This document shows positions 1 to 64,000 of a stretch of 64,000 nucleotides of DNA, piece after piece; position 1 is the stretch's first letter; each line of letters begins with the position of its first letter. Origin of the DNA: an uncultured Alphaproteobacteria bacterium (GTDB taxonomy: Bacteria; Pseudomonadota; Alphaproteobacteria; CAAHEQ01; UBA3637). The notes under the pieces were generated by a model. That model was given only the letters and a program-made list of their open reading frames with translations. It ran no database searches and was not told the origin of the DNA. Location: positions 25,701 to 89,700 of the forward strand of contig CALXXA010000025.1 of the NCBI GenBank assembly GCA_944392585.1. The letters are read 5' to 3'. Made by a program: the position numbers and the translations under genes.

Positions 1-789
1 TTTGGGACGATAATTCGGATTAACACCATAATAAGTATTAATAGCTATATATTTTGGATCCCAAACTTCCACATCGTACAGATATTTCTGATCTTCCCAC
101 AAAGAGAACGAAAAACTATCTCTCGATATTCTAGAACCCCATTTATCCTGATTTTCATATAAATCTTTTAAAATAGAATACCCTATAGACCAATCAATTA
201 AATTAGAAGTTCCTGTATTATTATAATTTTCTAAATTTTCAGCCACCTCTTCTTGAATTTTCTCCTCTAAAGAATCAACTCCCGTTAAGGCATTTTCATC
301 GAAAAAATTTTGTTTTGACAATTCATCCATCTCAACAACATCACTTAAAGCATATTCTTGGCTCATTCTCTCTGCCTCTGATTTCATTTTGTCCCACACA
401 TTTTGAGGATCAGAAAAATTATTCGACAATAAAGTTACATTACACTTTTCTAAGTCGGCCATACGACGTTTCACCAAAGCCAGGTCAATTAAAGTATCTC
501 TATAATCATTGCTGTCAACCATAGACTGAATTGTGTTTGCCATGTTATGAAATTTCATAGCTGCTAATAACTCTTTTCTATAACTTGTTGATGGGAAATT
601 TAACAAGAGTGGTTCCGGGGCCGATGGTTCTATACTAACGGCTCTTGGATTCCATACTTTTCCTTGGGTATCCTCTTCCTGCGTTTGTTTTACCTCCTGT
701 TGCTCCTGAGCCACCACTGGAAAAACAATTATTTCAATCCCCAAACAAAAAAGACTTATAAAAAAAATCTGCTTTAAATAAACTTTCAT
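1..789 (-). CDS. Partial secreted hypothetical protein (3' end runs off window). Starts at ATG 789..787 and is open to position 1 (263 codons checked by hand translation). N-terminal signal peptide MKVYLKQIFFISLFCLGIEIIVFPVVAQEQ.
   Basis: Manual reverse-strand translation shows an uninterrupted frame from 789 to 1 with a hydrophobic N-terminus. It is missing from the ORF track only because no stop lies inside the window. It sits 19 bp downstream of the 809..1672 gene on the same strand. Confidence 0.5.
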   Translation of the reverse strand, partial: MKVYLKQIFFISLFCLGIEIIVFPVVAQEQQEVKQTQEEDTQGKVWNPRAVSIEPSAPEPLLLNFPSTSYRKELLAAMKFHNMANTIQSMVDSNDYRDTLIDLALVKRRMADLEKCNVTLLSNNFSDPQNVWDKMKSEAERMSQEYALSDVVEMDELSKQNFFDENALTGVDSLEEKIQEEVAENLENYNNTGTSNLIDWSIGYSILKDLYENQDKWGSRISRDSFSFSLWEDQKYLYDVEVWDPKYIAINTYYGVNPNYRPK

Positions 790-808
790 TTTCTTTTTTC
801 CACTTTAA

Positions 809-1672
809 TTAAGATTCTCCGACTATTAATCCACGCACCGGATTTGCTTCCAACACCCCTAGAGCGCCTTTAAGCTGCAATCTTTCGGCCTTAATTTGTT
901 CTAACAAGGTCAATAACTTATACCATGTTGACATATAACGATAATTAGCATTTACGGCACCATATTTATCTTCTTGCGCGGAAGAAACGGATAACTCATC
1001 CACTGTTTTTTGTAAATCCTCTAACAAGTAGTCAAAATAAAGAGCATTCGCCATTGCTGAAATAGCATTTTCCTGAGCAAATAAATTTCTTTTTTCCTGC
1101 TCTTTTTGTAGCCCGACGGAAGATGTTTCCGTTGTTTGCATAATTTCCTTTTCAACCGCTTCAGCGACTTCCTTCGGGTTTGTTACATCTACAGATTTTC
1201 CAATTGACAAATCTGAATTAGAAGTTTTGTTTGTTTCATTCGATTGTGATGTATTTGAATCGGTTTTATTTTGATCCGAAGAAGTGTCATCTTTTTTATT
1301 TTGATTAGATTGTGTCGTATTATTTTCTTTTTTTGTATTTTTATTCTCTAAGACGGATATTCCTGTATCTTTTGCACTTTTTATTGGTTTAATAACCGGA
1401 GGGTTTGTTACTTCAATAGCTCTTTTTGTCAGAACTGGACCATCTTTTGACATTGTTTGTTGCAGAGACTGTCTATTTCCATAATCCAATACAGCGACCA
1501 ACGCCGCAATAATTTGCTGAGCGACCATCCCCCCCAAAATAGGAGTTGTCACAATATCTGTCACGGGAAGAGGTGTAATCATCGCATCTAAAACAGGAAA
1601 AGAAACAGCCCTTACCTTAGGAGGATAAAAGAATATTGCCGCTAAACAAATTAAAAAAAATAATTTTTTCAT
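809..1672 (-). CDS. Secreted hypothetical protein, 287 aa. Signal peptide, then a central N/S/T/Q/K-rich low-complexity region and C-terminal helices.
   Basis: Signal-peptide-like N-terminus MKKLFFLICLAAIFFYPPKVRA. The low-complexity segment NKNTKKENNTTQSNQNKKDDTSSDQNKTDSNTSQSNETNKTSNSD follows. Start is 1 bp after the stop of the upstream gene. Confidence 0.6.
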   Translation of the reverse strand: MKKLFFLICLAAIFFYPPKVRAVSFPVLDAMITPLPVTDIVTTPILGGMVAQQIIAALVAVLDYGNRQSLQQTMSKDGPVLTKRAIEVTNPPVIKPIKSAKDTGISVLENKNTKKENNTTQSNQNKKDDTSSDQNKTDSNTSQSNETNKTSNSDLSIGKSVDVTNPKEVAEAVEKEIMQTTETSSVGLQKEQEKRNLFAQENAISAMANALYFDYLLEDLQKTVDELSVSSAQEDKYGAVNANYRYMSTWYKLLTLLEQIKAERLQLKGALGVLEANPVRGLIVGES

Positions 1673-1673
1673 A

Positions 1674-2789
1674 TTATTCCTCTAATGAAATACTTTGAGA
1701 TCTTAAATTCATAGCAGCTTCTAACTTTAATAATTTTTGCTCTAACGCTACTTGAAGCATTGTTTCTTGAAGAATATTTTTAAGAGCCATTGTGTTTGTT
1801 GCAATCGCTTCCGTTTCTGTATTAACTTTGCTTTGCTCGTCTTTAATTACTTGAAGCCGTTCCTCGAAGTCTTTTTCTCCATTTTGAATATATGTTTGAG
1901 AATAAGTCATGGCATCAAGAACAACATCTTCTAATAATTTTTTACGTTTTTCTTGAACTTCCGACATTTTTTCTTCTTCGCTCTTCTGATCTGTTTTAGA
2001 GTAGAAGAAATTTTGTTTTATATAATTTACAGCACTTTGTTTACTTGTCTGTTTTTTGTCCAAACGATTGCTTTTAGAAACTTTGTTTTTTTGTTCTTGT
2101 TCCTCTTTTGCGTCTTCTTCTTGCTGCTGCTCTGTTTGAGTTGCCGACTGTTGAGCATTTTCTTGTGTTTGTTCTGTTACAGAAGTCTCTGACTGATTTG
2201 AAGCACTTTCACTTTGTTTTATTGAATCTACCGACTGTTGAACAACTTCTTGTGTTTTTTCTTTTGCCGAGGCAACCGTCTGATTTAAAGTATTTTCACT
2301 TTGCTTTATTGAATCTGTCGACTGTTGAACGATTTCTTGTGTTTTTTTCTCCGCATCCATAACTGTTTGAGCCACAGAATTTTCATTTAAACTACTCATC
2401 TCCCCAGAAACTTGACTGATACCGCTAATATCTCCTGTATCACCGGTTACTAATCCTTTATAACTCTGCGGAACGGACATTTTATCCAAAGCTTCCTGTG
2501 TTGCGTTTTTACCTTCTTTAGCAGTGCTTTCCGCATTAACATAAATTTCTTGAATATTTTGATTATACGCTTGAATTTTTTCGAACTCATTCAAATTAAT
2601 CATCAAAGAAGAGGCCATTCTGCTGTTATCTTGAATAACCTCTCCGGCTCCAGAAATTCCTAAACCATTTCCGTAATTTGTTGCCGCATTGACAAACTGC
2701 TGAGCATTTTGTGTCCGTTGAGCAAAAGAAGGGTCTCCTCCAAAAATAATCATTAAAAACAAGCTTGTTTCTGCGAGCTTTTTTATCAT
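1674..2789 (-). CDS. Secreted hypothetical repeat protein, 371 aa. Signal peptide plus 2.5 tandem 29-aa repeats (KEKTQEVVQQSVDSIKQSE...) and a Q/E-rich tail.
   Basis: Hydrophobic N-terminus ending ..SFA. An 87-bp period repeat is visible at nucleotide level. The start overlaps the upstream gene's stop by 4 nt (ATGA). Confidence 0.6.
   Translation of the reverse strand: MIKKLAETSLFLMIIFGGDPSFAQRTQNAQQFVNAATNYGNGLGISGAGEVIQDNSRMASSLMINLNEFEKIQAYNQNIQEIYVNAESTAKEGKNATQEALDKMSVPQSYKGLVTGDTGDISGISQVSGEMSSLNENSVAQTVMDAEKKTQEIVQQSTDSIKQSENTLNQTVASAKEKTQEVVQQSVDSIKQSESASNQSETSVTEQTQENAQQSATQTEQQQEEDAKEEQEQKNKVSKSNRLDKKQTSKQSAVNYIKQNFFYSKTDQKSEEEKMSEVQEKRKKLLEDVVLDAMTYSQTYIQNGEKDFEERLQVIKDEQSKVNTETEAIATNTMALKNILQETMLQVALEQKLLKLEAAMNLRSQSISLEE
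2141..2345. repeat. Intragenic tandem repeat, about 87-bp period, about 2.5 copies (units begin near 2141, 2229 and 2315).
   Basis: Direct repeats ..ccgactgttga(g/a)c(a/g)..ttcttgtgttt..tgattt(g/a)aag..ttcactttg(t/c)tttattgaatc.. are seen in the sequence. They are mirrored in the antisense ORF 2108..2362 as PTVEHFLVF / PTVEQLLVFF / STVERFLVFF. Confidence 0.65.
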
Positions 2790-3565
2790 GTTTTGCTCCC
2801 TTGACGAACAGTTTCTTGTTCTGTTATTTTTTGTTGATTATCTGTGTCTTGTTCGGTTGTTTCCTGTTGATTTTCTTTTTGTTCATCATCTTGTTGAAGA
2901 GGAAATTGTTCTACAGAAATTTTTTCTCCGACAATATTTGATAATTTCAAAGCAGCATTTATCGTACTTATTTGAGCATCTAATCGGTTAATTGAATTAA
3001 GTTTTTGAGCGATAGCAGACACATACAACATAAAGCCCGAAGATTTTTCTTGGAAATTTTCTGTTCCTTGAGCAACCTTTTTATCTAATTCATCGATACC
3101 GTCATTTGAAGCAGCAGCTTTTACTTGGAGAGCTTTACTATAGGAATCCAGAGCTGATATATGAAGGATAGCATTTGAAGCATCTTTAGACTTTTCGAAA
3201 CTTTCTGGAGAAGAAGTATCAACAGTTATCAGCTTCTCTGTTTCTTTCGAAACGCTTTTTCTCCCTTCTATCCCTTTACTTGCGGAATTTTTTAATTCAG
3301 ATAAGACAATCGGTTTTGCTTTTTGAGGATCTACCGTTCTTCCTAAATTCCCTGTAATATTTTTGACATTGGAGGCTTCCCCTATTGTTTTCATCCTATT
3401 ATAATCCTGCTGGTAAGATAAAGACATTTGAAAATACTCCAATAATTGTTGAATAATTATCGCACCTCGCAAAGTTGTCATAATAGCGTCATTTGTTGCT
3501 TTACAAGGAGAAACGCCGATAAAAGTGAAAAACAGTCCGATAAAAAAAGTCCTTATATAAGACAT
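2786..3565 (-). CDS. Secreted hypothetical protein, 259 aa. Signal peptide, helical, acidic/Gln-rich C-terminal tail.
   Basis: N-terminus MSYIRTFFIGLFFTFIGVSPCKA. Tail QQDDEQKENQQETTEQDTDNQQK. Only 8 bp downstream of the 3574..4320 gene. Confidence 0.6.
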   Translation of the reverse strand: MSYIRTFFIGLFFTFIGVSPCKATNDAIMTTLRGAIIIQQLLEYFQMSLSYQQDYNRMKTIGEASNVKNITGNLGRTVDPQKAKPIVLSELKNSASKGIEGRKSVSKETEKLITVDTSSPESFEKSKDASNAILHISALDSYSKALQVKAAASNDGIDELDKKVAQGTENFQEKSSGFMLYVSAIAQKLNSINRLDAQISTINAALKLSNIVGEKISVEQFPLQQDDEQKENQQETTEQDTDNQQKITEQETVRQGSKT

Positions 3566-3573
3566 AAAATCTC

Positions 3574-4320
3574 CTACTGATCGACTTGTTTTAAAGAATC
3601 CGTAGCAATCATTTCCAACTCTGATGCTTTCATTAAATTATTAATATTAATTTGAGAAGCGATCAGGTTCATCCCTTCTGTTTGAGCAGCAATCCCTTCC
3701 GCCAACGTTTCGGCACTATCTGACATTTGACGAATAGCTGACAACTTTTCTTCTTCGAAGTTAACTGCTTCTTCTTGCATAGCTAAACCTAATGAATAGC
3801 CATCTATAACTGCGTTTCTATTAGCTTCTTGTTGAGCTGTTTGAATATTTTTCAATTCTTGTTCTGTTAATTTAGTTGCTTTTTCGGAATCCGTCGGTTT
3901 CATCAGTTTCTTTTTAAAGCTTTCTTTAATTTTAGTGGGATTGACCGTAATATTCGACAAAGCCACACCTGTCTGAACACCCCGTATATTGCTCCCTAAT
4001 CCCAAAGAAAGAAGTCGATCTCCGGTTGTGCTATAATTTTCTTTTTTTGACAAACTAATATACCAGTTAAAACTTCTTAAATAATTCCCCCATTTTCCTC
4101 GGACGTTCCGATAATCTCCTTGAAATGTATAAATAGATCGAGTAACGGATCCCATATCCATAAATTGCATCCTTTGAAGCATAGTATTTGTATTTTCAAA
4201 GACAGCCAACGGCTTTTGAGTAAAATCTGTCACAGGATATGCGTAAACAGAAGAAGTCCAAAACAAAAAACCGAAAAACCACACCCCGATAAATTTAAAT
4301 AAAAAAGCTTTAATAACCAT
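3574..4320 (-). CDS. Secreted hypothetical protein, 248 aa. Signal peptide followed by an AYPVTDF motif and long helices. First gene of the operon.
   Basis: Hydrophobic N-terminus MVIKAFLFKFIGVWFFGFLFWTSSVYA. About 70-bp AT-rich gap upstream towards folD. Confidence 0.6.
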   Translation of the reverse strand: MVIKAFLFKFIGVWFFGFLFWTSSVYAYPVTDFTQKPLAVFENTNTMLQRMQFMDMGSVTRSIYTFQGDYRNVRGKWGNYLRSFNWYISLSKKENYSTTGDRLLSLGLGSNIRGVQTGVALSNITVNPTKIKESFKKKLMKPTDSEKATKLTEQELKNIQTAQQEANRNAVIDGYSLGLAMQEEAVNFEEEKLSAIRQMSDSAETLAEGIAAQTEGMNLIASQININNLMKASELEMIATDSLKQVDQ

Positions 4321-4391
4321 AGGAATCTTCCTTCTGAAAATGATGCTGTTTTTAATAATAAGCCAGCATATTTTATTTGTAAAGAAAAGTT

Positions 4392-5267
4392 TTAGCTCTT
4401 ATAAGGCATTATATTTAATCCTTTTTTTATCTGATTTTGAGCAGCTTTAAATGTATTGAACAGCAGCATAGCAACAGTCATAGGACCGACGCCTCCTGGA
4501 ACAGGGGTCATATAAGAAGCTATATTTTGAACAGCTTTAAAATCAACGTCTCCTGTAATTTCTCCATTATCCAGGCGATTAATTCCGACATCGATAACGA
4601 CAGCTCCTTTTTTCACGGCATTGGCTCCGATTAAGTGAGGAACGCCGACAGCTGTTACCAAAATATCTGCTTGGCTACAAACCTTATCAAGGTGGACCGT
4701 TTTAGAATGCGCTTGCGTTACGGTACAATCTTCTTGTAACAATAGATACGCCAAAGGTCTTCCTACCAAAGCAGATCTTCCGACAACAACGGCTCTTCTT
4801 CCGACCAAAGGAACTGGAATCTGTTTAATTAAGTACAAACACCCCATAGGCGTACATGGAATTAACGTTGGTATTTTAGACATCATTCTTCCGACATTAA
4901 CCGGATGCAAACCATCGACATCTTTGTCAGGATGAATTCGCTCTATCAATGTTTGCGGGTTTAAATGTATAGGAACCGGCAATTGCAGTAATATACCATG
5001 AACATCTGTTCGTTTATTCAACTCATCAATCAGCTCTAGAATCATTCTCTCAGAAGACATTCCGGACAAATGATAAGTTTCGACGACTACTCCAACTTCC
5101 TGTGCTTTTTTTTGTTTATTTTTAACATATATTAAACTTGCCGGATCATCTCCGACCAGAATAACGGCCAATTTGGGGGAAATATGATTTTTTTGAATCT
5201 CTTCTGCCAAATTTTGGCAAAAATCCGCTGCTATTTTCTTCCCATCAATTATTTTTGCGATACCCAT
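4392..5267 (-). CDS. folD: Bifunctional methylenetetrahydrofolate dehydrogenase / methenyltetrahydrofolate cyclohydrolase FolD.
   Basis: 291 aa with typical FolD N-terminus (IIDGKKIA...LAVILVGDDPASLIYVKNK) and length. Confidence 0.9.
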   Translation of the reverse strand: MGIAKIIDGKKIAADFCQNLAEEIQKNHISPKLAVILVGDDPASLIYVKNKQKKAQEVGVVVETYHLSGMSSERMILELIDELNKRTDVHGILLQLPVPIHLNPQTLIERIHPDKDVDGLHPVNVGRMMSKIPTLIPCTPMGCLYLIKQIPVPLVGRRAVVVGRSALVGRPLAYLLLQEDCTVTQAHSKTVHLDKVCSQADILVTAVGVPHLIGANAVKKGAVVIDVGINRLDNGEITGDVDFKAVQNIASYMTPVPGGVGPMTVAMLLFNTFKAAQNQIKKGLNIMPYKS

Positions 5268-5563
5268 TGATTTAAAATATCCTCTATTTCATGTAAATTA
5301 ACACTTATATGGACAAGTTTACACCGTGAAACGTGTCCTGTCACGATAAAAATAGAAGATTTTTTAATTTTTAGATTATCCGCTAAAAAGTTAATCAAAG
5401 CCTCATTCGCTTTTCCATCCACGGCAGGAGCCGTTAATGCAATTTTTAAAAATTGATTATTCCAGATTCCGCGAACGGCGGAACTATGCGCGTTTGGTAA
5501 AACACGTACAGACATTTCCACCCCTTCTTTTCTTAAACTTATAAATGGATAAGAATTTGCCAT
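5249..5563 (-). CDS. yggU: DUF167 / YggU family protein (UPF0235).
   Basis: 104 aa with ...ALTAPAVDGKANEALINFLADNLKIKKSSIFIVTG... typical of DUF167. Paired with yggT. Confidence 0.7.
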   Translation of the reverse strand: MANSYPFISLRKEGVEMSVRVLPNAHSSAVRGIWNNQFLKIALTAPAVDGKANEALINFLADNLKIKKSSIFIVTGHVSRCKLVHISVNLHEIEDILNQWVSQK

Positions 5564-5853
5564 AACAAACTTTGAACAAAATAAAGTCCGCCCAATAAAA
5601 TAACCGGAGATATATCTAATCCTCCGATTGGTTTGACGTACCTACGGATATAACTCAAGACAGGCTCTGTTAAAACAAACAATGCATTCACCATCTGATA
5701 AACCCATAATTTATTCATGTTTAAGACATTCATTGCTACTAACCATCCTGCGATAACAGCGGCGAAAACAACATATGTATATAAATCTATAAAAGCCGTT
5801 AATATTCGAATAAGTAAAACAAAAAAAATCATCTTTCCCCTTCCTGTAAACAA
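5539..5853 (-). CDS. yggT: YggT family small integral membrane protein.
   Basis: 104 aa with two hydrophobic helices. Conserved yggT-yggU pairing. Confidence 0.65.
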   Translation of the reverse strand: MFTGRGKMIFFVLLIRILTAFIDLYTYVVFAAVIAGWLVAMNVLNMNKLWVYQMVNALFVLTEPVLSYIRRYVKPIGGLDISPVILLGGLYFVQSLLWQILIHL

Positions 5854-6644
5854 AGAGCCATTTTACAATATGCCTCGATTGGAACATCTTGCGCTCTTAA
5901 TGTTGTTTCGATTCCTGCCTCAGCACACAAGAGATTTGGATCCCCCAATTTTTTTAAACTAGATCGCAACATTTTCCGACGTTGCCCAAAGGCGGCAGCT
6001 GTTACTTTTTCCATCATTTCAAACTGAACCCTTGGATAAGGATTCATTTTCGGAGTTATCCGAACCAACGCGGAAGTAACCTTTGGCATCGGAGTAAAAA
6101 CATAAGGCGGTAAAGTCATTTCAATAGAGACATCACATAACCACCCAACCAAAACAGATAACCTTCCGTATGAGCTATCGCCTGGCAAGGCTACCAACCG
6201 ATCAGCGACCTCTTTTTGAAACATCAATGTTAATCTTGAGAATAAACATATCTCTTTTAGCCACTTAATTAACAATATTGTTGACACATTATATGGTAAA
6301 TTAGCGACAACACAAATATTTTCTCCGAGTATTTTTTCATTGAAAGCGACTGCATCATCATGAATAACAGTTAAATTAGGATAATCCTGTTTTAATTCTT
6401 GAAGAGCCTTTATACACCGATCGTCTTTTTCGATAGCAACTAATTGTATATTTGTTTGTTCTAACAACGCCTGAGTAAGACCTCCCGGCCCTGGACCGAC
6501 TTCTAAGATAACAGAAGGATGAAGATTGATAAGAGCTGTTCGAGCTATTTTACATAATAAATTTGAATCTAAGATAAAATTTTGTCCAAGAGATTTTTTA
6601 GCTTTTAAATCATATTTTTTTAAGATATCTTTTAAAACATACAT
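5829..6644 (-). CDS. rsmA: 16S rRNA (adenine1518/1519-N6)-dimethyltransferase RsmA/KsgA.
   Basis: 271 aa with LGQNFILD motif and SAM-binding EVGPGPGGLT. Confidence 0.9.
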   Translation of the reverse strand: MYVLKDILKKYDLKAKKSLGQNFILDSNLLCKIARTALINLHPSVILEVGPGPGGLTQALLEQTNIQLVAIEKDDRCIKALQELKQDYPNLTVIHDDAVAFNEKILGENICVVANLPYNVSTILLIKWLKEICLFSRLTLMFQKEVADRLVALPGDSSYGRLSVLVGWLCDVSIEMTLPPYVFTPMPKVTSALVRITPKMNPYPRVQFEMMEKVTAAAFGQRRKMLRSSLKKLGDPNLLCAEAGIETTLRAQDVPIEAYCKMALCLQEGER

Positions 6645-7846
6645 TATCTTTTCTCTATAAGAGCGTTTTGGCGTAAATTTTTTAACATTTCATTTGAAAT
6701 TTCTTCCATTTTCACCATCTCAAGACGTGTTTTAATAAGCTCTTTATCCGGCAAAACAGAAATTATCTTTGAATCGCACTTCATCAAAAATAAATAAAAA
6801 TCATTCCCATCGATTGGTCCGGTTATTTTTCCGACAGAAATATCTTTTAATGCTTGATATAACTGATCCGGCATTCTCGCCACGACCATATCCGGCATTA
6901 TTCCGGATCCTTTAAGTCCTTCTTTTTCTGCTAAGATATTAAAAGTCTTACAATCTGGATTTTTTTGAATTTCTGTCATTATAGGAACTAATTTGTCTTT
7001 TGATATTAAAAGCTGGCTAACTGTCCAAGCTTCAACATCTGTTGAAGTTAGTTCTTTTTGTTGTTCCCGCATTAAAATAAGATAATACCCTTTTTCTCCT
7101 TCGATAGGTTTAGATAATTGCCCTGCTCTCATATAAGGCAAAATATTATCTACGGCTTTTTCCATTTGTCCAGGACGTACCCATCCTAAGTCTCCTCCAG
7201 ACAAGGCTGTTTCTCCTTTAGAATTTTCCATTGCCAATTCCGGGAAAGAACTTCCTGCTACGACTTGATTGAACAATTCATTAACCTTTTCTTGACTCTT
7301 CCCTTTGTCTTTTCCAAAAGGAATATAAATTTCTGCGATTAAATAAGCTGGTTGGATAACTTCTTTTTCTAGTTTTTTCTGTTCTTTTGAAATTTCATCT
7401 TCTGTAACGACCGGAGGCTTCTCATTTTTTACTCGCAGAACTTTCAACCATCCTAAGTCGGCTTTTATTTGGCGTTCTAAGGTATTAAAATCGACCTGAT
7501 TTTCCTTAAACAACTTCCGTAAAGATCCTTCAGGCATTTGATTTTGTTCTTCTAAATAAGATATCCCATGAGCAATTTCAGCTTCTGCCAATTCAATATT
7601 CAGAGCAACAGCTTCCTGTATTTTGATTTGTTCGTCAATAAGCGTATTTAAAACTCTTTGACGCATTTCATTGCTTTGAGCAACCTCCGGAGGTATTTTC
7701 ATCAATACTTCCATCATTCTAATCCGGGCAGAGACATCATAATCAGAAATAACTTCATCATTCACTGTGGCAACTATTTCAAATGCCTGGCATGGGAAAA
7801 TAAAACAACTCATCAGAATGGTTATAAAAAATTTTTTTATTCTCAT
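6644..7846 (-). CDS. surA: SurA-like periplasmic chaperone / peptidyl-prolyl isomerase.
   Basis: 400 aa with signal peptide and SurA N-domain-like sequence. Conserved position between lptD and rsmA. Confidence 0.75.
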   Translation of the reverse strand: MRIKKFFITILMSCFIFPCQAFEIVATVNDEVISDYDVSARIRMMEVLMKIPPEVAQSNEMRQRVLNTLIDEQIKIQEAVALNIELAEAEIAHGISYLEEQNQMPEGSLRKLFKENQVDFNTLERQIKADLGWLKVLRVKNEKPPVVTEDEISKEQKKLEKEVIQPAYLIAEIYIPFGKDKGKSQEKVNELFNQVVAGSSFPELAMENSKGETALSGGDLGWVRPGQMEKAVDNILPYMRAGQLSKPIEGEKGYYLILMREQQKELTSTDVEAWTVSQLLISKDKLVPIMTEIQKNPDCKTFNILAEKEGLKGSGIMPDMVVARMPDQLYQALKDISVGKITGPIDGNDFYLFLMKCDSKIISVLPDKELIKTRLEMVKMEEISNEMLKNLRQNALIEKR

Positions 7847-9972
7847 TACACGGCTCCCAATGTCTTCAAAACAACCCGAACGAAGAAAGAAGTATCTCCT
7901 TTATAATCACGATCTTTTGTAAACTCTTTCTCTCCTGAAAATATTAAGATAAGGCATTCATTTTCATATTGCAAGCCGCCTCCGGCTTTAATAGGACCTC
8001 CGCCACTTGCCAAGTCATATTGATAAAATCCGTAAGTAGACCAATCACGAGATATTTTTGAATTAAAACTTAATGTAATTTCTTCTCTGTCTCGTAATGT
8101 TTTTGTTTCTAAGTTTTCTTTATTAGCCGTCAAATATAGATAGCTGACTCCTATGCGGAAAGGATTTCTCCCAGCTCTTAAGGTTACTTCAGACATTTCA
8201 TGTTTTAAATTATTTTGATTTATCCTAAACCGATAATTTAAAAAAACATCTTGTATATTAACATTCAACCGTCCTACATAAGAAGAAAAAGAATCTTCGA
8301 ATCCAGACCCTTTTGAAACTATATCATCTTCATGGAAACGATAAGCTTGTCCGACCAATCCGGAAACAGACATATTCCCTTTCGCATAAAGCGTCCATTG
8401 CAATCCATAGTTCAATCTTAATCCTGTTTCCACTCGATCGTACCCATTATATCGATTCGTTGAAAATAAAGTAATATCATCGAACTCATAATCTAAACTA
8501 TCCTCATTAGGAATATCATTATTCGAAGACGTATTAGGAGACCAAACCCCCATAATAATCGGTTCTAAAATTTGACTATAATTTTCTGATTGTTGTATAA
8601 AAGGATATCGCATTTCAACAGACATATTAGGATAAACTCTTGAAGTTTCTTTTGTTCCCTCTTGATCATTCCAATCTATGATATATCCATCGAATCGAAT
8701 ACTTGCTTGAGTATTAAACACAGCTCCTATTGAAGAAACATACGGCATCTCGAAAGCTTGTAAAAAAGAAATTCTGGAGGAATCAACGCCACTGTCCTTG
8801 TAAATACCTGCGGAATTTACTTGAGAGAAAGAATATAATCCTTTGTAAAACGGATTTGTTACATATTGATAATTAAATTGAGGAACGATCGGCATACTTC
8901 TATTGGACACATCATTTCTTAAGTTTTGGAAGCTATAAACTCTGGCATATGCATAATCTTGCTTTCCGAAGTAATCGACTGTAGCATCACTTTGAATCCA
9001 CGGAGCCTGATCATCAACGTGGTCAATTGGATAGCGTCTAAAATAAGTATCGTCGCTTACTCTAAAATAATTTCCTCTAAAGCGTAATTGGTTTGTTATA
9101 TCATACTGAAAATTTGCTTTAATATGTCCTTGATTGTCTTTATCATCATCCTGGGTCGCGGAAAAATCCATTGTTAGAGCACTTTGATGATAAATTCCTC
9201 GATATTGTCCCTGAAGCAAAGGAACATGGGAAGGGGAAAGAATAGGAGAAATATATAAATCCTGACTATTGGAAATGGCCCAAAAAAAAGGCACTTCGAC
9301 ACCCGCGCCCATTTCCGTGGAACTTGCTAAAGAAGGAGCTAGAAAACCTGTTTTTCTTTTAACTTGAAAATCCGGATACGCTAAATAAGGCCAGTAGAAT
9401 ACCGGAAGTCCTTTGACATCCAAGAAAGCATGTTTATATATAAATTCTTTTTCTTCATAATTATGAGTTACTTCTTGTGCACGAACACTCCAAATAGGCT
9501 TTGTTTCTTTGCAATAATCACACGGAGTAAAAAAAACATCTTTCAGGCATGTTTCATTTCCCATGTCTTTCCGCATAATGCTATCTGCAAGAAAGATAGA
9601 TCCATCGGCTAACCGCATTTCAACAATTCGAATAACGCCTTGTTTTAGTTGATCTGTCATTTGAGCGTGCTCAGATTCGATAACAACTCCGTCCGGTCGT
9701 TTTAATACGACATGCCCAATTGCGTCCAATTGATCTGTTTTCCTGTCGTAAATGATTTTATCGGCCGTTAAAGTTGTTTTATCCTGAATAATGATAACAT
9801 TTCCTTGAGCGGTTACAACATCATTCTGTTCATTATAAGAAAAAGAATCCGCTTCAAAAGTAATCGGCAAATCTGTATTTTGTTTTGTATCTGTTACAAA
9901 CTGATGTTGAACGGCATCGGCGTTATTTCCATATAAACAGAGGAAACATATAAAAAAAACAGCCTTTTTCAT
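7846..9972 (-). CDS. lptD: LPS-assembly outer membrane protein LptD. This is the part of the 1074-codon ORF that begins at the internal ATG 9972..9970, MKKAVFFICFLCLYGNNADA.
   Basis: About 708 aa with its own signal peptide and the large beta-rich OstA-like sequence. It lies upstream of surA as in other proteobacteria. Confidence 0.8.
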   Translation of the reverse strand: MKKAVFFICFLCLYGNNADAVQHQFVTDTKQNTDLPITFEADSFSYNEQNDVVTAQGNVIIIQDKTTLTADKIIYDRKTDQLDAIGHVVLKRPDGVVIESEHAQMTDQLKQGVIRIVEMRLADGSIFLADSIMRKDMGNETCLKDVFFTPCDYCKETKPIWSVRAQEVTHNYEEKEFIYKHAFLDVKGLPVFYWPYLAYPDFQVKRKTGFLAPSLASSTEMGAGVEVPFFWAISNSQDLYISPILSPSHVPLLQGQYRGIYHQSALTMDFSATQDDDKDNQGHIKANFQYDITNQLRFRGNYFRVSDDTYFRRYPIDHVDDQAPWIQSDATVDYFGKQDYAYARVYSFQNLRNDVSNRSMPIVPQFNYQYVTNPFYKGLYSFSQVNSAGIYKDSGVDSSRISFLQAFEMPYVSSIGAVFNTQASIRFDGYIIDWNDQEGTKETSRVYPNMSVEMRYPFIQQSENYSQILEPIIMGVWSPNTSSNNDIPNEDSLDYEFDDITLFSTNRYNGYDRVETGLRLNYGLQWTLYAKGNMSVSGLVGQAYRFHEDDIVSKGSGFEDSFSSYVGRLNVNIQDVFLNYRFRINQNNLKHEMSEVTLRAGRNPFRIGVSYLYLTANKENLETKTLRDREEITLSFNSKISRDWSTYGFYQYDLASGGGPIKAGGGLQYENECLILIFSGEKEFTKDRDYKGDTSFFVRVVLKTLGAV

Positions 9973-11070
9973 CCCAATCCGCCAAAAAGATCCTCTATAT
10001 AAAATAATTCCTCCGAAAAGCAATGGGAACAAAATATTGATTGCCATCAAAGGTAAGTAAATCAAATTCTTATTTGATAAGTTTTCAAACCCTAATGATA
10101 AAGACTGAATAATAATAACACTTACAACTGCTAAATAAATTCGACCGTTTTGACCTCTTCGATTATAATACCCTAATAAAAACGGAATTAAAGCAATAAC
10201 CAAATATACAAGGGAATATAATGGTTGTGTTAGTCTTTTAAACGCTTCAACTTTATACTCACGATAATCAGCCTTACTTAAATGAGGTGTTTTTTCTGTT
10301 GCCTCCAACAATGAATATAAAGATTGTTCATCCTCGGTTTGTATACGTGTTTTCGGGTTTTGTTTTTCATCTTCCAAAATCATCGTATAATGTTCAAAGC
10401 TCAAAGAAGAGAAAATAGCATTTTGACGATTATATTCTTGTCGTTGCCCATTGTTCATTACAATTTTTGAGACATTATTCCCTGGAATAAAAAACCCTTT
10501 TTCAGCGACTAAAATGACTCTTTTCCCAGGATCTCTTGTATCATGAATAAAAATCCCTTTCAGCTCTCCGGAACTCCTAAAAACACGTACGTAAGCCGTC
10601 ACATTATTGGAGAGATTATTAAATTCACCTTCTTGCAACATAACATGAGCTAGATCATTTCTGATTTTAAATCGAAGTTCTTTAAAACGTGCAACAGAAT
10701 CCGGCACTAACCATAAAGTCAGGAAATATCCTATTATGACTAAGATTATTCCGATATACAACGCTGGTTTCGCCAGTTGCCACGGAGACATGCCGACAGC
10801 TTTCATAACGACCAACTCTCTATCTGCCAATAATCTATTATAAGTAAACAATAAAATTATAAAAAAAGCCAATGGCGTAATAACAACTATAAAATTAGGC
10901 AGGACTAGAAAAGTCAATTCCATAAATAAATTGACAGATACCCCTTTATTCACAATCCAATCAATCATTCTTAAGGATTGTGATAACCAAATAATTCCGG
11001 TCATTCCAAGAGCAATTAGAAGAAATCCGATAAAAAGCTGTCTTGTAATATATTTATTTATTATTTTCAT
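9973..11070 (-). CDS. lptG: LptF/LptG family LPS export permease (YjgP/YjgQ). It reads in-frame into lptD with no stop codon.
   Basis: The N-terminal 366 aa of ORF 7846..11070 show the MKIINKYITRQLF... start and the six-TM architecture typical of LptF/LptG. The junction ..RGSFWRIG|MKKAVFF.. contains no stop. Confidence 0.7.
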
Positions 11071-11085
11071 GGAGACTCTAACATA

Positions 11086-12042
11086 TCAGATTTTACTTAC
11101 ATGAGACAAAGGATGATTGGTTTCGACTAAATTTTTTAATCTATCTGGCAACACATGTGTATAAATTTCCGTTGTTGAAATATCCGAATGTCCCAACATT
11201 TTTTGAACGCTTCGTAAATCAGCATTATGCGCAATTAAATGACTGGCGAAAGAATGCCTAAAAACATGTGGAGAAACTCTATTTGGACTAATTCCAACAG
11301 AAATCGCTAATTTTTTTAAAGACTTAAAAAAGGCATCTCTTGTAATATACCCTTGACGAGCTGTTTGGCTTGGAAAGAGCCACTTTGATTTTTGTCCTCT
11401 TTTCAAAGAGTTTTCACGTCCTTTTGATACCCATTGATCGATAGCACGTTTTGCGGGATCATTGAGAGGAACCATTCTTTGTTTATATCCTTTCCCAGTA
11501 ACCATAATCATAGTATTATCATGTAAGACGGCAGAAAGCGGCAAAGAAACCAATTCACTGACTCGCATACCAGAAGCATATAAAATTTCAAGCATTGTTT
11601 TAAGACGAAGATCTTTTTTTTGTGCTTCTTCTAACAAAGAATTAACCTCCTCTTCTGTTAAGTACTTTGGTAATGATTTTCCTATCTTGGGAGCGTCTAA
11701 TAAATCCGTCGGATTATCTTCTCTTATTCCTTCGGAATACAAGAATCTAAAAAATTCTCGAATAGCCGACAGACGCCTCGCCTGGGTCTTAGGAGACAAT
11801 CCTCCGCGCACAACACTATGCATATAAAGAGTTAAAATGCTTCTATCCGCTTTTTCCATTTTTCGTTTATTCGCTTTTAAAAAACTCTCTAAATCTTCCA
11901 AATCATGCTTATACGCAGCGATTGTTCTGGGACTTGCACCACGTTCGGCAACGATAATACTTAAAAAAGAATCAATAAAACGATTCACTCTATGAAATCC
12001 TTTCAAGCATCCATTGCTCAACCAACGCATCAAAACCCGCAA
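11086..12042 (-). CDS. xerD: Tyrosine recombinase XerD (chromosome dimer resolution).
   Basis: Has C-terminal catalytic motifs (...HVFRHSFASHLI...LGHSDISTTEIYTHV) and a XerD-type N-terminal core-binding region. The true start is probably an internal Met near 12030, so the ORF call is over-extended. Confidence 0.8.
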   Translation of the reverse strand: MRVLMRWLSNGCLKGFHRVNRFIDSFLSIIVAERGASPRTIAAYKHDLEDLESFLKANKRKMEKADRSILTLYMHSVVRGGLSPKTQARRLSAIREFFRFLYSEGIREDNPTDLLDAPKIGKSLPKYLTEEEVNSLLEEAQKKDLRLKTMLEILYASGMRVSELVSLPLSAVLHDNTMIMVTGKGYKQRMVPLNDPAKRAIDQWVSKGRENSLKRGQKSKWLFPSQTARQGYITRDAFFKSLKKLAISVGISPNRVSPHVFRHSFASHLIAHNADLRSVQKMLGHSDISTTEIYTHVLPDRLKNLVETNHPLSHVSKI

Positions 12043-13108
12043 ATTTTAATACATTAAAAGCAATAAGTAAATTAGCCGTATTTTCTTGTAACATTTCCAG
12101 AGCCATTAAAACATCGGCTCCCGTTATATTCTGTGATTTTTTATTGTATAAAAAGACGACTAAAGGACTGATTGTACAATTAATTGTCCCTTCATCAAAA
12201 ACACGATTCTTATACATATAATAAACATCCGGATGGAAAACATTCAAATAGTCTGATAATTGAATAAGCCTTAAAGTTTGTTCTTCAGGACTGATTTGCT
12301 GTTTTCCCCACCGTTCTTTAAGATTTTTCAAATTAACAGCATTTTTAAAACCTTGTTTAAAAGAAACCTTCTCAATAGGCTTCATGAAAGGAGGGATTGT
12401 TTCAAAGGAGATTCCTTTTACGCCTAGTTTTTGGATTAAAAAAGCATCTATCGGCGTAACGGAAGAAACATGTTCGACTTGGAAACTTGTTCCATACAAC
12501 TGATGAGAAATTAAATCAGAAAATAATGTTTCATGAGCAAAGCGTTCTCGCCATAATTCATAAGCTAATCGAGCTTTTTCAATATCTTCTCCAAAAGTCA
12601 GGCATAAGATATCCGCTTTTTGCCAAAAATCATTTCGGCTATTTTGAGACTGAGAAACAAGACACGCTTTATCTAATTCATTTTGCATTAAAAGTGCGTT
12701 AAAATAAAACGGCAAAAACGGCACTCTTTGGGAATAAGAAGGAATGGCATCAATGAGCTGAACAACATCGTTAAATCTTGCTAAATCAAACAATCCTTTA
12801 ATACGCAAAGCCAACCACACTCCTTGATCTGCTTCTTCCTGCCGAACATACAAGGTAGAAGAAGCCAAGACAGTTGCCGTCATTTGATTCAAAAAAACGG
12901 AGGAACGATCTTGTGTTAAGTTATTAATAATTCCCTCCAAAGGGGACATAGGATAAGTTCCCCAAGTATTAAAAGCGGCAGGATAAAGCCCTACGGAATC
13001 AAGAGATGGAGGAGGTAAAGTTTCCACCTGTAAAGATTGTGCATAAAGTTGTCCTGAGAAAAACAAGAAGAAACTTATGCAAAAGAGCTTAATTTTTAAA
13101 TGTATCAT
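11990..13108 (-). CDS. Hypothetical periplasmic protein (signal peptide MIHLKIKLFCISFFLFFSGQLYA).
   Basis: Start trimmed to the Met that opens the hydrophobic signal peptide. I recognise no family. Confidence 0.5.
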   Translation of the reverse strand: MIHLKIKLFCISFFLFFSGQLYAQSLQVETLPPPSLDSVGLYPAAFNTWGTYPMSPLEGIINNLTQDRSSVFLNQMTATVLASSTLYVRQEEADQGVWLALRIKGLFDLARFNDVVQLIDAIPSYSQRVPFLPFYFNALLMQNELDKACLVSQSQNSRNDFWQKADILCLTFGEDIEKARLAYELWRERFAHETLFSDLISHQLYGTSFQVEHVSSVTPIDAFLIQKLGVKGISFETIPPFMKPIEKVSFKQGFKNAVNLKNLKERWGKQQISPEEQTLRLIQLSDYLNVFHPDVYYMYKNRVFDEGTINCTISPLVVFLYNKKSQNITGADVLMALEMLQENTANLLIAFNVLKFAGFDALVEQWMLERIS

Positions 13109-13303
13109 TTGGAATAATTTTTTCAACTGAATGAGTCGGAACCGGGACATCCCAAATAGCAACGAAAATTCCGCCTATAACGAGAGCCACTAGAATTAAT
13201 TTTAACCAAATATGTTTTTTTTCTTTTCTCATTTTGACACTTTTCCTAGACTTATACAACAAAAATGATTATTCTTTAAAATCAAGATTAATGTCAACAG
13301 AAG

Positions 13304-13882
13304 ATGATGTCAATAAAAACAACGATGCATATTAAAATAACAGAACCAAAAATCATTTTATTGGTCGGAATGATGGGATGCGGGAAAACAACTCTTGGAA
13401 AAGTTCTTTCCAAGCGCTTAGATCTTCCCTTCATTGATAGCGACAAAGAAATAGAAAAAGCATCCGGATGTAGTATTTCGGATTTATTCGCCACATATGG
13501 AGAAGAAGAATTTCGTCGTGGAGAAGAACGAATTATGGCTCGTCTTTTAACACAGAGCAAACCGTGTGTTTTATCTTCCGGCGGTGGAGCTTTCTTGTCA
13601 CTAAAGACACAAAATATTGCAAAAAAGCATGCCATTTCCATTTGGATTAGAGCCGATGTTGACTTATTAAGCCACCGAACAGAGGGACGAAAACACCGCC
13701 CCTTAGTTCCGGCGAAAGATAACAAAAAAGCACTTGAACGACTTGTTAAAGAATGTTATCCATTATATGCGAACGCTGATTTAACATTAGATACACATCC
13801 AGAACCCATTTCCAAAACGGTTCAACGGCTTTTAAATCTTTTAAAAGAAAATAAGGCTATTAAAGTATCGGAGGATTCATGA
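13304..13882 (+). CDS. aroK: Shikimate kinase.
   Basis: Walker A motif LVGMMGCGKTTLGK, DSD motif and length about 185 aa. Confidence 0.85.
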   Translation: MMSIKTTMHIKITEPKIILLVGMMGCGKTTLGKVLSKRLDLPFIDSDKEIEKASGCSISDLFATYGEEEFRRGEERIMARLLTQSKPCVLSSGGGAFLSLKTQNIAKKHAISIWIRADVDLLSHRTEGRKHRPLVPAKDNKKALERLVKECYPLYANADLTLDTHPEPISKTVQRLLNLLKENKAIKVSEDS

Positions 13883-15150
13883 CTGTTTCAATTATTATCT
13901 TATGCCTTTGTTTATTTTTATCTTTCTTCTTTTCAGGGACGGAGACTGCTCTTACGGCATCTTCGGATCCTCTGATGCATGAGTTAGAGAAAAAAGGGAA
14001 CCATCGTGCGTATTTAGTAAAAAAAATCAAACGGAACCCTGACCGTTTCTTAGGGATGATTTTATTTGGAAATAATGTCGTCAATATAACTGCAACAGCC
14101 ATTACAACAAGTTTATGCGTTTTACTTTTTGGAGCTAAATGGGGTGTCGTCGTTTCAACATTCGGAGTCAGTTTCGTCGTTTTAATATTTTGTGAGATTA
14201 TGCCTAAGACATTTGCGATTCGCAACCCAAATACAATAGCGTTGTTTGTTTCTCCGATTGTCTCTGTTTTAACATTTATTTTATCTCCGATAGTTGTTTT
14301 TATGAACACCGTCGTACAAGGAGCCATGAAAGCTCTCGGTCTATTACATCAAGAGAAGTTGAGAGACTCCGCCAAAACAGAACTCAGAGGAGTCATAGAC
14401 ATGCAAAAAAGCGATTCGATAAAATCCGAACGCCTTATGTTAAAAAGTGTCTTAGATTTAAGTGATGTGCACGTTAACGACGTGATGATCCACAGAGGGA
14501 AAATGGTATCTTTAGATGTAAATCAACCGGTACGCCAACTTATAGCAAAAGCACTGAATTCTCCCTATACAAGAATTCCTTTATGGAAGGGGAAAAAAGA
14601 TAACATCGTCGGCGTCTTACATGTGAAATCTCTATTCAGAGCCCTTCAAAACCATATGCAAGACTTGGATTCTTTTGATGTTTTAACAGTTGCCACAAAA
14701 CCATGGTTTATACTAGAAACGACTTCTTTATTAGCTCAACTCCAGGCTTTTAGAAAAAGACATGAACACTTTGCTTTAGTAATCGATGAATATGGTGTTT
14801 TGCAAGGAGTTATATCGTTAGAAGATGTTTTAGAAGAAATTGTGGGAGACATCATAGACGAAACAGATTATCCATCAGAAGAATCTTTTAAAACGACTCC
14901 ACAACCAGACGGATCTATAATTGTAGATGGGGCTTCATCTATCCGTGATTTAAACAGACATTTCGGGTGGGATCTGCCGGATGATAATTTTTCAACTGTT
15001 GCTGGGTTACTTTTGTATGAAACAGAACGTATTCCTAAAAAAGACGCTGTTTATTCTTTTTACGGCTTTACTTTTAAGATTCTAGAAAAAAAAGGAAACC
15101 GAGTAACAAGCATATTAATTACGCCTCCTATGGAAGCAGAAGAAAATTAA
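13879..15150 (+). CDS. CorC/HlyC (CNNM) family membrane protein with DUF21, CBS pair and CorC_HlyC domains.
   Basis: 423 aa with N-terminal TM helices, a CBS region and the C-terminal transporter-associated domain. Start overlaps the aroK stop (ATGA). Confidence 0.8.
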   Translation: MTVSIIILCLCLFLSFFFSGTETALTASSDPLMHELEKKGNHRAYLVKKIKRNPDRFLGMILFGNNVVNITATAITTSLCVLLFGAKWGVVVSTFGVSFVVLIFCEIMPKTFAIRNPNTIALFVSPIVSVLTFILSPIVVFMNTVVQGAMKALGLLHQEKLRDSAKTELRGVIDMQKSDSIKSERLMLKSVLDLSDVHVNDVMIHRGKMVSLDVNQPVRQLIAKALNSPYTRIPLWKGKKDNIVGVLHVKSLFRALQNHMQDLDSFDVLTVATKPWFILETTSLLAQLQAFRKRHEHFALVIDEYGVLQGVISLEDVLEEIVGDIIDETDYPSEESFKTTPQPDGSIIVDGASSIRDLNRHFGWDLPDDNFSTVAGLLLYETERIPKKDAVYSFYGFTFKILEKKGNRVTSILITPPMEAEEN

Positions 15151-15953
15151 GCGTCTAAAACTAAACATTGTTGATGACTTTCATCAAATAAAACGCAAAA
15201 TATAGGGCCGTCAAAACCGCCGCTACCGGCAAGAGTCGTATAATAAGGAACATTTAAAATACCTCCTTTTTCTTGGACCGGGAAATGACGAATTATCCGA
15301 TTAAAACCCATATATGGGTAAGGACGTACAAACGGTAAATGACCTCCCCACCAAAAAGCATCCCCTTGTAAATGAAGCGAGACATCATGATTAATCCCAA
15401 AATGAACGATTAATAAATCATTATCACTTGTATACGCGGCATGTTTCAGTTCCGCCATGTAATCAATATGCCCGTCATGTTCTTGTTGAGCCTTGCGAAG
15501 AGCTGTTGTCCATCTAGACATTGCGACAACGCCTTGAGGCAAAATTCGCTTTCCCTCTTCGGGATCGATCCCATAGGAAATCAAAACTTTTCTTAATCCA
15601 TGTTTCAACATCCATTCATAAACATCCAAAGGATTGTTAGCAAATTGAATTTGCATTAAACGATGGAACATTTCTTCTTGTTGCCCGCGTAAATAAATAA
15701 CATCATTTTGAGAAACTCCGGGAATTGAAATCAAAGCTCTTCTAAATATCAGAGCTTCATCTATTGTTTTCACGGTATCAGGTCCCGCTCCCATTATGTT
15801 TCCTAAATAAACGATAACGTCTCCGACTTTAAATTCAGTAGCTATTTTCTTATGGAGGAATCGAAGTCTAATAACATCTCCTGCGGGGGGAGAAACGACC
15901 CATATTCTTTTTTTTTCTGGGATAACAGCAAAGATATCTTTTTGTAACATCAT
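15147..15953 (-). CDS. Metallophosphoesterase (calcineurin-like Ser/Thr phosphatase / ApaH-like).
   Basis: 268 aa with GD..VYLGN.MG.GP and RGQQE/GNHE-like motifs. Confidence 0.6.
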   Translation of the reverse strand: MMLQKDIFAVIPEKKRIWVVSPPAGDVIRLRFLHKKIATEFKVGDVIVYLGNIMGAGPDTVKTIDEALIFRRALISIPGVSQNDVIYLRGQQEEMFHRLMQIQFANNPLDVYEWMLKHGLRKVLISYGIDPEEGKRILPQGVVAMSRWTTALRKAQQEHDGHIDYMAELKHAAYTSDNDLLIVHFGINHDVSLHLQGDAFWWGGHLPFVRPYPYMGFNRIIRHFPVQEKGGILNVPYYTTLAGSGGFDGPIFCVLFDESHQQCLVLDA

Positions 15954-16118
15954 AAGATATATTTTAAATTAATTCGTGAAAAAAGAAAGGTTTAAATAAA
16001 GATTCTTTAAATTTTTTTAAGTTCCGACCACTTTTGACAGCAATCAGAATCGGAAACAACTCTAATCACAAATCTACCATTCAGCCAAACATGTTTTTTA
16101 TACATGTTTTTTTATAAT

Positions 16119-16616
16119 TTATTCTCCATTTAGGATATTCTTCAATTTTAGAGACGCTTCGTCAATACCAATATTCTCACATGCGGCATATTCGTGAGCC
16201 AACCTATTAAAGGCTTGTTCGAAGACCTGTCTTTCGCTATAAGATTGTTCTCCTTTATCCGCAGGTTTATGTAAATCACGCACGACTTCCGCAATTAAGC
16301 AAGGATCTCCGGAATTAATTTTTGCATCATATTCCTGACTGCGACGGCTCCACATTGTTTTTTTAACTTTAGGTTTTCCCTTTAAATTTTTCAAAGCAGA
16401 ATTCATGATATCTTTAGAAGACAACGGACGTAATCCTGTTTTTTGCATACGCGTCATAGGAATACGCATTGTCATACGATCTTTGTCAAAACTTACAGCG
16501 ATTAACTCTAAGGTTTGACCGCCCACTTCATCTTGAGTAATATCCAAAACCTTACCGACGCCATGTGTCGGATAAACGACGAAATCTCCTGGATTAAAAC
16601 GATATTCTTTTGACAT
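16119..16616 (-). CDS. cdnL: CarD/CdnL family transcriptional regulator (RNA polymerase-binding).
   Basis: 165 aa with GDFVVYPTHGVGKV motif. Conserved neighbour of fdxA in alphaproteobacteria. Confidence 0.85.
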   Translation of the reverse strand: MSKEYRFNPGDFVVYPTHGVGKVLDITQDEVGGQTLELIAVSFDKDRMTMRIPMTRMQKTGLRPLSSKDIMNSALKNLKGKPKVKKTMWSRRSQEYDAKINSGDPCLIAEVVRDLHKPADKGEQSYSERQVFEQAFNRLAHEYAACENIGIDEASLKLKNILNGE

Positions 16617-16675
16617 TTAACCTTCTCTTTTCTAATTTTGGAGTTCATGATAGCACAAAAAAACAAGTTTGTGAA

Positions 16676-16710
16676 GACAAAAAAGCCGGTGTTTTATGAA
16701 AATACCGGCT
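16676..16710 (-). terminator. Rho-independent terminator downstream of fdxA.
   Basis: Perfect 7-bp stem agccggt/accggct (16684..16690 and 16704..16710) with a 13-nt loop. On the minus strand a TTTTTTGTC tract follows. Confidence 0.45.
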
Positions 16711-16717
16711 TAAGAAA

Positions 16718-16957
16718 TTATTTAGAGGCAACAGGCCACTCTTTAGCCTTTTCCGCGTTAAATGCTATCCATTTTGCATCTGCTTCACTATCATTGCAGA
16801 TAGCATTTTGAGGACACTCCCCGATACAAACACCGCAATCAATACAGGCACTTGGATCAACGACGACCTGCGTATCACCTTCATGAAAAGCATCTACAGG
16901 ACAAACCTCAACACAACTTTTGCATAAAACGCAAGAATCATTTACTACTGAAGGCAT
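16718..16957 (-). CDS. fdxA: 4Fe-4S ferredoxin.
   Basis: 79 aa with two Cys clusters, CVLCKSCVEVCP and CIDCGVCIGECP. Confidence 0.8.
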   Translation of the reverse strand: MPSVVNDSCVLCKSCVEVCPVDAFHEGDTQVVVDPSACIDCGVCIGECPQNAICNDSEADAKWIAFNAEKAKEWPVASK

Positions 16958-17039
16958 ATTTTTACTCCTTTATTTTAAAAATTAAACGTCTTCTTTATAG
17001 ACCTTTTCCATAAAAAAAACAAGTTCATTTTAAAATAAT

Positions 17040-17070
17040 CTTGATTTTTTTTTGAGTATCTTCCATATAC
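17040..17070 (+). promoter_or_regulatory. Candidate sigma-32 (RpoH) heat-shock promoter for htpG.
   Basis: CTTGA (17040..17044), an 18-nt spacer, then CCATATAC (17063..17070). This resembles the CTTG-N17/18-CYTATNT consensus and lies about 40 nt upstream of the htpG ATG. Confidence 0.35.
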
Positions 17071-17107
17071 TCTATACAAAAGCATATTTAAACAGAAAGG
17101 ATACCTC

Positions 17108-18958
17108 ATGAGCGAAGAAAAATTATCATTCCAAGCAGATGTCAGTAAAGTCTTAGACATTGTCGTCAATTCATTATATTCTCATAATGAAATTTTCTTA
17201 AGAGAGCTGATTTCTAATGCCTCAGACGCTTGCGATAAGCTTCGTTATGCTCTTCTAACACATCCTTCTTTGGGGAAAGGAAGATCTTTTCAAATTACGC
17301 TCATTCCAAATAAAGAAGAGAAAACTCTAACTATCCAAGACAATGGAATAGGAATGAACAAAGATGATTTGATTCATCATTTAGGAACAATTGCACACTC
17401 TGGCTCCGCAGAATTCATTAAAAATCTGACGGGTGACAACAAAAAAGATATTACTCTCATTGGACAATTTGGAGTCGGCTTTTATTCTGCTTTCATGGTT
17501 GCAAATCATGTTACGGTGTTGACTAAAAAAGCCGGGGATACACAAGGATGGCGTTGGGATTCGGAAGGGAAAGGAACTTTTAATCTTATACAAGACGACA
17601 GCGCTCCGGACGGAACGGTAATAATCTTACGCTTAAAAAATGGAATGGAAGAATACACAGATCCTCTTCGCTTACGAACAATCGTCCGCCAGTATTCAGA
17701 CCATATATCAATTCCTATTATTTTAGATATCGGCAAAAACAAAGAAACAATAAATACAGCCTCCGCTTTATGGATGCGCCCGAAATCAGACATCACAGAA
17801 GAACAATATCGTGATTTTTACCGACATTTAACACATGCTTTTGACGATCCTTGGATGACTATTCACTTTAAGGCAGAAGGAGTTATAGAATATACAGGAT
17901 TATTATTCATCCCGGGGAAACCTCCTCTTAATCTATTTCAACCAGATCAAAAGGAAACGTTAAGCCTCTACATTAATAAAGTATTTATTTCTAATGAAGT
18001 AGAAGATATCCTTCCTCATTTTCTAAGATTCGTTCGTGGTGTCATCGATACAACAGAACTTCCTTTGAACGTCAGCCGAGAAATGTTACAATATACCCCT
18101 GTTTTGAAAAAAATAAAAAAAGGTCTGATCAAACGACTTTTAACAGATCTCAAAAAACGTTCTCAAGACACACAAAAATACCAAATATTTTGGGATAACT
18201 TCGGAATTGTTTTCAAAGAAGGTCTATATGAAGACCGCGAACATGAAAAAGAAATTGCCGAATTATGTCGATTCCATTCGACAAGAGGAAATGAACTGAC
18301 CTGTTTTGCAGATTATGTCTCCAGAATGCCGAAAGAACAAAAAAACATTTACTACCTGACGGGGGATGATTTATCTGTTTTACGGAACAGCCCTCAATTA
18401 GAAGGATTTACATCAAGAGGAATCGAAGTTTTATTATTAACAGATCCTATTGATGAATTTTGGCCGCAAGTTTACACGATCTATGAAGGGAAATCAATCA
18501 AATCAGTAACTCACCCTGATTCAGATATTCATGATATTAAGACTATTGAAGAATCACCTGAAAAACCTATTGATCAAGCTTTACAAACAGTTTTAATCAA
18601 CAAAATCAAAGAACTCTTAAAAGAAGAAATCAAAGATGTAACTTTAACCGATCGTTTAAATAAAAGCCCTGTTGCTTTAGTCGCCAAAGCAGGACAAATG
18701 AGCATTCATCTAGAAAGGCTGATGAAAACCCATGGGCAACGACAATCTTTTATGAGCGACCGTATATTAGAAATAAACCCACGCCATCCCCTTATCAAGA
18801 AATTAGCACAGGCTATTTTAGATAAAAGAGATCTTCAAAAAGTAGATGACGCCATTTGGATTTTATATGATCAAGCACGGTTTACAGAGGGAGAACCATT
18901 AAAAGATCCTTCGGGTTTTGCAAGACGTATTAACTCTTTTTTAGAAGGTATTCTATAA
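17108..18958 (+). CDS. htpG: Molecular chaperone HtpG (Hsp90).
   Basis: 616 aa with the N-terminal ATPase motif LYSHNEIFLRELISNASDA and GxxGxG. Hsp90 family throughout. Confidence 0.95.
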   Translation: MSEEKLSFQADVSKVLDIVVNSLYSHNEIFLRELISNASDACDKLRYALLTHPSLGKGRSFQITLIPNKEEKTLTIQDNGIGMNKDDLIHHLGTIAHSGSAEFIKNLTGDNKKDITLIGQFGVGFYSAFMVANHVTVLTKKAGDTQGWRWDSEGKGTFNLIQDDSAPDGTVIILRLKNGMEEYTDPLRLRTIVRQYSDHISIPIILDIGKNKETINTASALWMRPKSDITEEQYRDFYRHLTHAFDDPWMTIHFKAEGVIEYTGLLFIPGKPPLNLFQPDQKETLSLYINKVFISNEVEDILPHFLRFVRGVIDTTELPLNVSREMLQYTPVLKKIKKGLIKRLLTDLKKRSQDTQKYQIFWDNFGIVFKEGLYEDREHEKEIAELCRFHSTRGNELTCFADYVSRMPKEQKNIYYLTGDDLSVLRNSPQLEGFTSRGIEVLLLTDPIDEFWPQVYTIYEGKSIKSVTHPDSDIHDIKTIEESPEKPIDQALQTVLINKIKELLKEEIKDVTLTDRLNKSPVALVAKAGQMSIHLERLMKTHGQRQSFMSDRILEINPRHPLIKKLAQAILDKRDLQKVDDAIWILYDQARFTEGEPLKDPSGFARRINSFLEGIL

Positions 18959-18971
18959 AAACGAGCCCCTT

Positions 18972-19334
18972 TTAATTCAAAAAGCATGACACCGTATTGA
19001 GAAAATCAGAAACTGAGATCGGTTTTGCGATATATCCGTTACATCCTCCATCTATAATCTTTTGCTCATCTCCTTTCATAGCGAAAGCAGTAACAGCAAT
19101 GATTTTTGTATCTTTAATATCAGGATCTCTGCGGATAAGGGAAGTTACCTCCAATCCTGATATTTCAGGCATTTGGATATCCATTAAGATTAAATCAGGT
19201 TTTTCTTGTCTAGCGACATCTAAAGCCTTACGACCATCTAAACATTGAATAACACAATATCCTTTTGTTTTTAACAAATCGGAAAACAACCGCATATTCA
19301 TTTCATTGTCTTCAACGATTAGAATTTTAGACAT
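18972..19334 (-). CDS. divK: Single-domain response regulator DivK.
   Basis: ILIVEDNEMNMRLF...DLILMDIQMPEISGLEV...AVTAFAMKGDE...GGCNGYIAKPISV closely matches the alphaproteobacterial DivK sequence. Start trimmed to MSKILIV. Confidence 0.8.
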   Translation of the reverse strand: MSKILIVEDNEMNMRLFSDLLKTKGYCVIQCLDGRKALDVARQEKPDLILMDIQMPEISGLEVTSLIRRDPDIKDTKIIAVTAFAMKGDEQKIIDGGCNGYIAKPISVSDFLNTVSCFLN

Positions 19335-19421
19335 CGACTTCTCCCTTGAAAAAAAAATCAAATAATATACTATAAGATTTTATATCATAAAAGCTCCAGA
19401 AAAATATTCAAGGAAATTATC

Positions 19422-20033
19422 ATGATTTGTTCAAAATGTCCCCGTTTACATGGTTTTATAGAAGAAAATAAAATTAAGTTTCCAAATTTTTTTAATGCTC
19501 CTGTTCCTTCTTTTGGAGATTCGATGGCGAAATTAATGATTGTAGGTTTAGCCCCGGGGCTTAAAGGAGCGAATCAAACGGGACGCCCTTTTACCAAAGA
19601 TTATGCGGGAGATTTATTATATCCGACTTTGATTAGATATGGTTGGGCGAAAGGAGAATATAAAGCATCTCCGGATGATGGATTACAGCTGACGGGAGCT
19701 TTAATTACCAACGCCGTTCGCTGTGTTCCTCCTCAAAATAAAGTCACACCGCAAGAGATCAAGACATGTAATTTCTTTTTACAAAAACAAATTCAAGAAC
19801 TACCGAACTTAAAGGTTATTCTTGCTTTAGGAACAGTTGCTCATGCTGCGGTTCTTTTAGCCTACGGCTATAAAAAAAGTGCGTATAAATTTTCTCATGG
19901 CGCATTGCACGAATTACCCGCCGGAATCTTATTAATCGACAGCTATCATTGCTCTAGATATAACACAAATACAGGAACTCTAACGACGGAAATGTTTGAG
20001 GATATTTTTAAAACAATAGGGGAAATTTTATAA
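19422..20033 (+). CDS. Uracil-DNA glycosylase, family 4-type (Fe-S).
   Basis: 203 aa with N-terminal CxxC (CSKCPRL), a GLAPG motif and HPS-like C-terminal motifs of family 4/5 UDGs. Confidence 0.7.
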   Translation: MICSKCPRLHGFIEENKIKFPNFFNAPVPSFGDSMAKLMIVGLAPGLKGANQTGRPFTKDYAGDLLYPTLIRYGWAKGEYKASPDDGLQLTGALITNAVRCVPPQNKVTPQEIKTCNFFLQKQIQELPNLKVILALGTVAHAAVLLAYGYKKSAYKFSHGALHELPAGILLIDSYHCSRYNTNTGTLTTEMFEDIFKTIGEIL

Positions 20034-20035
20034 TT

Positions 20036-20500
20036 TTATTTATTCTTAAAAGTCATAATACGTTGTTTATCACGATTCCATTCTCGTTCTTTCTGTGCTT
20101 GACGCTTATCTGCATGTGTTTTACCGATAGCGATTCCCAGACATACTTTTGCTAAACCTTTTTCATTAAAATATAAATCCAAAGGAATTAAAGTATATCC
20201 TTTCCGGGCGATAGAACCTAATAATTCTTTCATTTCTTTTTTATGGAGTAATAACTTTCGCGGAGCAGTTTCATTATGCTTAAAAAAAGAACTTTGTTTA
20301 TAAGTTGTTATATGAGCATTCATTAAATACAAAGCTCCTTTTTCAGCCGCCGCATAACTTTCAGAGATATTGGCATGACCTAACCGCAAAGACTTAACTT
20401 CACTTCCTGTTAGAACCAACCCTGCTTCAATTGTTTTAATAATTGTATAATTGAATCGAGCTTTTCTGTTTTTAGAGACGCTTCCTGTTTTAATAAACAT
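20036..20500 (-). CDS. smpB: SsrA-binding protein SmpB.
   Basis: 154 aa with GYTLIPLDLYFNEKGLAKVCLGIAIGK, typical of SmpB. Confidence 0.9.
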   Translation of the reverse strand: MFIKTGSVSKNRKARFNYTIIKTIEAGLVLTGSEVKSLRLGHANISESYAAAEKGALYLMNAHITTYKQSSFFKHNETAPRKLLLHKKEMKELLGSIARKGYTLIPLDLYFNEKGLAKVCLGIAIGKTHADKRQAQKEREWNRDKQRIMTFKNK

Positions 20501-20917
20501 TTACTTTCCTTGCCTTTTATCTGTAATCAGCAAATCCTCGACAGGAGGTTCTCCTTCTATAGGATCATCCACACGTCTACATCTTCCATTTAAGACGGCT
20601 CCGGATTCAATTGTAATAGTTTCCTGAGTAATATTTCCGTTAACTTGAGCACTTGAGCCAAGTTTAACACCACGAGCCATAATTTCTCCCAAGACAGAAC
20701 CATAGACTTCGACATAATCTGCAGTAATAATTCCCGCCACTTTCCCATGTTCTCCTAAAGTCACACGACGCGCCGTTACATTTCCTTCAATGGCTCCATC
20801 AAAATGAAGTTCCCCTTCCATAACAAGATTCCCTTTAATAACCGTCCCGTCTGTAATAATAGATAAAGCCTCATGATGAGTATCAGAAATTTTAGTTTCT
20901 TTTAATTTTCTAAACAT
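20501..20917 (-). CDS. Bactofilin (DUF583) cytoskeletal protein.
   Basis: 138 aa. The beta-helical repeat pattern (G.V.G.V...G.I.G.V) is characteristic of bactofilins. Confidence 0.8.
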   Translation of the reverse strand: MFRKLKETKISDTHHEALSIITDGTVIKGNLVMEGELHFDGAIEGNVTARRVTLGEHGKVAGIITADYVEVYGSVLGEIMARGVKLGSSAQVNGNITQETITIESGAVLNGRCRRVDDPIEGEPPVEDLLITDKRQGK

Positions 20918-21905
20918 TTAAATTCCCCTTTTGAGTTCTTAAAAAACGATACGGATTAACAGGCTTTTTCCCAATAAGAATTTCATAATGCAAGTGAGGG
21001 CCTGTACTTCTTCCAGTATTTCCGGTTAATCCAATTTTATCTCCTGCTTGAACGACATCTCCTTTTTTAACTAGAATTTTCGACAAATGAGCATACCGCG
21101 TTATAAATCCGAGTTCATGTTCAACCTCAATAAATTTTCCATAAGCACCATTTACGAAAGCTCTTTTAACTATACCCGGAGCTGTAACATAAATAGGCGT
21201 TTTTAAGCTCGCCGCAATATCAATTCCCTCATGGCGTGCTCTTTTCCCCGTAAAAGGGTCTTTTCTAATACCGAAAGCAGCAGAGATACGTTTTTCACTA
21301 ACAGGATACCCCAAAGGCATTCCATCAGATAAAGTCAATAAACTTTCCAAATAATCCACCTTATCATAAACTGCTGTTAATTTTTGAGCATACGTAAAAG
21401 TGAGCAAAGAAGATGACATATCAGGAATAAACGGACCTCCGACATTTTCTGTTTTTTTCACTTTGTTTAATAGAACAGAAATCGGAGTTCCATTGTCTTT
21501 TAGAATTTTTTCCACTTTTTTAAAGCCCTCTTCTGTATTTTTAATTTCTTCCGAGACTAAAACATCCACTTTATCTAAAATATCTTTGTGCGCTTGTTGA
21601 ATATCCAGCGCTAATTTTTCAGATTGTTCCGCTCTTTCTCGATAATAAGCTAATTCTTTTTTTAATTGATTGTTTTCTGTCTGTTTTAAGTTTAAAGCCG
21701 CTTCTTTATTTCGAATTAAATCATTACTAAAGAAATAAACCATTGAAATCTGCAATATCCAATATAAACTCGTCAAAAAGAGCATAAAACAAATAATTTG
21801 CGCCCAAGGACGAATTGTTAATGTTGTCATTTTCTTACCACAGCAAACAATAATTTTTTTCTGTTGAAAATACTTTTTTTGATTTCTCAGAAAACTCCAT
21901 TTCAT
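20910..21905 (-). CDS. M23 family (LytM-domain) peptidoglycan metalloendopeptidase with N-terminal TM helix and coiled coil.
   Basis: 331 aa with C-terminal HEGIDIA...GNTGRSTGPHLHYEI M23 motifs. Overlaps the bactofilin gene start by 8 nt. Confidence 0.8.
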   Translation of the reverse strand: MKWSFLRNQKKYFQQKKIIVCCGKKMTTLTIRPWAQIICFMLFLTSLYWILQISMVYFFSNDLIRNKEAALNLKQTENNQLKKELAYYRERAEQSEKLALDIQQAHKDILDKVDVLVSEEIKNTEEGFKKVEKILKDNGTPISVLLNKVKKTENVGGPFIPDMSSSLLTFTYAQKLTAVYDKVDYLESLLTLSDGMPLGYPVSEKRISAAFGIRKDPFTGKRARHEGIDIAASLKTPIYVTAPGIVKRAFVNGAYGKFIEVEHELGFITRYAHLSKILVKKGDVVQAGDKIGLTGNTGRSTGPHLHYEILIGKKPVNPYRFLRTQKGNLNV

Positions 21906-21973
21906 TTTTTATCTACCCTTATATACAAACCTCCGACACACACGTAAGACATATTTTCTATTCAAAATCATCT

Positions 21974-23686
21974 TTAAAGAGGAAGCCATTTCAAACATAC
22001 TTTTTCCAACCACTTTTTTGTTTTTTCATTTACTTTAGGATATATTTTTTCCATGATATTTTTATAATATCCTTGCATCCAGGCTTTCTCATCCTCTGAT
22101 AAATCCTGTTCATTAATCAGTTCATCACAAAAAGGAATAAAAGTCAACATTTCGAAACGAAGCCAATCTTTCTTATACTTTTGAACAGTCATCATATTTT
22201 CCAATCGTATCCCGAACTTATTTTTTAGATAAAAAGCTGGTTCGTTTGTCAAAACCATATTTTCCTGTAAAGGTTCTATTGAATTTTTAGACAAAGAAGG
22301 AGGTGTTTCATGAACATTCAAAAAAGCACCGACTCCATGCCCTGTCCCATGATCATAATCTAATCCTTCCTGCCACAAGAATTGTCTTGCTAAAACATCT
22401 AATTGAGCTCCGGAAGTTCCTTTAGGGAAAATACTTTTTGCCATAGCGATATGTCCCTTGAGAACCTGTGTATAACGTTTTACTAATAACTCGGAAGGTT
22501 TCTTTTTAAGAGAAACTGTTCGAGTTACATCCGTCGTACCACATAAGAATTGACTTCCCACATCCAATAAATAAATTGAATTTCCTTTTAGTTTAGTCGC
22601 AGAATTTTTTTGCGGAACATAATGAGGCAATGATGAATGAGCTCCCACAGCAGAAATCGGGGGAAAACTATTCCCTATATAATCTTGATTTTCCTTTCGG
22701 AATTTTTCCAAGTTCCGCAAGACGGAAAGTTCCGTTCCATCGAGAGGGTTTTCAAGAAGATCAGAAAAAAACTGACATAAAGCGACACTCTCTTTTATTC
22801 CCGCGAAACGAATTCCTTTTATTTCCACGCTGTTTTTAACACATTTGAGTTTATCAAAAGGATTTGTCATAAATCGCACCGAAACGCCACATTGTATCAA
22901 ATCCTGTTTAATTTTAACAGGCGTTTGAAAACGATCTATTCCAACTACTTTCCCTTTTAAGGAAGAAAGTCTTTCATAAGTTAGTTCCTGAACTTTCCCG
23001 AAGGCAGGGACGATACATCTTGATAATAGAACCGGAGAATACGAGAGAGCATCGCTGCGTTTATTCAAAAGCCATGATACAGTATCAGTTGAAGAAACAA
23101 TAAAAGCATCTAAGTTATTCTCACGTAAAATTTTCTGAACCGATGAAGCCTTTTGTTGAGTCGTTTTCCCCGCATATTTTTTAGGATACGAATAAATCTT
23201 TATCAATGGAGGACGCGGTCTGTCTTCCCAAAGTAAATCAATAGGATTTTCTTGACATGGATAAAACCTAACGTTTTTTCGGGCGCATACATTTATCCAT
23301 CTTTCTATTTGATCAACAGAATGGAGGCTCGGATCATAAGCGATCACACTATTTTTTTTAATATGTTTGCTTAACCATTGAGTAACAGTTGTTTGTCGAG
23401 GGACATGGAGAACTTTAAATTTCGTTTGTTTTTGAGCCTGCGACACATATCTTCCGTCAACGAATAAAACTGCTTGCTTATCTGTAATAACAGCCATTCC
23501 GGCAGAGCCCGAAAAACCTGTCACATATGCAAGCCGTTCATTTTCACAAGATAACATTTCATTTTGATATTCATCATCATGTGCGATAATAAGAGCATTA
23601 GCTCCGATTTGCCGCAAGTAGTCTCTAATTTTTTTTAACAAGAACAGTTCCCCACTCATTAATTTTTTCCTGATTAATACAAACAA
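21974..23686 (-). CDS. pepP: Xaa-Pro aminopeptidase (M24B, aminopeptidase P family).
   Basis: 570 aa with a creatinase-like N-domain (ERLAYVTGFSGSAG) and a C-terminal M24 catalytic domain (HGTGHGVG...). Confidence 0.8.
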   Translation of the reverse strand: MFVLIRKKLMSGELFLLKKIRDYLRQIGANALIIAHDDEYQNEMLSCENERLAYVTGFSGSAGMAVITDKQAVLFVDGRYVSQAQKQTKFKVLHVPRQTTVTQWLSKHIKKNSVIAYDPSLHSVDQIERWINVCARKNVRFYPCQENPIDLLWEDRPRPPLIKIYSYPKKYAGKTTQQKASSVQKILRENNLDAFIVSSTDTVSWLLNKRSDALSYSPVLLSRCIVPAFGKVQELTYERLSSLKGKVVGIDRFQTPVKIKQDLIQCGVSVRFMTNPFDKLKCVKNSVEIKGIRFAGIKESVALCQFFSDLLENPLDGTELSVLRNLEKFRKENQDYIGNSFPPISAVGAHSSLPHYVPQKNSATKLKGNSIYLLDVGSQFLCGTTDVTRTVSLKKKPSELLVKRYTQVLKGHIAMAKSIFPKGTSGAQLDVLARQFLWQEGLDYDHGTGHGVGAFLNVHETPPSLSKNSIEPLQENMVLTNEPAFYLKNKFGIRLENMMTVQKYKKDWLRFEMLTFIPFCDELINEQDLSEDEKAWMQGYYKNIMEKIYPKVNEKTKKWLEKVCLKWLPL

Positions 23687-24509
23687 ATCCGGCTCTTTGA
23701 TGAGCCTCCATCACCCATTTTTTCTGTCTATTTAAAAATCCTGATAAAATAGCATATCCCCCATTATTTAAATGCTTAAATAACTTTGGCGCCATTTCAA
23801 TTAAAGGCCTCGCTAAAATATTTTCAAAGATTAAATCATACGTCTTATTAATTTTCTCATATCCATCACTTTGCCAGACTCGGATATAAGGAGACACATT
23901 GTTCTCACGAATATTTTCCACTGTAACATTCACAGCTTCGCTATCAATATCAACAGCATCTATGGACACGTTTTCATTTAAAACTTTGGCTGCCGCCATA
24001 GAAAGAATTCCGGATCCGCAGCCCATATCCAAAATACTCTTAGGAGTAAAATTTTCCAGTAGTTTATCAAACAAGTATAGACAGCCTTGAGTTGTCGCAT
24101 GTTCTCCGGATCCGAACGCCGTTGAAGCATCAATTTTTAAAGATATTTTATCATTAGGAGAAAGATTTTTGATATGAGAACCATACACATAATATCTTCC
24201 GATAGAAATAGGTTTAAAACTACTTAAAGATTCCTTAAGCCAATTTTTTGGAGGCATTAGAATTAAATTTAATTGAGGTTCTTCTATTCCAGCGCTCAAA
24301 GCGGCGACAGCTAAAGTAACTTGTAAAAGATGACAATCTGGTTTTTGATTAAAAATAGCTTCGATTTTCCATTTTCCTTTATCGGAGCCTTTTTCCAATA
24401 AAGACATTAAAACAGCATCGGCATAAGGTTCTAGAGCTCTATCAAAATAAGGGAGAGCTTTTTCGGGAATAATAAAAACACTTTGATAAGTTTGACTGGA
24501 TTTGGTCAT
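23625..24509 (-). CDS. prmA: Ribosomal protein L11 methyltransferase PrmA.
   Basis: 294 aa with SAM motif LDMGCGSGILSMAAAK and PrmA-like overall architecture. Confidence 0.85.
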   Translation of the reverse strand: MTKSSQTYQSVFIIPEKALPYFDRALEPYADAVLMSLLEKGSDKGKWKIEAIFNQKPDCHLLQVTLAVAALSAGIEEPQLNLILMPPKNWLKESLSSFKPISIGRYYVYGSHIKNLSPNDKISLKIDASTAFGSGEHATTQGCLYLFDKLLENFTPKSILDMGCGSGILSMAAAKVLNENVSIDAVDIDSEAVNVTVENIRENNVSPYIRVWQSDGYEKINKTYDLIFENILARPLIEMAPKLFKHLNNGGYAILSGFLNRQKKWVMEAHQRAGFVCINQEKINEWGTVLVKKN

Positions 24510-25651
24510 TTTTGTAAAGCCAACTCCTCATAAACTTTCAATGTTTTCTCACACATTTTAGAAATAGAAAAATAGTTTCGCACAGATTCAATCGCGGCGA
24601 CAGATATTTTTTTTCTATCTCCTAAGGACATATCTAATATTCTATCCAAAGTTTTAGCCAACGCCATCGCATCTCCAGGCTTTACGAGGAATCCAGTTAA
24701 TTCATCTTGAATTGTCTCAGTTGCTCCGCCATGATCGGTTCCAACGACCAGTCTTCCCATAGCTTGAGCTTCAGGAATAATTCTTCCAAAAGCTTCCGGA
24801 TCTGTGGAAGCGGAAATAACAATATCTGATAGCATATATGCGACCGGCATATCCTGACAATAATCTCGGATTAAGACATTTGTTTCTAAACCTAATTTCT
24901 CTATTTTTTCTTTTATTTCTTTATAATACTCTTTTTTCCCTTGATCCGAACCGACGAACAAGCACGTCACAGCCTTATTTTTCATTTTCGAAAGAGCTTC
25001 CAGAACAACCAAATGACCTTTCCAACGAGTCAAGCGTCCAGGTAACATCAGAACAGGTTTATCTAAAGGAACTTGCCATTTTTCTGCCAACTCGATAACG
25101 CGTTCAGGTTTTACTTTCAAAGGATTGAACTTATTTATATCAGCACCTCTATAAATAAGCCGAATACGAGAAGATGCAATATGATAATTATCTAAAATAT
25201 GTTTTGTAACGAAATTAGAAATAGAAATGACCAAATCGCCGGAAACCATAACTTTATTATAAGGTTTTTTGAACCATTCTGGTTTTATATTATAAACGCC
25301 ATGAAAAGTCGTCAAAAACTTAACGCCGGGACATTTCCGCAATGCGATTTTAGCCGCCCATGCGGGAGCGCGAGATCGAGCATGAACGATTTTAACATTT
25401 TTATGACGAATAATTTCCCGTAATTTTCTGCTGTTTTGAAGAATAACAAAAGGATTTTTAGAATGGATCGGCAATTGAATATGTTCTACTCCCATTTTTT
25501 TTAATTCATAAACCAACATACCTCCGCGAGAAACAACGATATTCGGCCATTTATTTTCTTTAAGAGCTTTAGCTATTTCTATAGTTCCTCTTTCAACGCC
25601 ACCGCTTTCCAAGGCCGGTAAAATTTGCATAATAACAGGTTTTTCAGTCAT
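24506..25651 (-). CDS. Glycosyltransferase family 4 (group 1).
   Basis: GT4 C-terminal E...GRLVVGTDHGGATE motif region. Start trimmed to MTEKPVIMQIL. Confidence 0.75.
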   Translation of the reverse strand: MTEKPVIMQILPALESGGVERGTIEIAKALKENKWPNIVVSRGGMLVYELKKMGVEHIQLPIHSKNPFVILQNSRKLREIIRHKNVKIVHARSRAPAWAAKIALRKCPGVKFLTTFHGVYNIKPEWFKKPYNKVMVSGDLVISISNFVTKHILDNYHIASSRIRLIYRGADINKFNPLKVKPERVIELAEKWQVPLDKPVLMLPGRLTRWKGHLVVLEALSKMKNKAVTCLFVGSDQGKKEYYKEIKEKIEKLGLETNVLIRDYCQDMPVAYMLSDIVISASTDPEAFGRIIPEAQAMGRLVVGTDHGGATETIQDELTGFLVKPGDAMALAKTLDRILDMSLGDRKKISVAAIESVRNYFSISKMCEKTLKVYEELALQK

Positions 25652-25655
25652 ATGT

Positions 25656-26057
25656 TTATTCCGGGAAAACTTGTCTGCTTTTTTGAGCGGGAGCACGTTC
25701 AATATAACCTTTATTTTTCATGCATTTTTTATACACAGAAGGGATCATAGACCAATCATCCAACAAAGAATTGACATAAACAGGTTGAGCCCCTGGATAT
25801 GGGATAACACTCGCCCAAATACCATTATTAGAATCATTATCAAACCGCAATTTTGGTAAAGGCTCTGTTCCCGGAGGCCATGCGGGGAGCGTCCAAGGCC
25901 AATAATCGGCTTCAGCCAAGCATTGATTATGATCTCTGGCGAACCACTGAGGACCGATACCTTGTTTATACCAATAATAAGTTGTCTGCCCTCCGCCACA
26001 AGCAACAAGGAGGTTTAAAAAACTCAAATAGAAGAAAAGTTTAATTCTTTTTTTCAT
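25656..26057 (-). CDS. Hypothetical lipoprotein (lipobox LLVAC).
   Basis: 133 aa. Signal peptide with lipobox LNLLVAC followed by GGGQ. Confidence 0.5.
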   Translation of the reverse strand: MKKRIKLFFYLSFLNLLVACGGGQTTYYWYKQGIGPQWFARDHNQCLAEADYWPWTLPAWPPGTEPLPKLRFDNDSNNGIWASVIPYPGAQPVYVNSLLDDWSMIPSVYKKCMKNKGYIERAPAQKSRQVFPE

Positions 26058-26068
26058 GGAACACCTCT

Positions 26069-26749
26069 TTAAAAGTCTAAATCCGAGTAACTATTTGGAG
26101 GTATCATACCAGGTAATCTATCCATTAGCAAGGATTGAAATGACGGACGAGATTTGATTCTCGCGTACCAAGCTTTTGTTTCCAAATACAAGCTCCAATC
26201 TATTTCTCCCAAATAGTCTAAAACAGACAGATGAGCGGCTATATCAAAATCAGCCATAGAAATATGACCTCCGGCTAAATAGTTACGTCTTTCAGCCAAC
26301 CATTCGACATATTTTAAATGTCTTTTTAAATTTTGCCTTCCTGCACGAATCATAATAGAGTCAGGTTCTTTTTTCCCTTGTACTTGTTTTAATAAACGTT
26401 CTTTTACCAATGTATCATAGACTTCTTCATAGAAAAGAGAATCGAACCATGCTATTAGTCGCCGAACTTCAGCTCGAAAGACAGGATTATCCCCCAACAA
26501 ATCCATTCCCATTCGTGTTTCATTTAAATACTCGCAAATAGCTTGATGAGAACACAGAACCGTTCCGTCTACATCAATTAAGACAGGAACTTCTCCGGCT
26601 GGGTTCAATTTCAAAAAATCAATTCGTCTTTCCCATGGCTTTTCAAACTGAAGAGCGTGCTCAACCCCTTTTTCGAACAAACATAACCGAACTTTCCTAG
26701 AAAAAGGACATAAAGGATAATGATATAAAGTTACTCTTTCTTTTGTCAT
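26069..26749 (-). CDS. Glutathione S-transferase.
   Basis: 226 aa with a thioredoxin-like N-domain (LYHYPLCPFSRKVRL) and a GST C-domain. Confidence 0.8.
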   Translation of the reverse strand: MTKERVTLYHYPLCPFSRKVRLCLFEKGVEHALQFEKPWERRIDFLKLNPAGEVPVLIDVDGTVLCSHQAICEYLNETRMGMDLLGDNPVFRAEVRRLIAWFDSLFYEEVYDTLVKERLLKQVQGKKEPDSIMIRAGRQNLKRHLKYVEWLAERRNYLAGGHISMADFDIAAHLSVLDYLGEIDWSLYLETKAWYARIKSRPSFQSLLMDRLPGMIPPNSYSDLDF

Positions 26750-27906
26750 TTTTTATTAACTAACTCTTGTATACAAAATCCGGCTTTTTCACTTGGTAAC
26801 AAACTCCCGTTTTTCCCTAACTTTGACAAAACGCGTTGAGCTTTTTCCATTTGTGATTTTCCAGACACGTTTATTAATTCTTCTAATTTACACACAATTT
26901 GATTAGGATTGCAACGCTCTTGTAATAGTTCCGGAATAATTTCTTCATTTGCTAGGATATTTATTAGATTAACATATTTAATTTTAAGCAATCGTCGGAC
27001 CAACCATGCCGACAAAGGAGTAACATGATAGGTGATAACATGAGGCACTCCGGCCATGGATAATTCCAAACTAACAGTTCCTGACGCTGCTAAAGCGATA
27101 TAACTTGCCGCGAAAGCATCGTAACGTTCTTTTTCTCCGAGACTAACGATAACTTTCACAGGCCAATCTGCGGTCATTTCACGCACTTTTTTCGCCACCG
27201 TTTGAACAGTTGGGATAACAACAACTAATCGAGGATGCTTATTTTTCATGACCGCGACGACTTGTTCAAAAATAGGAAGTAACCATTGAACTTCATTTTT
27301 TCTGCTTCCTGGTAAAACCGTCATAACAAAATCTTCTTGAGAAAGATTGTATTTTTCATAAAATAAAAATTTATTGCCTTTGTCAGCACCTCCTTCAATA
27401 ACCGGATGTCCGACATATGTTGATGACATATCATAAGGGTCAAAATATTTCTTTTCAAACGGGAACAACATCATCAAATGATCCACCCATTTTTTAATTT
27501 CCTTAGCTCTTTTGGCTTTCCACGCCCAAACTTGAGGAGCAACATAATGAACATGAGGAATAGAAATACGTCTTTTTTTTAATTTTTGGTGAATTTTTAT
27601 GGAAAAAGACCAACTATCTATTGTCACAACGATATCCGGTTGAATTTTTTCAATATGTTTTAAAGTTTGTTTCATACGTTTTAAGATACGCGGAATACTA
27701 GGGACAACTTCCCAAAAGCCCATAACCGATAAATCTGAAATATCAAATAAGCTTTTTAATCCTTCTGCCTGCATTGTTTCTCCGCCAATGCCATAAAACT
27801 CAACATTATTCTGAGTTTGTCTTTTAAGAGCCTTCATTAATCGAGATCCAAGCAAATCACCCGACGGTTCACCGGCTATTAAATAAACTTTTAAAAATTT
27901 TGACAT
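26746..27906 (-). CDS. lpxB: Lipid-A-disaccharide synthase LpxB.
   Basis: 386 aa with the IAGEPSGDLLG N-terminal motif. Sits in the lpx operon. Confidence 0.9.
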   Translation of the reverse strand: MSKFLKVYLIAGEPSGDLLGSRLMKALKRQTQNNVEFYGIGGETMQAEGLKSLFDISDLSVMGFWEVVPSIPRILKRMKQTLKHIEKIQPDIVVTIDSWSFSIKIHQKLKKRRISIPHVHYVAPQVWAWKAKRAKEIKKWVDHLMMLFPFEKKYFDPYDMSSTYVGHPVIEGGADKGNKFLFYEKYNLSQEDFVMTVLPGSRKNEVQWLLPIFEQVVAVMKNKHPRLVVVIPTVQTVAKKVREMTADWPVKVIVSLGEKERYDAFAASYIALAASGTVSLELSMAGVPHVITYHVTPLSAWLVRRLLKIKYVNLINILANEEIIPELLQERCNPNQIVCKLEELINVSGKSQMEKAQRVLSKLGKNGSLLPSEKAGFCIQELVNKK

Positions 27907-28721
27907 GTTTCATCTATTCCTATTAAAAACAACCCTTCTTTATTTGCTCTTTGAACGACTTCTTTTTCATGGACAATAAATGCACTGTCTTTTTCGACGG
28001 CAATTCCTGCCAGACCAGCCTCTTTAGCAAGTTTTACAGTTTGAATCCCGATTGTGGGTAAATCGGCACGACGTTCTTGACGAGGTTTTTTTACCTTGAC
28101 TAAAACCCCTTTAACAGAACTTTGATGTAATGTTTTACATCTTTTTATAAGAGCGTCTGTCCCTTCTATCGCCTCGACACCTAAGACCAATCCGTCTGCA
28201 ATAATAACCGATTGCCCGACATCTGCCTGCCCTAGGATCTTAGCAACTTTATATCCTTTAGAGATATCTTCATAATTTTGTTTTGTTGGTTTAATTTTGC
28301 CATACACACCTGCATGAGACAAACAGTTTTTTAGGATTTCATCTGCTCCGATGACATGGAAGCCATCTTTTTCAATTTCATGAATAATCGCTTTTAACAG
28401 ACCATCATCTCCCAAAGATTTAACACCGGCTTTGGCAAAAAATTTTAATCCTCTCCAATCTGGTCTTAACTCTTGTAGTGTCGGGCGACGAACAGCTCCG
28501 ATCATCAGAATATCCTCAACAGCATTTGCATGAGCCAGTTCAAAAGATTTTCCAACGGCTCCTAACCGAACCCACGCTGCCTCAGGAGGCATGGAAGAAG
28601 AATCCGCATGTCCTTTTAAAGCTATAACGAAATAAGGTCTTCCTTGCTGTTGGCAAGCCTCTATAACCAATTTAGGTAATTCACCCGCTCCGGCAACAAT
28701 TCCTAATTTTTTCATAATCAC
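27891..28721 (-). CDS. lpxI: UDP-2,3-diacylglucosamine hydrolase LpxI (DUF1009).
   Basis: 276 aa with LGIVAGAGELP start. Lies between lpxA and lpxB as in alphaproteobacteria. Confidence 0.8.
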   Translation of the reverse strand: MIMKKLGIVAGAGELPKLVIEACQQQGRPYFVIALKGHADSSSMPPEAAWVRLGAVGKSFELAHANAVEDILMIGAVRRPTLQELRPDWRGLKFFAKAGVKSLGDDGLLKAIIHEIEKDGFHVIGADEILKNCLSHAGVYGKIKPTKQNYEDISKGYKVAKILGQADVGQSVIIADGLVLGVEAIEGTDALIKRCKTLHQSSVKGVLVKVKKPRQERRADLPTIGIQTVKLAKEAGLAGIAVEKDSAFIVHEKEVVQRANKEGLFLIGIDETCQNF

Positions 28722-29521
28722 CCGATTTGTGGTTGCAAAATGTTATTTTTAGAAGGATTTTGAACAAACTTAATAACATCTTGAACTAAAGGGTTGGCTT
28801 GATATTCCTCTGAAGAAGCGATGCGTTGAATACGTTCTTTAAAATTCCCTTCACTACTAAAGAATAAATCTTGATAAGCCTTTTGCAATCCCATAATCAA
28901 AGAAGCTTGTATATTTGCTCGTCGCAGCCCGACCAAGTTCAATCCGCTCAAACCGGAACGAGGCCCCCCCATCACAATCCCATATGGGATAACGTCTTGA
29001 ACAATGCCACACATACCTCCTATCATAGCGCCTTTCCCAATATGCGTAAATTGTAAAACAGCCGATAATCCTCCTATAATTACTCTGTCTTCAACTCTCA
29101 CATGACCTGCCAATGTCGCATTATTACTCATAACAATATCATTTCCTAAAATACAATCATGCGCAATATGACTTGCGACTAAAAATAAATTTCTATCTCC
29201 TATAATTGTAATTTTATTATCGACATCAGAGCCAACATGAGCTGTAACATGTTCTCGAAAAATATTATCATTCCCAATAATCAACTTTGCATCGGGAGCG
29301 TGACTTCTTTTATGTTGAGCCAACGTTCCGATAGCGGAAAAAGGATAGAAGGTATTCCGTTCTCCTATTTGCGTGTACCCATCAATCACAACGTGGGAAA
29401 TAAGACGGCACCCGCCTGCCAATTCGACATGAGGTCCGACTGTACAAAAAGGACCGATAAAAACATCATCGGCTATGTTCGCTTGAGCATCAACAATAGC
29501 GGTTGGATGAATATTTGTCAT
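28718..29521 (-). CDS. lpxA: UDP-N-acetylglucosamine acyltransferase LpxA.
   Basis: 267 aa with left-handed beta-helix hexapeptide repeats and IHPTAIVD start. Confidence 0.9.
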   Translation of the reverse strand: MTNIHPTAIVDAQANIADDVFIGPFCTVGPHVELAGGCRLISHVVIDGYTQIGERNTFYPFSAIGTLAQHKRSHAPDAKLIIGNDNIFREHVTAHVGSDVDNKITIIGDRNLFLVASHIAHDCILGNDIVMSNNATLAGHVRVEDRVIIGGLSAVLQFTHIGKGAMIGGMCGIVQDVIPYGIVMGGPRSGLSGLNLVGLRRANIQASLIMGLQKAYQDLFFSSEGNFKERIQRIASSEEYQANPLVQDVIKFVQNPSKNNILQPQIG

Positions 29522-29538
29522 AAGAAGTCTCCTTTAAT

Positions 29539-30015
29539 TTATCTAGGCATAATCATAGCACTAAATACTGCTTCTGAAACGATCTGATCATCCACGTATC
29601 CTTTACCGGAAAACTTATACACATTACGAACGGCTCTTTCTTTTTGGACATGGAATTTCAGACAATCTCCAGGAGTAACAGGTTTTCTAAATTTCACAGC
29701 ATCTATGGTCATAAACAAGACCCCGCATTGACCACGATCCTCTTTGGGTAGTTCAGTTAATACAATGACACCTGCTGTTTGAGCCATTGCTTCTATTTGT
29801 AAAACTCCTGGCATAACAGGGTTATTAGGGAAATGGCCTTGGAAAAAAGGCTCATTCATTGTAACATTCTTAATCCCTATTCCGGAAACTCCCGGAATAA
29901 CGTTCTGTATTTTATCTATCAGTAGAAACGGATACCGATGAGGGATCATTTCCATAATTTCTTTTATACTGATTTCTTTTATTATTTCTTTTTGGTTTTC
30001 TTGAAATTCTGTCAT
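29539..30015 (-). CDS. fabZ: 3-hydroxyacyl-ACP dehydratase FabZ.
   Basis: 158 aa with hotdog-fold motifs (HFP..PVMPGVL). Confidence 0.9.
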   Translation of the reverse strand: MTEFQENQKEIIKEISIKEIMEMIPHRYPFLLIDKIQNVIPGVSGIGIKNVTMNEPFFQGHFPNNPVMPGVLQIEAMAQTAGVIVLTELPKEDRGQCGVLFMTIDAVKFRKPVTPGDCLKFHVQKERAVRNVYKFSGKGYVDDQIVSEAVFSAMIMPR

Positions 30016-30017
30016 TT

Positions 30018-31049
30018 TTAACTTTCCTTTTTTACTTTACTGTTCTTTACAAATTTCTGCAACAAGACATTCATTCTCATCCAATCTGCGTGTGGGACAG
30101 CTGGGCTTCCGGCAACAATTTGTCCTGGTTCAATATTTTTCATAACTCCGGATTGAGCACCGATTTTCGCTCCAGTTCCTATTTTCAAATGCCCCGCGAA
30201 ACCGGATTGCCCTGCAGTAACAACGAAATCTCCAAATTCACAACTGCCGGCGATTCCTGTCTGAGACACAACGACACAACATTTTCCCAATTTAACATTA
30301 TGTGCAATTTGAACTAAATTATCAATTCTAGTTCCGTCTCCGATAACAGTATCTCCCATGGCACCTCTATCGACTGTTGTATTTGCGCCTATTTCAACAT
30401 CATTTCCGATGATAACGCGTCCTAATTGAGGAACTTTTATTGGCCCTTTGAGACTCATTGCGAAACCAAAACCATCTTGTCCGATTTGTGCTCCGGGATA
30501 TATATATACATTATGTCCGGCCAAACAATGGCTCACCGTTGCATTTGACCCGACGATACACCTATCTCCCATTTCCACTCCTTCTTGAATAACAGCATTC
30601 GCTTGAATATAACATTCACGACCAAGCTTTACATGAGCTCCTATAAAGGCCCCCGGCTCTACACGGCATCCCGTTCCTATTTGAGCCGTCTCATCTATAT
30701 ACGCTTTTGAAGAAATCTCCGCTAAAATCTTATTCGGATAAAAAGCCTGCGCAACAAGACCATAAGAACGATGCGGATCCTCCGAAATAAGAACAGCCAT
30801 TCCTTGCGGCACATATTTTATAAATTTTTCACTCGTAATACAAGCGGCTGCTTTTGATTTCATCAAACTGTCACGAACAGATGGAATAAAAGCCCACGTT
30901 ATATCTTTTTCTGTTGCCTCTTCCAATCCTGCCACATCTTCAACAATCTGTTTTGGATTAGATCCTTGAGCCAAATGACATTCTGCCAAATCAGCCAATT
31001 GTTCTAAAGTAAACGGACCGACTTTTTTAAAAAACCGTAAATCTGCCAT
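30018..31049 (-). CDS. lpxD: UDP-3-O-acylglucosamine N-acyltransferase LpxD.
   Basis: 343 aa with hexapeptide repeats. Conserved lpxD-fabZ-lpxA order. Confidence 0.9.
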
Positions 31050-31220
31050 GTTATCCCTCTTATAAAATCTATTTTAACTTATTTTATTCAAACATAAAAT
31101 TATATAAAATGTCTACATTTTTATTTGGATAAAACATATTTTATAGAATACGTTATATTCTTTTTTTATTTTAAAATTTTTTATAATTTAAAAAAGCCTT
31201 TATTCTTTTTAAAAATATTT

Positions 31221-33485
31221 TTAAAATCCTGTTCCAAAATTCAACCGGAAGACTTCTGTTTCATCATAATCTTCCTTAACAATCGGGAAGCCTAAATCAA
31301 TATTAATTGGTCCCATAGGCGATTGCCATAAGATTCCTGTTCCGACAGAAACACGCGGTGTATTATTATAATCGATTGTCCCGCTGACATAATGACCATC
31401 TGGTCTTCCCAACATACCGGCATCTACAAAGACTTTACCTTTAATCCCAAACTCTGACGGCAATCCTAAAGGAAACATCAACTGTGTTGAAGCCGTTAAG
31501 CGCCAGTCTCCCCCTAAAGCATCTCCCGTCGCTTTATCTCTTGCTCCGACACCCGCGACATCAAATCCGCGTAAAGAAGAACCTCCCAAATAATACCGAT
31601 TATTAATCCGAACATCCTGATTTAATCCATAAATATATCCTGCTGTCGCGGAAACAGATAAAACCCATTGATCCATTACTTCATAATATTTTGCTGCATT
31701 TGCGTTCACACGAATAAATCTTGTATCTCCGCCTATTCCCGCTAAATCTATACCTAAAGAAGTATAAAACCCTTCTGTAGGGTTAAAAATATTATCTCTT
31801 GTATCATAAGATAAGACTTGTCCTATCATAGAGACAACATTTTTCCCTTCTTGTTCCTTAATATAAATAGATGCGTTTTGATCTATATCTGTTACGTTAT
31901 CACGTTGTAAAGTGTATTTTACAGTTTGCCGCACATGTTCTGAATAATCCCATCCGGAACGTAAAGCTCCCCCGGTTGTAATCGCATTATAAGAGCTATC
32001 ATCTGTATAATCTCTGTCAATATGGAATAAATCAAACCCTGCAGAAATAGGCTTGTCCATAAAGTATGGATTAGTGAAACTTAAATCTACTTGTGTTTCA
32101 CTGTCAGATGTTGAAGCCGTAACACCGACGATTTTACCAGTCCCCAAAAAATTTCTTTCCTGCACTCCGACCTCAAACAATAAACCATCATAAGTAGACC
32201 ATCCTATTCCAACATTAAAAGATCCTGTTGACTTTTCAGAGACATCAACAGCTATATCCGTTTTATCCGGAGCATTTGCAACTGGGACAGTTTTTAAATC
32301 AACTTTGTCAAAATACCCTAAATTATCTATTCTCTGCTTAGACCGACGAATTTTATCCGTATTAAAAGGATCTCCTTCATTTAATCGAAATTCACGACGT
32401 ATTACTTTATCTAAAGTTCGGCTATTTCCAGTAATATCAATACGATTAACAAACACTCTCGCCCCTTCTTTTATTTTAAACGTCACATCAGCGATTCGTC
32501 TTTGCTCATTTTTTTTTGAGACAGGAGTTATTTCAACAAAAGCATATCCTTCCCGCCCTAATTCATCTGTTAAATTTCGAATGGTTTCTTCAATGTAATC
32601 TACGTTGTAAATTTGATTTTTCTTAAACGCTATTTGTTTTTTTAATTTTTGAATATCCACTTCAGGGAGAGTCACTTGAACATCTGCCTTTCCGAAACGA
32701 TACCTGTTTCCTTCGTTGATATCAAAAGAAATAATAAAATTTTTTGTTTTTTCATCCATTTCAGCGGAAACTTTTTTAACATTAAAGTCGATATATCCTT
32801 TTCTCAAATAAAACCGCCTTAACATTTCTTTATCATATTCCAATCTGTCCGGATCATATGTATCTGTGGAAGAAAAGAATCGAAACCATTTTTTCTCTTT
32901 AGTAATAAGCTCTTCTTTTAAGTCTGCCGAAGAAAAATGTTTATTCCCAGTAAATAAAATTTTTTCAATATAACTTTTAGGTCCTTCTTTTATTCTATAA
33001 AGTATATCAACTCTATTACGTGTTTTATTTTGAACATCTGTTTCGATTTCGGCGGAAAACAAACCCATTCTTTGATAAATTGTTTTAAGACGTTTGACAT
33101 CTTCTCGCAATTTGGCGGGAGTATAAACATCTCGTTCTTTCATATGGATTTCATTCATAAGAACATCTTCTTCGATTTTATCATTTCCACTGATAGAAAC
33201 CTGAGCCACGATAGGACGTTCTTTTAAAGAGATAACGAGAGTATTTTTATTCAAACTTAATTTGACGTCAGAAAAGAAACCTGTTTTATAGAGTTCTTTT
33301 AAAGACTGATCCAAAGTTGCCTGAGAAACTTCGTCTCCTTTATCAAAAGGCAGAAAAGATAAAACAGTTGAAGGTTCCATTCGTTGAACACCTTTAACTT
33401 CAATGGCCTCCACCAAAGTATTTGCCTGAGCAACGGAAGCAAATAAAAATATCCCGATCCAAAGATATCTTATTTTTTTTATCAT
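31221..33485 (-). CDS. bamA: Outer membrane protein assembly factor BamA.
   Basis: 754 aa with signal peptide, POTRA repeats and a C-terminal beta-barrel ending in F. Confidence 0.9.
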   Translation of the reverse strand: MIKKIRYLWIGIFLFASVAQANTLVEAIEVKGVQRMEPSTVLSFLPFDKGDEVSQATLDQSLKELYKTGFFSDVKLSLNKNTLVISLKERPIVAQVSISGNDKIEEDVLMNEIHMKERDVYTPAKLREDVKRLKTIYQRMGLFSAEIETDVQNKTRNRVDILYRIKEGPKSYIEKILFTGNKHFSSADLKEELITKEKKWFRFFSSTDTYDPDRLEYDKEMLRRFYLRKGYIDFNVKKVSAEMDEKTKNFIISFDINEGNRYRFGKADVQVTLPEVDIQKLKKQIAFKKNQIYNVDYIEETIRNLTDELGREGYAFVEITPVSKKNEQRRIADVTFKIKEGARVFVNRIDITGNSRTLDKVIRREFRLNEGDPFNTDKIRRSKQRIDNLGYFDKVDLKTVPVANAPDKTDIAVDVSEKSTGSFNVGIGWSTYDGLLFEVGVQERNFLGTGKIVGVTASTSDSETQVDLSFTNPYFMDKPISAGFDLFHIDRDYTDDSSYNAITTGGALRSGWDYSEHVRQTVKYTLQRDNVTDIDQNASIYIKEQEGKNVVSMIGQVLSYDTRDNIFNPTEGFYTSLGIDLAGIGGDTRFIRVNANAAKYYEVMDQWVLSVSATAGYIYGLNQDVRINNRYYLGGSSLRGFDVAGVGARDKATGDALGGDWRLTASTQLMFPLGLPSEFGIKGKVFVDAGMLGRPDGHYVSGTIDYNNTPRVSVGTGILWQSPMGPINIDLGFPIVKEDYDETEVFRLNFGTGF

Positions 33486-34591
33486 AGATGAAAAATCCTT
33501 CCAAAGACACGCGGGATATCTTTAAACAATGTAAAGATAAAGACGGCAAAAATCAGCATTACCCCTGCACGAAAGAGAACCATTTGCATTTTTTCACTTA
33601 TAGGTTGGCGAGTAACAGCTTCCACAGCGTACATAGCCAAATGACCTCCATCCAACATAGGAATTGGTAACAAATTAATGAATCCGATAGCGATTGAAAC
33701 TTGAACAATAAACATTATAAATTCCCAAAAACCTGCTTTAGCAGCATCTCCGGAAGCTTCTGCGATACCGATAGGCCCTCTTAAATCATCTGCGGTACGT
33801 TTCCCTGTCAAAATCTGCCCTAAATAAACAAGAGTATCGAAAGTTATGTCATAAGCCATTTTTGTAGCTTCAATCATGGCATCGGGAATAGAGTATTTTT
33901 TAAAAGTTGGCTCAGCCTCCAACGGAGCGACGACTCCTATTTGAGGCATTTTCCCTTTCTTCTCGGATTGAGGATAAATAGTGACGTCAAAAGTATCCGT
34001 CCCGCGGAGAACAGTCAAGATAACTTCTTCTCCATCATCAGTGAAGACAATAGCCCTTTTTAAATCTGAAAATTCCTCTACTTTTTTTTCATTAACGGAA
34101 AGAATAACATCTCCTTTTTGAAGGCCTGCTTTTTGAGCCGCCGATTGAGGTAAAACCTCTCCCACGACAGGAGGAATGCGAATATACCCGACGGTCGTCA
34201 AAATAACGACTAAAGTAACGATGGCAAAAAAATAATTCATAAAAGGACCCGCGAAAATAATTCCTACTTTTTTCCACAAAGGTTGTGCCATAAATGTGTG
34301 TTTTTGTTCTTCTTTAGTCAGACCGGCATCGGATTTTTTCATACTTGCAGCATCTTCGTCCCCAAGCATTTGAACATAGCCTCCCAAAGGAATTGCACAT
34401 ACTTGCCACTTTGTTCCTTTTTTATCGATACGGCTCCACAATTTTTTCCCAAATCCTATTGAGAAAACGACAATTTGAACGCCACATCTACGAGCGATAA
34501 AAAAATGTCCCCACTCATGAACGATAACAATAATTGATAAAACAAACAAAAAGGATATTAAATATCCTCCGAAAGAAATAACATCCATCAT
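33482..34591 (-). CDS. rseP: RIP zinc metalloprotease RseP.
   Basis: 369 aa with HEWGHFFIARRCGV (HExxH), a PDZ region and LDGG motif. Confidence 0.9.
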   Translation of the reverse strand: MMDVISFGGYLISFLFVLSIIVIVHEWGHFFIARRCGVQIVVFSIGFGKKLWSRIDKKGTKWQVCAIPLGGYVQMLGDEDAASMKKSDAGLTKEEQKHTFMAQPLWKKVGIIFAGPFMNYFFAIVTLVVILTTVGYIRIPPVVGEVLPQSAAQKAGLQKGDVILSVNEKKVEEFSDLKRAIVFTDDGEEVILTVLRGTDTFDVTIYPQSEKKGKMPQIGVVAPLEAEPTFKKYSIPDAMIEATKMAYDITFDTLVYLGQILTGKRTADDLRGPIGIAEASGDAAKAGFWEFIMFIVQVSIAIGFINLLPIPMLDGGHLAMYAVEAVTRQPISEKMQMVLFRAGVMLIFAVFIFTLFKDIPRVFGRIFHL

Positions 34592-35400
34592 AAAGTTAAA
34601 ATCCCTAAATTATTTAATAATAAAAACAAAGCGACAACCGGAGCAACAAATAGCAATCCGTCTACACGGTCAAAAATACCTCCATGGCCAGGGATAAGGT
34701 TGCTTGAATCCTTTATATTTAAATATCTTTTAATACTAGATTCAAAAATATCTCCTACTTGAGAAACAACGGCGAGAAGAGCACTTGTCCCGACAAAAAA
34801 GGCTATTGACATATTACTTTGATAATGCAAATTCATAAATGAAACAAACTCATATGTGACCAAACACGCCGAAACAATCCCTCCAACGAGTCCAGCCCAT
34901 GTTTTTTTGGGACTTATTTTTGGGGCTAATTTAGGACCTCCGATACTCTTACCAAAGACATATCCTCCGATATCGGTCGCCCAAACGACAAAAAGAACCC
35001 ATAAAATAATATCTGCACTATAATCAAAATTAATATACCCGATATAAACCATGCTCATTAAAGGAATGCCTATGTAAAAAGTTCCAAAAGATAACAAAAC
35101 CTTTTTACCGGAAATAAAATAAATGATTAACGCCGCCAACAACATCATTATCAAAGAAGTCGCAGGGTAATCGGCTCCCATAAAAACAATCATCACAGAG
35201 GTCACCGCCATAATTAACGCGATAATAGAAGTTTCTTTAGAAACCATTTTTTCCCATTCCCATGCCATTAAAGCTCCTATTGTAGCGACCAAGATATTAT
35301 ACGTAGGTCCTAAATCACCATCTCCGTATAAAATAGCCGCCAATACAACAGGGGCCAAAACTAAAGCAGAAATTACTCTTAAAAATAAATTACTTTTCAT
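34588..35400 (-). CDS. cdsA: Phosphatidate cytidylyltransferase CdsA.
   Basis: Multi-TM protein with the C-terminal CTP-transferase signature (SxxKRxxxxKDxxxxIPGHGGxxDRxD). Start trimmed to MKSNLFLRV. Confidence 0.85.
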   Translation of the reverse strand: MKSNLFLRVISALVLAPVVLAAILYGDGDLGPTYNILVATIGALMAWEWEKMVSKETSIIALIMAVTSVMIVFMGADYPATSLIMMLLAALIIYFISGKKVLLSFGTFYIGIPLMSMVYIGYINFDYSADIILWVLFVVWATDIGGYVFGKSIGGPKLAPKISPKKTWAGLVGGIVSACLVTYEFVSFMNLHYQSNMSIAFFVGTSALLAVVSQVGDIFESSIKRYLNIKDSSNLIPGHGGIFDRVDGLLFVAPVVALFLLLNNLGILTL

Positions 35401-35526
35401 CTTATCTCCATTAATGCATCTGTTCTTCAGAAGTATAAATGTCCCGGTTTCTTTTGTCAAAACATTCTTTGACACAAAACGCTTTTACATACAAAGAGAA
35501 ACGAAAAAGGAGCTTCTTGCTCCTTT

Positions 35527-36231
35527 TTACTTTATTCCGCCAAATCTTCTGTCTCTGGATTTATACGCCTCAATAGCTTTATCCAGCTCTTCTTCCGTAA
35601 AATCCGGCCAATAAACAGAAGAAAAATACATCTCGGAATACGCTAACTGCCACAACAAGAAATTACTAATTCTTTGTTCTCCGCTTGTTCTAATCATTAA
35701 ATCTGGATTCGGAATCCCAATTGTGTCTAACTCTTTTTCGATTGTTTTTTCAGAAATATCCGATGGGCTTAACAAACCTTTTTTTACTTGCAGTGCCACT
35801 TTCGTTACAGCGCGAGTTAATTCATCTCTTCCACTATAACTCAAAGCCAAGACTAAATGATACTTATCACAAGAACACGTTTCATATTCAAGCTTATTCA
35901 TTTCCTTTTGAATATCTTTTGGAAATTTTGAACGATCTCCTATAAAATGGATTCGAACAGAGTTTTTTTGTAATTGAGTTAAATCTTCTTTTAAATATTG
36001 TCGGAACAGATTCAGTAAAGTACTGACTTCTTCTGGCGGTCGTTTCCAATTTTCTGTAGAAAAAGCATACAAAGTAACATATTTAATATTTCTTTTTTGG
36101 ATAGCCTCCAAGATTTGCGTAACGGTTTTAGCCCCTTGCCTATGCCCTTCTGTTCTAGGCAAGCCTCTTGCTTTTGCCCATCGGCCATTTCCATCCATAA
36201 TAATAGCAATATGTTGCAAAGACGCAGTCAT
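35527..36231 (-). CDS. uppS: Undecaprenyl diphosphate synthase (isoprenyl transferase).
   Basis: 234 aa with HIAIIMDGNGRWA motif. Confidence 0.9.
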   Translation of the reverse strand: MTASLQHIAIIMDGNGRWAKARGLPRTEGHRQGAKTVTQILEAIQKRNIKYVTLYAFSTENWKRPPEEVSTLLNLFRQYLKEDLTQLQKNSVRIHFIGDRSKFPKDIQKEMNKLEYETCSCDKYHLVLALSYSGRDELTRAVTKVALQVKKGLLSPSDISEKTIEKELDTIGIPNPDLMIRTSGEQRISNFLLWQLAYSEMYFSSVYWPDFTEEELDKAIEAYKSRDRRFGGIK

Positions 36232-36232
36232 C

Positions 36233-36793
36233 TTAAACCTGTTTAATTTCTGTTTCCTTTGATTTTAACAAGGCGTCAACATCATTAATTGTAGTATCCG
36301 TTATTTTTTGGATTTCATCTTCAAACCGTTTTTGTTCATCTTCAGAAATATCCCCTTCGCTTTTCATTTTTTTAATTTTATCTAAAATATCTCTGCGAAT
36401 GTTTCGCACAGCGATTCGAGTTTCTTCTGCATATTTCCCAGCGACTTTAACGAGCTCCAAACGTCTTTCCTCTGATAGAGGCGGTAAAGGAATACGGATT
36501 TGGACTCCGTCATTCATAGGATTTAAGCCGAGATTTGCTTCCATAATTCCTTTTTCCACATGTTTCAACAAATTTTTATCCCAAACAGAAACAGAAAGCA
36601 TTCTCGCTTCCGGAACGCTAACTGTCCCGACTTGATTAAGAGGGACCATTGCACCGTAAGCATTTACCATAACGCTATCTAACAATCCTGTAGAAGCTCT
36701 TCCGGTTCGTAATCCAGCGAACTCTTTTTTCAAAGAATCCACTGATTTTTTTACTCTTTCTTGCATATCGTGTTTTAATTCATCAAACTTCAT
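36233..36793 (-). CDS. frr: Ribosome recycling factor.
   Basis: 186 aa with typical Frr sequence. Confidence 0.9.
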   Translation of the reverse strand: MKFDELKHDMQERVKKSVDSLKKEFAGLRTGRASTGLLDSVMVNAYGAMVPLNQVGTVSVPEARMLSVSVWDKNLLKHVEKGIMEANLGLNPMNDGVQIRIPLPPLSEERRLELVKVAGKYAEETRIAVRNIRRDILDKIKKMKSEGDISEDEQKRFEDEIQKITDTTINDVDALLKSKETEIKQV

Positions 36794-36806
36794 CAGTTCC
36801 TCTCTT

Positions 36807-37532
36807 TTAAGATTTTCTGTTACTCATAATAGTATATACCCCTTTACCAAAGATAGCATCTTTAAAAGCGCCCGGACGACCTTGATTAAACACGATAACC
36901 GGCAGTTCAACCTGAGCCGCCATAGATACAGCGGTTATATCCATTACTTTTAGTTTTTTATTCAAGACCTCATCATATGAAACGGTATCATATCGTTGAG
37001 CATTTTTATTACTTTTCGGATCTGTATCATAGATGCCATCAACTTGAGTTGATTTTAAACAAACATCACATTCCATCTCCGTTGCTCTTAAAATAGCGCA
37101 GGTATCCGTTGTAAAATAAGGATTTCCTGTTCCGGCAGCGAAAATAACAATCCGATTTTCACTTAAATGATGAAGAGCCTTACGCCGAATATACGGTTCT
37201 GCCACAGCATCAATAGGCAAAGCAGATTGGATACGTGTATCGACTCCGTTTTTTTCCAACGCTTCTTGCAAAGCCATAGCATTCATGACGGTTGCTAACA
37301 TTCCGATATAATCTGCCGTAGCTCTATTCATTCCGTTAGAAGCCCCGGCAACACCCCGAAAGATATTTCCGCCTCCCACAACCAAACAAAGTTGAACCCC
37401 ACAATCATGTACTGCTTTAATTTCCAACGCCAATCGGTTTAAAACAGAAGGATCTATAGCGTTTTTTTCACCCATCAACCCTTCTCCTGAAATTTTCAAC
37501 AAGGCACGATGATAATAGGGTTCTTCTGTCAT
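36807..37532 (-). CDS. pyrH: UMP kinase.
   Basis: 241 aa with LLKISGE..G and VVGGGNIFRG motifs. Confidence 0.9.
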   Translation of the reverse strand: MTEEPYYHRALLKISGEGLMGEKNAIDPSVLNRLALEIKAVHDCGVQLCLVVGGGNIFRGVAGASNGMNRATADYIGMLATVMNAMALQEALEKNGVDTRIQSALPIDAVAEPYIRRKALHHLSENRIVIFAAGTGNPYFTTDTCAILRATEMECDVCLKSTQVDGIYDTDPKSNKNAQRYDTVSYDEVLNKKLKVMDITAVSMAAQVELPVIVFNQGRPGAFKDAIFGKGVYTIMSNRKS

Positions 37533-37562
37533 TATGGTTCTCCTTTTTAATGTGAAAGAAGA

Positions 37563-48956: not shown

Positions 48957-49007
48957 TTTTGCAGGAAAAATGCTTTCTCGAAAATAGATTCGTCATCCAC
49001 ATAGTAA

Positions 49008-49715
49008 TTATCCGCCACGTTGTTCTCCTTTAATCAAAAATTTTAATACATAATCCGCTAGATATAATCCGAAAACACCTGTAATTGTGATAAGACTCCC
49101 CATTTGTCTATGGTTTCCCCGTCCGTCCATAGCTGTTTCCGTTGAAAAAACACATGGAAAATCCAGTGGAATATTTTTTTTTCTTAACATTTTTCTTAAA
49201 TGAGATGCCATTGGGCAAACTGTCGTTTTTTCCATAAGATCGATATGAACTTGAGTAGGATCTTTTTTCAATGCCGCTCCCATGGAAGAGATAAAAGGGA
49301 TTTTATTTTCTTTAAGATACGTAATCATTTGAGTTTTCGCTGTCAAGCTATCTATCGCATCTACGACCACATCCGGTCGAGGACTAAACGCAATATCACA
49401 AGATTTTTCATCTAGAAAAATATCTTTCACTTGAACTAATGTACTTGGAGATATATCTAAAATTCTTTCTTTAATGACATCAACTTTCTTACGTCCAATC
49501 GTTGAGTGCAACGCAACCAGCTGCCGATTTATGTTACTCAAAGAAACTCTATCAAAATCAATCACGGTGATTTGCCCCACCCCTGTTCTCGCCAAGGCCT
49601 CCGCGACCACAGATCCCACGGCGCCGCATCCGACGACGGTCACCATAGAATGATGCAACCGTTCCATTCTATCATTTCCAATTAACAAGCGCGTTCTACT
49701 AAATTGATCTTCCAT
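49008..49715 (-). CDS. tcdA: ThiF/MoeB-family tRNA threonylcarbamoyladenosine dehydratase (TcdA/CsdL-like).
   Basis: 235 aa with Rossmann motif VVGCGAVGS and a single-domain E1-like protein. Confidence 0.7.
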   Translation of the reverse strand: MEDQFSRTRLLIGNDRMERLHHSMVTVVGCGAVGSVVAEALARTGVGQITVIDFDRVSLSNINRQLVALHSTIGRKKVDVIKERILDISPSTLVQVKDIFLDEKSCDIAFSPRPDVVVDAIDSLTAKTQMITYLKENKIPFISSMGAALKKDPTQVHIDLMEKTTVCPMASHLRKMLRKKNIPLDFPCVFSTETAMDGRGNHRQMGSLITITGVFGLYLADYVLKFLIKGEQRGG

Positions 49716-50484
49716 TCAAAAACTCATTAAAATTTTGTTGAATACATTTTACTAAAAAATCTTTTTCCTCTTTTCTGACGGAGGATATTTTTTGTATCAA
49801 AAGAGGAATCTCCTCGATTGAGGCAGATGCATCACTTTCAACCAGTATTTTATGGATTGGTGTTTTTTGTAAACAACTTTGTACTTTTTCTTTCTGCCGT
49901 TTAAAAAGAACAGATGAATAACTGAAATAAGCGCCCATTTGATCCATTATAGGAATAATATCCGCGTTTCCATAATGAGAGTGAGAAATAAAAATCGTTT
50001 TTTTTCTAAATTTTTCTAAAATATATAAAATTCTATCCCATGCCCTTACACAATGCAAATGAAAAGGTCTTTTATATTGAGAAGCTAATTCCAACTGAAC
50101 CTGCAAAATGTCTTCTTGAGATTTCAAACAAAACATTTTTGGATTCTGCTCAGCTTTTACTTTATCCAAGCCTATTTCTCCAATCATGAAAGAGGGATGC
50201 TTTATTAAAATATTTTCTAATCTTCTTTCCCATCCTTTTTTCAATGTTTCTAGAAACCACGGATGAACTCCAAGAGCAATAGACACACCAGGATATGTTT
50301 GAGAAATTTCTATAACCTTTACCCAATCGTCTTCATGAGTAGCATTACAAATAAATTGGGTAATACCGACATCTTTTGCCTGTTTCATGTACAGAGGCAA
50401 ATTTTCGATTTTTTGTAAATGTGTATGCGCGTCACAATAGAACATAAGAAAAGAATACTTTTTTTCATTGATTTTTTCAAGCAA
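49699..50484 (-). CDS. TatD family metal-dependent hydrolase (DNase).
   Basis: 261 aa with CDAHTHL N-terminal motif and TatD-like length. Confidence 0.8.
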   Translation of the reverse strand: MLEKINEKKYSFLMFYCDAHTHLQKIENLPLYMKQAKDVGITQFICNATHEDDWVKVIEISQTYPGVSIALGVHPWFLETLKKGWERRLENILIKHPSFMIGEIGLDKVKAEQNPKMFCLKSQEDILQVQLELASQYKRPFHLHCVRAWDRILYILEKFRKKTIFISHSHYGNADIIPIMDQMGAYFSYSSVLFKRQKEKVQSCLQKTPIHKILVESDASASIEEIPLLIQKISSVRKEEKDFLVKCIQQNFNEFLNGRSI

Positions 50485-50522
50485 TAAAAATAAACTAAAT
50501 CACGTATGAAATAAGGAGGAAA

Positions 50523-51980
50523 ATGCGTTTTAGACTTGTATTTTTTACATGTGCTATAATCGCCATGTTTTTTGGCATGTTGATGATGTTTCCGGCTTTT
50601 GCTGATTTTTATTATCAGAACAACCAAAGCGGATACACTTTTTTGACGTGTGGTTTTTTTATTTTGCTTACAGGAGCTTCCATAGCTTTTATAACGCGTC
50701 AAGAAATAAACACAAAGTTATCACCGCAAGAAACATTTTTAATAACATCTTCAGCTTGGTTATGTGCTGCTTTAGTCAGCGCAGTTCCTTTATATTTTTC
50801 TCCCGGCTGCATAAGTTTCACAGACGCCTTTTTCGAAGCCATGTCTGGATTAACGACGACAGGAGCCACGACTTACTCGGATTTAGAGATTCTACCGAAA
50901 GGCGTTCTTTTATGGAGAGCTTTGACGCACTGGATAGGAGGGATAGGAATCGTTGTATTAGCTATCTCTATTTTACCTGTTCTACGCATAGGAGGCATGC
51001 AGTTGTTTGCAAATGAGAACTCTGATAAATACGAAAAAGACTCTCCTTTTTTAGCCACAAAGATTAAAGCGATTTTATTTTTATACATTATTTTGTCTTT
51101 TTCGTGTGCCATCGCATTGTATATTGCAGGAATGTCCATATTTGATGCGATAGCCCATATGATGGCTTGTGTATCAACCGGAGGCTTTTCAACTCATAAC
51201 ACTTCTATCGCCTACTTTAACAACAAAGCTATTGATTGGATTCTAATCCTCTTTATGTTATTATCTTCATTACCTTTCATGTTTATGGTCGCCATTTTTA
51301 CCGGGAAATGGGATCGAGTCAAAAATGACACGCAGGTAAAGTCATACCTGGCAATGTTATTACTGTTTATCATCCCTTTATCTTTTATTATTTGGCATTT
51401 AGATTATTTCTCTTCTTATGAAGAATCGCTGAGACAGGTAACATTTTCTGTTATTTCTATTGTAAGCACAACGGGTTTTGTTCTAGATGATTACCAACAA
51501 TGGGGTCCTTTTTTTGTAGCCTTTTTCTTTTTCTTACTTGGAATCGGCGGGTGCACTGGATCAACCTCCGGAGGAATAAAAATGTTTCGATTTAATATTG
51601 TTTTTAAATCTCTCCGCCGCCACTTAAAGATGATGATTATGCCTCATGCCGTCATCATTCCTCAATATAACAATAAGCCCGTGACAGATGAAATTATAAC
51701 GAGTGTGATGGTTTTTCTGTCCGTCTATATATTAACCATCATTTTAGGAACCCTTTTCGTCGCAGCTTCAGGCACAGACTTAATAACCGCCTTATCCGGA
51801 ACATTTTCCGCTATTTCCAATGTTGGACCAGGAATTGGAACGATTATAGGTCCTGATAAAACATTTGCGGAAATACCTTCTCTTGGAAAGTGGACTTTAT
51901 CTATCGTTATGATGCTCGGACGTTTAGAATTCATGACAGTTACCGTTTTACTTTTACCAACATTATGGAAACGAACATAA
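50523..51980 (+). CDS. trkH: TrkH/KtrB family potassium uptake protein.
   Basis: 485 aa polytopic protein with repeated GLTTTGATT / TGGFST selectivity-filter-like motifs. Confidence 0.85.
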   Translation: MRFRLVFFTCAIIAMFFGMLMMFPAFADFYYQNNQSGYTFLTCGFFILLTGASIAFITRQEINTKLSPQETFLITSSAWLCAALVSAVPLYFSPGCISFTDAFFEAMSGLTTTGATTYSDLEILPKGVLLWRALTHWIGGIGIVVLAISILPVLRIGGMQLFANENSDKYEKDSPFLATKIKAILFLYIILSFSCAIALYIAGMSIFDAIAHMMACVSTGGFSTHNTSIAYFNNKAIDWILILFMLLSSLPFMFMVAIFTGKWDRVKNDTQVKSYLAMLLLFIIPLSFIIWHLDYFSSYEESLRQVTFSVISIVSTTGFVLDDYQQWGPFFVAFFFFLLGIGGCTGSTSGGIKMFRFNIVFKSLRRHLKMMIMPHAVIIPQYNNKPVTDEIITSVMVFLSVYILTIILGTLFVAASGTDLITALSGTFSAISNVGPGIGTIIGPDKTFAEIPSLGKWTLSIVMMLGRLEFMTVTVLLLPTLWKRT

Positions 51981-51990
51981 GGAGAATCGT

Positions 51991-52236
51991 ATGTCTTTTT
52001 TAGAAGATGCTCAAAATTACATGAAAAGCAAACCCCGAAAAGAAACCTCTTCTGATACTTTGAACTTATCCGATGAAACAAACATAGAAAATCTTATCAA
52101 AGAATTAAAAATAACTTATGAGAACGCCACACAAAGAGAGATCATTAAAATGATTAATCAAGCAAAAGAACGTTTTGGAGATAATCCAAACCCTAAAGAC
52201 TTTTACATTTTCGCAAGAATAAAATTAGAAGATTAG
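51991..52236 (+). CDS. Hypothetical small protein (81 aa).
   Basis: ORF begins 10 nt after the trkH stop, with a GGAG Shine-Dalgarno. Hydrophilic; I recognise no family. Confidence 0.4.
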   Translation: MSFLEDAQNYMKSKPRKETSSDTLNLSDETNIENLIKELKITYENATQREIIKMINQAKERFGDNPNPKDFYIFARIKLED

Positions 52237-52315
52237 CCTGGTTCTTTACTAAATGTTAAAAAACATGTTATATGTTGATAATAATCACTTACATCTGGTT
52301 TGAAGGGATGCCCAC

Positions 52316-55300
52316 ATGAAAAAACTCATTATTTTCTTTGTTATTTTTATCCTTTTAGGAGGCAGCTTATTATTTTTTCTAAAGAACACTCTTGATGCGC
52401 AAAGTTATAAGACTCAAATAATTCAAGCGACTCAAGAGCTAACCGGACGAAAAATGGAAGTGGAGGGAGCTGTAACCGTTCAATTATTCCCAACTCCAAC
52501 AATTACTTTAAATAATGTTAAGATAAAAAATATACCAGGCTCCTCAACGCCAGACGTGGTTTCGATTAAAAAAATTATTGCAACTGTTAAATGGGGATCT
52601 TTATTTGAAACTCCTTTGACAATAGAAACAATTTCTTTGGATACCCCTTCCTTTTTTATGGAGAGAAATGAAAAAGGACAGGTCAATTGGGATTTCCCTT
52701 TTTTACGAGAGAAGATAATAAAACCAGAGCAAGATAATTTAATCGGAAAATCTATTTTAGAAGTTCCGCCTCAATTTAAGAACTTGTCCATTCAAAACGG
52801 TCGTTTAATTTATACAAATACACTTACTGGATTCACACAAACTTTTGAACAAATAAAAGGAACTTTAACTGCTCCTTCTATTAATGGACCTTTCCAATTT
52901 AATGGTTATTTCTCTTGGCATCAAAAACCAATCCAAATTTCTTTAACCTCTGGATTGTTATTCTCGTCTCAAACAGCGGATATTAAGTTAGTATTAGTTG
53001 ATCCTCAAAGCAAAGCACAAATAAATTTGACGGGAAATTTAAAAAATCTGACGCAAACAAATGATATTACCGGGAATTTTTCAATAAATGTTCCGAAGAT
53101 GGCTCCTTTTTTAAAAACAATTATAAATTATAGTCATTTGCCTGACTCTTTAGAACGCCCTCTTATAGGAACGTCGACTTTTTCTTTTTCCAGTGAAAAA
53201 GCAACTTTTGATGATATTGCTTTTAGATATGGAACCTCTGAACTTGAAAATTCCATATCCGGTTCTGTTTCTTTTGTTTATCCGGAGAAAAAAGGAGAAA
53301 AAACACACACACAAGCCTCTTTGGTTTTAAGCAAAATCAATTTAGATACTTTCTTACCTTTATTACCGAACAAGGAAGATCTTAAGTCACAGTTCCTGGC
53401 TTTTAACAGGAAAACCATGTCTGATATTGATTTAAAAATCAAAGCAAATTCCGTTACATATAAAAAAGATATTCTCAAAGAAACAATCATAGACATTACA
53501 CATAAGGATGAAACAACAAAGATAAATCAATTTAAAACCGTGTTACCAGGGGATACTCAATTAACATTTGCAGGAGAAATTGATATTATAGACAATAATT
53601 CTCAATCGAATTTGAATATTTCTTTAGCGGCTCAAGACATAAAAAAAACAATAGAATGGTTAAATTTGCCGATTATGACAAAGCTATCTTTAGACAATTT
53701 AACGACATTCAAAGGCTCCGGAGAACTTTTTCTGAGAGAAACAGACTTCACCTTATCTAAAATCAATGCGGAAGCAAACGATGGAAGTATCACGGGGTCT
53801 ATAACTCTCTCTCTGACGGAAGAAAAACCAACCGGAATTATTCAAGCTTCATTCAAGAACATTAATTTAGATAATTATATTTCCACAGATCCCAAAAAGG
53901 AAAAACAAACTTTTTCTCAATTATGGGAAGAAGTTCAAGAAGAATTTCAAGATAGTTCTTTTCTATCTGCGGCGAACTTTCAATTTGACGTCACAGGACG
54001 TGATATAACAATAAGAAACATCCCTATTGAAAATTTATCTGCAACAGGTCTTCTCCAAAATGAAGTTTTAAATATTGAAAGTCTCAAAGTAGAAGGCGCT
54101 GCAATGGCAAACTTAACATTTTCCGGCACGATTCAAAAACAAAATAATCAACTCGCCTTTACAAACATTACCTATGACTTCAACACGCCTAAAGCTTCTG
54201 TTTTCTTAGATAGAGCGATGATTATTTCACCTTTATCGGAACAACTCCATAACGTTTCTCTTTCAGGCGTTGCTTCTGGTCAAGCAGATTCTTTTACATT
54301 TAATACCAATATGGATTTTTCTCAAGCTCGAATAAAAGCACACGGACAAATACAACAAAAAAATACGATTCCTAATTATGATGTATTTTTATCAATAGAT
54401 CATCCAAACTTCCATCAATTTATGAAATTATTTAATAAAGACTATACCAAATTCCCTTACATGACCGGCTCTTTAAATTTTCAAGCGCAATTAAAAGGAA
54501 CAGCTCAAACATTTACCCTCACAGAAATGGATGGGATGATAGGAACTCAACGTTTTAAAGGAACGGTAACCGTTACAAATGACATAATAAGAAGAATTCA
54601 AGCAAATGTAACATCTTCCCTCTTTAATTTTGAAAAAATCTACCCGAAGAAAGACATTATTCGTGGGATTGATCCCAATTCCGGGAAAGCTCAATTTTCC
54701 GATGACTTATTTAATTTCGGCAATTTTGAAGGATTAGATTTAGATATTACAGCCTCTTCAGATAAAATGATTTTTGATAAAATCTCTCTGGATCTTATGA
54801 GTACGCACTTCACGTTAAAAGAAAATCTGCTTACATTAGAGTATTTGAAAGGAACTCTCAACGACGGCTCGTTTTCAATGGAAGGGACCTTAAACGCCGG
54901 AACGGCGGAACCGGTTATAGCACTCAGAATTCAAGGAGAAAATATAAATTTAACCCCAGACAACTGGGCCTTAGGACGCTATCGTCTTAAAGGCGGGAAA
55001 AGTACTTTTCTGATGAATTTAAATACACGTGGAAATTCATTAAAAGATATGGTTCATTCTTTATCTGCGAATGGGAAGTACACTATAACTGATGGTTTGA
55101 TTTCAGGATTAAACTTAAATAATATTGAGAATCAAACAAAACTGATTTTAGAAAAAGGACAAGAAGCAGACACATTTGAGGATAACCTAACGACATACCT
55201 ATCAATGGGAGAAACACATTTTTCTTCACTTAGCGGAAGCTATACTATATCGAATGGTATTTTACGTACTTCAGACAGTATCTTCCAATCTCCGCAAAGT

Positions 55301-56161
55301 AATGCGCTTATTCAAGCGACTATTAATTTTCCGGAATGGACTGTTTCATCCTCGATAGCTCTTTCTATGAAGGGATTTACCAGTTTCCCTCCTATTCCTA
55401 TAATAATTACAGGACTTATTCATTCTCCGGAAGTTGAACCGAACACATCAAATTATGTTCTTTATTTAACTTCTGCTTCAGCTCAAATCAGAGACATAGC
55501 TTTACGGCAGAAATTAGAACGTGAACGTAAGCAAGCCACCATGGAGGCTCAAGAACGCAAACAAGAAGCAACTAAAATCGCTTCTTCCTCTCATGCCAAA
55601 ATAGATGAGACACAAAAAATTATTCAAATAGCCCCAACCCCTCAAGGAGAAAAGGAATTTATTAGAGCTCAAGATGCGCTGACTCTTATCAATGAACTTT
55701 CTATAAAAGAAACAATTTCCAAAGCAGATTTAAAGAAAATTGAAGAACAATACACTCTATTGCTTCAAAGAACTGACTTAGCGCAAAAAGCCTCTTTAGA
55801 TATTGCTCTGGCCAAAATGCGCCAACAGTCTCAAACCATCATGACTTCCGCTCAAACGACAATAAATGCCATCACTCGTATTTATCAACAATTAGAGGGT
55901 GTTGAATCAGTTGATACAGCTTATAAAAAAGGGCAAGAAATGTTCTCTATCATTGAGAAATTAAATACATTTATTTATCAATCTCAAGATCCAACCAAGA
56001 GTTCAGAAGCCTTATCTCATATGCAGCAAGCTCTGCAAATGCTTGAAAATAATTATAATGCCATTGCGAAGTTTGATGTAGAGGGAGGCTCTTTATCCAA
56101 TCAAGATAATAATAAAGCGACTCCCGTACAAGGGAAAATTATAAGAAATTCCGCACTATGA
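52316..56161 (+). CDS. AsmA family (AsmA/TamB-like) large envelope protein with N-terminal TM anchor.
   Basis: 1281 aa. N-terminal TM MKKLIIFFVIFILLGGSLLFFL followed by a long beta-rich sequence typical of AsmA-like proteins. Confidence 0.75.
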   Translation: MKKLIIFFVIFILLGGSLLFFLKNTLDAQSYKTQIIQATQELTGRKMEVEGAVTVQLFPTPTITLNNVKIKNIPGSSTPDVVSIKKIIATVKWGSLFETPLTIETISLDTPSFFMERNEKGQVNWDFPFLREKIIKPEQDNLIGKSILEVPPQFKNLSIQNGRLIYTNTLTGFTQTFEQIKGTLTAPSINGPFQFNGYFSWHQKPIQISLTSGLLFSSQTADIKLVLVDPQSKAQINLTGNLKNLTQTNDITGNFSINVPKMAPFLKTIINYSHLPDSLERPLIGTSTFSFSSEKATFDDIAFRYGTSELENSISGSVSFVYPEKKGEKTHTQASLVLSKINLDTFLPLLPNKEDLKSQFLAFNRKTMSDIDLKIKANSVTYKKDILKETIIDITHKDETTKINQFKTVLPGDTQLTFAGEIDIIDNNSQSNLNISLAAQDIKKTIEWLNLPIMTKLSLDNLTTFKGSGELFLRETDFTLSKINAEANDGSITGSITLSLTEEKPTGIIQASFKNINLDNYISTDPKKEKQTFSQLWEEVQEEFQDSSFLSAANFQFDVTGRDITIRNIPIENLSATGLLQNEVLNIESLKVEGAAMANLTFSGTIQKQNNQLAFTNITYDFNTPKASVFLDRAMIISPLSEQLHNVSLSGVASGQADSFTFNTNMDFSQARIKAHGQIQQKNTIPNYDVFLSIDHPNFHQFMKLFNKDYTKFPYMTGSLNFQAQLKGTAQTFTLTEMDGMIGTQRFKGTVTVTNDIIRRIQANVTSSLFNFEKIYPKKDIIRGIDPNSGKAQFSDDLFNFGNFEGLDLDITASSDKMIFDKISLDLMSTHFTLKENLLTLEYLKGTLNDGSFSMEGTLNAGTAEPVIALRIQGENINLTPDNWALGRYRLKGGKSTFLMNLNTRGNSLKDMVHSLSANGKYTITDGLISGLNLNNIENQTKLILEKGQEADTFEDNLTTYLSMGETHFSSLSGSYTISNGILRTSDSIFQSPQSNALIQATINFPEWTVSSSIALSMKGFTSFPPIPIIITGLIHSPEVEPNTSNYVLYLTSASAQIRDIALRQKLERERKQATMEAQERKQEATKIASSSHAKIDETQKIIQIAPTPQGEKEFIRAQDALTLINELSIKETISKADLKKIEEQYTLLLQRTDLAQKASLDIALAKMRQQSQTIMTSAQTTINAITRIYQQLEGVESVDTAYKKGQEMFSIIEKLNTFIYQSQDPTKSSEALSHMQQALQMLENNYNAIAKFDVEGGSLSNQDNNKATPVQGKIIRNSAL

Positions 56162-56222
56162 GAAATTTTAAAATAAAAATGAAATAAGCGATTTTAAGTA
56201 TCTTACTTCGCAAGTAAATCGA

Positions 56223-56891
56223 TTATTTTTTCTTTTTTATCGATTGGCGCCATTTAATCAAGAAGAAAGACATCCACCTAGGAGCATGCGGAGCCGATAA
56301 AAAGCGGACAGAAACTCTTTTTATTCCCATATTTAAACATAATGCCATGCGATAATGCCCTTGATACAAAGTATCTTGAACGCCCCATATACAACATAAA
56401 ACTATTTCCATAGGGAATAAATCATTAAACCCGTTTTTTTGTAAAGAATCTTTCAGAGCATAGAATTGCTGTTTTCTTTTTAAAGAAGAGCTTTCTAAGA
56501 AAATTTCTATATTTTCGAGATCTTGTATTGTAGATTCCAATTTTTTTTTACGAATCTCAATAGGATCAATATGATAAACATGAGATCCATAGGAATAAAA
56601 GTACTTACGAAAATTCTTTAAGAAAAGTGAAAAAAAATCTCCCCATGCCGAGTTTCTATAAAAAGCTATTCGGACAGGAATATAATCAGTTTTATTTTCA
56701 ATAGCCTGTAATATAATCGCTCTTCCTTGCAAAATAGAATCTTCTATTTTCTTTTTTTGATTGCCTAATAAAATAATAATCTGCCCATCCGGAAGAGAGG
56801 TTTTAGCATGAAAGGAAGAATCCTTTAACACATTGATGTCATTTGGATCTAAATGATAGATTTCAGAAGAAAGAAAAATATTTCTTTTCAT
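56223..56891 (-). CDS. Hypothetical protein (222 aa) at the edge of the LPS glycosyltransferase cluster.
   Basis: Basic C-terminus. I recognise no family. Confidence 0.4.
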   Translation of the reverse strand: MKRNIFLSSEIYHLDPNDINVLKDSSFHAKTSLPDGQIIILLGNQKKKIEDSILQGRAIILQAIENKTDYIPVRIAFYRNSAWGDFFSLFLKNFRKYFYSYGSHVYHIDPIEIRKKKLESTIQDLENIEIFLESSSLKRKQQFYALKDSLQKNGFNDLFPMEIVLCCIWGVQDTLYQGHYRMALCLNMGIKRVSVRFLSAPHAPRWMSFFLIKWRQSIKKKK

Positions 56892-57033
56892 AAAAGAATC
56901 CTTATAAATACCTTTTTCACTATATATAAAAAGATGTTTAATTTAAAGATAAAAAAACATCTATCTTGACTCTCCCTGGGAATTTTTTTTAGTATACAAT
57001 TGTATTAAGAATAATAACGATAAGAAGAAATAA

Positions 57034-58071
57034 ATGAAGATATTAAATGCAATGCTCTCCTCTGGTAAAGGAGGAATGGAACAAATGTCCATTACATATA
57101 TTAAGGCTCTAAAACAAATCGGCCATGAAGTCCATGCTCTTTATATAAAGAATACTCCTTACTTAACCGAATTGCGTAATCTTGATATTAATATCCACTT
57201 AATAAAACACCGTTCTATACTTAATCCATTCAATGCAGTTAAAATAAATCATATTGTTCATCAGATTCATCCAGATATTATTTTCTTGCACGGGAATCGA
57301 ATCATGAAATTTATGAATTACCCTATGATAAAATATTTTTTTAAACATTCTGCTCTTTTAATAGGAAAAGCGCATAATTTTACCTGTAAGCATCTTGCTA
57401 ATATGGATTATGCCATAGCTACGACAAGATATTGGAAAAATCAACAATCCTTTATAACGGGGAAAGAAGTTTTCTATCTTCCGAATACAGTTCCTTTAAC
57501 ACCGAAAAGAGAAGTTGTTTTTCACAAAATTCCGGTCATAAGAACAATGAGTCGCTTACATAAGAATAAATCTTATGACATATTTTTAAAAGCATTAAAG
57601 GTACTCAAGGATCGCCATATAACATTTAAAGCTATTATCGGAGGAGAAGGACCAGAGAAAGAGACTTTATTAAAATTACGCCATGAATTAGAACTAGAGA
57701 AAGATGTTTCTTTTATTGGTTGGGTAACAGATAAAGAATCTTTTTATGAAATGATTGATATTTTTTGTTTACCCTCTTGCACAGAACCTTTTGGAACTGT
57801 CTTGTTAGAGGCGATGGTTCGTTCTTGCCCTGTTGTCTCCACAGAATGCATAGGGCCGAAAGAAATAATAGAATCGAATACTTCCGGCATAACATGTCCT
57901 GTAGGAGATGTCCGAAAATTAGCAGATTCTCTGGAAAGGATGATACGAAATCCAGCAGAAGCTCTTAGAATGGGCCAAAACGGCAGAGAAGTTATTGAAA
58001 AGAACTATAATTTCCAATCATTTTGCTCATCATTAGACAAACTTATTCAACGAGTTATCTTGAAAAGTTAA
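57034..58071 (+). CDS. Glycosyltransferase family 4 (group 1).
   Basis: 345 aa with the GT4 C-terminal region (...EPFGTVLLEAMVRSCPVVSTECIGPKEII...). Confidence 0.75.
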   Translation: MKILNAMLSSGKGGMEQMSITYIKALKQIGHEVHALYIKNTPYLTELRNLDINIHLIKHRSILNPFNAVKINHIVHQIHPDIIFLHGNRIMKFMNYPMIKYFFKHSALLIGKAHNFTCKHLANMDYAIATTRYWKNQQSFITGKEVFYLPNTVPLTPKREVVFHKIPVIRTMSRLHKNKSYDIFLKALKVLKDRHITFKAIIGGEGPEKETLLKLRHELELEKDVSFIGWVTDKESFYEMIDIFCLPSCTEPFGTVLLEAMVRSCPVVSTECIGPKEIIESNTSGITCPVGDVRKLADSLERMIRNPAEALRMGQNGREVIEKNYNFQSFCSSLDKLIQRVILKS

Positions 58072-58818
58072 TCCTTGTTTTGCCTCGAAATACTTTGCAA
58101 TTTTTAGAAACCGGAAGTATGCAAGAGTTGTTGCCATAATTATTCCCCACGTTCCATTAAAAATATGTCTTCGGATTATATAATAAATAAAAAATTGTCT
58201 CGGAAATTCGGTATATAATCTTAATTTGGAATACTTTTTCCCTTGGACTAAAGCTGTTTTAACAAGTTCATCTGTATACAAGTTATATTTTACCCAAGTT
58301 TGATACAAAGACAAATAAGAATAGTGCAAAACCATTCCTTTTAGCTGCCCTACGGGAAGATTTTTTGGGACAGAAACTCTGTCATGAGTTAAATCATCCG
58401 GCATAGTAGAAAAACGCCTATCATAAAGGCGGACTAAATTATATTTTTTAGAGAATTTTCTAGGTTTATCAAGACCTGGGAACATATCGCCGATACGAAT
58501 TTTATAGGCTTTAAAGGTCGGATTTTTCTTAATTTTTAAAATTTCCTTAACTAAATCAGAGGATAAGACTTCATCAGCATCCAAAGAAAGAACCCATTCA
58601 AAAGAACACTGATTTTGAGCAAATTGTTTTTGTGATGAAATATTCTTCCACGGATGAGAGAAAACTTTAGCTCCCATTTCCCTTGCCAATTCGATAGTTC
58701 CGTCTGTACTTCCGCTATCGACGACGACAATTTCATCAGCGACCTGAGAAGCCGCTTTGATTGTTCTTGGCAATCGAGCGGCCTCATTTAAAGTTACAAT
58801 ATAAACAGATAATTTCAT
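58033..58818 (-). CDS. Glycosyltransferase family 2.
   Basis: 261 aa with N-terminal LSVYIVTLNEA...VVVDSGSTDGT...LSLDADE (DXD) GT2 motifs. Confidence 0.8.
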   Translation of the reverse strand: MKLSVYIVTLNEAARLPRTIKAASQVADEIVVVDSGSTDGTIELAREMGAKVFSHPWKNISSQKQFAQNQCSFEWVLSLDADEVLSSDLVKEILKIKKNPTFKAYKIRIGDMFPGLDKPRKFSKKYNLVRLYDRRFSTMPDDLTHDRVSVPKNLPVGQLKGMVLHYSYLSLYQTWVKYNLYTDELVKTALVQGKKYSKLRLYTEFPRQFFIYYIIRRHIFNGTWGIIMATTLAYFRFLKIAKYFEAKQGLTFQDNSLNKFV

Positions 58819-59871
58819 TTACACCACCGTCGGGAAAGAATACTTTTTAGCATCAAAAGTAAAGAATAATAAATCCGTCATATAACGAGCGATAACTTTT
58901 TCATTAAACTCTTTACGATATTTTAAACACCCATTTTTAGCGATTTTCTGACGTTCTTGAGGATGATTTGCATAATATTCTATTTTAACGCATAAATCAT
59001 CTGGATTATCATAGAAAACCATTTCATCGGAAGAAAATAACGTTTGGAATCCTGCACGTTTATCCATAAAACATAACAAGCCATTTCCCATGATATGAGC
59101 GATTCTATCCGATGAATACAAAAATACATCATTTCTTCTAGAGATATTCAGTCCCATACCGGAAGAGGCGAAAGATTTTTGATATGCCGCACCGTTTAAC
59201 CTGGAATAAGAATCTATTCCGGCGAAGAAGAATTTAACTTGAGGAACTTTCTTTTGGATGAAAGAAACAATCTCTTGAGGAGAAACATTTTTATTTCCGA
59301 ATTGGCGAGAAGTATTTCCAGCGCAATAGCAAATATCATTAGGAGGATTTTTCACTTCAAACATATTAAGCGTTTCAATAGACGTATCCGTCGGATTTGG
59401 TAAAAATCCGACAATATTTCCTGGTCTTTTAAATTGTTTTAACAAAGCAACATCTCCTGTTGTAACAAGAGTAATATCAACGACATCCAACTTAGAAGAG
59501 ATTCGCTCTATATTTCCTATTTCACATTCAGGCAAAATCCAATCTACATTATATTGTAAGATTCTAATCTTCGGCAACAACATACGAATTTGAGCTAAAG
59601 TTTTAGGATAAATCGTATCTGCGTGACCTAAAATAATCGCATCTGGTAATACGCAGAGACAATAATTTATTAAATGGTTATTCAGCCGCCGCAGCCCCAT
59701 TTTTTTGTATCCTGCGAAACTAAAATAACGTAAAAAATCTCTATCATTATAGTTTAAGACATTATATCCGTTTCGGATCAACCCGTTTGAGAGTTTAGGA
59801 GCAATTTGGTTCATAAAGCAACGTTTTAATCTTAATTGATTAAATTGCCCAATATGTAGGATTGTCTTCAT
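58819..59871 (-). CDS. Glycosyltransferase, GT4-like C-terminal domain (350 aa).
   Basis: C-terminal region (...YSSDRIAHIMGNGLLCFMDK...MVFYDNPDDLCVKIEYYANHPQERQKIAKNG...) resembles the group-1 GT C-domain. Confidence 0.5.
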   Translation of the reverse strand: MKTILHIGQFNQLRLKRCFMNQIAPKLSNGLIRNGYNVLNYNDRDFLRYFSFAGYKKMGLRRLNNHLINYCLCVLPDAIILGHADTIYPKTLAQIRMLLPKIRILQYNVDWILPECEIGNIERISSKLDVVDITLVTTGDVALLKQFKRPGNIVGFLPNPTDTSIETLNMFEVKNPPNDICYCAGNTSRQFGNKNVSPQEIVSFIQKKVPQVKFFFAGIDSYSRLNGAAYQKSFASSGMGLNISRRNDVFLYSSDRIAHIMGNGLLCFMDKRAGFQTLFSSDEMVFYDNPDDLCVKIEYYANHPQERQKIAKNGCLKYRKEFNEKVIARYMTDLLFFTFDAKKYSFPTVV

Positions 59872-59951
59872 AGATTCAGGGGTTCCTTATATTTGTGAGT
59901 ATAAAAAGTTGTTTTATAGGATAAATAAAAATGAAATTAAATGCAAGATTT

Positions 59952-60929
59952 TTAAATAAGTGCTTTTAAATGATCTTCAACCTTCTGATATGTTTGGAAG
60001 ACATAATCAGCCAACGCAGGTAATAAAGGCTCCTGATCTATAAAATCATTATAGTGTTTTGGATGAACATGGAGGTCTTCAATGATGTTTAAGACTTTTG
60101 AATTATCTGCTCCTTGTTGCCAAAACAAAACAGCATCCTGATTAACTAATCCGAGTTCTATTTGATTATCAGAGCCCCAATAGACTGGAATGGCACGAGC
60201 TTTAAAAGCTTCAAAAACTTTTTCAGTAACATATCCGAAACAGTTGCTATTTTCCGGACAAACTGAGAATTGAAATTGTTTTAAATAAGAAACCTTTTGA
60301 TTATTAAAAATCTCCCACAATCTATCATCATTATGATAGAAAGTTCCGGCACAGGAAACGGAATCGATTTTATTCAAAGCATCTAATAACTCCTTTCGTA
60401 ACCCTGTATCGCCTTCATGCCGAGCGATTAAGCTCGCAAAATCTGTTTTTTTATAGCGCGCTTGATTGATTTCTGTTACTTTCTGATGTAATTGCTCTAA
60501 GTTTTCAGTCCCATCAAATAAATACATAATCCACAAAGGGAACCGAATATATTTAGGATGATCTAAAAAATCAAACCCCATTGACAAGACGGTATATGGC
60601 AAAGCATAATCTGCATAAACAGGGAATCGTTTAATATTTTCGCCTGTATAAAAAATCTTTTTCTCATGACGGTTAAACCAAAAAGTTCTTCGCTTTCCAA
60701 AGATGGAGACAAAGCTGAATTGTTGAGCTTCCTTCAAAGACAACCTTGATGTAATAAAGCGCGCAAACCATGCATCTGCTTCTGTATGTCCCCACCAATT
60801 ATAATGTTTTATTCCTTTTAAAGGAATCCCTAAGTAAGTACTTTTGAACCGTTTTATTTTTCTGATTAAAGCCATGCCTATTCTCACTAACTCGAGTAAG
60901 AGTATATAAAAAAAACTGGATTTAATCAA
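59952..60929 (-). CDS. GT10 family alpha-1,3-fucosyltransferase-like protein.
   Basis: YLKQFQFSVCPENSNCFGYVTEKVFEAFKARAIPVYWGS matches the GT10 signature (F.FENS...Y.TEK...A.....PV..G). Confidence 0.6.
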   Translation of the reverse strand: MIKSSFFYILLLELVRIGMALIRKIKRFKSTYLGIPLKGIKHYNWWGHTEADAWFARFITSRLSLKEAQQFSFVSIFGKRRTFWFNRHEKKIFYTGENIKRFPVYADYALPYTVLSMGFDFLDHPKYIRFPLWIMYLFDGTENLEQLHQKVTEINQARYKKTDFASLIARHEGDTGLRKELLDALNKIDSVSCAGTFYHNDDRLWEIFNNQKVSYLKQFQFSVCPENSNCFGYVTEKVFEAFKARAIPVYWGSDNQIELGLVNQDAVLFWQQGADNSKVLNIIEDLHVHPKHYNDFIDQEPLLPALADYVFQTYQKVEDHLKALI

Positions 60930-60965
60930 TAGAATTAGAGTAAACTCTTTTAAAAGGAGAAATAA

Positions 60966-62114
60966 ATGACTTATTTATTTACATCGGAATCCGTATCTGA
61001 AGGACATCCAGATAAAGTTTGCGATCAAATATCTGACGCTTTATTAGACCTAATGCTTTCAAAAGATGAACAAGCGCGATCTGCTATTGAAACAATGGCG
61101 ACGACAAACCGAGTCATTCTTTCTGGAGAAATTCGTTTAAGAAATAACATACCGTTTCAAGAAATAGACCAGACCATTCGCCATGTTATTAAAAACATAG
61201 GATATGAACAAGGAGAGTTTAATTGGAAAGACATTCAAATTGAAAATTATCTTCACGAACAAAGTGCTGATATTGCCTTAGGCGTTGACAGAAACGGAGC
61301 CGGAGATCAAGGAATTATGTTTGGATATGCGACGAATGAATGCGATGCTGCGGATTTTATGCCGGCTCCGATTTTTTACGCGCATCAGATTTTAAAGAAC
61401 TTATCTCGAAAAAGACATAGCGGGATCTATAAAGGATTGGGCCCGGACGCAAAGAGTCAAGTCACTTTTTTATATAAAGATAATAAGCCCGTTTCCATAG
61501 ACAATATCGTTGTCTCGACACAACACCATCCTGATATAACCAACTCCTTTTTATCCGAAATGGTCATCAAAACAATACAAGAAGTTATTCCTAAAAACCT
61601 TCTGTGTCCTATTGACAAGATCTATATCAACCCGACAGGTCGTTTTATTATCGGTGGTCCAGCCGGAGACACAGGATTAACGGGGCGGAAAATTATTGTC
61701 GACACTTACGGTGGAGCAGCGCCTCACGGAGGAGGTGCTTTTTCAGGGAAAGACGCCACAAAGGTCGATAGAACGGCTGCTTATATGGCTCGTTATATTG
61801 CTAAAAACATTGTTGCTGCGAAAATCGCGGATAAATGTCTTATTCAATTATCTTATGCCATAGGAATGACTTATCCTCTTTCCATATATATCAACACATT
61901 TGGGACAAGTAAAATTTCAAATTTCCAATTAACTGATTTCATAAAAAAAGAAATAGATTTAACTCCCAAAGGAATGCGAGAGAAATTAAGTCTTAATAAA
62001 CCTTTTTTCCTACAAACGGCTGTTTACGGTCATTTTGGGAGAAAACCTGAAGAAAACGGTTGTTTTTCATGGGAAAAAACAGACTTAACGTCTTTGTTTC
62101 AAAAATTATCTTAA
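60966..62114 (+). CDS. metK: S-adenosylmethionine synthetase.
   Basis: 382 aa with ESVSEGHPDKVCDQISDA, GAGDQG and GGGAFSGKD motifs. Confidence 0.95.
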   Translation: MTYLFTSESVSEGHPDKVCDQISDALLDLMLSKDEQARSAIETMATTNRVILSGEIRLRNNIPFQEIDQTIRHVIKNIGYEQGEFNWKDIQIENYLHEQSADIALGVDRNGAGDQGIMFGYATNECDAADFMPAPIFYAHQILKNLSRKRHSGIYKGLGPDAKSQVTFLYKDNKPVSIDNIVVSTQHHPDITNSFLSEMVIKTIQEVIPKNLLCPIDKIYINPTGRFIIGGPAGDTGLTGRKIIVDTYGGAAPHGGGAFSGKDATKVDRTAAYMARYIAKNIVAAKIADKCLIQLSYAIGMTYPLSIYINTFGTSKISNFQLTDFIKKEIDLTPKGMREKLSLNKPFFLQTAVYGHFGRKPEENGCFSWEKTDLTSLFQKLS

Positions 62115-62116
62115 CG

Positions 62117-62146
62117 AAAAAAGCGAGTAAAAACTCGCTTTTCTTT
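62117..62146. terminator. Bidirectional rho-independent terminator between the convergent genes metK and the small Cys-rich ORF.
   Basis: Stem aagcgagt (62121..62128) pairs with actcgctt (62133..62140). The loop is aaaa. A-rich sequence lies on the left and T-rich on the right. Confidence 0.5.
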
Positions 62147-62408
62147 AATTTTCCTGTTCTTTCTGCATACATTTTTCTATTTTTGATATTTTTGCCTTGC
62201 AAACCTCTGACAGCTCTGGTTGTTCATGAGTATCCGCCCATTCTTTAAGCTCATGTAAGACTGCTGATTTCTGGACGCTCAAACTATGAAGGATATCATG
62301 TAAGTGATCCGGCATCAACTCCCAGGTTTCCTCTAAAAGCTGATGAAAATTCTTTTTCCCCTCACTTGAACAATCACAGGGACGGCATTCGCATTTAGAT
62401 TTATTCAT
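62145..62408 (-). CDS. Hypothetical small Cys-rich protein (87 aa, N-terminal CECRPCDC).
   Basis: ORF runs from just past the terminator hairpin up towards the dnaB gene. Possible metal-binding N-terminus. I recognise no family. Confidence 0.4.
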   Translation of the reverse strand: MNKSKCECRPCDCSSEGKKNFHQLLEETWELMPDHLHDILHSLSVQKSAVLHELKEWADTHEQPELSEVCKAKISKIEKCMQKEQEN

Positions 62409-62559
62409 GTTTATCTCCTTTTAAAAAATAAAGTCTCTTAACTAAGATAGACTTTTAAAAATATTCTGCAATAAGACAAAAGAATAGGCAGTCAAAATTT
62501 TCATGGACTTTTAAAACATTCCGGATTAGATTAAAAAAAAGTTAATAAAGGATAAAAAA

Positions 62560-64000
62560 ATGACGACACCAGATCAGTTACGCATTCCTCCTCAGAGTTT
62601 AGAGGCAGAACAAGCTTTAATTGGAGCAATCCTAACAAACAATCGCGCGATGGAAAAAGTTATTGAGTTTTTAAAACCTGAACATTTTGCGAATACAGCT
62701 CATAGAAAAATATTCGCTGCCTGTCAAACTCTTTTGGGAAAAGGCCGTTTAGCGGATCCTATAACTTTAAAAGAATATTTTTCTAATGATGGGAATCTAG
62801 AAGAAGTTGGAGGACAAGATTATATATTTAAACTAGCGAATGCTTCAACAACTATTATAAATGCAGGAGATTACGGACGGCAGATTTTTGACAGATATTT
62901 ACGTAGGCAGCTCATAAGCCTTGGGACAGAAATAGTCAATGACGCTTTTGAAATCAACCTTGAAAAAGATAGTTCGCAACAAATAGAAAATGCGGAAAAA
63001 ATGCTTTATGAACTAGCGAATGAAGGGGAACTTGAAAAAGGACCGGCTCCATTTTCTATTGGATTAAAACAAGCAGTCGAAAGTGCTGAAAAAGCGATGA
63101 GGAATCCTAGAGGAATATCCGGAATATCAACAGGACTGCTTGATATAGATAAATTAATGGGAGGACTTCATAACTCAGATTTATTAATTTTAGCTGGTCG
63201 TCCAGGGATGGGGAAAACGGCTCTTGCTACGTGCATAGGTTTCAATGTAGCTCGAAAAATGCAGGCAGAGAATAAAAAATCTGATACGAAACAAGGAGTG
63301 GCCTTTTTTTCATTGGAAATGTCTTCGGAACAATTAGCATCAAGAATTCTTTCGACTTACACGCATATAGAAGGACAACTTATGAGAACCGGAAAGTTAA
63401 CCGGAGAACAATTTGATGAAATAGCCGGAGCTTTGAGCATGCTCACAACGCTTCCTTTATATATTGATGACACTCCCGGAATTACTGTTAACACGATAAA
63501 AAACAGAGCCCGTCGCCTAAAAAGAGACAAAGAAAAAGGATTAGGTCTAATAATCATAGACTATTTACAATTAATTACCGGAACATCACACACAGAGAAT
63601 CGAGTCCAAGAATTATCCGAAATCACACGCGCTTTAAAAATTATGGCGAAAGAATTAGATGTCCCGGTGTTAGTCTTATCTCAATTATCTCGATTAGTGG
63701 AACAACGCGATAACAAACGACCTCAACTATCTGATTTAAGAGAGTCCGGTTCCATAGAACAAGATGCCGATATTGTTATGTTTGTTTACAGAGAGTCTTA
63801 TTATTTAAAAAACGAAGAACCGATACAACGCCCGAAAGAGACGCAAGAAGCTTTTCAAAAACGTATTCTTGAGTGGGAACAAAAGAAAATTGATTTGGAA
63901 AAGCAAGCTCAAGTTCTTATATCTAAACAACGGCATGGACCGACAGGAAACATTGATCTTTTTTATGACGGAAGATATACAGAGTTTGGAAATTTAGAAA
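62560..64000 (+). CDS. dnaB: Replicative DNA helicase DnaB (3' end truncated by window).
   Basis: ATG at 62560. Has an N-terminal SLEAEQALIGAIL motif, Walker A GRPGMGKTA and RecA-like C-domain motifs. It is open to the window end, which is why it is absent from the ORF track. Confidence 0.9.
   Translation, partial: MTTPDQLRIPPQSLEAEQALIGAILTNNRAMEKVIEFLKPEHFANTAHRKIFAACQTLLGKGRLADPITLKEYFSNDGNLEEVGGQDYIFKLANASTTIINAGDYGRQIFDRYLRRQLISLGTEIVNDAFEINLEKDSSQQIENAEKMLYELANEGELEKGPAPFSIGLKQAVESAEKAMRNPRGISGISTGLLDIDKLMGGLHNSDLLILAGRPGMGKTALATCIGFNVARKMQAENKKSDTKQGVAFFSLEMSSEQLASRILSTYTHIEGQLMRTGKLTGEQFDEIAGALSMLTTLPLYIDDTPGITVNTIKNRARRLKRDKEKGLGLIIIDYLQLITGTSHTENRVQELSEITRALKIMAKELDVPVLVLSQLSRLVEQRDNKRPQLSDLRESGSIEQDADIVMFVYRESYYLKNEEPIQRPKETQEAFQKRILEWEQKKIDLEKQAQVLISKQRHGPTGNIDLFYDGRYTEFGNLE

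What the first reader, a model, noticed from the sequence alone, without database searches (positions are those of the whole stretch)
1..4391. Operon of at least five tandem genes for secreted, helix-rich proteins of no recognisable family, possibly a VirB5/TrbJ-like paralog array
Five co-directional minus-strand genes (3574..4320, 2786..3565, 1674..2789, 809..1672 and partial 1..789) are separated by -4 to +19 bp, so they are almost certainly co-transcribed. The operon continues beyond the window edge. Each product starts with a signal peptide. The rest is low-complexity (N/S/T/Q/E-rich) or predicted helical. None of them matches a housekeeping family I recognise. By contrast, nearly every other gene in the window is conserved core machinery. 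Four of the products have a short Gly motif in the first about 50 mature residues: YGN (809..1672), YGNGLG (1674..2789), TGNLGR (2786..3565) and WGN (3574..4320). Two carry an xPVxD motif directly after the signal peptide (AYPVTDF and PLPVTD / FPVLDA). That motif plus all-helical content is reminiscent of T4SS minor pilins of the VirB5/TrbJ/TrwJ type, which are known to be amplified in tandem in Bartonella Trw loci. No other T4SS genes are present in the window, so this resemblance is speculative. The alternative is a lineage-specific family of surface or host-interaction proteins.
Basis: partly seen in the sequence, partly recalled or inferred. Interest (0 to 1): 0.75.

Follow-up and report, generated by a model that had tools for sequence, protein, structure and literature searches.

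The report
VirB5-like gene array opening a T4SS operon
The five unannotated secreted-protein genes at the window edge are the start of a chromosomal type IV secretion operon of an uncultured gut alphaproteobacterium; three, probably four, of them are very distant, anciently diverged relatives of the VirB5 pilus-tip protein, and the fifth is a conserved secreted protein of unknown fold.

Summary
In detail: five co-directional minus-strand ORFs, spaced -4 to +19 bp, each with a signal-peptide-like N-terminus and no Pfam or NCBIfam hit.

The decisive evidence lies just beyond position 1. On a 100% identical metagenome contig the operon continues with a VirB8 paralog, a VirB7-like lipoprotein, VirB8, VirB9, a ~2250-aa VirB10 (beta-flower repeats) and, in related species where that end was read, VirB11.

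Relatives of this locus's VirB9 occur in 106 species-level genomes, all 80 listed being gut or rumen MAGs. 50 of the 59 with enough flank carry the module in the same order.

- The four complete proteins show no BLAST similarity to each other.
- Family profiles link p248, p259 and p371 (p287 weakly) through a shared C-terminal ~110-aa domain.
- They also link to the protein encoded right after VirB4 in three plasmid T4SSs, one of which passes Pfam's VirB5 threshold.
- The PVxD motif at the mature N-terminus matches all eight canonical VirB5s examined and TrwJ.
- The AlphaFold model was too weak for a fold test.

The fifth gene (603 aa) is unrelated and unknown. The array is an ancient, ordered set, not a Bartonella Trw-style recent amplification. 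Verdict: a new variant of a known kind, of moderate interest.

The parts
4355..4383 (-). Promoter-like site (TTTACA-17-TATTAT) in the 71-bp folD-p248 spacer; candidate operon promoter
   Evidence: Joint top score (10 of 12) in the scan of 1..5400 and the only such site on the minus strand, at the expected place. The total number of sites is not above the shuffled expectation (22 against 17.1 +/- 3.6), so this is weak evidence.
3574..4320 (-). p248: secreted, helical, VirB5-like paralog 1. Mature N-terminus YPVTD; conserved QGDxR loop; C-terminal helical hairpin domain.
   Evidence: ORF. Only 7 clusters found by the homolog search and 30 representatives in 1.84e9 proteins. Family profile against int5 (VirB5-position proteins): 98.3%, E 1.3e-14; 96.7% with the window protein defining the match columns. 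Profile against PDB: top hit TrwJ, E 3.4e-4. AF2: helices 153-201 and 206-247 at pLDDT 62-89.
2786..3565 (-). p259: secreted VirB5-like paralog 2. No PVxD; ITGNLGR loop; E/Q/T-rich repeat tail.
   Evidence: ORF. hhalign against the p248 family 96.9%, and against int5 94.3% / 91.1%. The strict shallow orthogroup gave no signal (0.9%), so support is moderate.
2814..2876 (-). 33-bp tandem repeat inside the p259 tail; strains differ here by a 15-aa insertion
   Evidence: TRF. 259 aa against 274 aa in L003 and L005, with the rest almost identical.
1674..2789 (-). p371: secreted VirB5-like paralog 3, with a central Q/S/T/E-rich repeat region and a C-terminal VirB5-like domain ending in LLKLEAAMNL
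   Evidence: ORF. hhalign against the p248 family 97.0%, and against int5 96.6% / 91.1%; strict groups 56% and 54%. 17 of 57 orthologs carry P[VIL]xD after the signal peptide.
2144..2385 (-). 87-bp (29-aa) in-frame tandem repeat in p371; copy number differs between strains
   Evidence: TRF: period 87, 2.1-2.3 copies. 371 aa against 342 aa in L005, exactly one 29-aa unit shorter.
809..1672 (-). p287: secreted protein with two PVxD motifs (SFPVLD, PLPVTD) and a YGNR loop; probable VirB5-like paralog 4 (weakest link)
   Evidence: ORF. hhalign against p248 69%, int5 85% / 18%, int6 92.4%. One p287-family member (L014) is among the 8 ORFs hit by the int5 HMM.
1..789 (-). N-terminal 263 codons of p603, a 603-aa secreted protein of unknown family, conserved and not VirB5-like
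   Evidence: Translation; full length on L001 10884-12695. 21 clusters with no names and no Pfam. Conserved W/Y/C/P motifs. No PDB relative. hhalign against all other families 5% or less.

Best explanation
The five genes are the promoter-proximal part of a chromosomal type IV secretion (T4SS) operon of an uncultured gut alphaproteobacterium. The operon runs p248, p259, p371, p287, p603, VirB8-II, VirB7-like lipoprotein, VirB8, VirB9, giant VirB10, VirB11.

p248, p259, p371 and probably p287 are ancient, strongly diverged paralogs of the VirB5/TrbJ minor-pilin (tip) family. I infer the following, none of it shown:
- They are exported by Sec.
- They assemble in the periplasm on the T4SS stalk.
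- They are displayed at the tip of the pilus or surface appendage, where they contact the target cell.
- Their variable, repeat-bearing regions are the exposed, fast-evolving parts.

Each paralog has its own orthologs in a fixed gene order across about 50 species. They are therefore non-redundant subunits, a mixed or alternative tip complex, rather than variation cassettes. p603 is a conserved secreted accessory subunit of unknown role.

Shown: operon membership, conservation, profile-level homology and motifs. Inferred: export, localisation, tip function and stoichiometry.
For: 1. Context. The window is 100% identical over 11,672 nt to contig L001. There the operon continues with a VirB8 paralog, a 58-aa lipoprotein, VirB8 (PF04335, E 8e-13), VirB9 (PF03524, E 3e-12) and a VirB10. 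In relatives the VirB10 C-terminus is a TrbI domain (E 8e-31) and is followed by a VirB11 ATPase.
2. Conservation. In 50 of 59 species-level loci with at least 9 kb of upstream flank, 3-5 module genes plus p603 precede VirB8-II in the same order.
3. Paralogy. hhalign between family alignments gives p248-p259 96.9%, p248-p371 97.0% and p259-p371 93.9%, over the C-terminal ~110 residues.
4. Link to VirB5.
- The protein right after VirB4 in the Microvirga, Erythrobacter and Sphingosinicella plasmid T4SSs (int5) matches the p248, p371 and p259 families at 98.3, 96.6 and 94.3%. It matches canonical VirB5 at 93.5%.
- Reversed-sequence controls are below 1%.
- Er_251 passes PF07996: 30.3 bits against a cut-off of 24.7.
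5. Reverse search. VirB5-type HMMs searched against 8,074 ORFs hit 10 ORFs (9 distinct), all inside the module (positions).
6. PDB. The p248-family profile searched against all PDB sequences has TrwJ (R388 VirB5) as its top hit, E 3.4e-4.
7. Motif. All 8 canonical VirB5s examined, and TrwJ, start the mature chain with [IV]PVxD. p248 and p287 do the same, and the motif is enriched 4-9 fold in three of the families.
8. VirB7. The lipoprotein matches the Microvirga VirB7-position protein at E 8e-19.
Against: - No window protein hits PF07996 or any family directly. Only 1 of 50 family members does, at E 6.8e-5.
- Direct hhalign to canonical VirB5 is weak: 39% for p248, 24% for p259, 3% or less for p371 and p287.
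- With strict, shallow orthogroups the signals drop to 56%, 54%, 0.9% and 15%. The strong values therefore depend on families gathered by iterated HMM search.
- The TrwJ hit includes the signal peptide, which most PDB chains lack.
- The genes are not in the canonical VirB4-VirB5-VirB6 position.
- No VirB2, B3, B4 or B6 was found in the window or within 10 kb of any of the 80 loci.
Confidence: 0.7

Rival explanations
1. The genes encode lineage-specific periplasmic or surface T4SS accessory proteins. They would be needed for assembly of the apparatus or appendage, comparable to H. pylori CagH/CagI/CagL, but would not act as VirB5-type tip subunits. The sequence resemblance to VirB5 would be remote ancestry or convergence of helical secreted proteins.
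For: Operon membership is firm, while the direct VirB5 tests are weak and the fold is untested. CagL appears repeatedly among the non-significant top Foldseek hits (E about 1). p603 and VirB8-II show that this system has lineage-specific additions.
Against: The link to VirB5-position proteins, one of which is a Pfam-certified VirB5, is collinear and specific. The mature N-terminal PVxD motif is shared.
Confidence: 0.17
2. This is a Bartonella Trw-like array: recently amplified VirB5 copies that provide interchangeable, antigenically variable pilus subunits.
For: There are several VirB5-like genes in tandem. They evolve fast: 43-58% identity between species in which VirB9 is 83-85% identical. 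Strains differ in repeat number. Trw biology as described in PMC4676284.
Against: The paralogs have no BLAST similarity (best E 0.04). Each has distinct orthologs in a fixed order in 50 of 59 species. There are no co-amplified VirB6 or VirB7 units. The divergence therefore predates the radiation of the lineage.
Confidence: 0.05
3. The genes encode secreted effectors or surface antigens that are functionally unrelated to the T4SS and merely sit upstream of it.
For: No family assignment. Low-complexity regions. A separate promoter-like site.
Against: Tight spacing through to VirB8-II, including a 50-nt overlap between p603 and the VirB8 paralog. Co-conservation with the T4SS genes across species. 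Homology to genes internal to plasmid T4SS operons.
Confidence: 0.05

Closest known systems
VirB5/TrbJ/TraC/TrwJ minor pilin family (Pfam PF07996; TraC 1R8I, TrwJ 7O3V/8RT9)
   Same: Sec signal peptide; 230-370 aa; mostly helical. PVxD at the mature N-terminus, a Gly loop 40-50 residues in, and a C-terminal helical module that aligns collinearly. Encoded inside a T4SS operon.
   Different: Below Pfam detection. There are four to five diverged paralogs instead of one. They sit upstream of VirB8-II/VirB7 rather than between VirB4 and VirB6. They carry inserted low-complexity repeat regions. The fold is not verified.
MobA/MobL-linked plasmid T4SSs of Microvirga sp. VF16 pMVF16-3, an Erythrobacter aureus plasmid and Sphingosinicella p1
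   Same: Closest VirB11 in the plasmid collection (38-40% identity). Homologous VirB7-like lipoprotein (E 8e-19). Two VirB5-like secreted proteins (int5, int6) that match the p248, p259, p371 and p287 families.
   Different: These are plasmid T4SSs that encode a MobA/MobL protein, VirB2/3/4 and VirD4 in one block (PLSDB types two as non-mobilizable and one as mobilizable). Their VirB10 is of normal size (529-590 aa), and they have no p603 and no second VirB8.
Bartonella Trw T4SS (amplified trwL and trwJ-I-H)
   Same: Multiple VirB5 homologs in one locus, on a T4SS thought to build variable surface structures (PMC4676284).
   Different: Here the paralogs are ancient, ordered and individually conserved. 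There is no co-amplified VirB6/VirB7 and no detectable pairwise similarity.
Rickettsiales rvh T4SS
   Same: Chromosomal. Duplicated, divergent VirB8, in the same local order B8-II, B7, B8-I, B9, B10, B11 (PMC4676284). The other components are not adjacent.
   Different: Both VirB8 copies here keep the NPxG motif (NPVG and NPLG). VirB5-like genes are present. VirB10 is giant. Phylogenetic relatedness to rvh was not tested.
Helicobacter pylori Cag T4SS
   Same: Giant repeat-bearing VirB10 (cf. CagY). Several secreted helical accessory proteins sharing a C-terminal module (cf. CagH/I/L; from my own knowledge).
   Different: The 'CagX' Pfam name is just the generic VirB9 family. The repeats here are beta-flower (PF21785, E 1e-98). 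No Cag-specific homologs were found.

Membership tests
VirB5/TrbJ (PF07996) | Match to the family HMM above Pfam's gathering score | tested here: not met
   No window protein matches, even at E of 1 or less. 1 of 50 p248-family members matches at E 6.8e-5. None of the 30 library representatives matches.
VirB5/TrbJ (PF07996) | Profile-profile homology to bona fide VirB5 proteins | tested here: inconclusive
   Direct comparison with 8 canonical VirB5s: 39%, 24%, 3% and 2%. Via int5: 98.3%, 96.6%, 94.3% and 85%. One int5 member, Er_251, passes PF07996 at 30.3 bits against a cut-off of 24.7, and int5 matches canonical VirB5 at 93.5%. Strict shallow groups are weaker.
VirB5/TrbJ (PF07996) | Sec signal peptide followed at once by [IV]PVxD at the mature N-terminus | tested here: met
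   Met for p248 (YPVTD) and p287 (FPVLD and PLPVTD). Absent from the window's p259 and p371, but present in 17 of 57 p371 orthologs. All 8 canonical VirB5s and TrwJ have it.
VirB5/TrbJ (PF07996) | Elongated helical bundle with an appendage (TraC/TrwJ fold) | tested here: inconclusive
VirB5/TrbJ (PF07996) | Gene located between virB4 and virB6 | tested here: not met
   The genes lie upstream of p603 and VirB8-II. No VirB4 or VirB6 lies within 10 kb of any of the 80 loci.
VirB5/TrbJ (PF07996) | Pentamer on the stalk and at the pilus tip | not testable with these tools
   Needs cryo-EM or immuno-localisation. The role is described in PMC12624023.
Bartonella Trw-type amplification | Tandem copies of trwJ-trwI-trwH units with recognisable mutual similarity | tested here: not met
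   No BLASTP similarity among the paralogs. No VirB6 or VirB7 copies are interleaved. The order is fixed across species.
P-type (VirB/Trb-like) T4SS operon | Co-directional VirB7-VirB8-VirB9-VirB10-VirB11 core adjacent to the genes | tested here: met
   PF04335, PF03524, PF03743 and PF00437 hits, plus a lipoprotein homologous to the Microvirga VirB7-position protein.
Rickettsiales rvh-type T4SS | Divergent VirB8-II with a degenerate NPxG motif, and no VirB5 | tested here: not met
   A VirB8 paralog is present in the rvh-like order, but it keeps NPVG, and VirB5-like genes are present.

The most novel reading that the evidence does not exclude
The four (in some species five) individually conserved VirB5-like paralogs would assemble into one hetero-oligomeric tip, possibly a hetero-pentamer replacing the usual VirB5 homopentamer. 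That tip would sit on a previously undescribed chromosomal T4SS subtype with a giant beta-flower VirB10, a VirB9 with a SPOR-like tail, a duplicated VirB8 and p603. The system is core to a widespread uncultured order of human and ruminant gut Alphaproteobacteria, and would be used for contact with host or prey cells rather than for conjugation.
Probability: 0.15. Interest if true: 0.8.

Novelty: new variant of a known kind. Interest (0 to 1): 0.55.

Why it matters
It assigns a context and a probable role to five 'hypothetical' genes. It also exposes an apparently undescribed T4SS architecture, found through its VirB9 in 106 species-level genomes and, for all 80 listed, in uncultured Alphaproteobacteria from human, ruminant, rabbit and horse guts.

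A fixed set of four to five diverged VirB5 paralogs is unusual, because VirB5 normally acts as a homopentameric tip. If the paralogs co-assemble, this would be a natural test case for how T4SS tips recognise targets. The fast-evolving, repeat-variable regions are candidate contact surfaces with the host or with a competitor.

The practical value for now is better annotation, and a defined target for structure prediction and metatranscriptomics.

Tried and rejected
- Pfam and NCBIfam on all five proteins: nothing.
- Pairwise BLASTP among the operon proteins: only VirB8 against its paralog.
- Close-homolog profile (A2) against PDB: nothing.
- Word-indexed homolog search with a 50-sequence alignment: only 12 proteins, because of the candidate cap.
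- Full HMMER search of 1.84e9 representatives: 30 hits, none reaching canonical VirB5 and none with a Pfam domain.
- AF2 with 12 sequences: unusable, pLDDT 34.5. With 30 sequences only the C-terminal hairpin is confident.
- p603 profile against PDB: nothing.
- Literature searches for RF32, CAG-239 or beta-flower with T4SS: no paper on this system.
- Rejected: a 'Cag-like' reading based on the Pfam name CagX, which is the generic VirB9 family.
- Rejected: Bartonella/Rhizobiales origin.
- Rejected: the WGN motif in p248 as the conserved Gly motif.
- The search for VirB2/3/4/6/D4 near the locus found only one VirD4, in a distant relative (L087).
Full report
**Observation.** The five minus-strand ORFs are present at the stated coordinates: 3574..4320 (248 aa, 'p248'), 2786..3565 (259 aa, 'p259'), 1674..2789 (371 aa, 'p371'), 809..1672 (287 aa, 'p287') and an ORF open at the window edge, 1..789. 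The spacings are 8, -4, 1 and 19 bp. Each starts with a hydrophobic segment and an A-x-A-like site (sequence reading and a hydropathy scan; SignalP was not available). None has a significant Pfam or NCBIfam match. One of the two best sigma-70-like matches in 1..5400, and the only one on the minus strand (TTTACA-17-TATTAT, 10 of 12), lies in the 71-bp folD-p248 spacer. The scan as a whole is not above chance.

**What lies beyond the window edge.** An exact-protein look-up placed p287 on a 33.7-kb metagenome scaffold, L001. L001 is 100% identical to the window over 11,672 nt. On it the edge ORF is a complete 603-aa protein ('p603'). It is followed, co-directionally and tightly spaced, by these genes:
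- a 236-aa paralog of VirB8 (BLASTP E 1e-10 to the next VirB8);
- a 58-aa lipoprotein;
- VirB8 (PF04335, E 8e-13);
- a 555-aa VirB9 (PF03524, E 3e-12) with a weak SPOR-like tail;
- a protein of about 2250 aa with an N-terminal TM segment and beta-flower repeats (PF21785, E 6e-74).

In full-length relatives the giant protein ends in a TrbI/VirB10 domain (E 8e-31). It is followed by a 329-aa VirB11-type ATPase, after which the operon ends in housekeeping or unannotated genes. The finding is therefore the 5' part of a T4SS operon. The rest of the window is housekeeping: folD, rsmA, surA, HtpG, BamA, DnaE, UvrD, AsmA and TrkH. It contains no VirB2, B3, B4, B6 or D4.

**Distribution.** A scan of species-representative genomes with VirB9 found 106 relatives. 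The 80 fetched are almost all labelled as uncultured gut or rumen Alphaproteobacteria MAGs from human (including Hadza), yak, sheep, goat, roe deer, rabbit and horse. A few carry evidently wrong bin names. Of 59 loci with at least 9 kb upstream of VirB9, 50 carry 3-5 module genes plus p603 in the same order, p248-p259-p371-p287-p603-VirB8-II-VirB7-VirB8-VirB9. Nine lack the module at that place, and folD lies upstream on the same strand in 31. The system is therefore chromosomal, old and vertically conserved. I suspect these genomes belong to the GTDB order RF32, but that is from memory and was not tested.

**Are the four complete proteins paralogs?** They are not at BLAST level (best E 0.04).
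- *Iterated HMMs.* Families gathered from the 80 loci by iterated HMM search overlap for p248, p259 and p371.
- *Family alignments.* hhalign gives p248-p259 96.9%, p248-p371 97.0%, p259-p371 93.9%, p248-p287 69%, and nothing for p603. The match always covers the C-terminal ~110 residues.
- *Strict groups.* With strict, shallow orthogroups (5-13 sequences) only p248-p371 keeps a signal, at 56%. The strong values therefore depend on the broader families.

**Are they VirB5-like?**

*Direct tests are negative or weak.*
- No window protein hits PF07996.
- One of 50 family members does, at E 6.8e-5.
- A full HMMER search of 1.84e9 representatives finds only 30 relatives, none with a Pfam domain.
- hhalign against eight canonical alphaproteobacterial VirB5s gives 39% (p248), 24% (p259) and 3% or less (p371, p287). 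Reversed controls give 0.2% or less.

*Indirect tests are consistent and specific.*
1. The closest VirB11s in the plasmid collection (38-40% identity) belong to T4SSs of Microvirga, Erythrobacter and Sphingosinicella plasmids that also encode a MobA/MobL protein. In these, VirB4 is followed by a secreted protein of 251-273 aa ('int5') and then by a second secreted protein of about 430 aa ('int6').
2. Er_251 passes PF07996 (30.3 bits against a cut-off of 24.7, full-length match) and is named 'type IV secretion system protein' by PGAP. int5 matches canonical VirB5 at 93.5%.
3. int5 matches the p248, p371, p259 and p287 families at 98.3% (E 1e-14), 96.6%, 94.3% and 85%, and p603 at 3%. int6 matches p287 at 92.4%. 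Reversed controls are below 1%. With the window protein defining the match columns the values are 96.7, 91.1, 91.1 and 18%.
4. In the reverse direction, HMMs of int5, int6 and canonical VirB5 were searched against 8,074 ORFs from all loci and the window. They hit 10 ORFs (9 distinct). Seven hits are assigned to the p248, p371 or p287 families. The other three lie at module positions between the housekeeping flank and p259.
5. The broad p248-family profile, searched against every PDB sequence, has TrwJ (VirB5 of R388) as its top hit (E 3.4e-4). The match includes the signal peptide and the GIPVFD motif.
6. All eight canonical VirB5s begin the mature chain with [IV]PV[IK]D and have a TG[DN]R-type loop about 45 residues later. 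p248 has YPVTD and an invariant QGDxR. p287 has FPVLD, PLPVTD and YGNR. p259 has ITGNLGR. P[VIL]xD is enriched to 15-30% in three families against a 3.4% background.

**p603.** It is conserved (21 clusters; found by iterated HMM in 66 of the fetched loci). It has invariant W/Y/C/H residues and a PRPLPP stretch. It has no Pfam, PDB or paralog relationship. Its role is unknown. I regard it as a lineage-specific secreted subunit of the apparatus.

**Evolutionary tempo.** Between the window species and two related species, housekeeping proteins are 70-77% identical and VirB7, VirB9 and VirB10 are 76-86% identical. The five proteins and VirB8-II are only 43-58% identical. Within the species, strains that are otherwise nearly identical differ by one 29-aa repeat unit in p371 and by a 15-aa repeat insertion in the p259 tail.

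**Mechanism proposed (inferred).** VirB5 forms a pentamer on top of VirB6 in the stalk. It is carried to the pilus tip, where it is thought to contact the recipient (PMC12624023). I propose the following:
- The VirB5-like paralogs are exported by Sec and occupy this position.
- Because each paralog is individually conserved in a fixed order, they act as distinct subunits of a mixed tip, or as alternative tips, and not as variation cassettes.
- Their repeat-bearing, fast-evolving regions are surface exposed.

What the T4SS transfers is unknown. No relaxase or VirD4 lies next to the operon, although a distant relative has a VirD4 8 kb away.

**Comparison with known systems.**
- *Closest sequence relatives:* the Microvirga, Erythrobacter and Sphingosinicella plasmid T4SSs.
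- *Functional analogies:* Bartonella Trw, with multiple TrwJ (PMC4676284), and Cag, with the giant CagY.
- *Gene order:* B8-II, B7, B8, B9, B10, B11 mirrors the Rickettsiales rvh locus, but both VirB8 copies here keep NPxG.
- *Not Trw-like amplification:* this reading is excluded.

**Verdict.** This is a new variant of a known kind. Interest is moderate (0.55), and would be higher if the mixed-tip idea or a new T4SS subtype were borne out.

Noticed in passing
window 7846..11070 (-): A single 1074-aa ORF joins a complete LptF/LptG permease domain (res 6-358, E 2.6e-71) to a complete LptD (LptD_N 406-451, barrel 646-1010, E 4.5e-51). LptD's own Met and signal peptide (MKKAVFFICFLCLYGNNADA) are kept in frame, with no stop codon between the two parts. 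The same 1074-aa ORF is called in another species (L009 3250-6474). It is either a true inner-to-outer-membrane Lpt fusion, perhaps cleaved by signal peptidase, or a case of internal initiation.
   Followed up: partly
L001 16333-20864 (partial); full length in L014 11644-18444: The VirB10 of this T4SS is 2150-2500 aa long. It has an N-terminal TM segment, then about 1800 aa of beta-flower repeats (PF21785 E 1e-98, PF21784, DUF3659), then a C-terminal TrbI domain (E 8e-31). This is a CagY-like enlargement built from a different repeat type.
   Followed up: partly
L001 12646-14390: VirB8 is duplicated (the 236-aa paralog and the 250-aa VirB8; BLASTP 28% identity over 119 residues, E 1e-10). A VirB7-like lipoprotein lies between the two copies. 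The order B8-II, B7, B8, B9, B10, B11 is the same as in the Rickettsia rvh locus, although both copies here retain NPxG. Relatedness to rvh was not tested.
   Followed up: partly
L001 14629-16296: VirB9 is about 550 aa, twice the usual size. It has a Gly/Ser-rich insert and a weak C-terminal SPOR-like (peptidoglycan-binding) match (PF05036, E 8.7e-4, just below the cut-off).
   Followed up: no
window 2144..2385 and 2814..2876; L003, L005: Strains with otherwise nearly identical sequence differ by whole in-frame repeat units. p371 is 371 or 342 aa (one 29-aa unit), and p259 is 259 or 274 aa. Metagenome assembly error in the repeats cannot be excluded.
   Followed up: partly
L093 12044-13330; L106 9802-11163; L107 6523-7791: In the three related plasmid T4SSs the slot after VirB5 holds a secreted helical protein of 420-450 aa. 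It is itself VirB5-like in part (int5-int6 96.3%). In Erythrobacter and Sphingosinicella no other gene is annotated between VirB5 and VirB8 that could be a polytopic VirB6, although TM content was checked only for the Microvirga proteins. Microvirga has an extra 228-aa hydrophobic protein that looks multi-TM.
   Followed up: no
L087 57-2399 (-): A distant member of the lineage has a VirD4 homolog (E 1e-105 to Microvirga VirD4) about 8 kb upstream of its VirB8-II/VirB9 genes, on the opposite strand. No other locus shows VirB2, B3, B4, B6 or D4 within 10 kb.
   Followed up: no
L043 3237-4169; L046 2894-3661; L026 1763-4585: Some species carry extra module genes: a second p248-like copy, a 469-aa apolipoprotein-like helical protein, and in L043 an ORF that the canonical VirB5 HMM hits directly (E 1.6e-4). 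The array therefore varies from 3 to 5 or more members.
   Followed up: partly
L015, L025, L028, L089: Several genome records carrying this alphaproteobacterial locus are labelled Lactobacillales, Holdemanella biformis or Limosilactobacillus gorillae. This probably reflects mis-binning or mislabelled MAGs in the public records.
   Followed up: no

What the first reader, a model, noticed from the sequence alone, without database searches (positions are those of the whole stretch)
56223..60929. LPS/glycan glycosyltransferase cluster with a GT10 alpha-1,3-fucosyltransferase-like gene
Five consecutive genes lie between asmA and metK: one hypothetical, GT4, GT2, GT4-like and GT10-like. The last shows the F.FENS...YVTEK...A....IPVY.G signature of alpha-1,3/4-fucosyltransferases, the family that builds Lewis antigens in Helicobacter. 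A fucosylated surface glycan in a host-associated alphaproteobacterium with a reduced genome could be a host-mimicry or immune-evasion determinant.
Basis: partly seen in the sequence, partly recalled or inferred. Interest (0 to 1): 0.55.

Follow-up and report, generated by a model that had tools for sequence, protein, structure and literature searches.

The report
Surface-glycan glycosyltransferase cluster with GT10 enzyme
An uncultured alphaproteobacterium carries a conserved five-gene sugar-transferase cluster, most likely decorating its lipopolysaccharide core, that includes a convincing fucosyltransferase-family (GT10) enzyme and an uncharacterised double ParB/sulfiredoxin-like protein; the gene content is fairly ordinary and the proposed host mimicry is untested.

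Summary
Five intact ORFs lie between asmA and metK: an unannotated 222-aa protein, GT4, GT2, a PF13524 GT-B protein and a GT10 protein.

The GT10 call is solid. Both Pfam domains score above threshold, and H. pylori FucT is the best solved relative (E 5e-20). The catalytic Glu and five GDP-fucose-contacting residues are all conserved. Its real start is probably Met19, giving 307 aa.

Fucosylation itself is unproven. No gmd, fcl, manB or manC lies in the window, in about 9 kb beyond it, or around any homologue (350 kb in total). The whole genome could not be searched.

LPS core is the likeliest target. The cluster has no flippase, polymerase, ligase or priming transferase. The window encodes lipid A and Lpt genes. 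GT10 homologues at 48% identity abut a heptosyltransferase and a heptose-7-phosphate kinase. Lewis-antigen mimicry has no specific support.

The one less ordinary element is the 'hypothetical' gene. It belongs to a rare Pfam-less family (141 representatives) built from two tandem ParB/Srx-like modules. In most relatives examined it sits directly upstream of a second PF13524 transferase. That partner is missing here, and the window copy carries five substitutions at conserved positions.

Verdict: new member of a known kind, low-to-moderate interest.

The parts
59952..60875 (-). GT10-family glycosyltransferase, a predicted GDP-fucose-dependent alpha-1,3/4-fucosyltransferase. It is 307 aa from ATG 60875. 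The mechanical ORF extends to TTG 60929 (325 aa).
   Evidence: PF00852 scores 47.4 bits (cutoff 23.9) and PF18025 scores 40.3 bits (cutoff 27.2). The best solved relatives are H. pylori FucT 5zoi and 2nzw at E 5e-20. E79, R160, N209, Y215, E218 and K219 correspond to HpFucT E95, R195, N240, Y246, E249 and K250 and are invariant in 27 homologues. The 307-aa start is supported.
58819..59871 (-). PF13524 (Glyco_trans_1_2) GT-B glycosyltransferase, 350 aa, 'copy a'. Its CAZy family is unassigned.
   Evidence: PF13524 at E 1.8e-17, with no NCBIfam hit and no solved relative by sequence. It is 75% identical to the syntenic L001 gene and 45-46% identical to the PF13524 genes that follow the 222-aa family elsewhere.
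58033..58818 (-). GT2 (GT-A fold) glycosyltransferase, 261 aa.
   Evidence: PF00535 at E 1.9e-16. The best solved relative is the GT2 domain of GmaR at E 1.2e-15. No NCBIfam equivalog was reached.
57034..58071 (+). GT4 (GT-B fold, retaining) glycosyltransferase, 345 aa. It is convergent with the GT2 gene, with a 39-nt 3' overlap.
   Evidence: PF00534 at E 2.8e-37 and PF13692 at E 8.5e-32. The solved relatives are generic GT4 enzymes such as BshA-like proteins, TarM and PglH/WlaC.
56223..56891 (-). 222-aa protein of an uncharacterised family made of two tandem ParB/Srx-like modules. In relatives it is the upstream partner of a second PF13524 transferase, which is missing here.
   Evidence: No Pfam or NCBIfam hit and no solved relative by sequence. 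The family has 141 representatives among 1.84 billion proteins. The AF2 model has pLDDT 94.2 and pTM 0.90. About the first 45 Foldseek hits are almost all ParB/Srx proteins. The N-terminal and C-terminal halves align by hhalign at probability 97.2 and E 4e-11. Gene linkage comes, and domain fusions. The window copy deviates at 5 of 25 conserved columns.
52316..56161 (+). AsmA-family protein, 1281 aa. It is the left flank and is not part of the cluster in relatives.
   Evidence: PF05170 at E 1.9e-36. It is absent from this position in L001 and L015.
60966..62114 (+). metK, the conserved right flank, divergent from the GT10 gene.
   Evidence: TIGR01034 at 486 bits. metK is also adjacent to GT10 in L001, L015 and L020-L022.
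26746..31049 (-). lpxD-fabZ-lpxA-lpxI-lpxB lipid A genes. This is context showing that the organism makes LPS.
   Evidence: NCBIfam matches for lpxD, fabZ, lpxA and lpxB are above their cutoffs. The LpxI match is full length at E 9e-72 but below the curated cutoff.

Best explanation
This is a chromosomal glycan-assembly cluster that is conserved across related lineages of uncultured Alphaproteobacteria. Four cytoplasmic glycosyltransferases (GT10, a PF13524 GT-B enzyme, GT2 and GT4) add sugars one after another from nucleotide-sugar donors. The acceptor is most likely the lipid A-core, giving a lipooligosaccharide-type outer core.

The GT10 enzyme is a genuine family member with an intact active site. 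It most likely transfers L-fucose from GDP-fucose with inversion, making an alpha-linked, probably terminal or branching, fucose.

The fifth gene encodes a protein built from two tandem ParB/Srx-like modules. I infer that it binds a nucleotide, or acts as a phosphotransferase. In related genomes it works with a second PF13524 transferase encoded immediately downstream. In this genome that partner has been lost, and the ParB/Srx-like gene shows signs of relaxed constraint.

What is shown: the gene content, the family memberships, residue conservation, synteny and the fold.

What is inferred: the fucose donor, the LPS-core acceptor, and any biochemical role of the ParB/Srx-like protein.
For: GT10 membership:
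- Both Pfam domains score above their gathering thresholds.
- HpFucT is the best solved relative at E 5e-20, with FYTGEN, R178 and CPENSNCFGYVTEK aligned onto E95, R195, N240, Y246, E249 and K250.
- Those positions are invariant in 27 homologues.
- The equivalent FUT9 residues (Glu137 as base; Arg202, Lys256 and Asn246) are described in PMC12717137.

Conserved cluster:
- The order metK | GT10 - PF13524a - GT2 | GT4 | hyp - PF13524b is found in L001 (GT10 71% identical) and in L015.
- The five-gene form recurs in at least four assemblies.

LPS-core reading:
- No Wzx, Wzy, WaaL, ABC transporter or priming transferase lies in or next to the cluster.
- Lipid A, Lpt and BamA genes are in the window.
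- In L004 and L017 a 48%-identical GT10 gene is followed after 1 nt by a GT9 heptosyltransferase-like gene. Next comes a heptose-7-phosphate kinase (TIGR02198, 353.9 bits against a cutoff of 345).

ParB/Srx-like protein:
- The AF2 model is confident (pLDDT 94.2).
- Foldseek hits are ParB-N, sulfiredoxin, Noc, PadC, KorB, SerK and SbnI.
- There is an internal duplication.
- The D..QGHHR motif is invariant or nearly so.
- A PF13524 gene lies 7-10 nt downstream, or overlaps the end of the gene, in L001 and L012-L016.
- Fusions exist to APH-type kinases, phytase-like esterases and a rhamnosyltransferase.
Against: - No GDP-fucose synthesis gene (gmd, fcl) and no GDP-mannose gene (manB, manC) was found in the 64-kb window, in about 9 kb beyond it, or in any homologous locus. 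The salvage enzyme Fkp was not searched for.
- No heptosyltransferase, Kdo transferase or waaL lies next to the cluster in this genome, so the LPS-core link rests on relatives and on absences.
- Contexts of GT10 homologues vary. They include a GT2 plus dTDP-rhamnose genes in L005, an ABC-transporter polysaccharide locus in L019, and HAD plus Fe-ADH genes in L008.
- The GT2's closest solved relative is GmaR, a flagellin O-GlcNAc transferase.
- Foldseek E-values for the ParB/Srx match are weak (best 0.027). No Pfam ParB model matches any family member.
- The window copy has Tyr in place of the second His of the GHHR motif.
Confidence: 0.6

Rival explanations
1. The cluster builds a glycan that is not attached to lipid A-core. 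It could be an O-antigen or capsule repeat unit assembled on undecaprenyl phosphate, with export genes elsewhere, or a protein (for example flagellin) O-glycan.
For: The GT2's best solved relative is the flagellin O-GlcNAc transferase GmaR at E 1.2e-15. A more distant GT10 homologue (40% identity) sits in an ABC-transporter polysaccharide locus in L019. In L005 a GT10 homologue lies near dTDP-rhamnose genes. A relative's contig carries a flagellin gene about 7 kb from its GT10 gene (L008).
Against: No priming phosphoglycosyltransferase, flippase, polymerase, chain-length regulator or ABC transporter lies in or beside the cluster, either in the window or in L001, L015 and L020. The closest informative context links GT10 to heptose-core genes. 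GmaR may be the top hit only because LPS-core GT2 enzymes have no solved structures; that last point is my own knowledge.
Confidence: 0.25
2. The GT10-family protein does not fucosylate in this organism. Either it uses another GDP-sugar, or it is idle because a reduced genome no longer supplies GDP-fucose.
For: There are no Gmd, Fcl, ManB or ManC hits in about 73 kb of this genome or in 350 kb of related loci. The subfamily has its own conserved features (CPENS in place of CFENS, and a CAG.F.HNDD block) that H. pylori FucT lacks. Loss of PF13524b and drift in the neighbouring gene show that parts of the cluster are decaying in this lineage.
Against: All six catalytic and GDP-fucose-binding positions are intact and invariant. 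The ORF is intact and is 99-100% conserved across assemblies from different samples. Every characterised GT10 enzyme uses GDP-fucose (PMC12717137, and my own knowledge). Only about 73 kb of the genome was searched, and the salvage enzyme Fkp was not searched for.
Confidence: 0.15
3. The cluster makes a Lewis-type fucosylated LPS epitope that mimics host glycans and aids immune evasion, as in Helicobacter pylori.
For: The enzyme belongs to GT10 and H. pylori FucT is its closest solved relative. Related genomes encode ankyrin-repeat and EF-hand proteins near the homologous genes, which hints at association with eukaryotes.
Against: The protein has no C-terminal heptad-repeat region, since its 307 aa end just after the catalytic domain, and it has no poly-C or poly-G tract. 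No LacNAc-forming galactosyltransferase was recognised. Sequence identity to HpFucT is confined to the catalytic core. The acceptor is unknown. Neither the host nor the habitat of the organism could be established.
Confidence: 0.1

Closest known systems
Helicobacter pylori alpha-1,3-fucosyltransferase FucT/FutA (CAZy GT10; PDB 2nzw, 5zoi)
   Same: It shares the two-domain GT-B architecture (FucT_N plus the GT10 C-terminal domain). The catalytic Glu in YTGEN is conserved, as are the Arg, the Asn of ENS/T and the Y-V-T-E-K donor-binding motif.
   Different: The window protein is only 307 aa. It lacks the C-terminal heptad repeats and the amphipathic membrane anchor. It has no poly-C phase-variation tract. 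It reads CPENS rather than CFENS. Similarity is limited to the catalytic core (two local stretches, 56.5-57.8 and 19.0-19.7 bits). Its genomic neighbours are different, and its acceptor is unknown.
Short bacterial GT10 proteins of Bacteroidales and other Bacteroidota (uncharacterised metagenomic homologues, some labelled 'alpha(1,3/1,4) fucosyltransferase' by their sources)
   Same: They are 35-41% identical over about 90% of the length, are similar in size (about 300-340 aa) and have the same two Pfam domains.
   Different: They sit in large polysaccharide loci, for example with an ABC transporter and many other GTs in L019. The alphaproteobacterial copies sit in small clusters without an exporter. 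None of these homologues is biochemically characterised, as far as the tools show.
LOS/LPS outer-core glycosyltransferase clusters (waa/lgt-type loci)
   Same: It is a small set of cytoplasmic GT2, GT4 and GT-B enzymes with no flippase, polymerase or ligase. The organism has lipid A and Lpt genes. Homologues are linked to heptosyltransferase and HldE-type genes.
   Different: This cluster has no GT9 heptosyltransferase, no Kdo transferase and no WaaP-type kinase. None of the four GTs reaches any NCBIfam equivalog for a named core enzyme.
ParB/Srx superfamily small-molecule enzymes and NTP-binding proteins (sulfiredoxin, free serine kinase SerK, SbnI, ParB/Noc/KorB N-domains)
   Same: The predicted fold of the 222-aa protein matches these and almost nothing else. 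A strand, then the D..QGHHR motif at a helix N-terminus, then another strand corresponds to the nucleotide-phosphate-binding element of this fold. That correspondence is from my own knowledge of the fold.
   Different: There is no detectable sequence match to any Pfam ParB or Srx model. The protein has two tandem copies of the module. It has no DNA-binding domain. Its genomic association is with PF13524 glycosyltransferases rather than with partition or redox systems. The window copy has GHYR instead of GHHR.

Membership tests
CAZy GT10 / Pfam Glyco_transf_10 (alpha-1,3/4-fucosyltransferases) | The C-terminal catalytic domain PF00852 scores above Pfam's gathering score. | tested here: met
   47.4 bits against a cutoff of 23.9, E 2.2e-12, residues 160-297 of the 325-aa form.
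CAZy GT10 / Pfam Glyco_transf_10 (alpha-1,3/4-fucosyltransferases) | The N-terminal acceptor domain of the bacterial type (PF18025, FucT_N) is present. | tested here: met
   40.3 bits against a cutoff of 27.2. The precomputed Pfam annotation of nearly all homologues agrees.
CAZy GT10 / Pfam Glyco_transf_10 (alpha-1,3/4-fucosyltransferases) | The catalytic base Glu is conserved (HpFucT E95, FUT9 E137). | tested here: met
   FYTGEN aligns to FYTGEN of 2nzw. E79 in 307-aa numbering is invariant in 27 homologues. The role of E95 and E137 is cited in PMC6785251 and PMC12717137.
CAZy GT10 / Pfam Glyco_transf_10 (alpha-1,3/4-fucosyltransferases) | The GDP-fucose-binding residues are conserved (HpFucT R195, N240, Y246, E249, K250). 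| tested here: met
   R160, N209, Y215, E218 and K219 align to them and are invariant. The HpFucT residue list is partly from my own memory of Sun et al. 2007. The FUT9 equivalents Arg202, Asn246 and Lys256 are confirmed in PMC12717137.
CAZy GT10 / Pfam Glyco_transf_10 (alpha-1,3/4-fucosyltransferases) | The enzyme transfers L-fucose from GDP-fucose. | not testable with these tools
   This needs a recombinant enzyme assay.
CAZy GT10 / Pfam Glyco_transf_10 (alpha-1,3/4-fucosyltransferases) | The same genome supplies GDP-fucose, either through gmd/fcl or through fkp salvage. | tested here: inconclusive
   tblastn with E. coli Gmd, Fcl, ManB, ManC and Gmm found nothing in the window, in about 9 kb beyond it, or in 350 kb of related loci.
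Helicobacter-type Lewis-antigen LPS system | The FucT carries C-terminal heptad repeats and a membrane-anchoring tail, and its gene has a poly-C phase-variation tract. | tested here: not met
   The protein ends about 75 residues after the YVTEK motif, at residue 307. The gene has no C or G run of 6 or more. That these features exist in H. pylori is from my own knowledge.
Helicobacter-type Lewis-antigen LPS system | Enzymes are present that build the LacNAc acceptor (a beta-1,4-galactosyltransferase and a beta-1,3-GlcNAc transferase). | tested here: inconclusive
   The GT2, GT4 and PF13524 proteins reach no named equivalog, so their specificities are unknown.
LPS/LOS core-oligosaccharide glycosyltransferase cluster | The organism makes lipid A and exports LPS. 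| tested here: met
   lpxD, fabZ, lpxA, lpxB and BamA score above their cutoffs. lpxI, LptF and LptD are matched; of these only LptF is above its curated cutoff.
LPS/LOS core-oligosaccharide glycosyltransferase cluster | The cluster has no Und-P priming transferase, flippase, polymerase or ABC exporter, so assembly would be directly on lipid A-core. | tested here: met
   Only four GTs and the ParB/Srx-like gene lie between asmA and metK. The same is true of L001, L015 and L020. The absence applies to the locus only, not to the genome.
LPS/LOS core-oligosaccharide glycosyltransferase cluster | The cluster is physically linked to inner-core genes (heptosyltransferase, ADP-heptose synthesis, Kdo transferase). 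| tested here: inconclusive
   This is not met in the window. It is met for 48%-identical GT10 homologues in L004 and L017, where the order is GT10, GT9, then a heptose-7-phosphate kinase (TIGR02198, 353.9 bits against 345).
ParB/Srx superfamily (for the 222-aa protein) | The protein has the ParB/Srx fold. | tested here: met
   The AF2 model has pLDDT 94.2 and pTM 0.90. About the first 45 Foldseek PDB hits are almost all ParB-N, Srx, Noc, PadC, KorB, SerK or SbnI. The best probability is 0.99, and TM normalised to the Srx target is about 0.5. The E-values are weak, at 0.027 or higher.
ParB/Srx superfamily (for the 222-aa protein) | The phosphate-binding Gly-x-x-Arg element (GHHR) sits at a helix N-terminus. 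| tested here: inconclusive
   D173, G178 and R181 are invariant in the family, and H179 and H180 are at least 90% conserved. The window copy has Y180 and four other departures from conserved positions. Whether it binds nucleotide was not tested.
ParB/Srx superfamily (for the 222-aa protein) | The sequence matches a curated ParB or Srx model. | tested here: not met
   No Pfam family matches more than 3 of the 46 members, and none of the families listed is a ParB or Srx model. A profile search of PDB sequences found nothing relevant.

The most novel reading that the evidence does not exclude
The 222-aa gene represents an undescribed family of tandem ParB/Srx-fold proteins. In this reading they act as nucleotide-dependent partners of PF13524 glycosyltransferases, for example as a kinase or phosphotransferase, or as a donor-presenting subunit, in envelope-glycan (LPS core) modification. 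The fusions to APH-type kinases, phytase-like esterases and a rhamnosyltransferase would then mark a previously unrecognised glycan phospho-modification module. The window would capture a lineage in which the module is being dismantled after its transferase partner was lost.
Probability: 0.25. Interest if true: 0.55.

Novelty: new member of a known kind. Interest (0 to 1): 0.3.

Why it matters
If the GT10 enzyme is active, an uncultured alphaproteobacterial lineage decorates its envelope with alpha-linked fucose made by a compact 307-aa enzyme. That enzyme lacks the H. pylori tail. It could be useful as a soluble biocatalyst for fucosylated oligosaccharides, and it could matter for how these bacteria are seen by hosts, lectins or phages. 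This is an incremental addition, because GT10 genes are already known in many bacteria.

The more open question concerns the tandem ParB/Srx-like family. ParB/Srx proteins are known as CTP switches, sulfiredoxins and small-molecule kinases, not as components of glycan assembly. A conserved pairing with PF13524 transferases, whose own biochemistry is poorly known, gives a testable lead on both families.

Tried and rejected
- Structure prediction of the 222-aa protein with a shallow 14-sequence alignment failed (pLDDT 46.7) and was discarded. It succeeded only after the exhaustive representative search supplied diverse homologues.
- Profile and single-sequence searches of PDB sequences gave nothing for the 222-aa family or for the PF13524 protein.
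- A tblastn search of plasmids gave nothing for the 222-aa protein. For GT10 it gave only Azospirillum hits at 23-25% identity, in unannotated records.
- I tried to establish habitat and host from run and sample accessions in the paper library. There were no hits.
- Taxonomy from DnaE gave only 'MAG: Alphaproteobacteria bacterium' among named neighbours, at 63% identity or less. No order or family could be assigned.
- The genome-collection scan returned one related genome only.
- I considered whether the Bacteroidetes protein-O-glycosylation FucT family (BF4306, Tanf_01305) is the relevant relative. I rejected this because that family is GT2, not GT10 (PMC8698959).
- The promoter and terminator scan was at chance level and was not used.
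- Rfam found nothing in the window.
- The GDP-fucose pathway search was limited to the sequence in hand. No Fkp query sequence was available.

Full report
**1. Observation**

The five ORFs are present exactly where stated: 56223-56891 (-, 222 aa), 57034-58071 (+, 345 aa), 58033-58818 (-, 261 aa), 58819-59871 (-, 350 aa) and 59952-60929 (-, 325 aa from a TTG). The flanks are an AsmA-family gene (PF05170, E 1.9e-36) and metK (TIGR01034, 486 bits).

Pfam gives these assignments:
- GT4: PF00534, E 2.8e-37.
- GT2: PF00535, E 1.9e-16.
- The 'GT4-like' gene: PF13524 Glyco_trans_1_2, E 1.8e-17.
- The last gene: both GT10 domains, PF00852 at 47.4 bits (cutoff 23.9) and PF18025 FucT_N at 40.3 bits (cutoff 27.2).
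- The 222-aa protein: no Pfam or NCBIfam hit.

The sequence reads FSVCPENSNCFGYVTEKVFEAFKARAIPVYWG.

The GT10 start is most likely ATG 60875, giving 307 aa. NCBI-called members of the same cluster and other assemblies give 307 aa, and homologues are 301-309 aa. That start also leaves a 90-nt divergent intergenic region with metK.

The genes form three transcription units: GT10-PF13524-GT2, then GT4 (convergent, with a 39-nt overlap), then the 222-aa gene. G+C content across the cluster (0.30-0.34) is slightly below the window range (0.32-0.42). The same arrangement occurs in at least four independent assemblies.

**2. The GT10 gene**

The best solved relatives are H. pylori FucT 5zoi and 2nzw (E 5e-20), followed by a plant core alpha-1,3-FucT. 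I counted along the printed alignment. HpFucT E95 (in FYTGEN), R195, N240, Y246, E249 and K250 align with identical residues of the window protein.

In an alignment of 27 subfamily members these are invariant: E79, R160, N209, Y215, E218 and K219 in 307-aa numbering. The role of Glu95 is cited in PMC6785251. The equivalent FUT9 residues (Glu137 as base; Arg202, Lys256 and Asn246) are in PMC12717137. The remainder of the HpFucT residue list is from my memory of the 2007 structure paper.

Membership in GT10 is therefore met on every sequence criterion.

The differences from the H. pylori enzyme are these:
- There is no C-terminal heptad-repeat or anchor region.
- There is no poly-C tract.
- The subfamily has its own signature: CPENS, and a CAG.F.HNDD block.

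**3. Donor supply**

I took E. coli K-12 Gmd, Fcl, ManB, ManC and Gmm from NC_000913 and ran tblastn against the window and every fetched locus, about 350 kb in all. That set includes about 9 kb beyond the window's right end.

Nothing was found at E ≤ 0.01; the only match at a looser cutoff was a 24-residue nucleotidyltransferase P-loop match (E 0.011) in L005. Sequence past metK holds DnaB and a prophage remnant. The remainder of the genome cannot be reached with these tools, and I had no Fkp query. This test is inconclusive.

**4. Which glycan**

The cluster holds only transferases. In three lineages (the window, L001 and L015) there is no priming transferase, flippase, polymerase, ligase or ABC exporter at the locus. 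The window also encodes lpxD, fabZ, lpxA, lpxI, lpxB, BamA and LptF/LptD, so the organism makes LPS.

In two assemblies of a more distant relative (L004 and L017; GT10 48% identical), the GT10 gene is followed after 1 nt by a GT9 heptosyltransferase-like gene. Next comes a D-glycero-beta-D-manno-heptose-7-phosphate kinase (TIGR02198, 353.9 bits, cutoff 345). This is the best positive evidence that the subfamily acts on LPS core.

Other contexts differ, which keeps the alternatives open:
- A GT2 and dTDP-rhamnose genes in L005.
- HAD plus Fe-ADH genes in L008.
- An ABC-transporter polysaccharide locus in a Mangrovibacterium genome, L019.
- The GT2's closest solved relative is the flagellin O-GlcNAc transferase GmaR.

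I put LPS/LOS core at about 0.5 and other surface glycans at about 0.25-0.3.

**5. The 'hypothetical' gene**

This is the least ordinary element. Its family is rare: 27 clusters in the word-indexed search and 141 representatives among 1.84 billion proteins. None of 46 members scanned has a meaningful Pfam hit.

*Linkage.* The gene is conserved in the cluster. The L001 copy is 60% identical and the L015 copy 54%. In L001, L015, L012, L013, L014 and L016 it is followed by a 352-359-aa PF13524 transferase gene. The gap is 7-10 nt, or the two genes overlap by 8 nt. In L005 it is convergent with a GT10 gene.

*Fold.* With a 46-sequence alignment, AlphaFold2 gives pLDDT 94.2 and pTM 0.90. A 14-sequence alignment had failed. 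Foldseek against the PDB returns almost only ParB/Srx-superfamily proteins for about the first 45 ranks: pNOB8 ParB-N, sulfiredoxin, PadC, Noc, KorB, free serine kinase and SbnI. The best probability is 0.99 and TM against Srx targets is about 0.5, but the E-values are weak, at 0.027 or higher.

*Internal duplication.* The invariant D..QGHHR element followed by a beta-strand fits the nucleotide-phosphate-binding element of that fold (fold knowledge is my own). hhalign of the N-terminal half against the C-terminal half gives probability 97.2 and E 4e-11 over 92 columns. The protein is therefore a tandem duplication of the module, and the first copy is degenerate (GR in place of GHHR).

*Fusions.* Fusion proteins join the domain to APH or protein-kinase-like phosphotransferases, to phytase-like esterases (PF13449) and to a putative rhamnosyltransferase (PF11316). 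This is consistent with a role in glycan or phospho-glycan chemistry.

*State of the window copy.* In the window lineage the downstream PF13524b gene is absent, and asmA ends 61 nt after the gene. This holds in four or more assemblies. The window protein departs from consensus at 5 of 25 strongly conserved columns: R120S, A128I, Y129E, R167C and H180Y. The family median is 1. I read this as relaxed constraint after loss of the partner, which is an inference.

**6. Organism**

The only related genome in the species-level collection is titled 'uncultured Alphaproteobacteria bacterium'. The named neighbours of DnaE are nearly all 'MAG: Alphaproteobacteria bacterium', at 63% identity or less.

The habitat could not be established. 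Relatives encode ankyrin-repeat and EF-hand proteins near the homologous genes, which is a weak hint of association with eukaryotes. 'Host-associated with a reduced genome' remains unverified.

**7. Comparison and novelty**

The GT10 gene is a new member of a known family. Bacterial GT10 genes are widespread, and GT10 homologues at 35-41% identity are carried by Bacteroidales genomes. I did not run a phylogenetic test of transfer.

The cluster works like a waa/lgt-type outer-core locus, but no gene in it reaches any named equivalog.

Nothing supports the specific Lewis-mimicry scenario beyond family membership.

The ParB/Srx-like family is the only element that would count as a new variant of a known fold in an unexpected context.

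Overall interest is low to moderate (0.3). The most novel reading not excluded is that the ParB/Srx-like family forms a glycan-modification module with PF13524 transferases (probability 0.25, interest 0.55 if true).

Noticed in passing
window 7846-11070 (-): A single uninterrupted 1074-aa ORF carries a full LptF permease (TIGR04407, residues 3-358, 250 bits against a cutoff of 230) followed by LptD (residues 390-1055). The junction reads ...ILYRGSFWRIG-MKKAVFFICFLCLYGNNADA-VQHQ. So lptD keeps its own Met and signal peptide, but no stop codon ends lptF. It could be a real inner-membrane/outer-membrane Lpt fusion, a lost stop codon with internal initiation, or an assembly error.
   Followed up: partly
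window 809-4320 (-) and 11990-13162 (-): Four consecutive ORFs (287, 371, 259 and 248 aa) and one further ORF (390 aa) have signal-peptide-like N-termini and no NCBIfam family. They may be secreted or envelope proteins of unknown kind.
   Followed up: partly
L012, L013, L014, L016 (about 8001-10400 in each) and L008 8266-10906: In a sister group of MAGs the ParB/Srx-like gene and its PF13524 partner are followed by a small HD_4 (RelA/SpoT-hydrolase-like) gene. They also lie near a pair made of a glycerol-1-phosphate-dehydrogenase-like gene (PRK00843, 251 bits, below cutoff) and a HAD-IB phosphatase gene. In L008 that same pair sits directly upstream of the GT10 homologue. This may be a glycerol-phosphate-related glycan modification.
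   Followed up: no
L004 10001-12862 and L017 6544-9405: GT10 homologues at 48% identity form an apparent operon with a GT9 heptosyltransferase-like gene and a stand-alone HldE kinase-domain gene. They lie just downstream of a CDP-alcohol phosphatidyltransferase gene.
   Followed up: yes
L020 13575-20530 (sequence to the right of the window's end in a conspecific 140-kb scaffold): Directly after DnaB there is a prophage-like block: a resolvase, a DNA methylase, DUF1833, an NlpC/P60 protein and a GpJ-like tail protein.
   Followed up: no
window 24506-25702 (-): A further complete GT4 glycosyltransferase (398 aa, with both the N-terminal and C-terminal Pfam domains) lies just downstream of the lipid A gene block lpxD-fabZ-lpxA-lpxI-lpxB, separated from lpxB by two small ORFs. 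By position it is a candidate inner-core transferase. Its position recalls LpcC/WadC-type mannosyltransferases, from my own knowledge, and this was not tested.
   Followed up: partly
window 57034-58071 (+) versus 58033-58818 (-): The convergent GT4 and GT2 genes overlap by 39 nt at their 3' ends. The same overlap is kept in L001, L015 and L020-L022.
   Followed up: no
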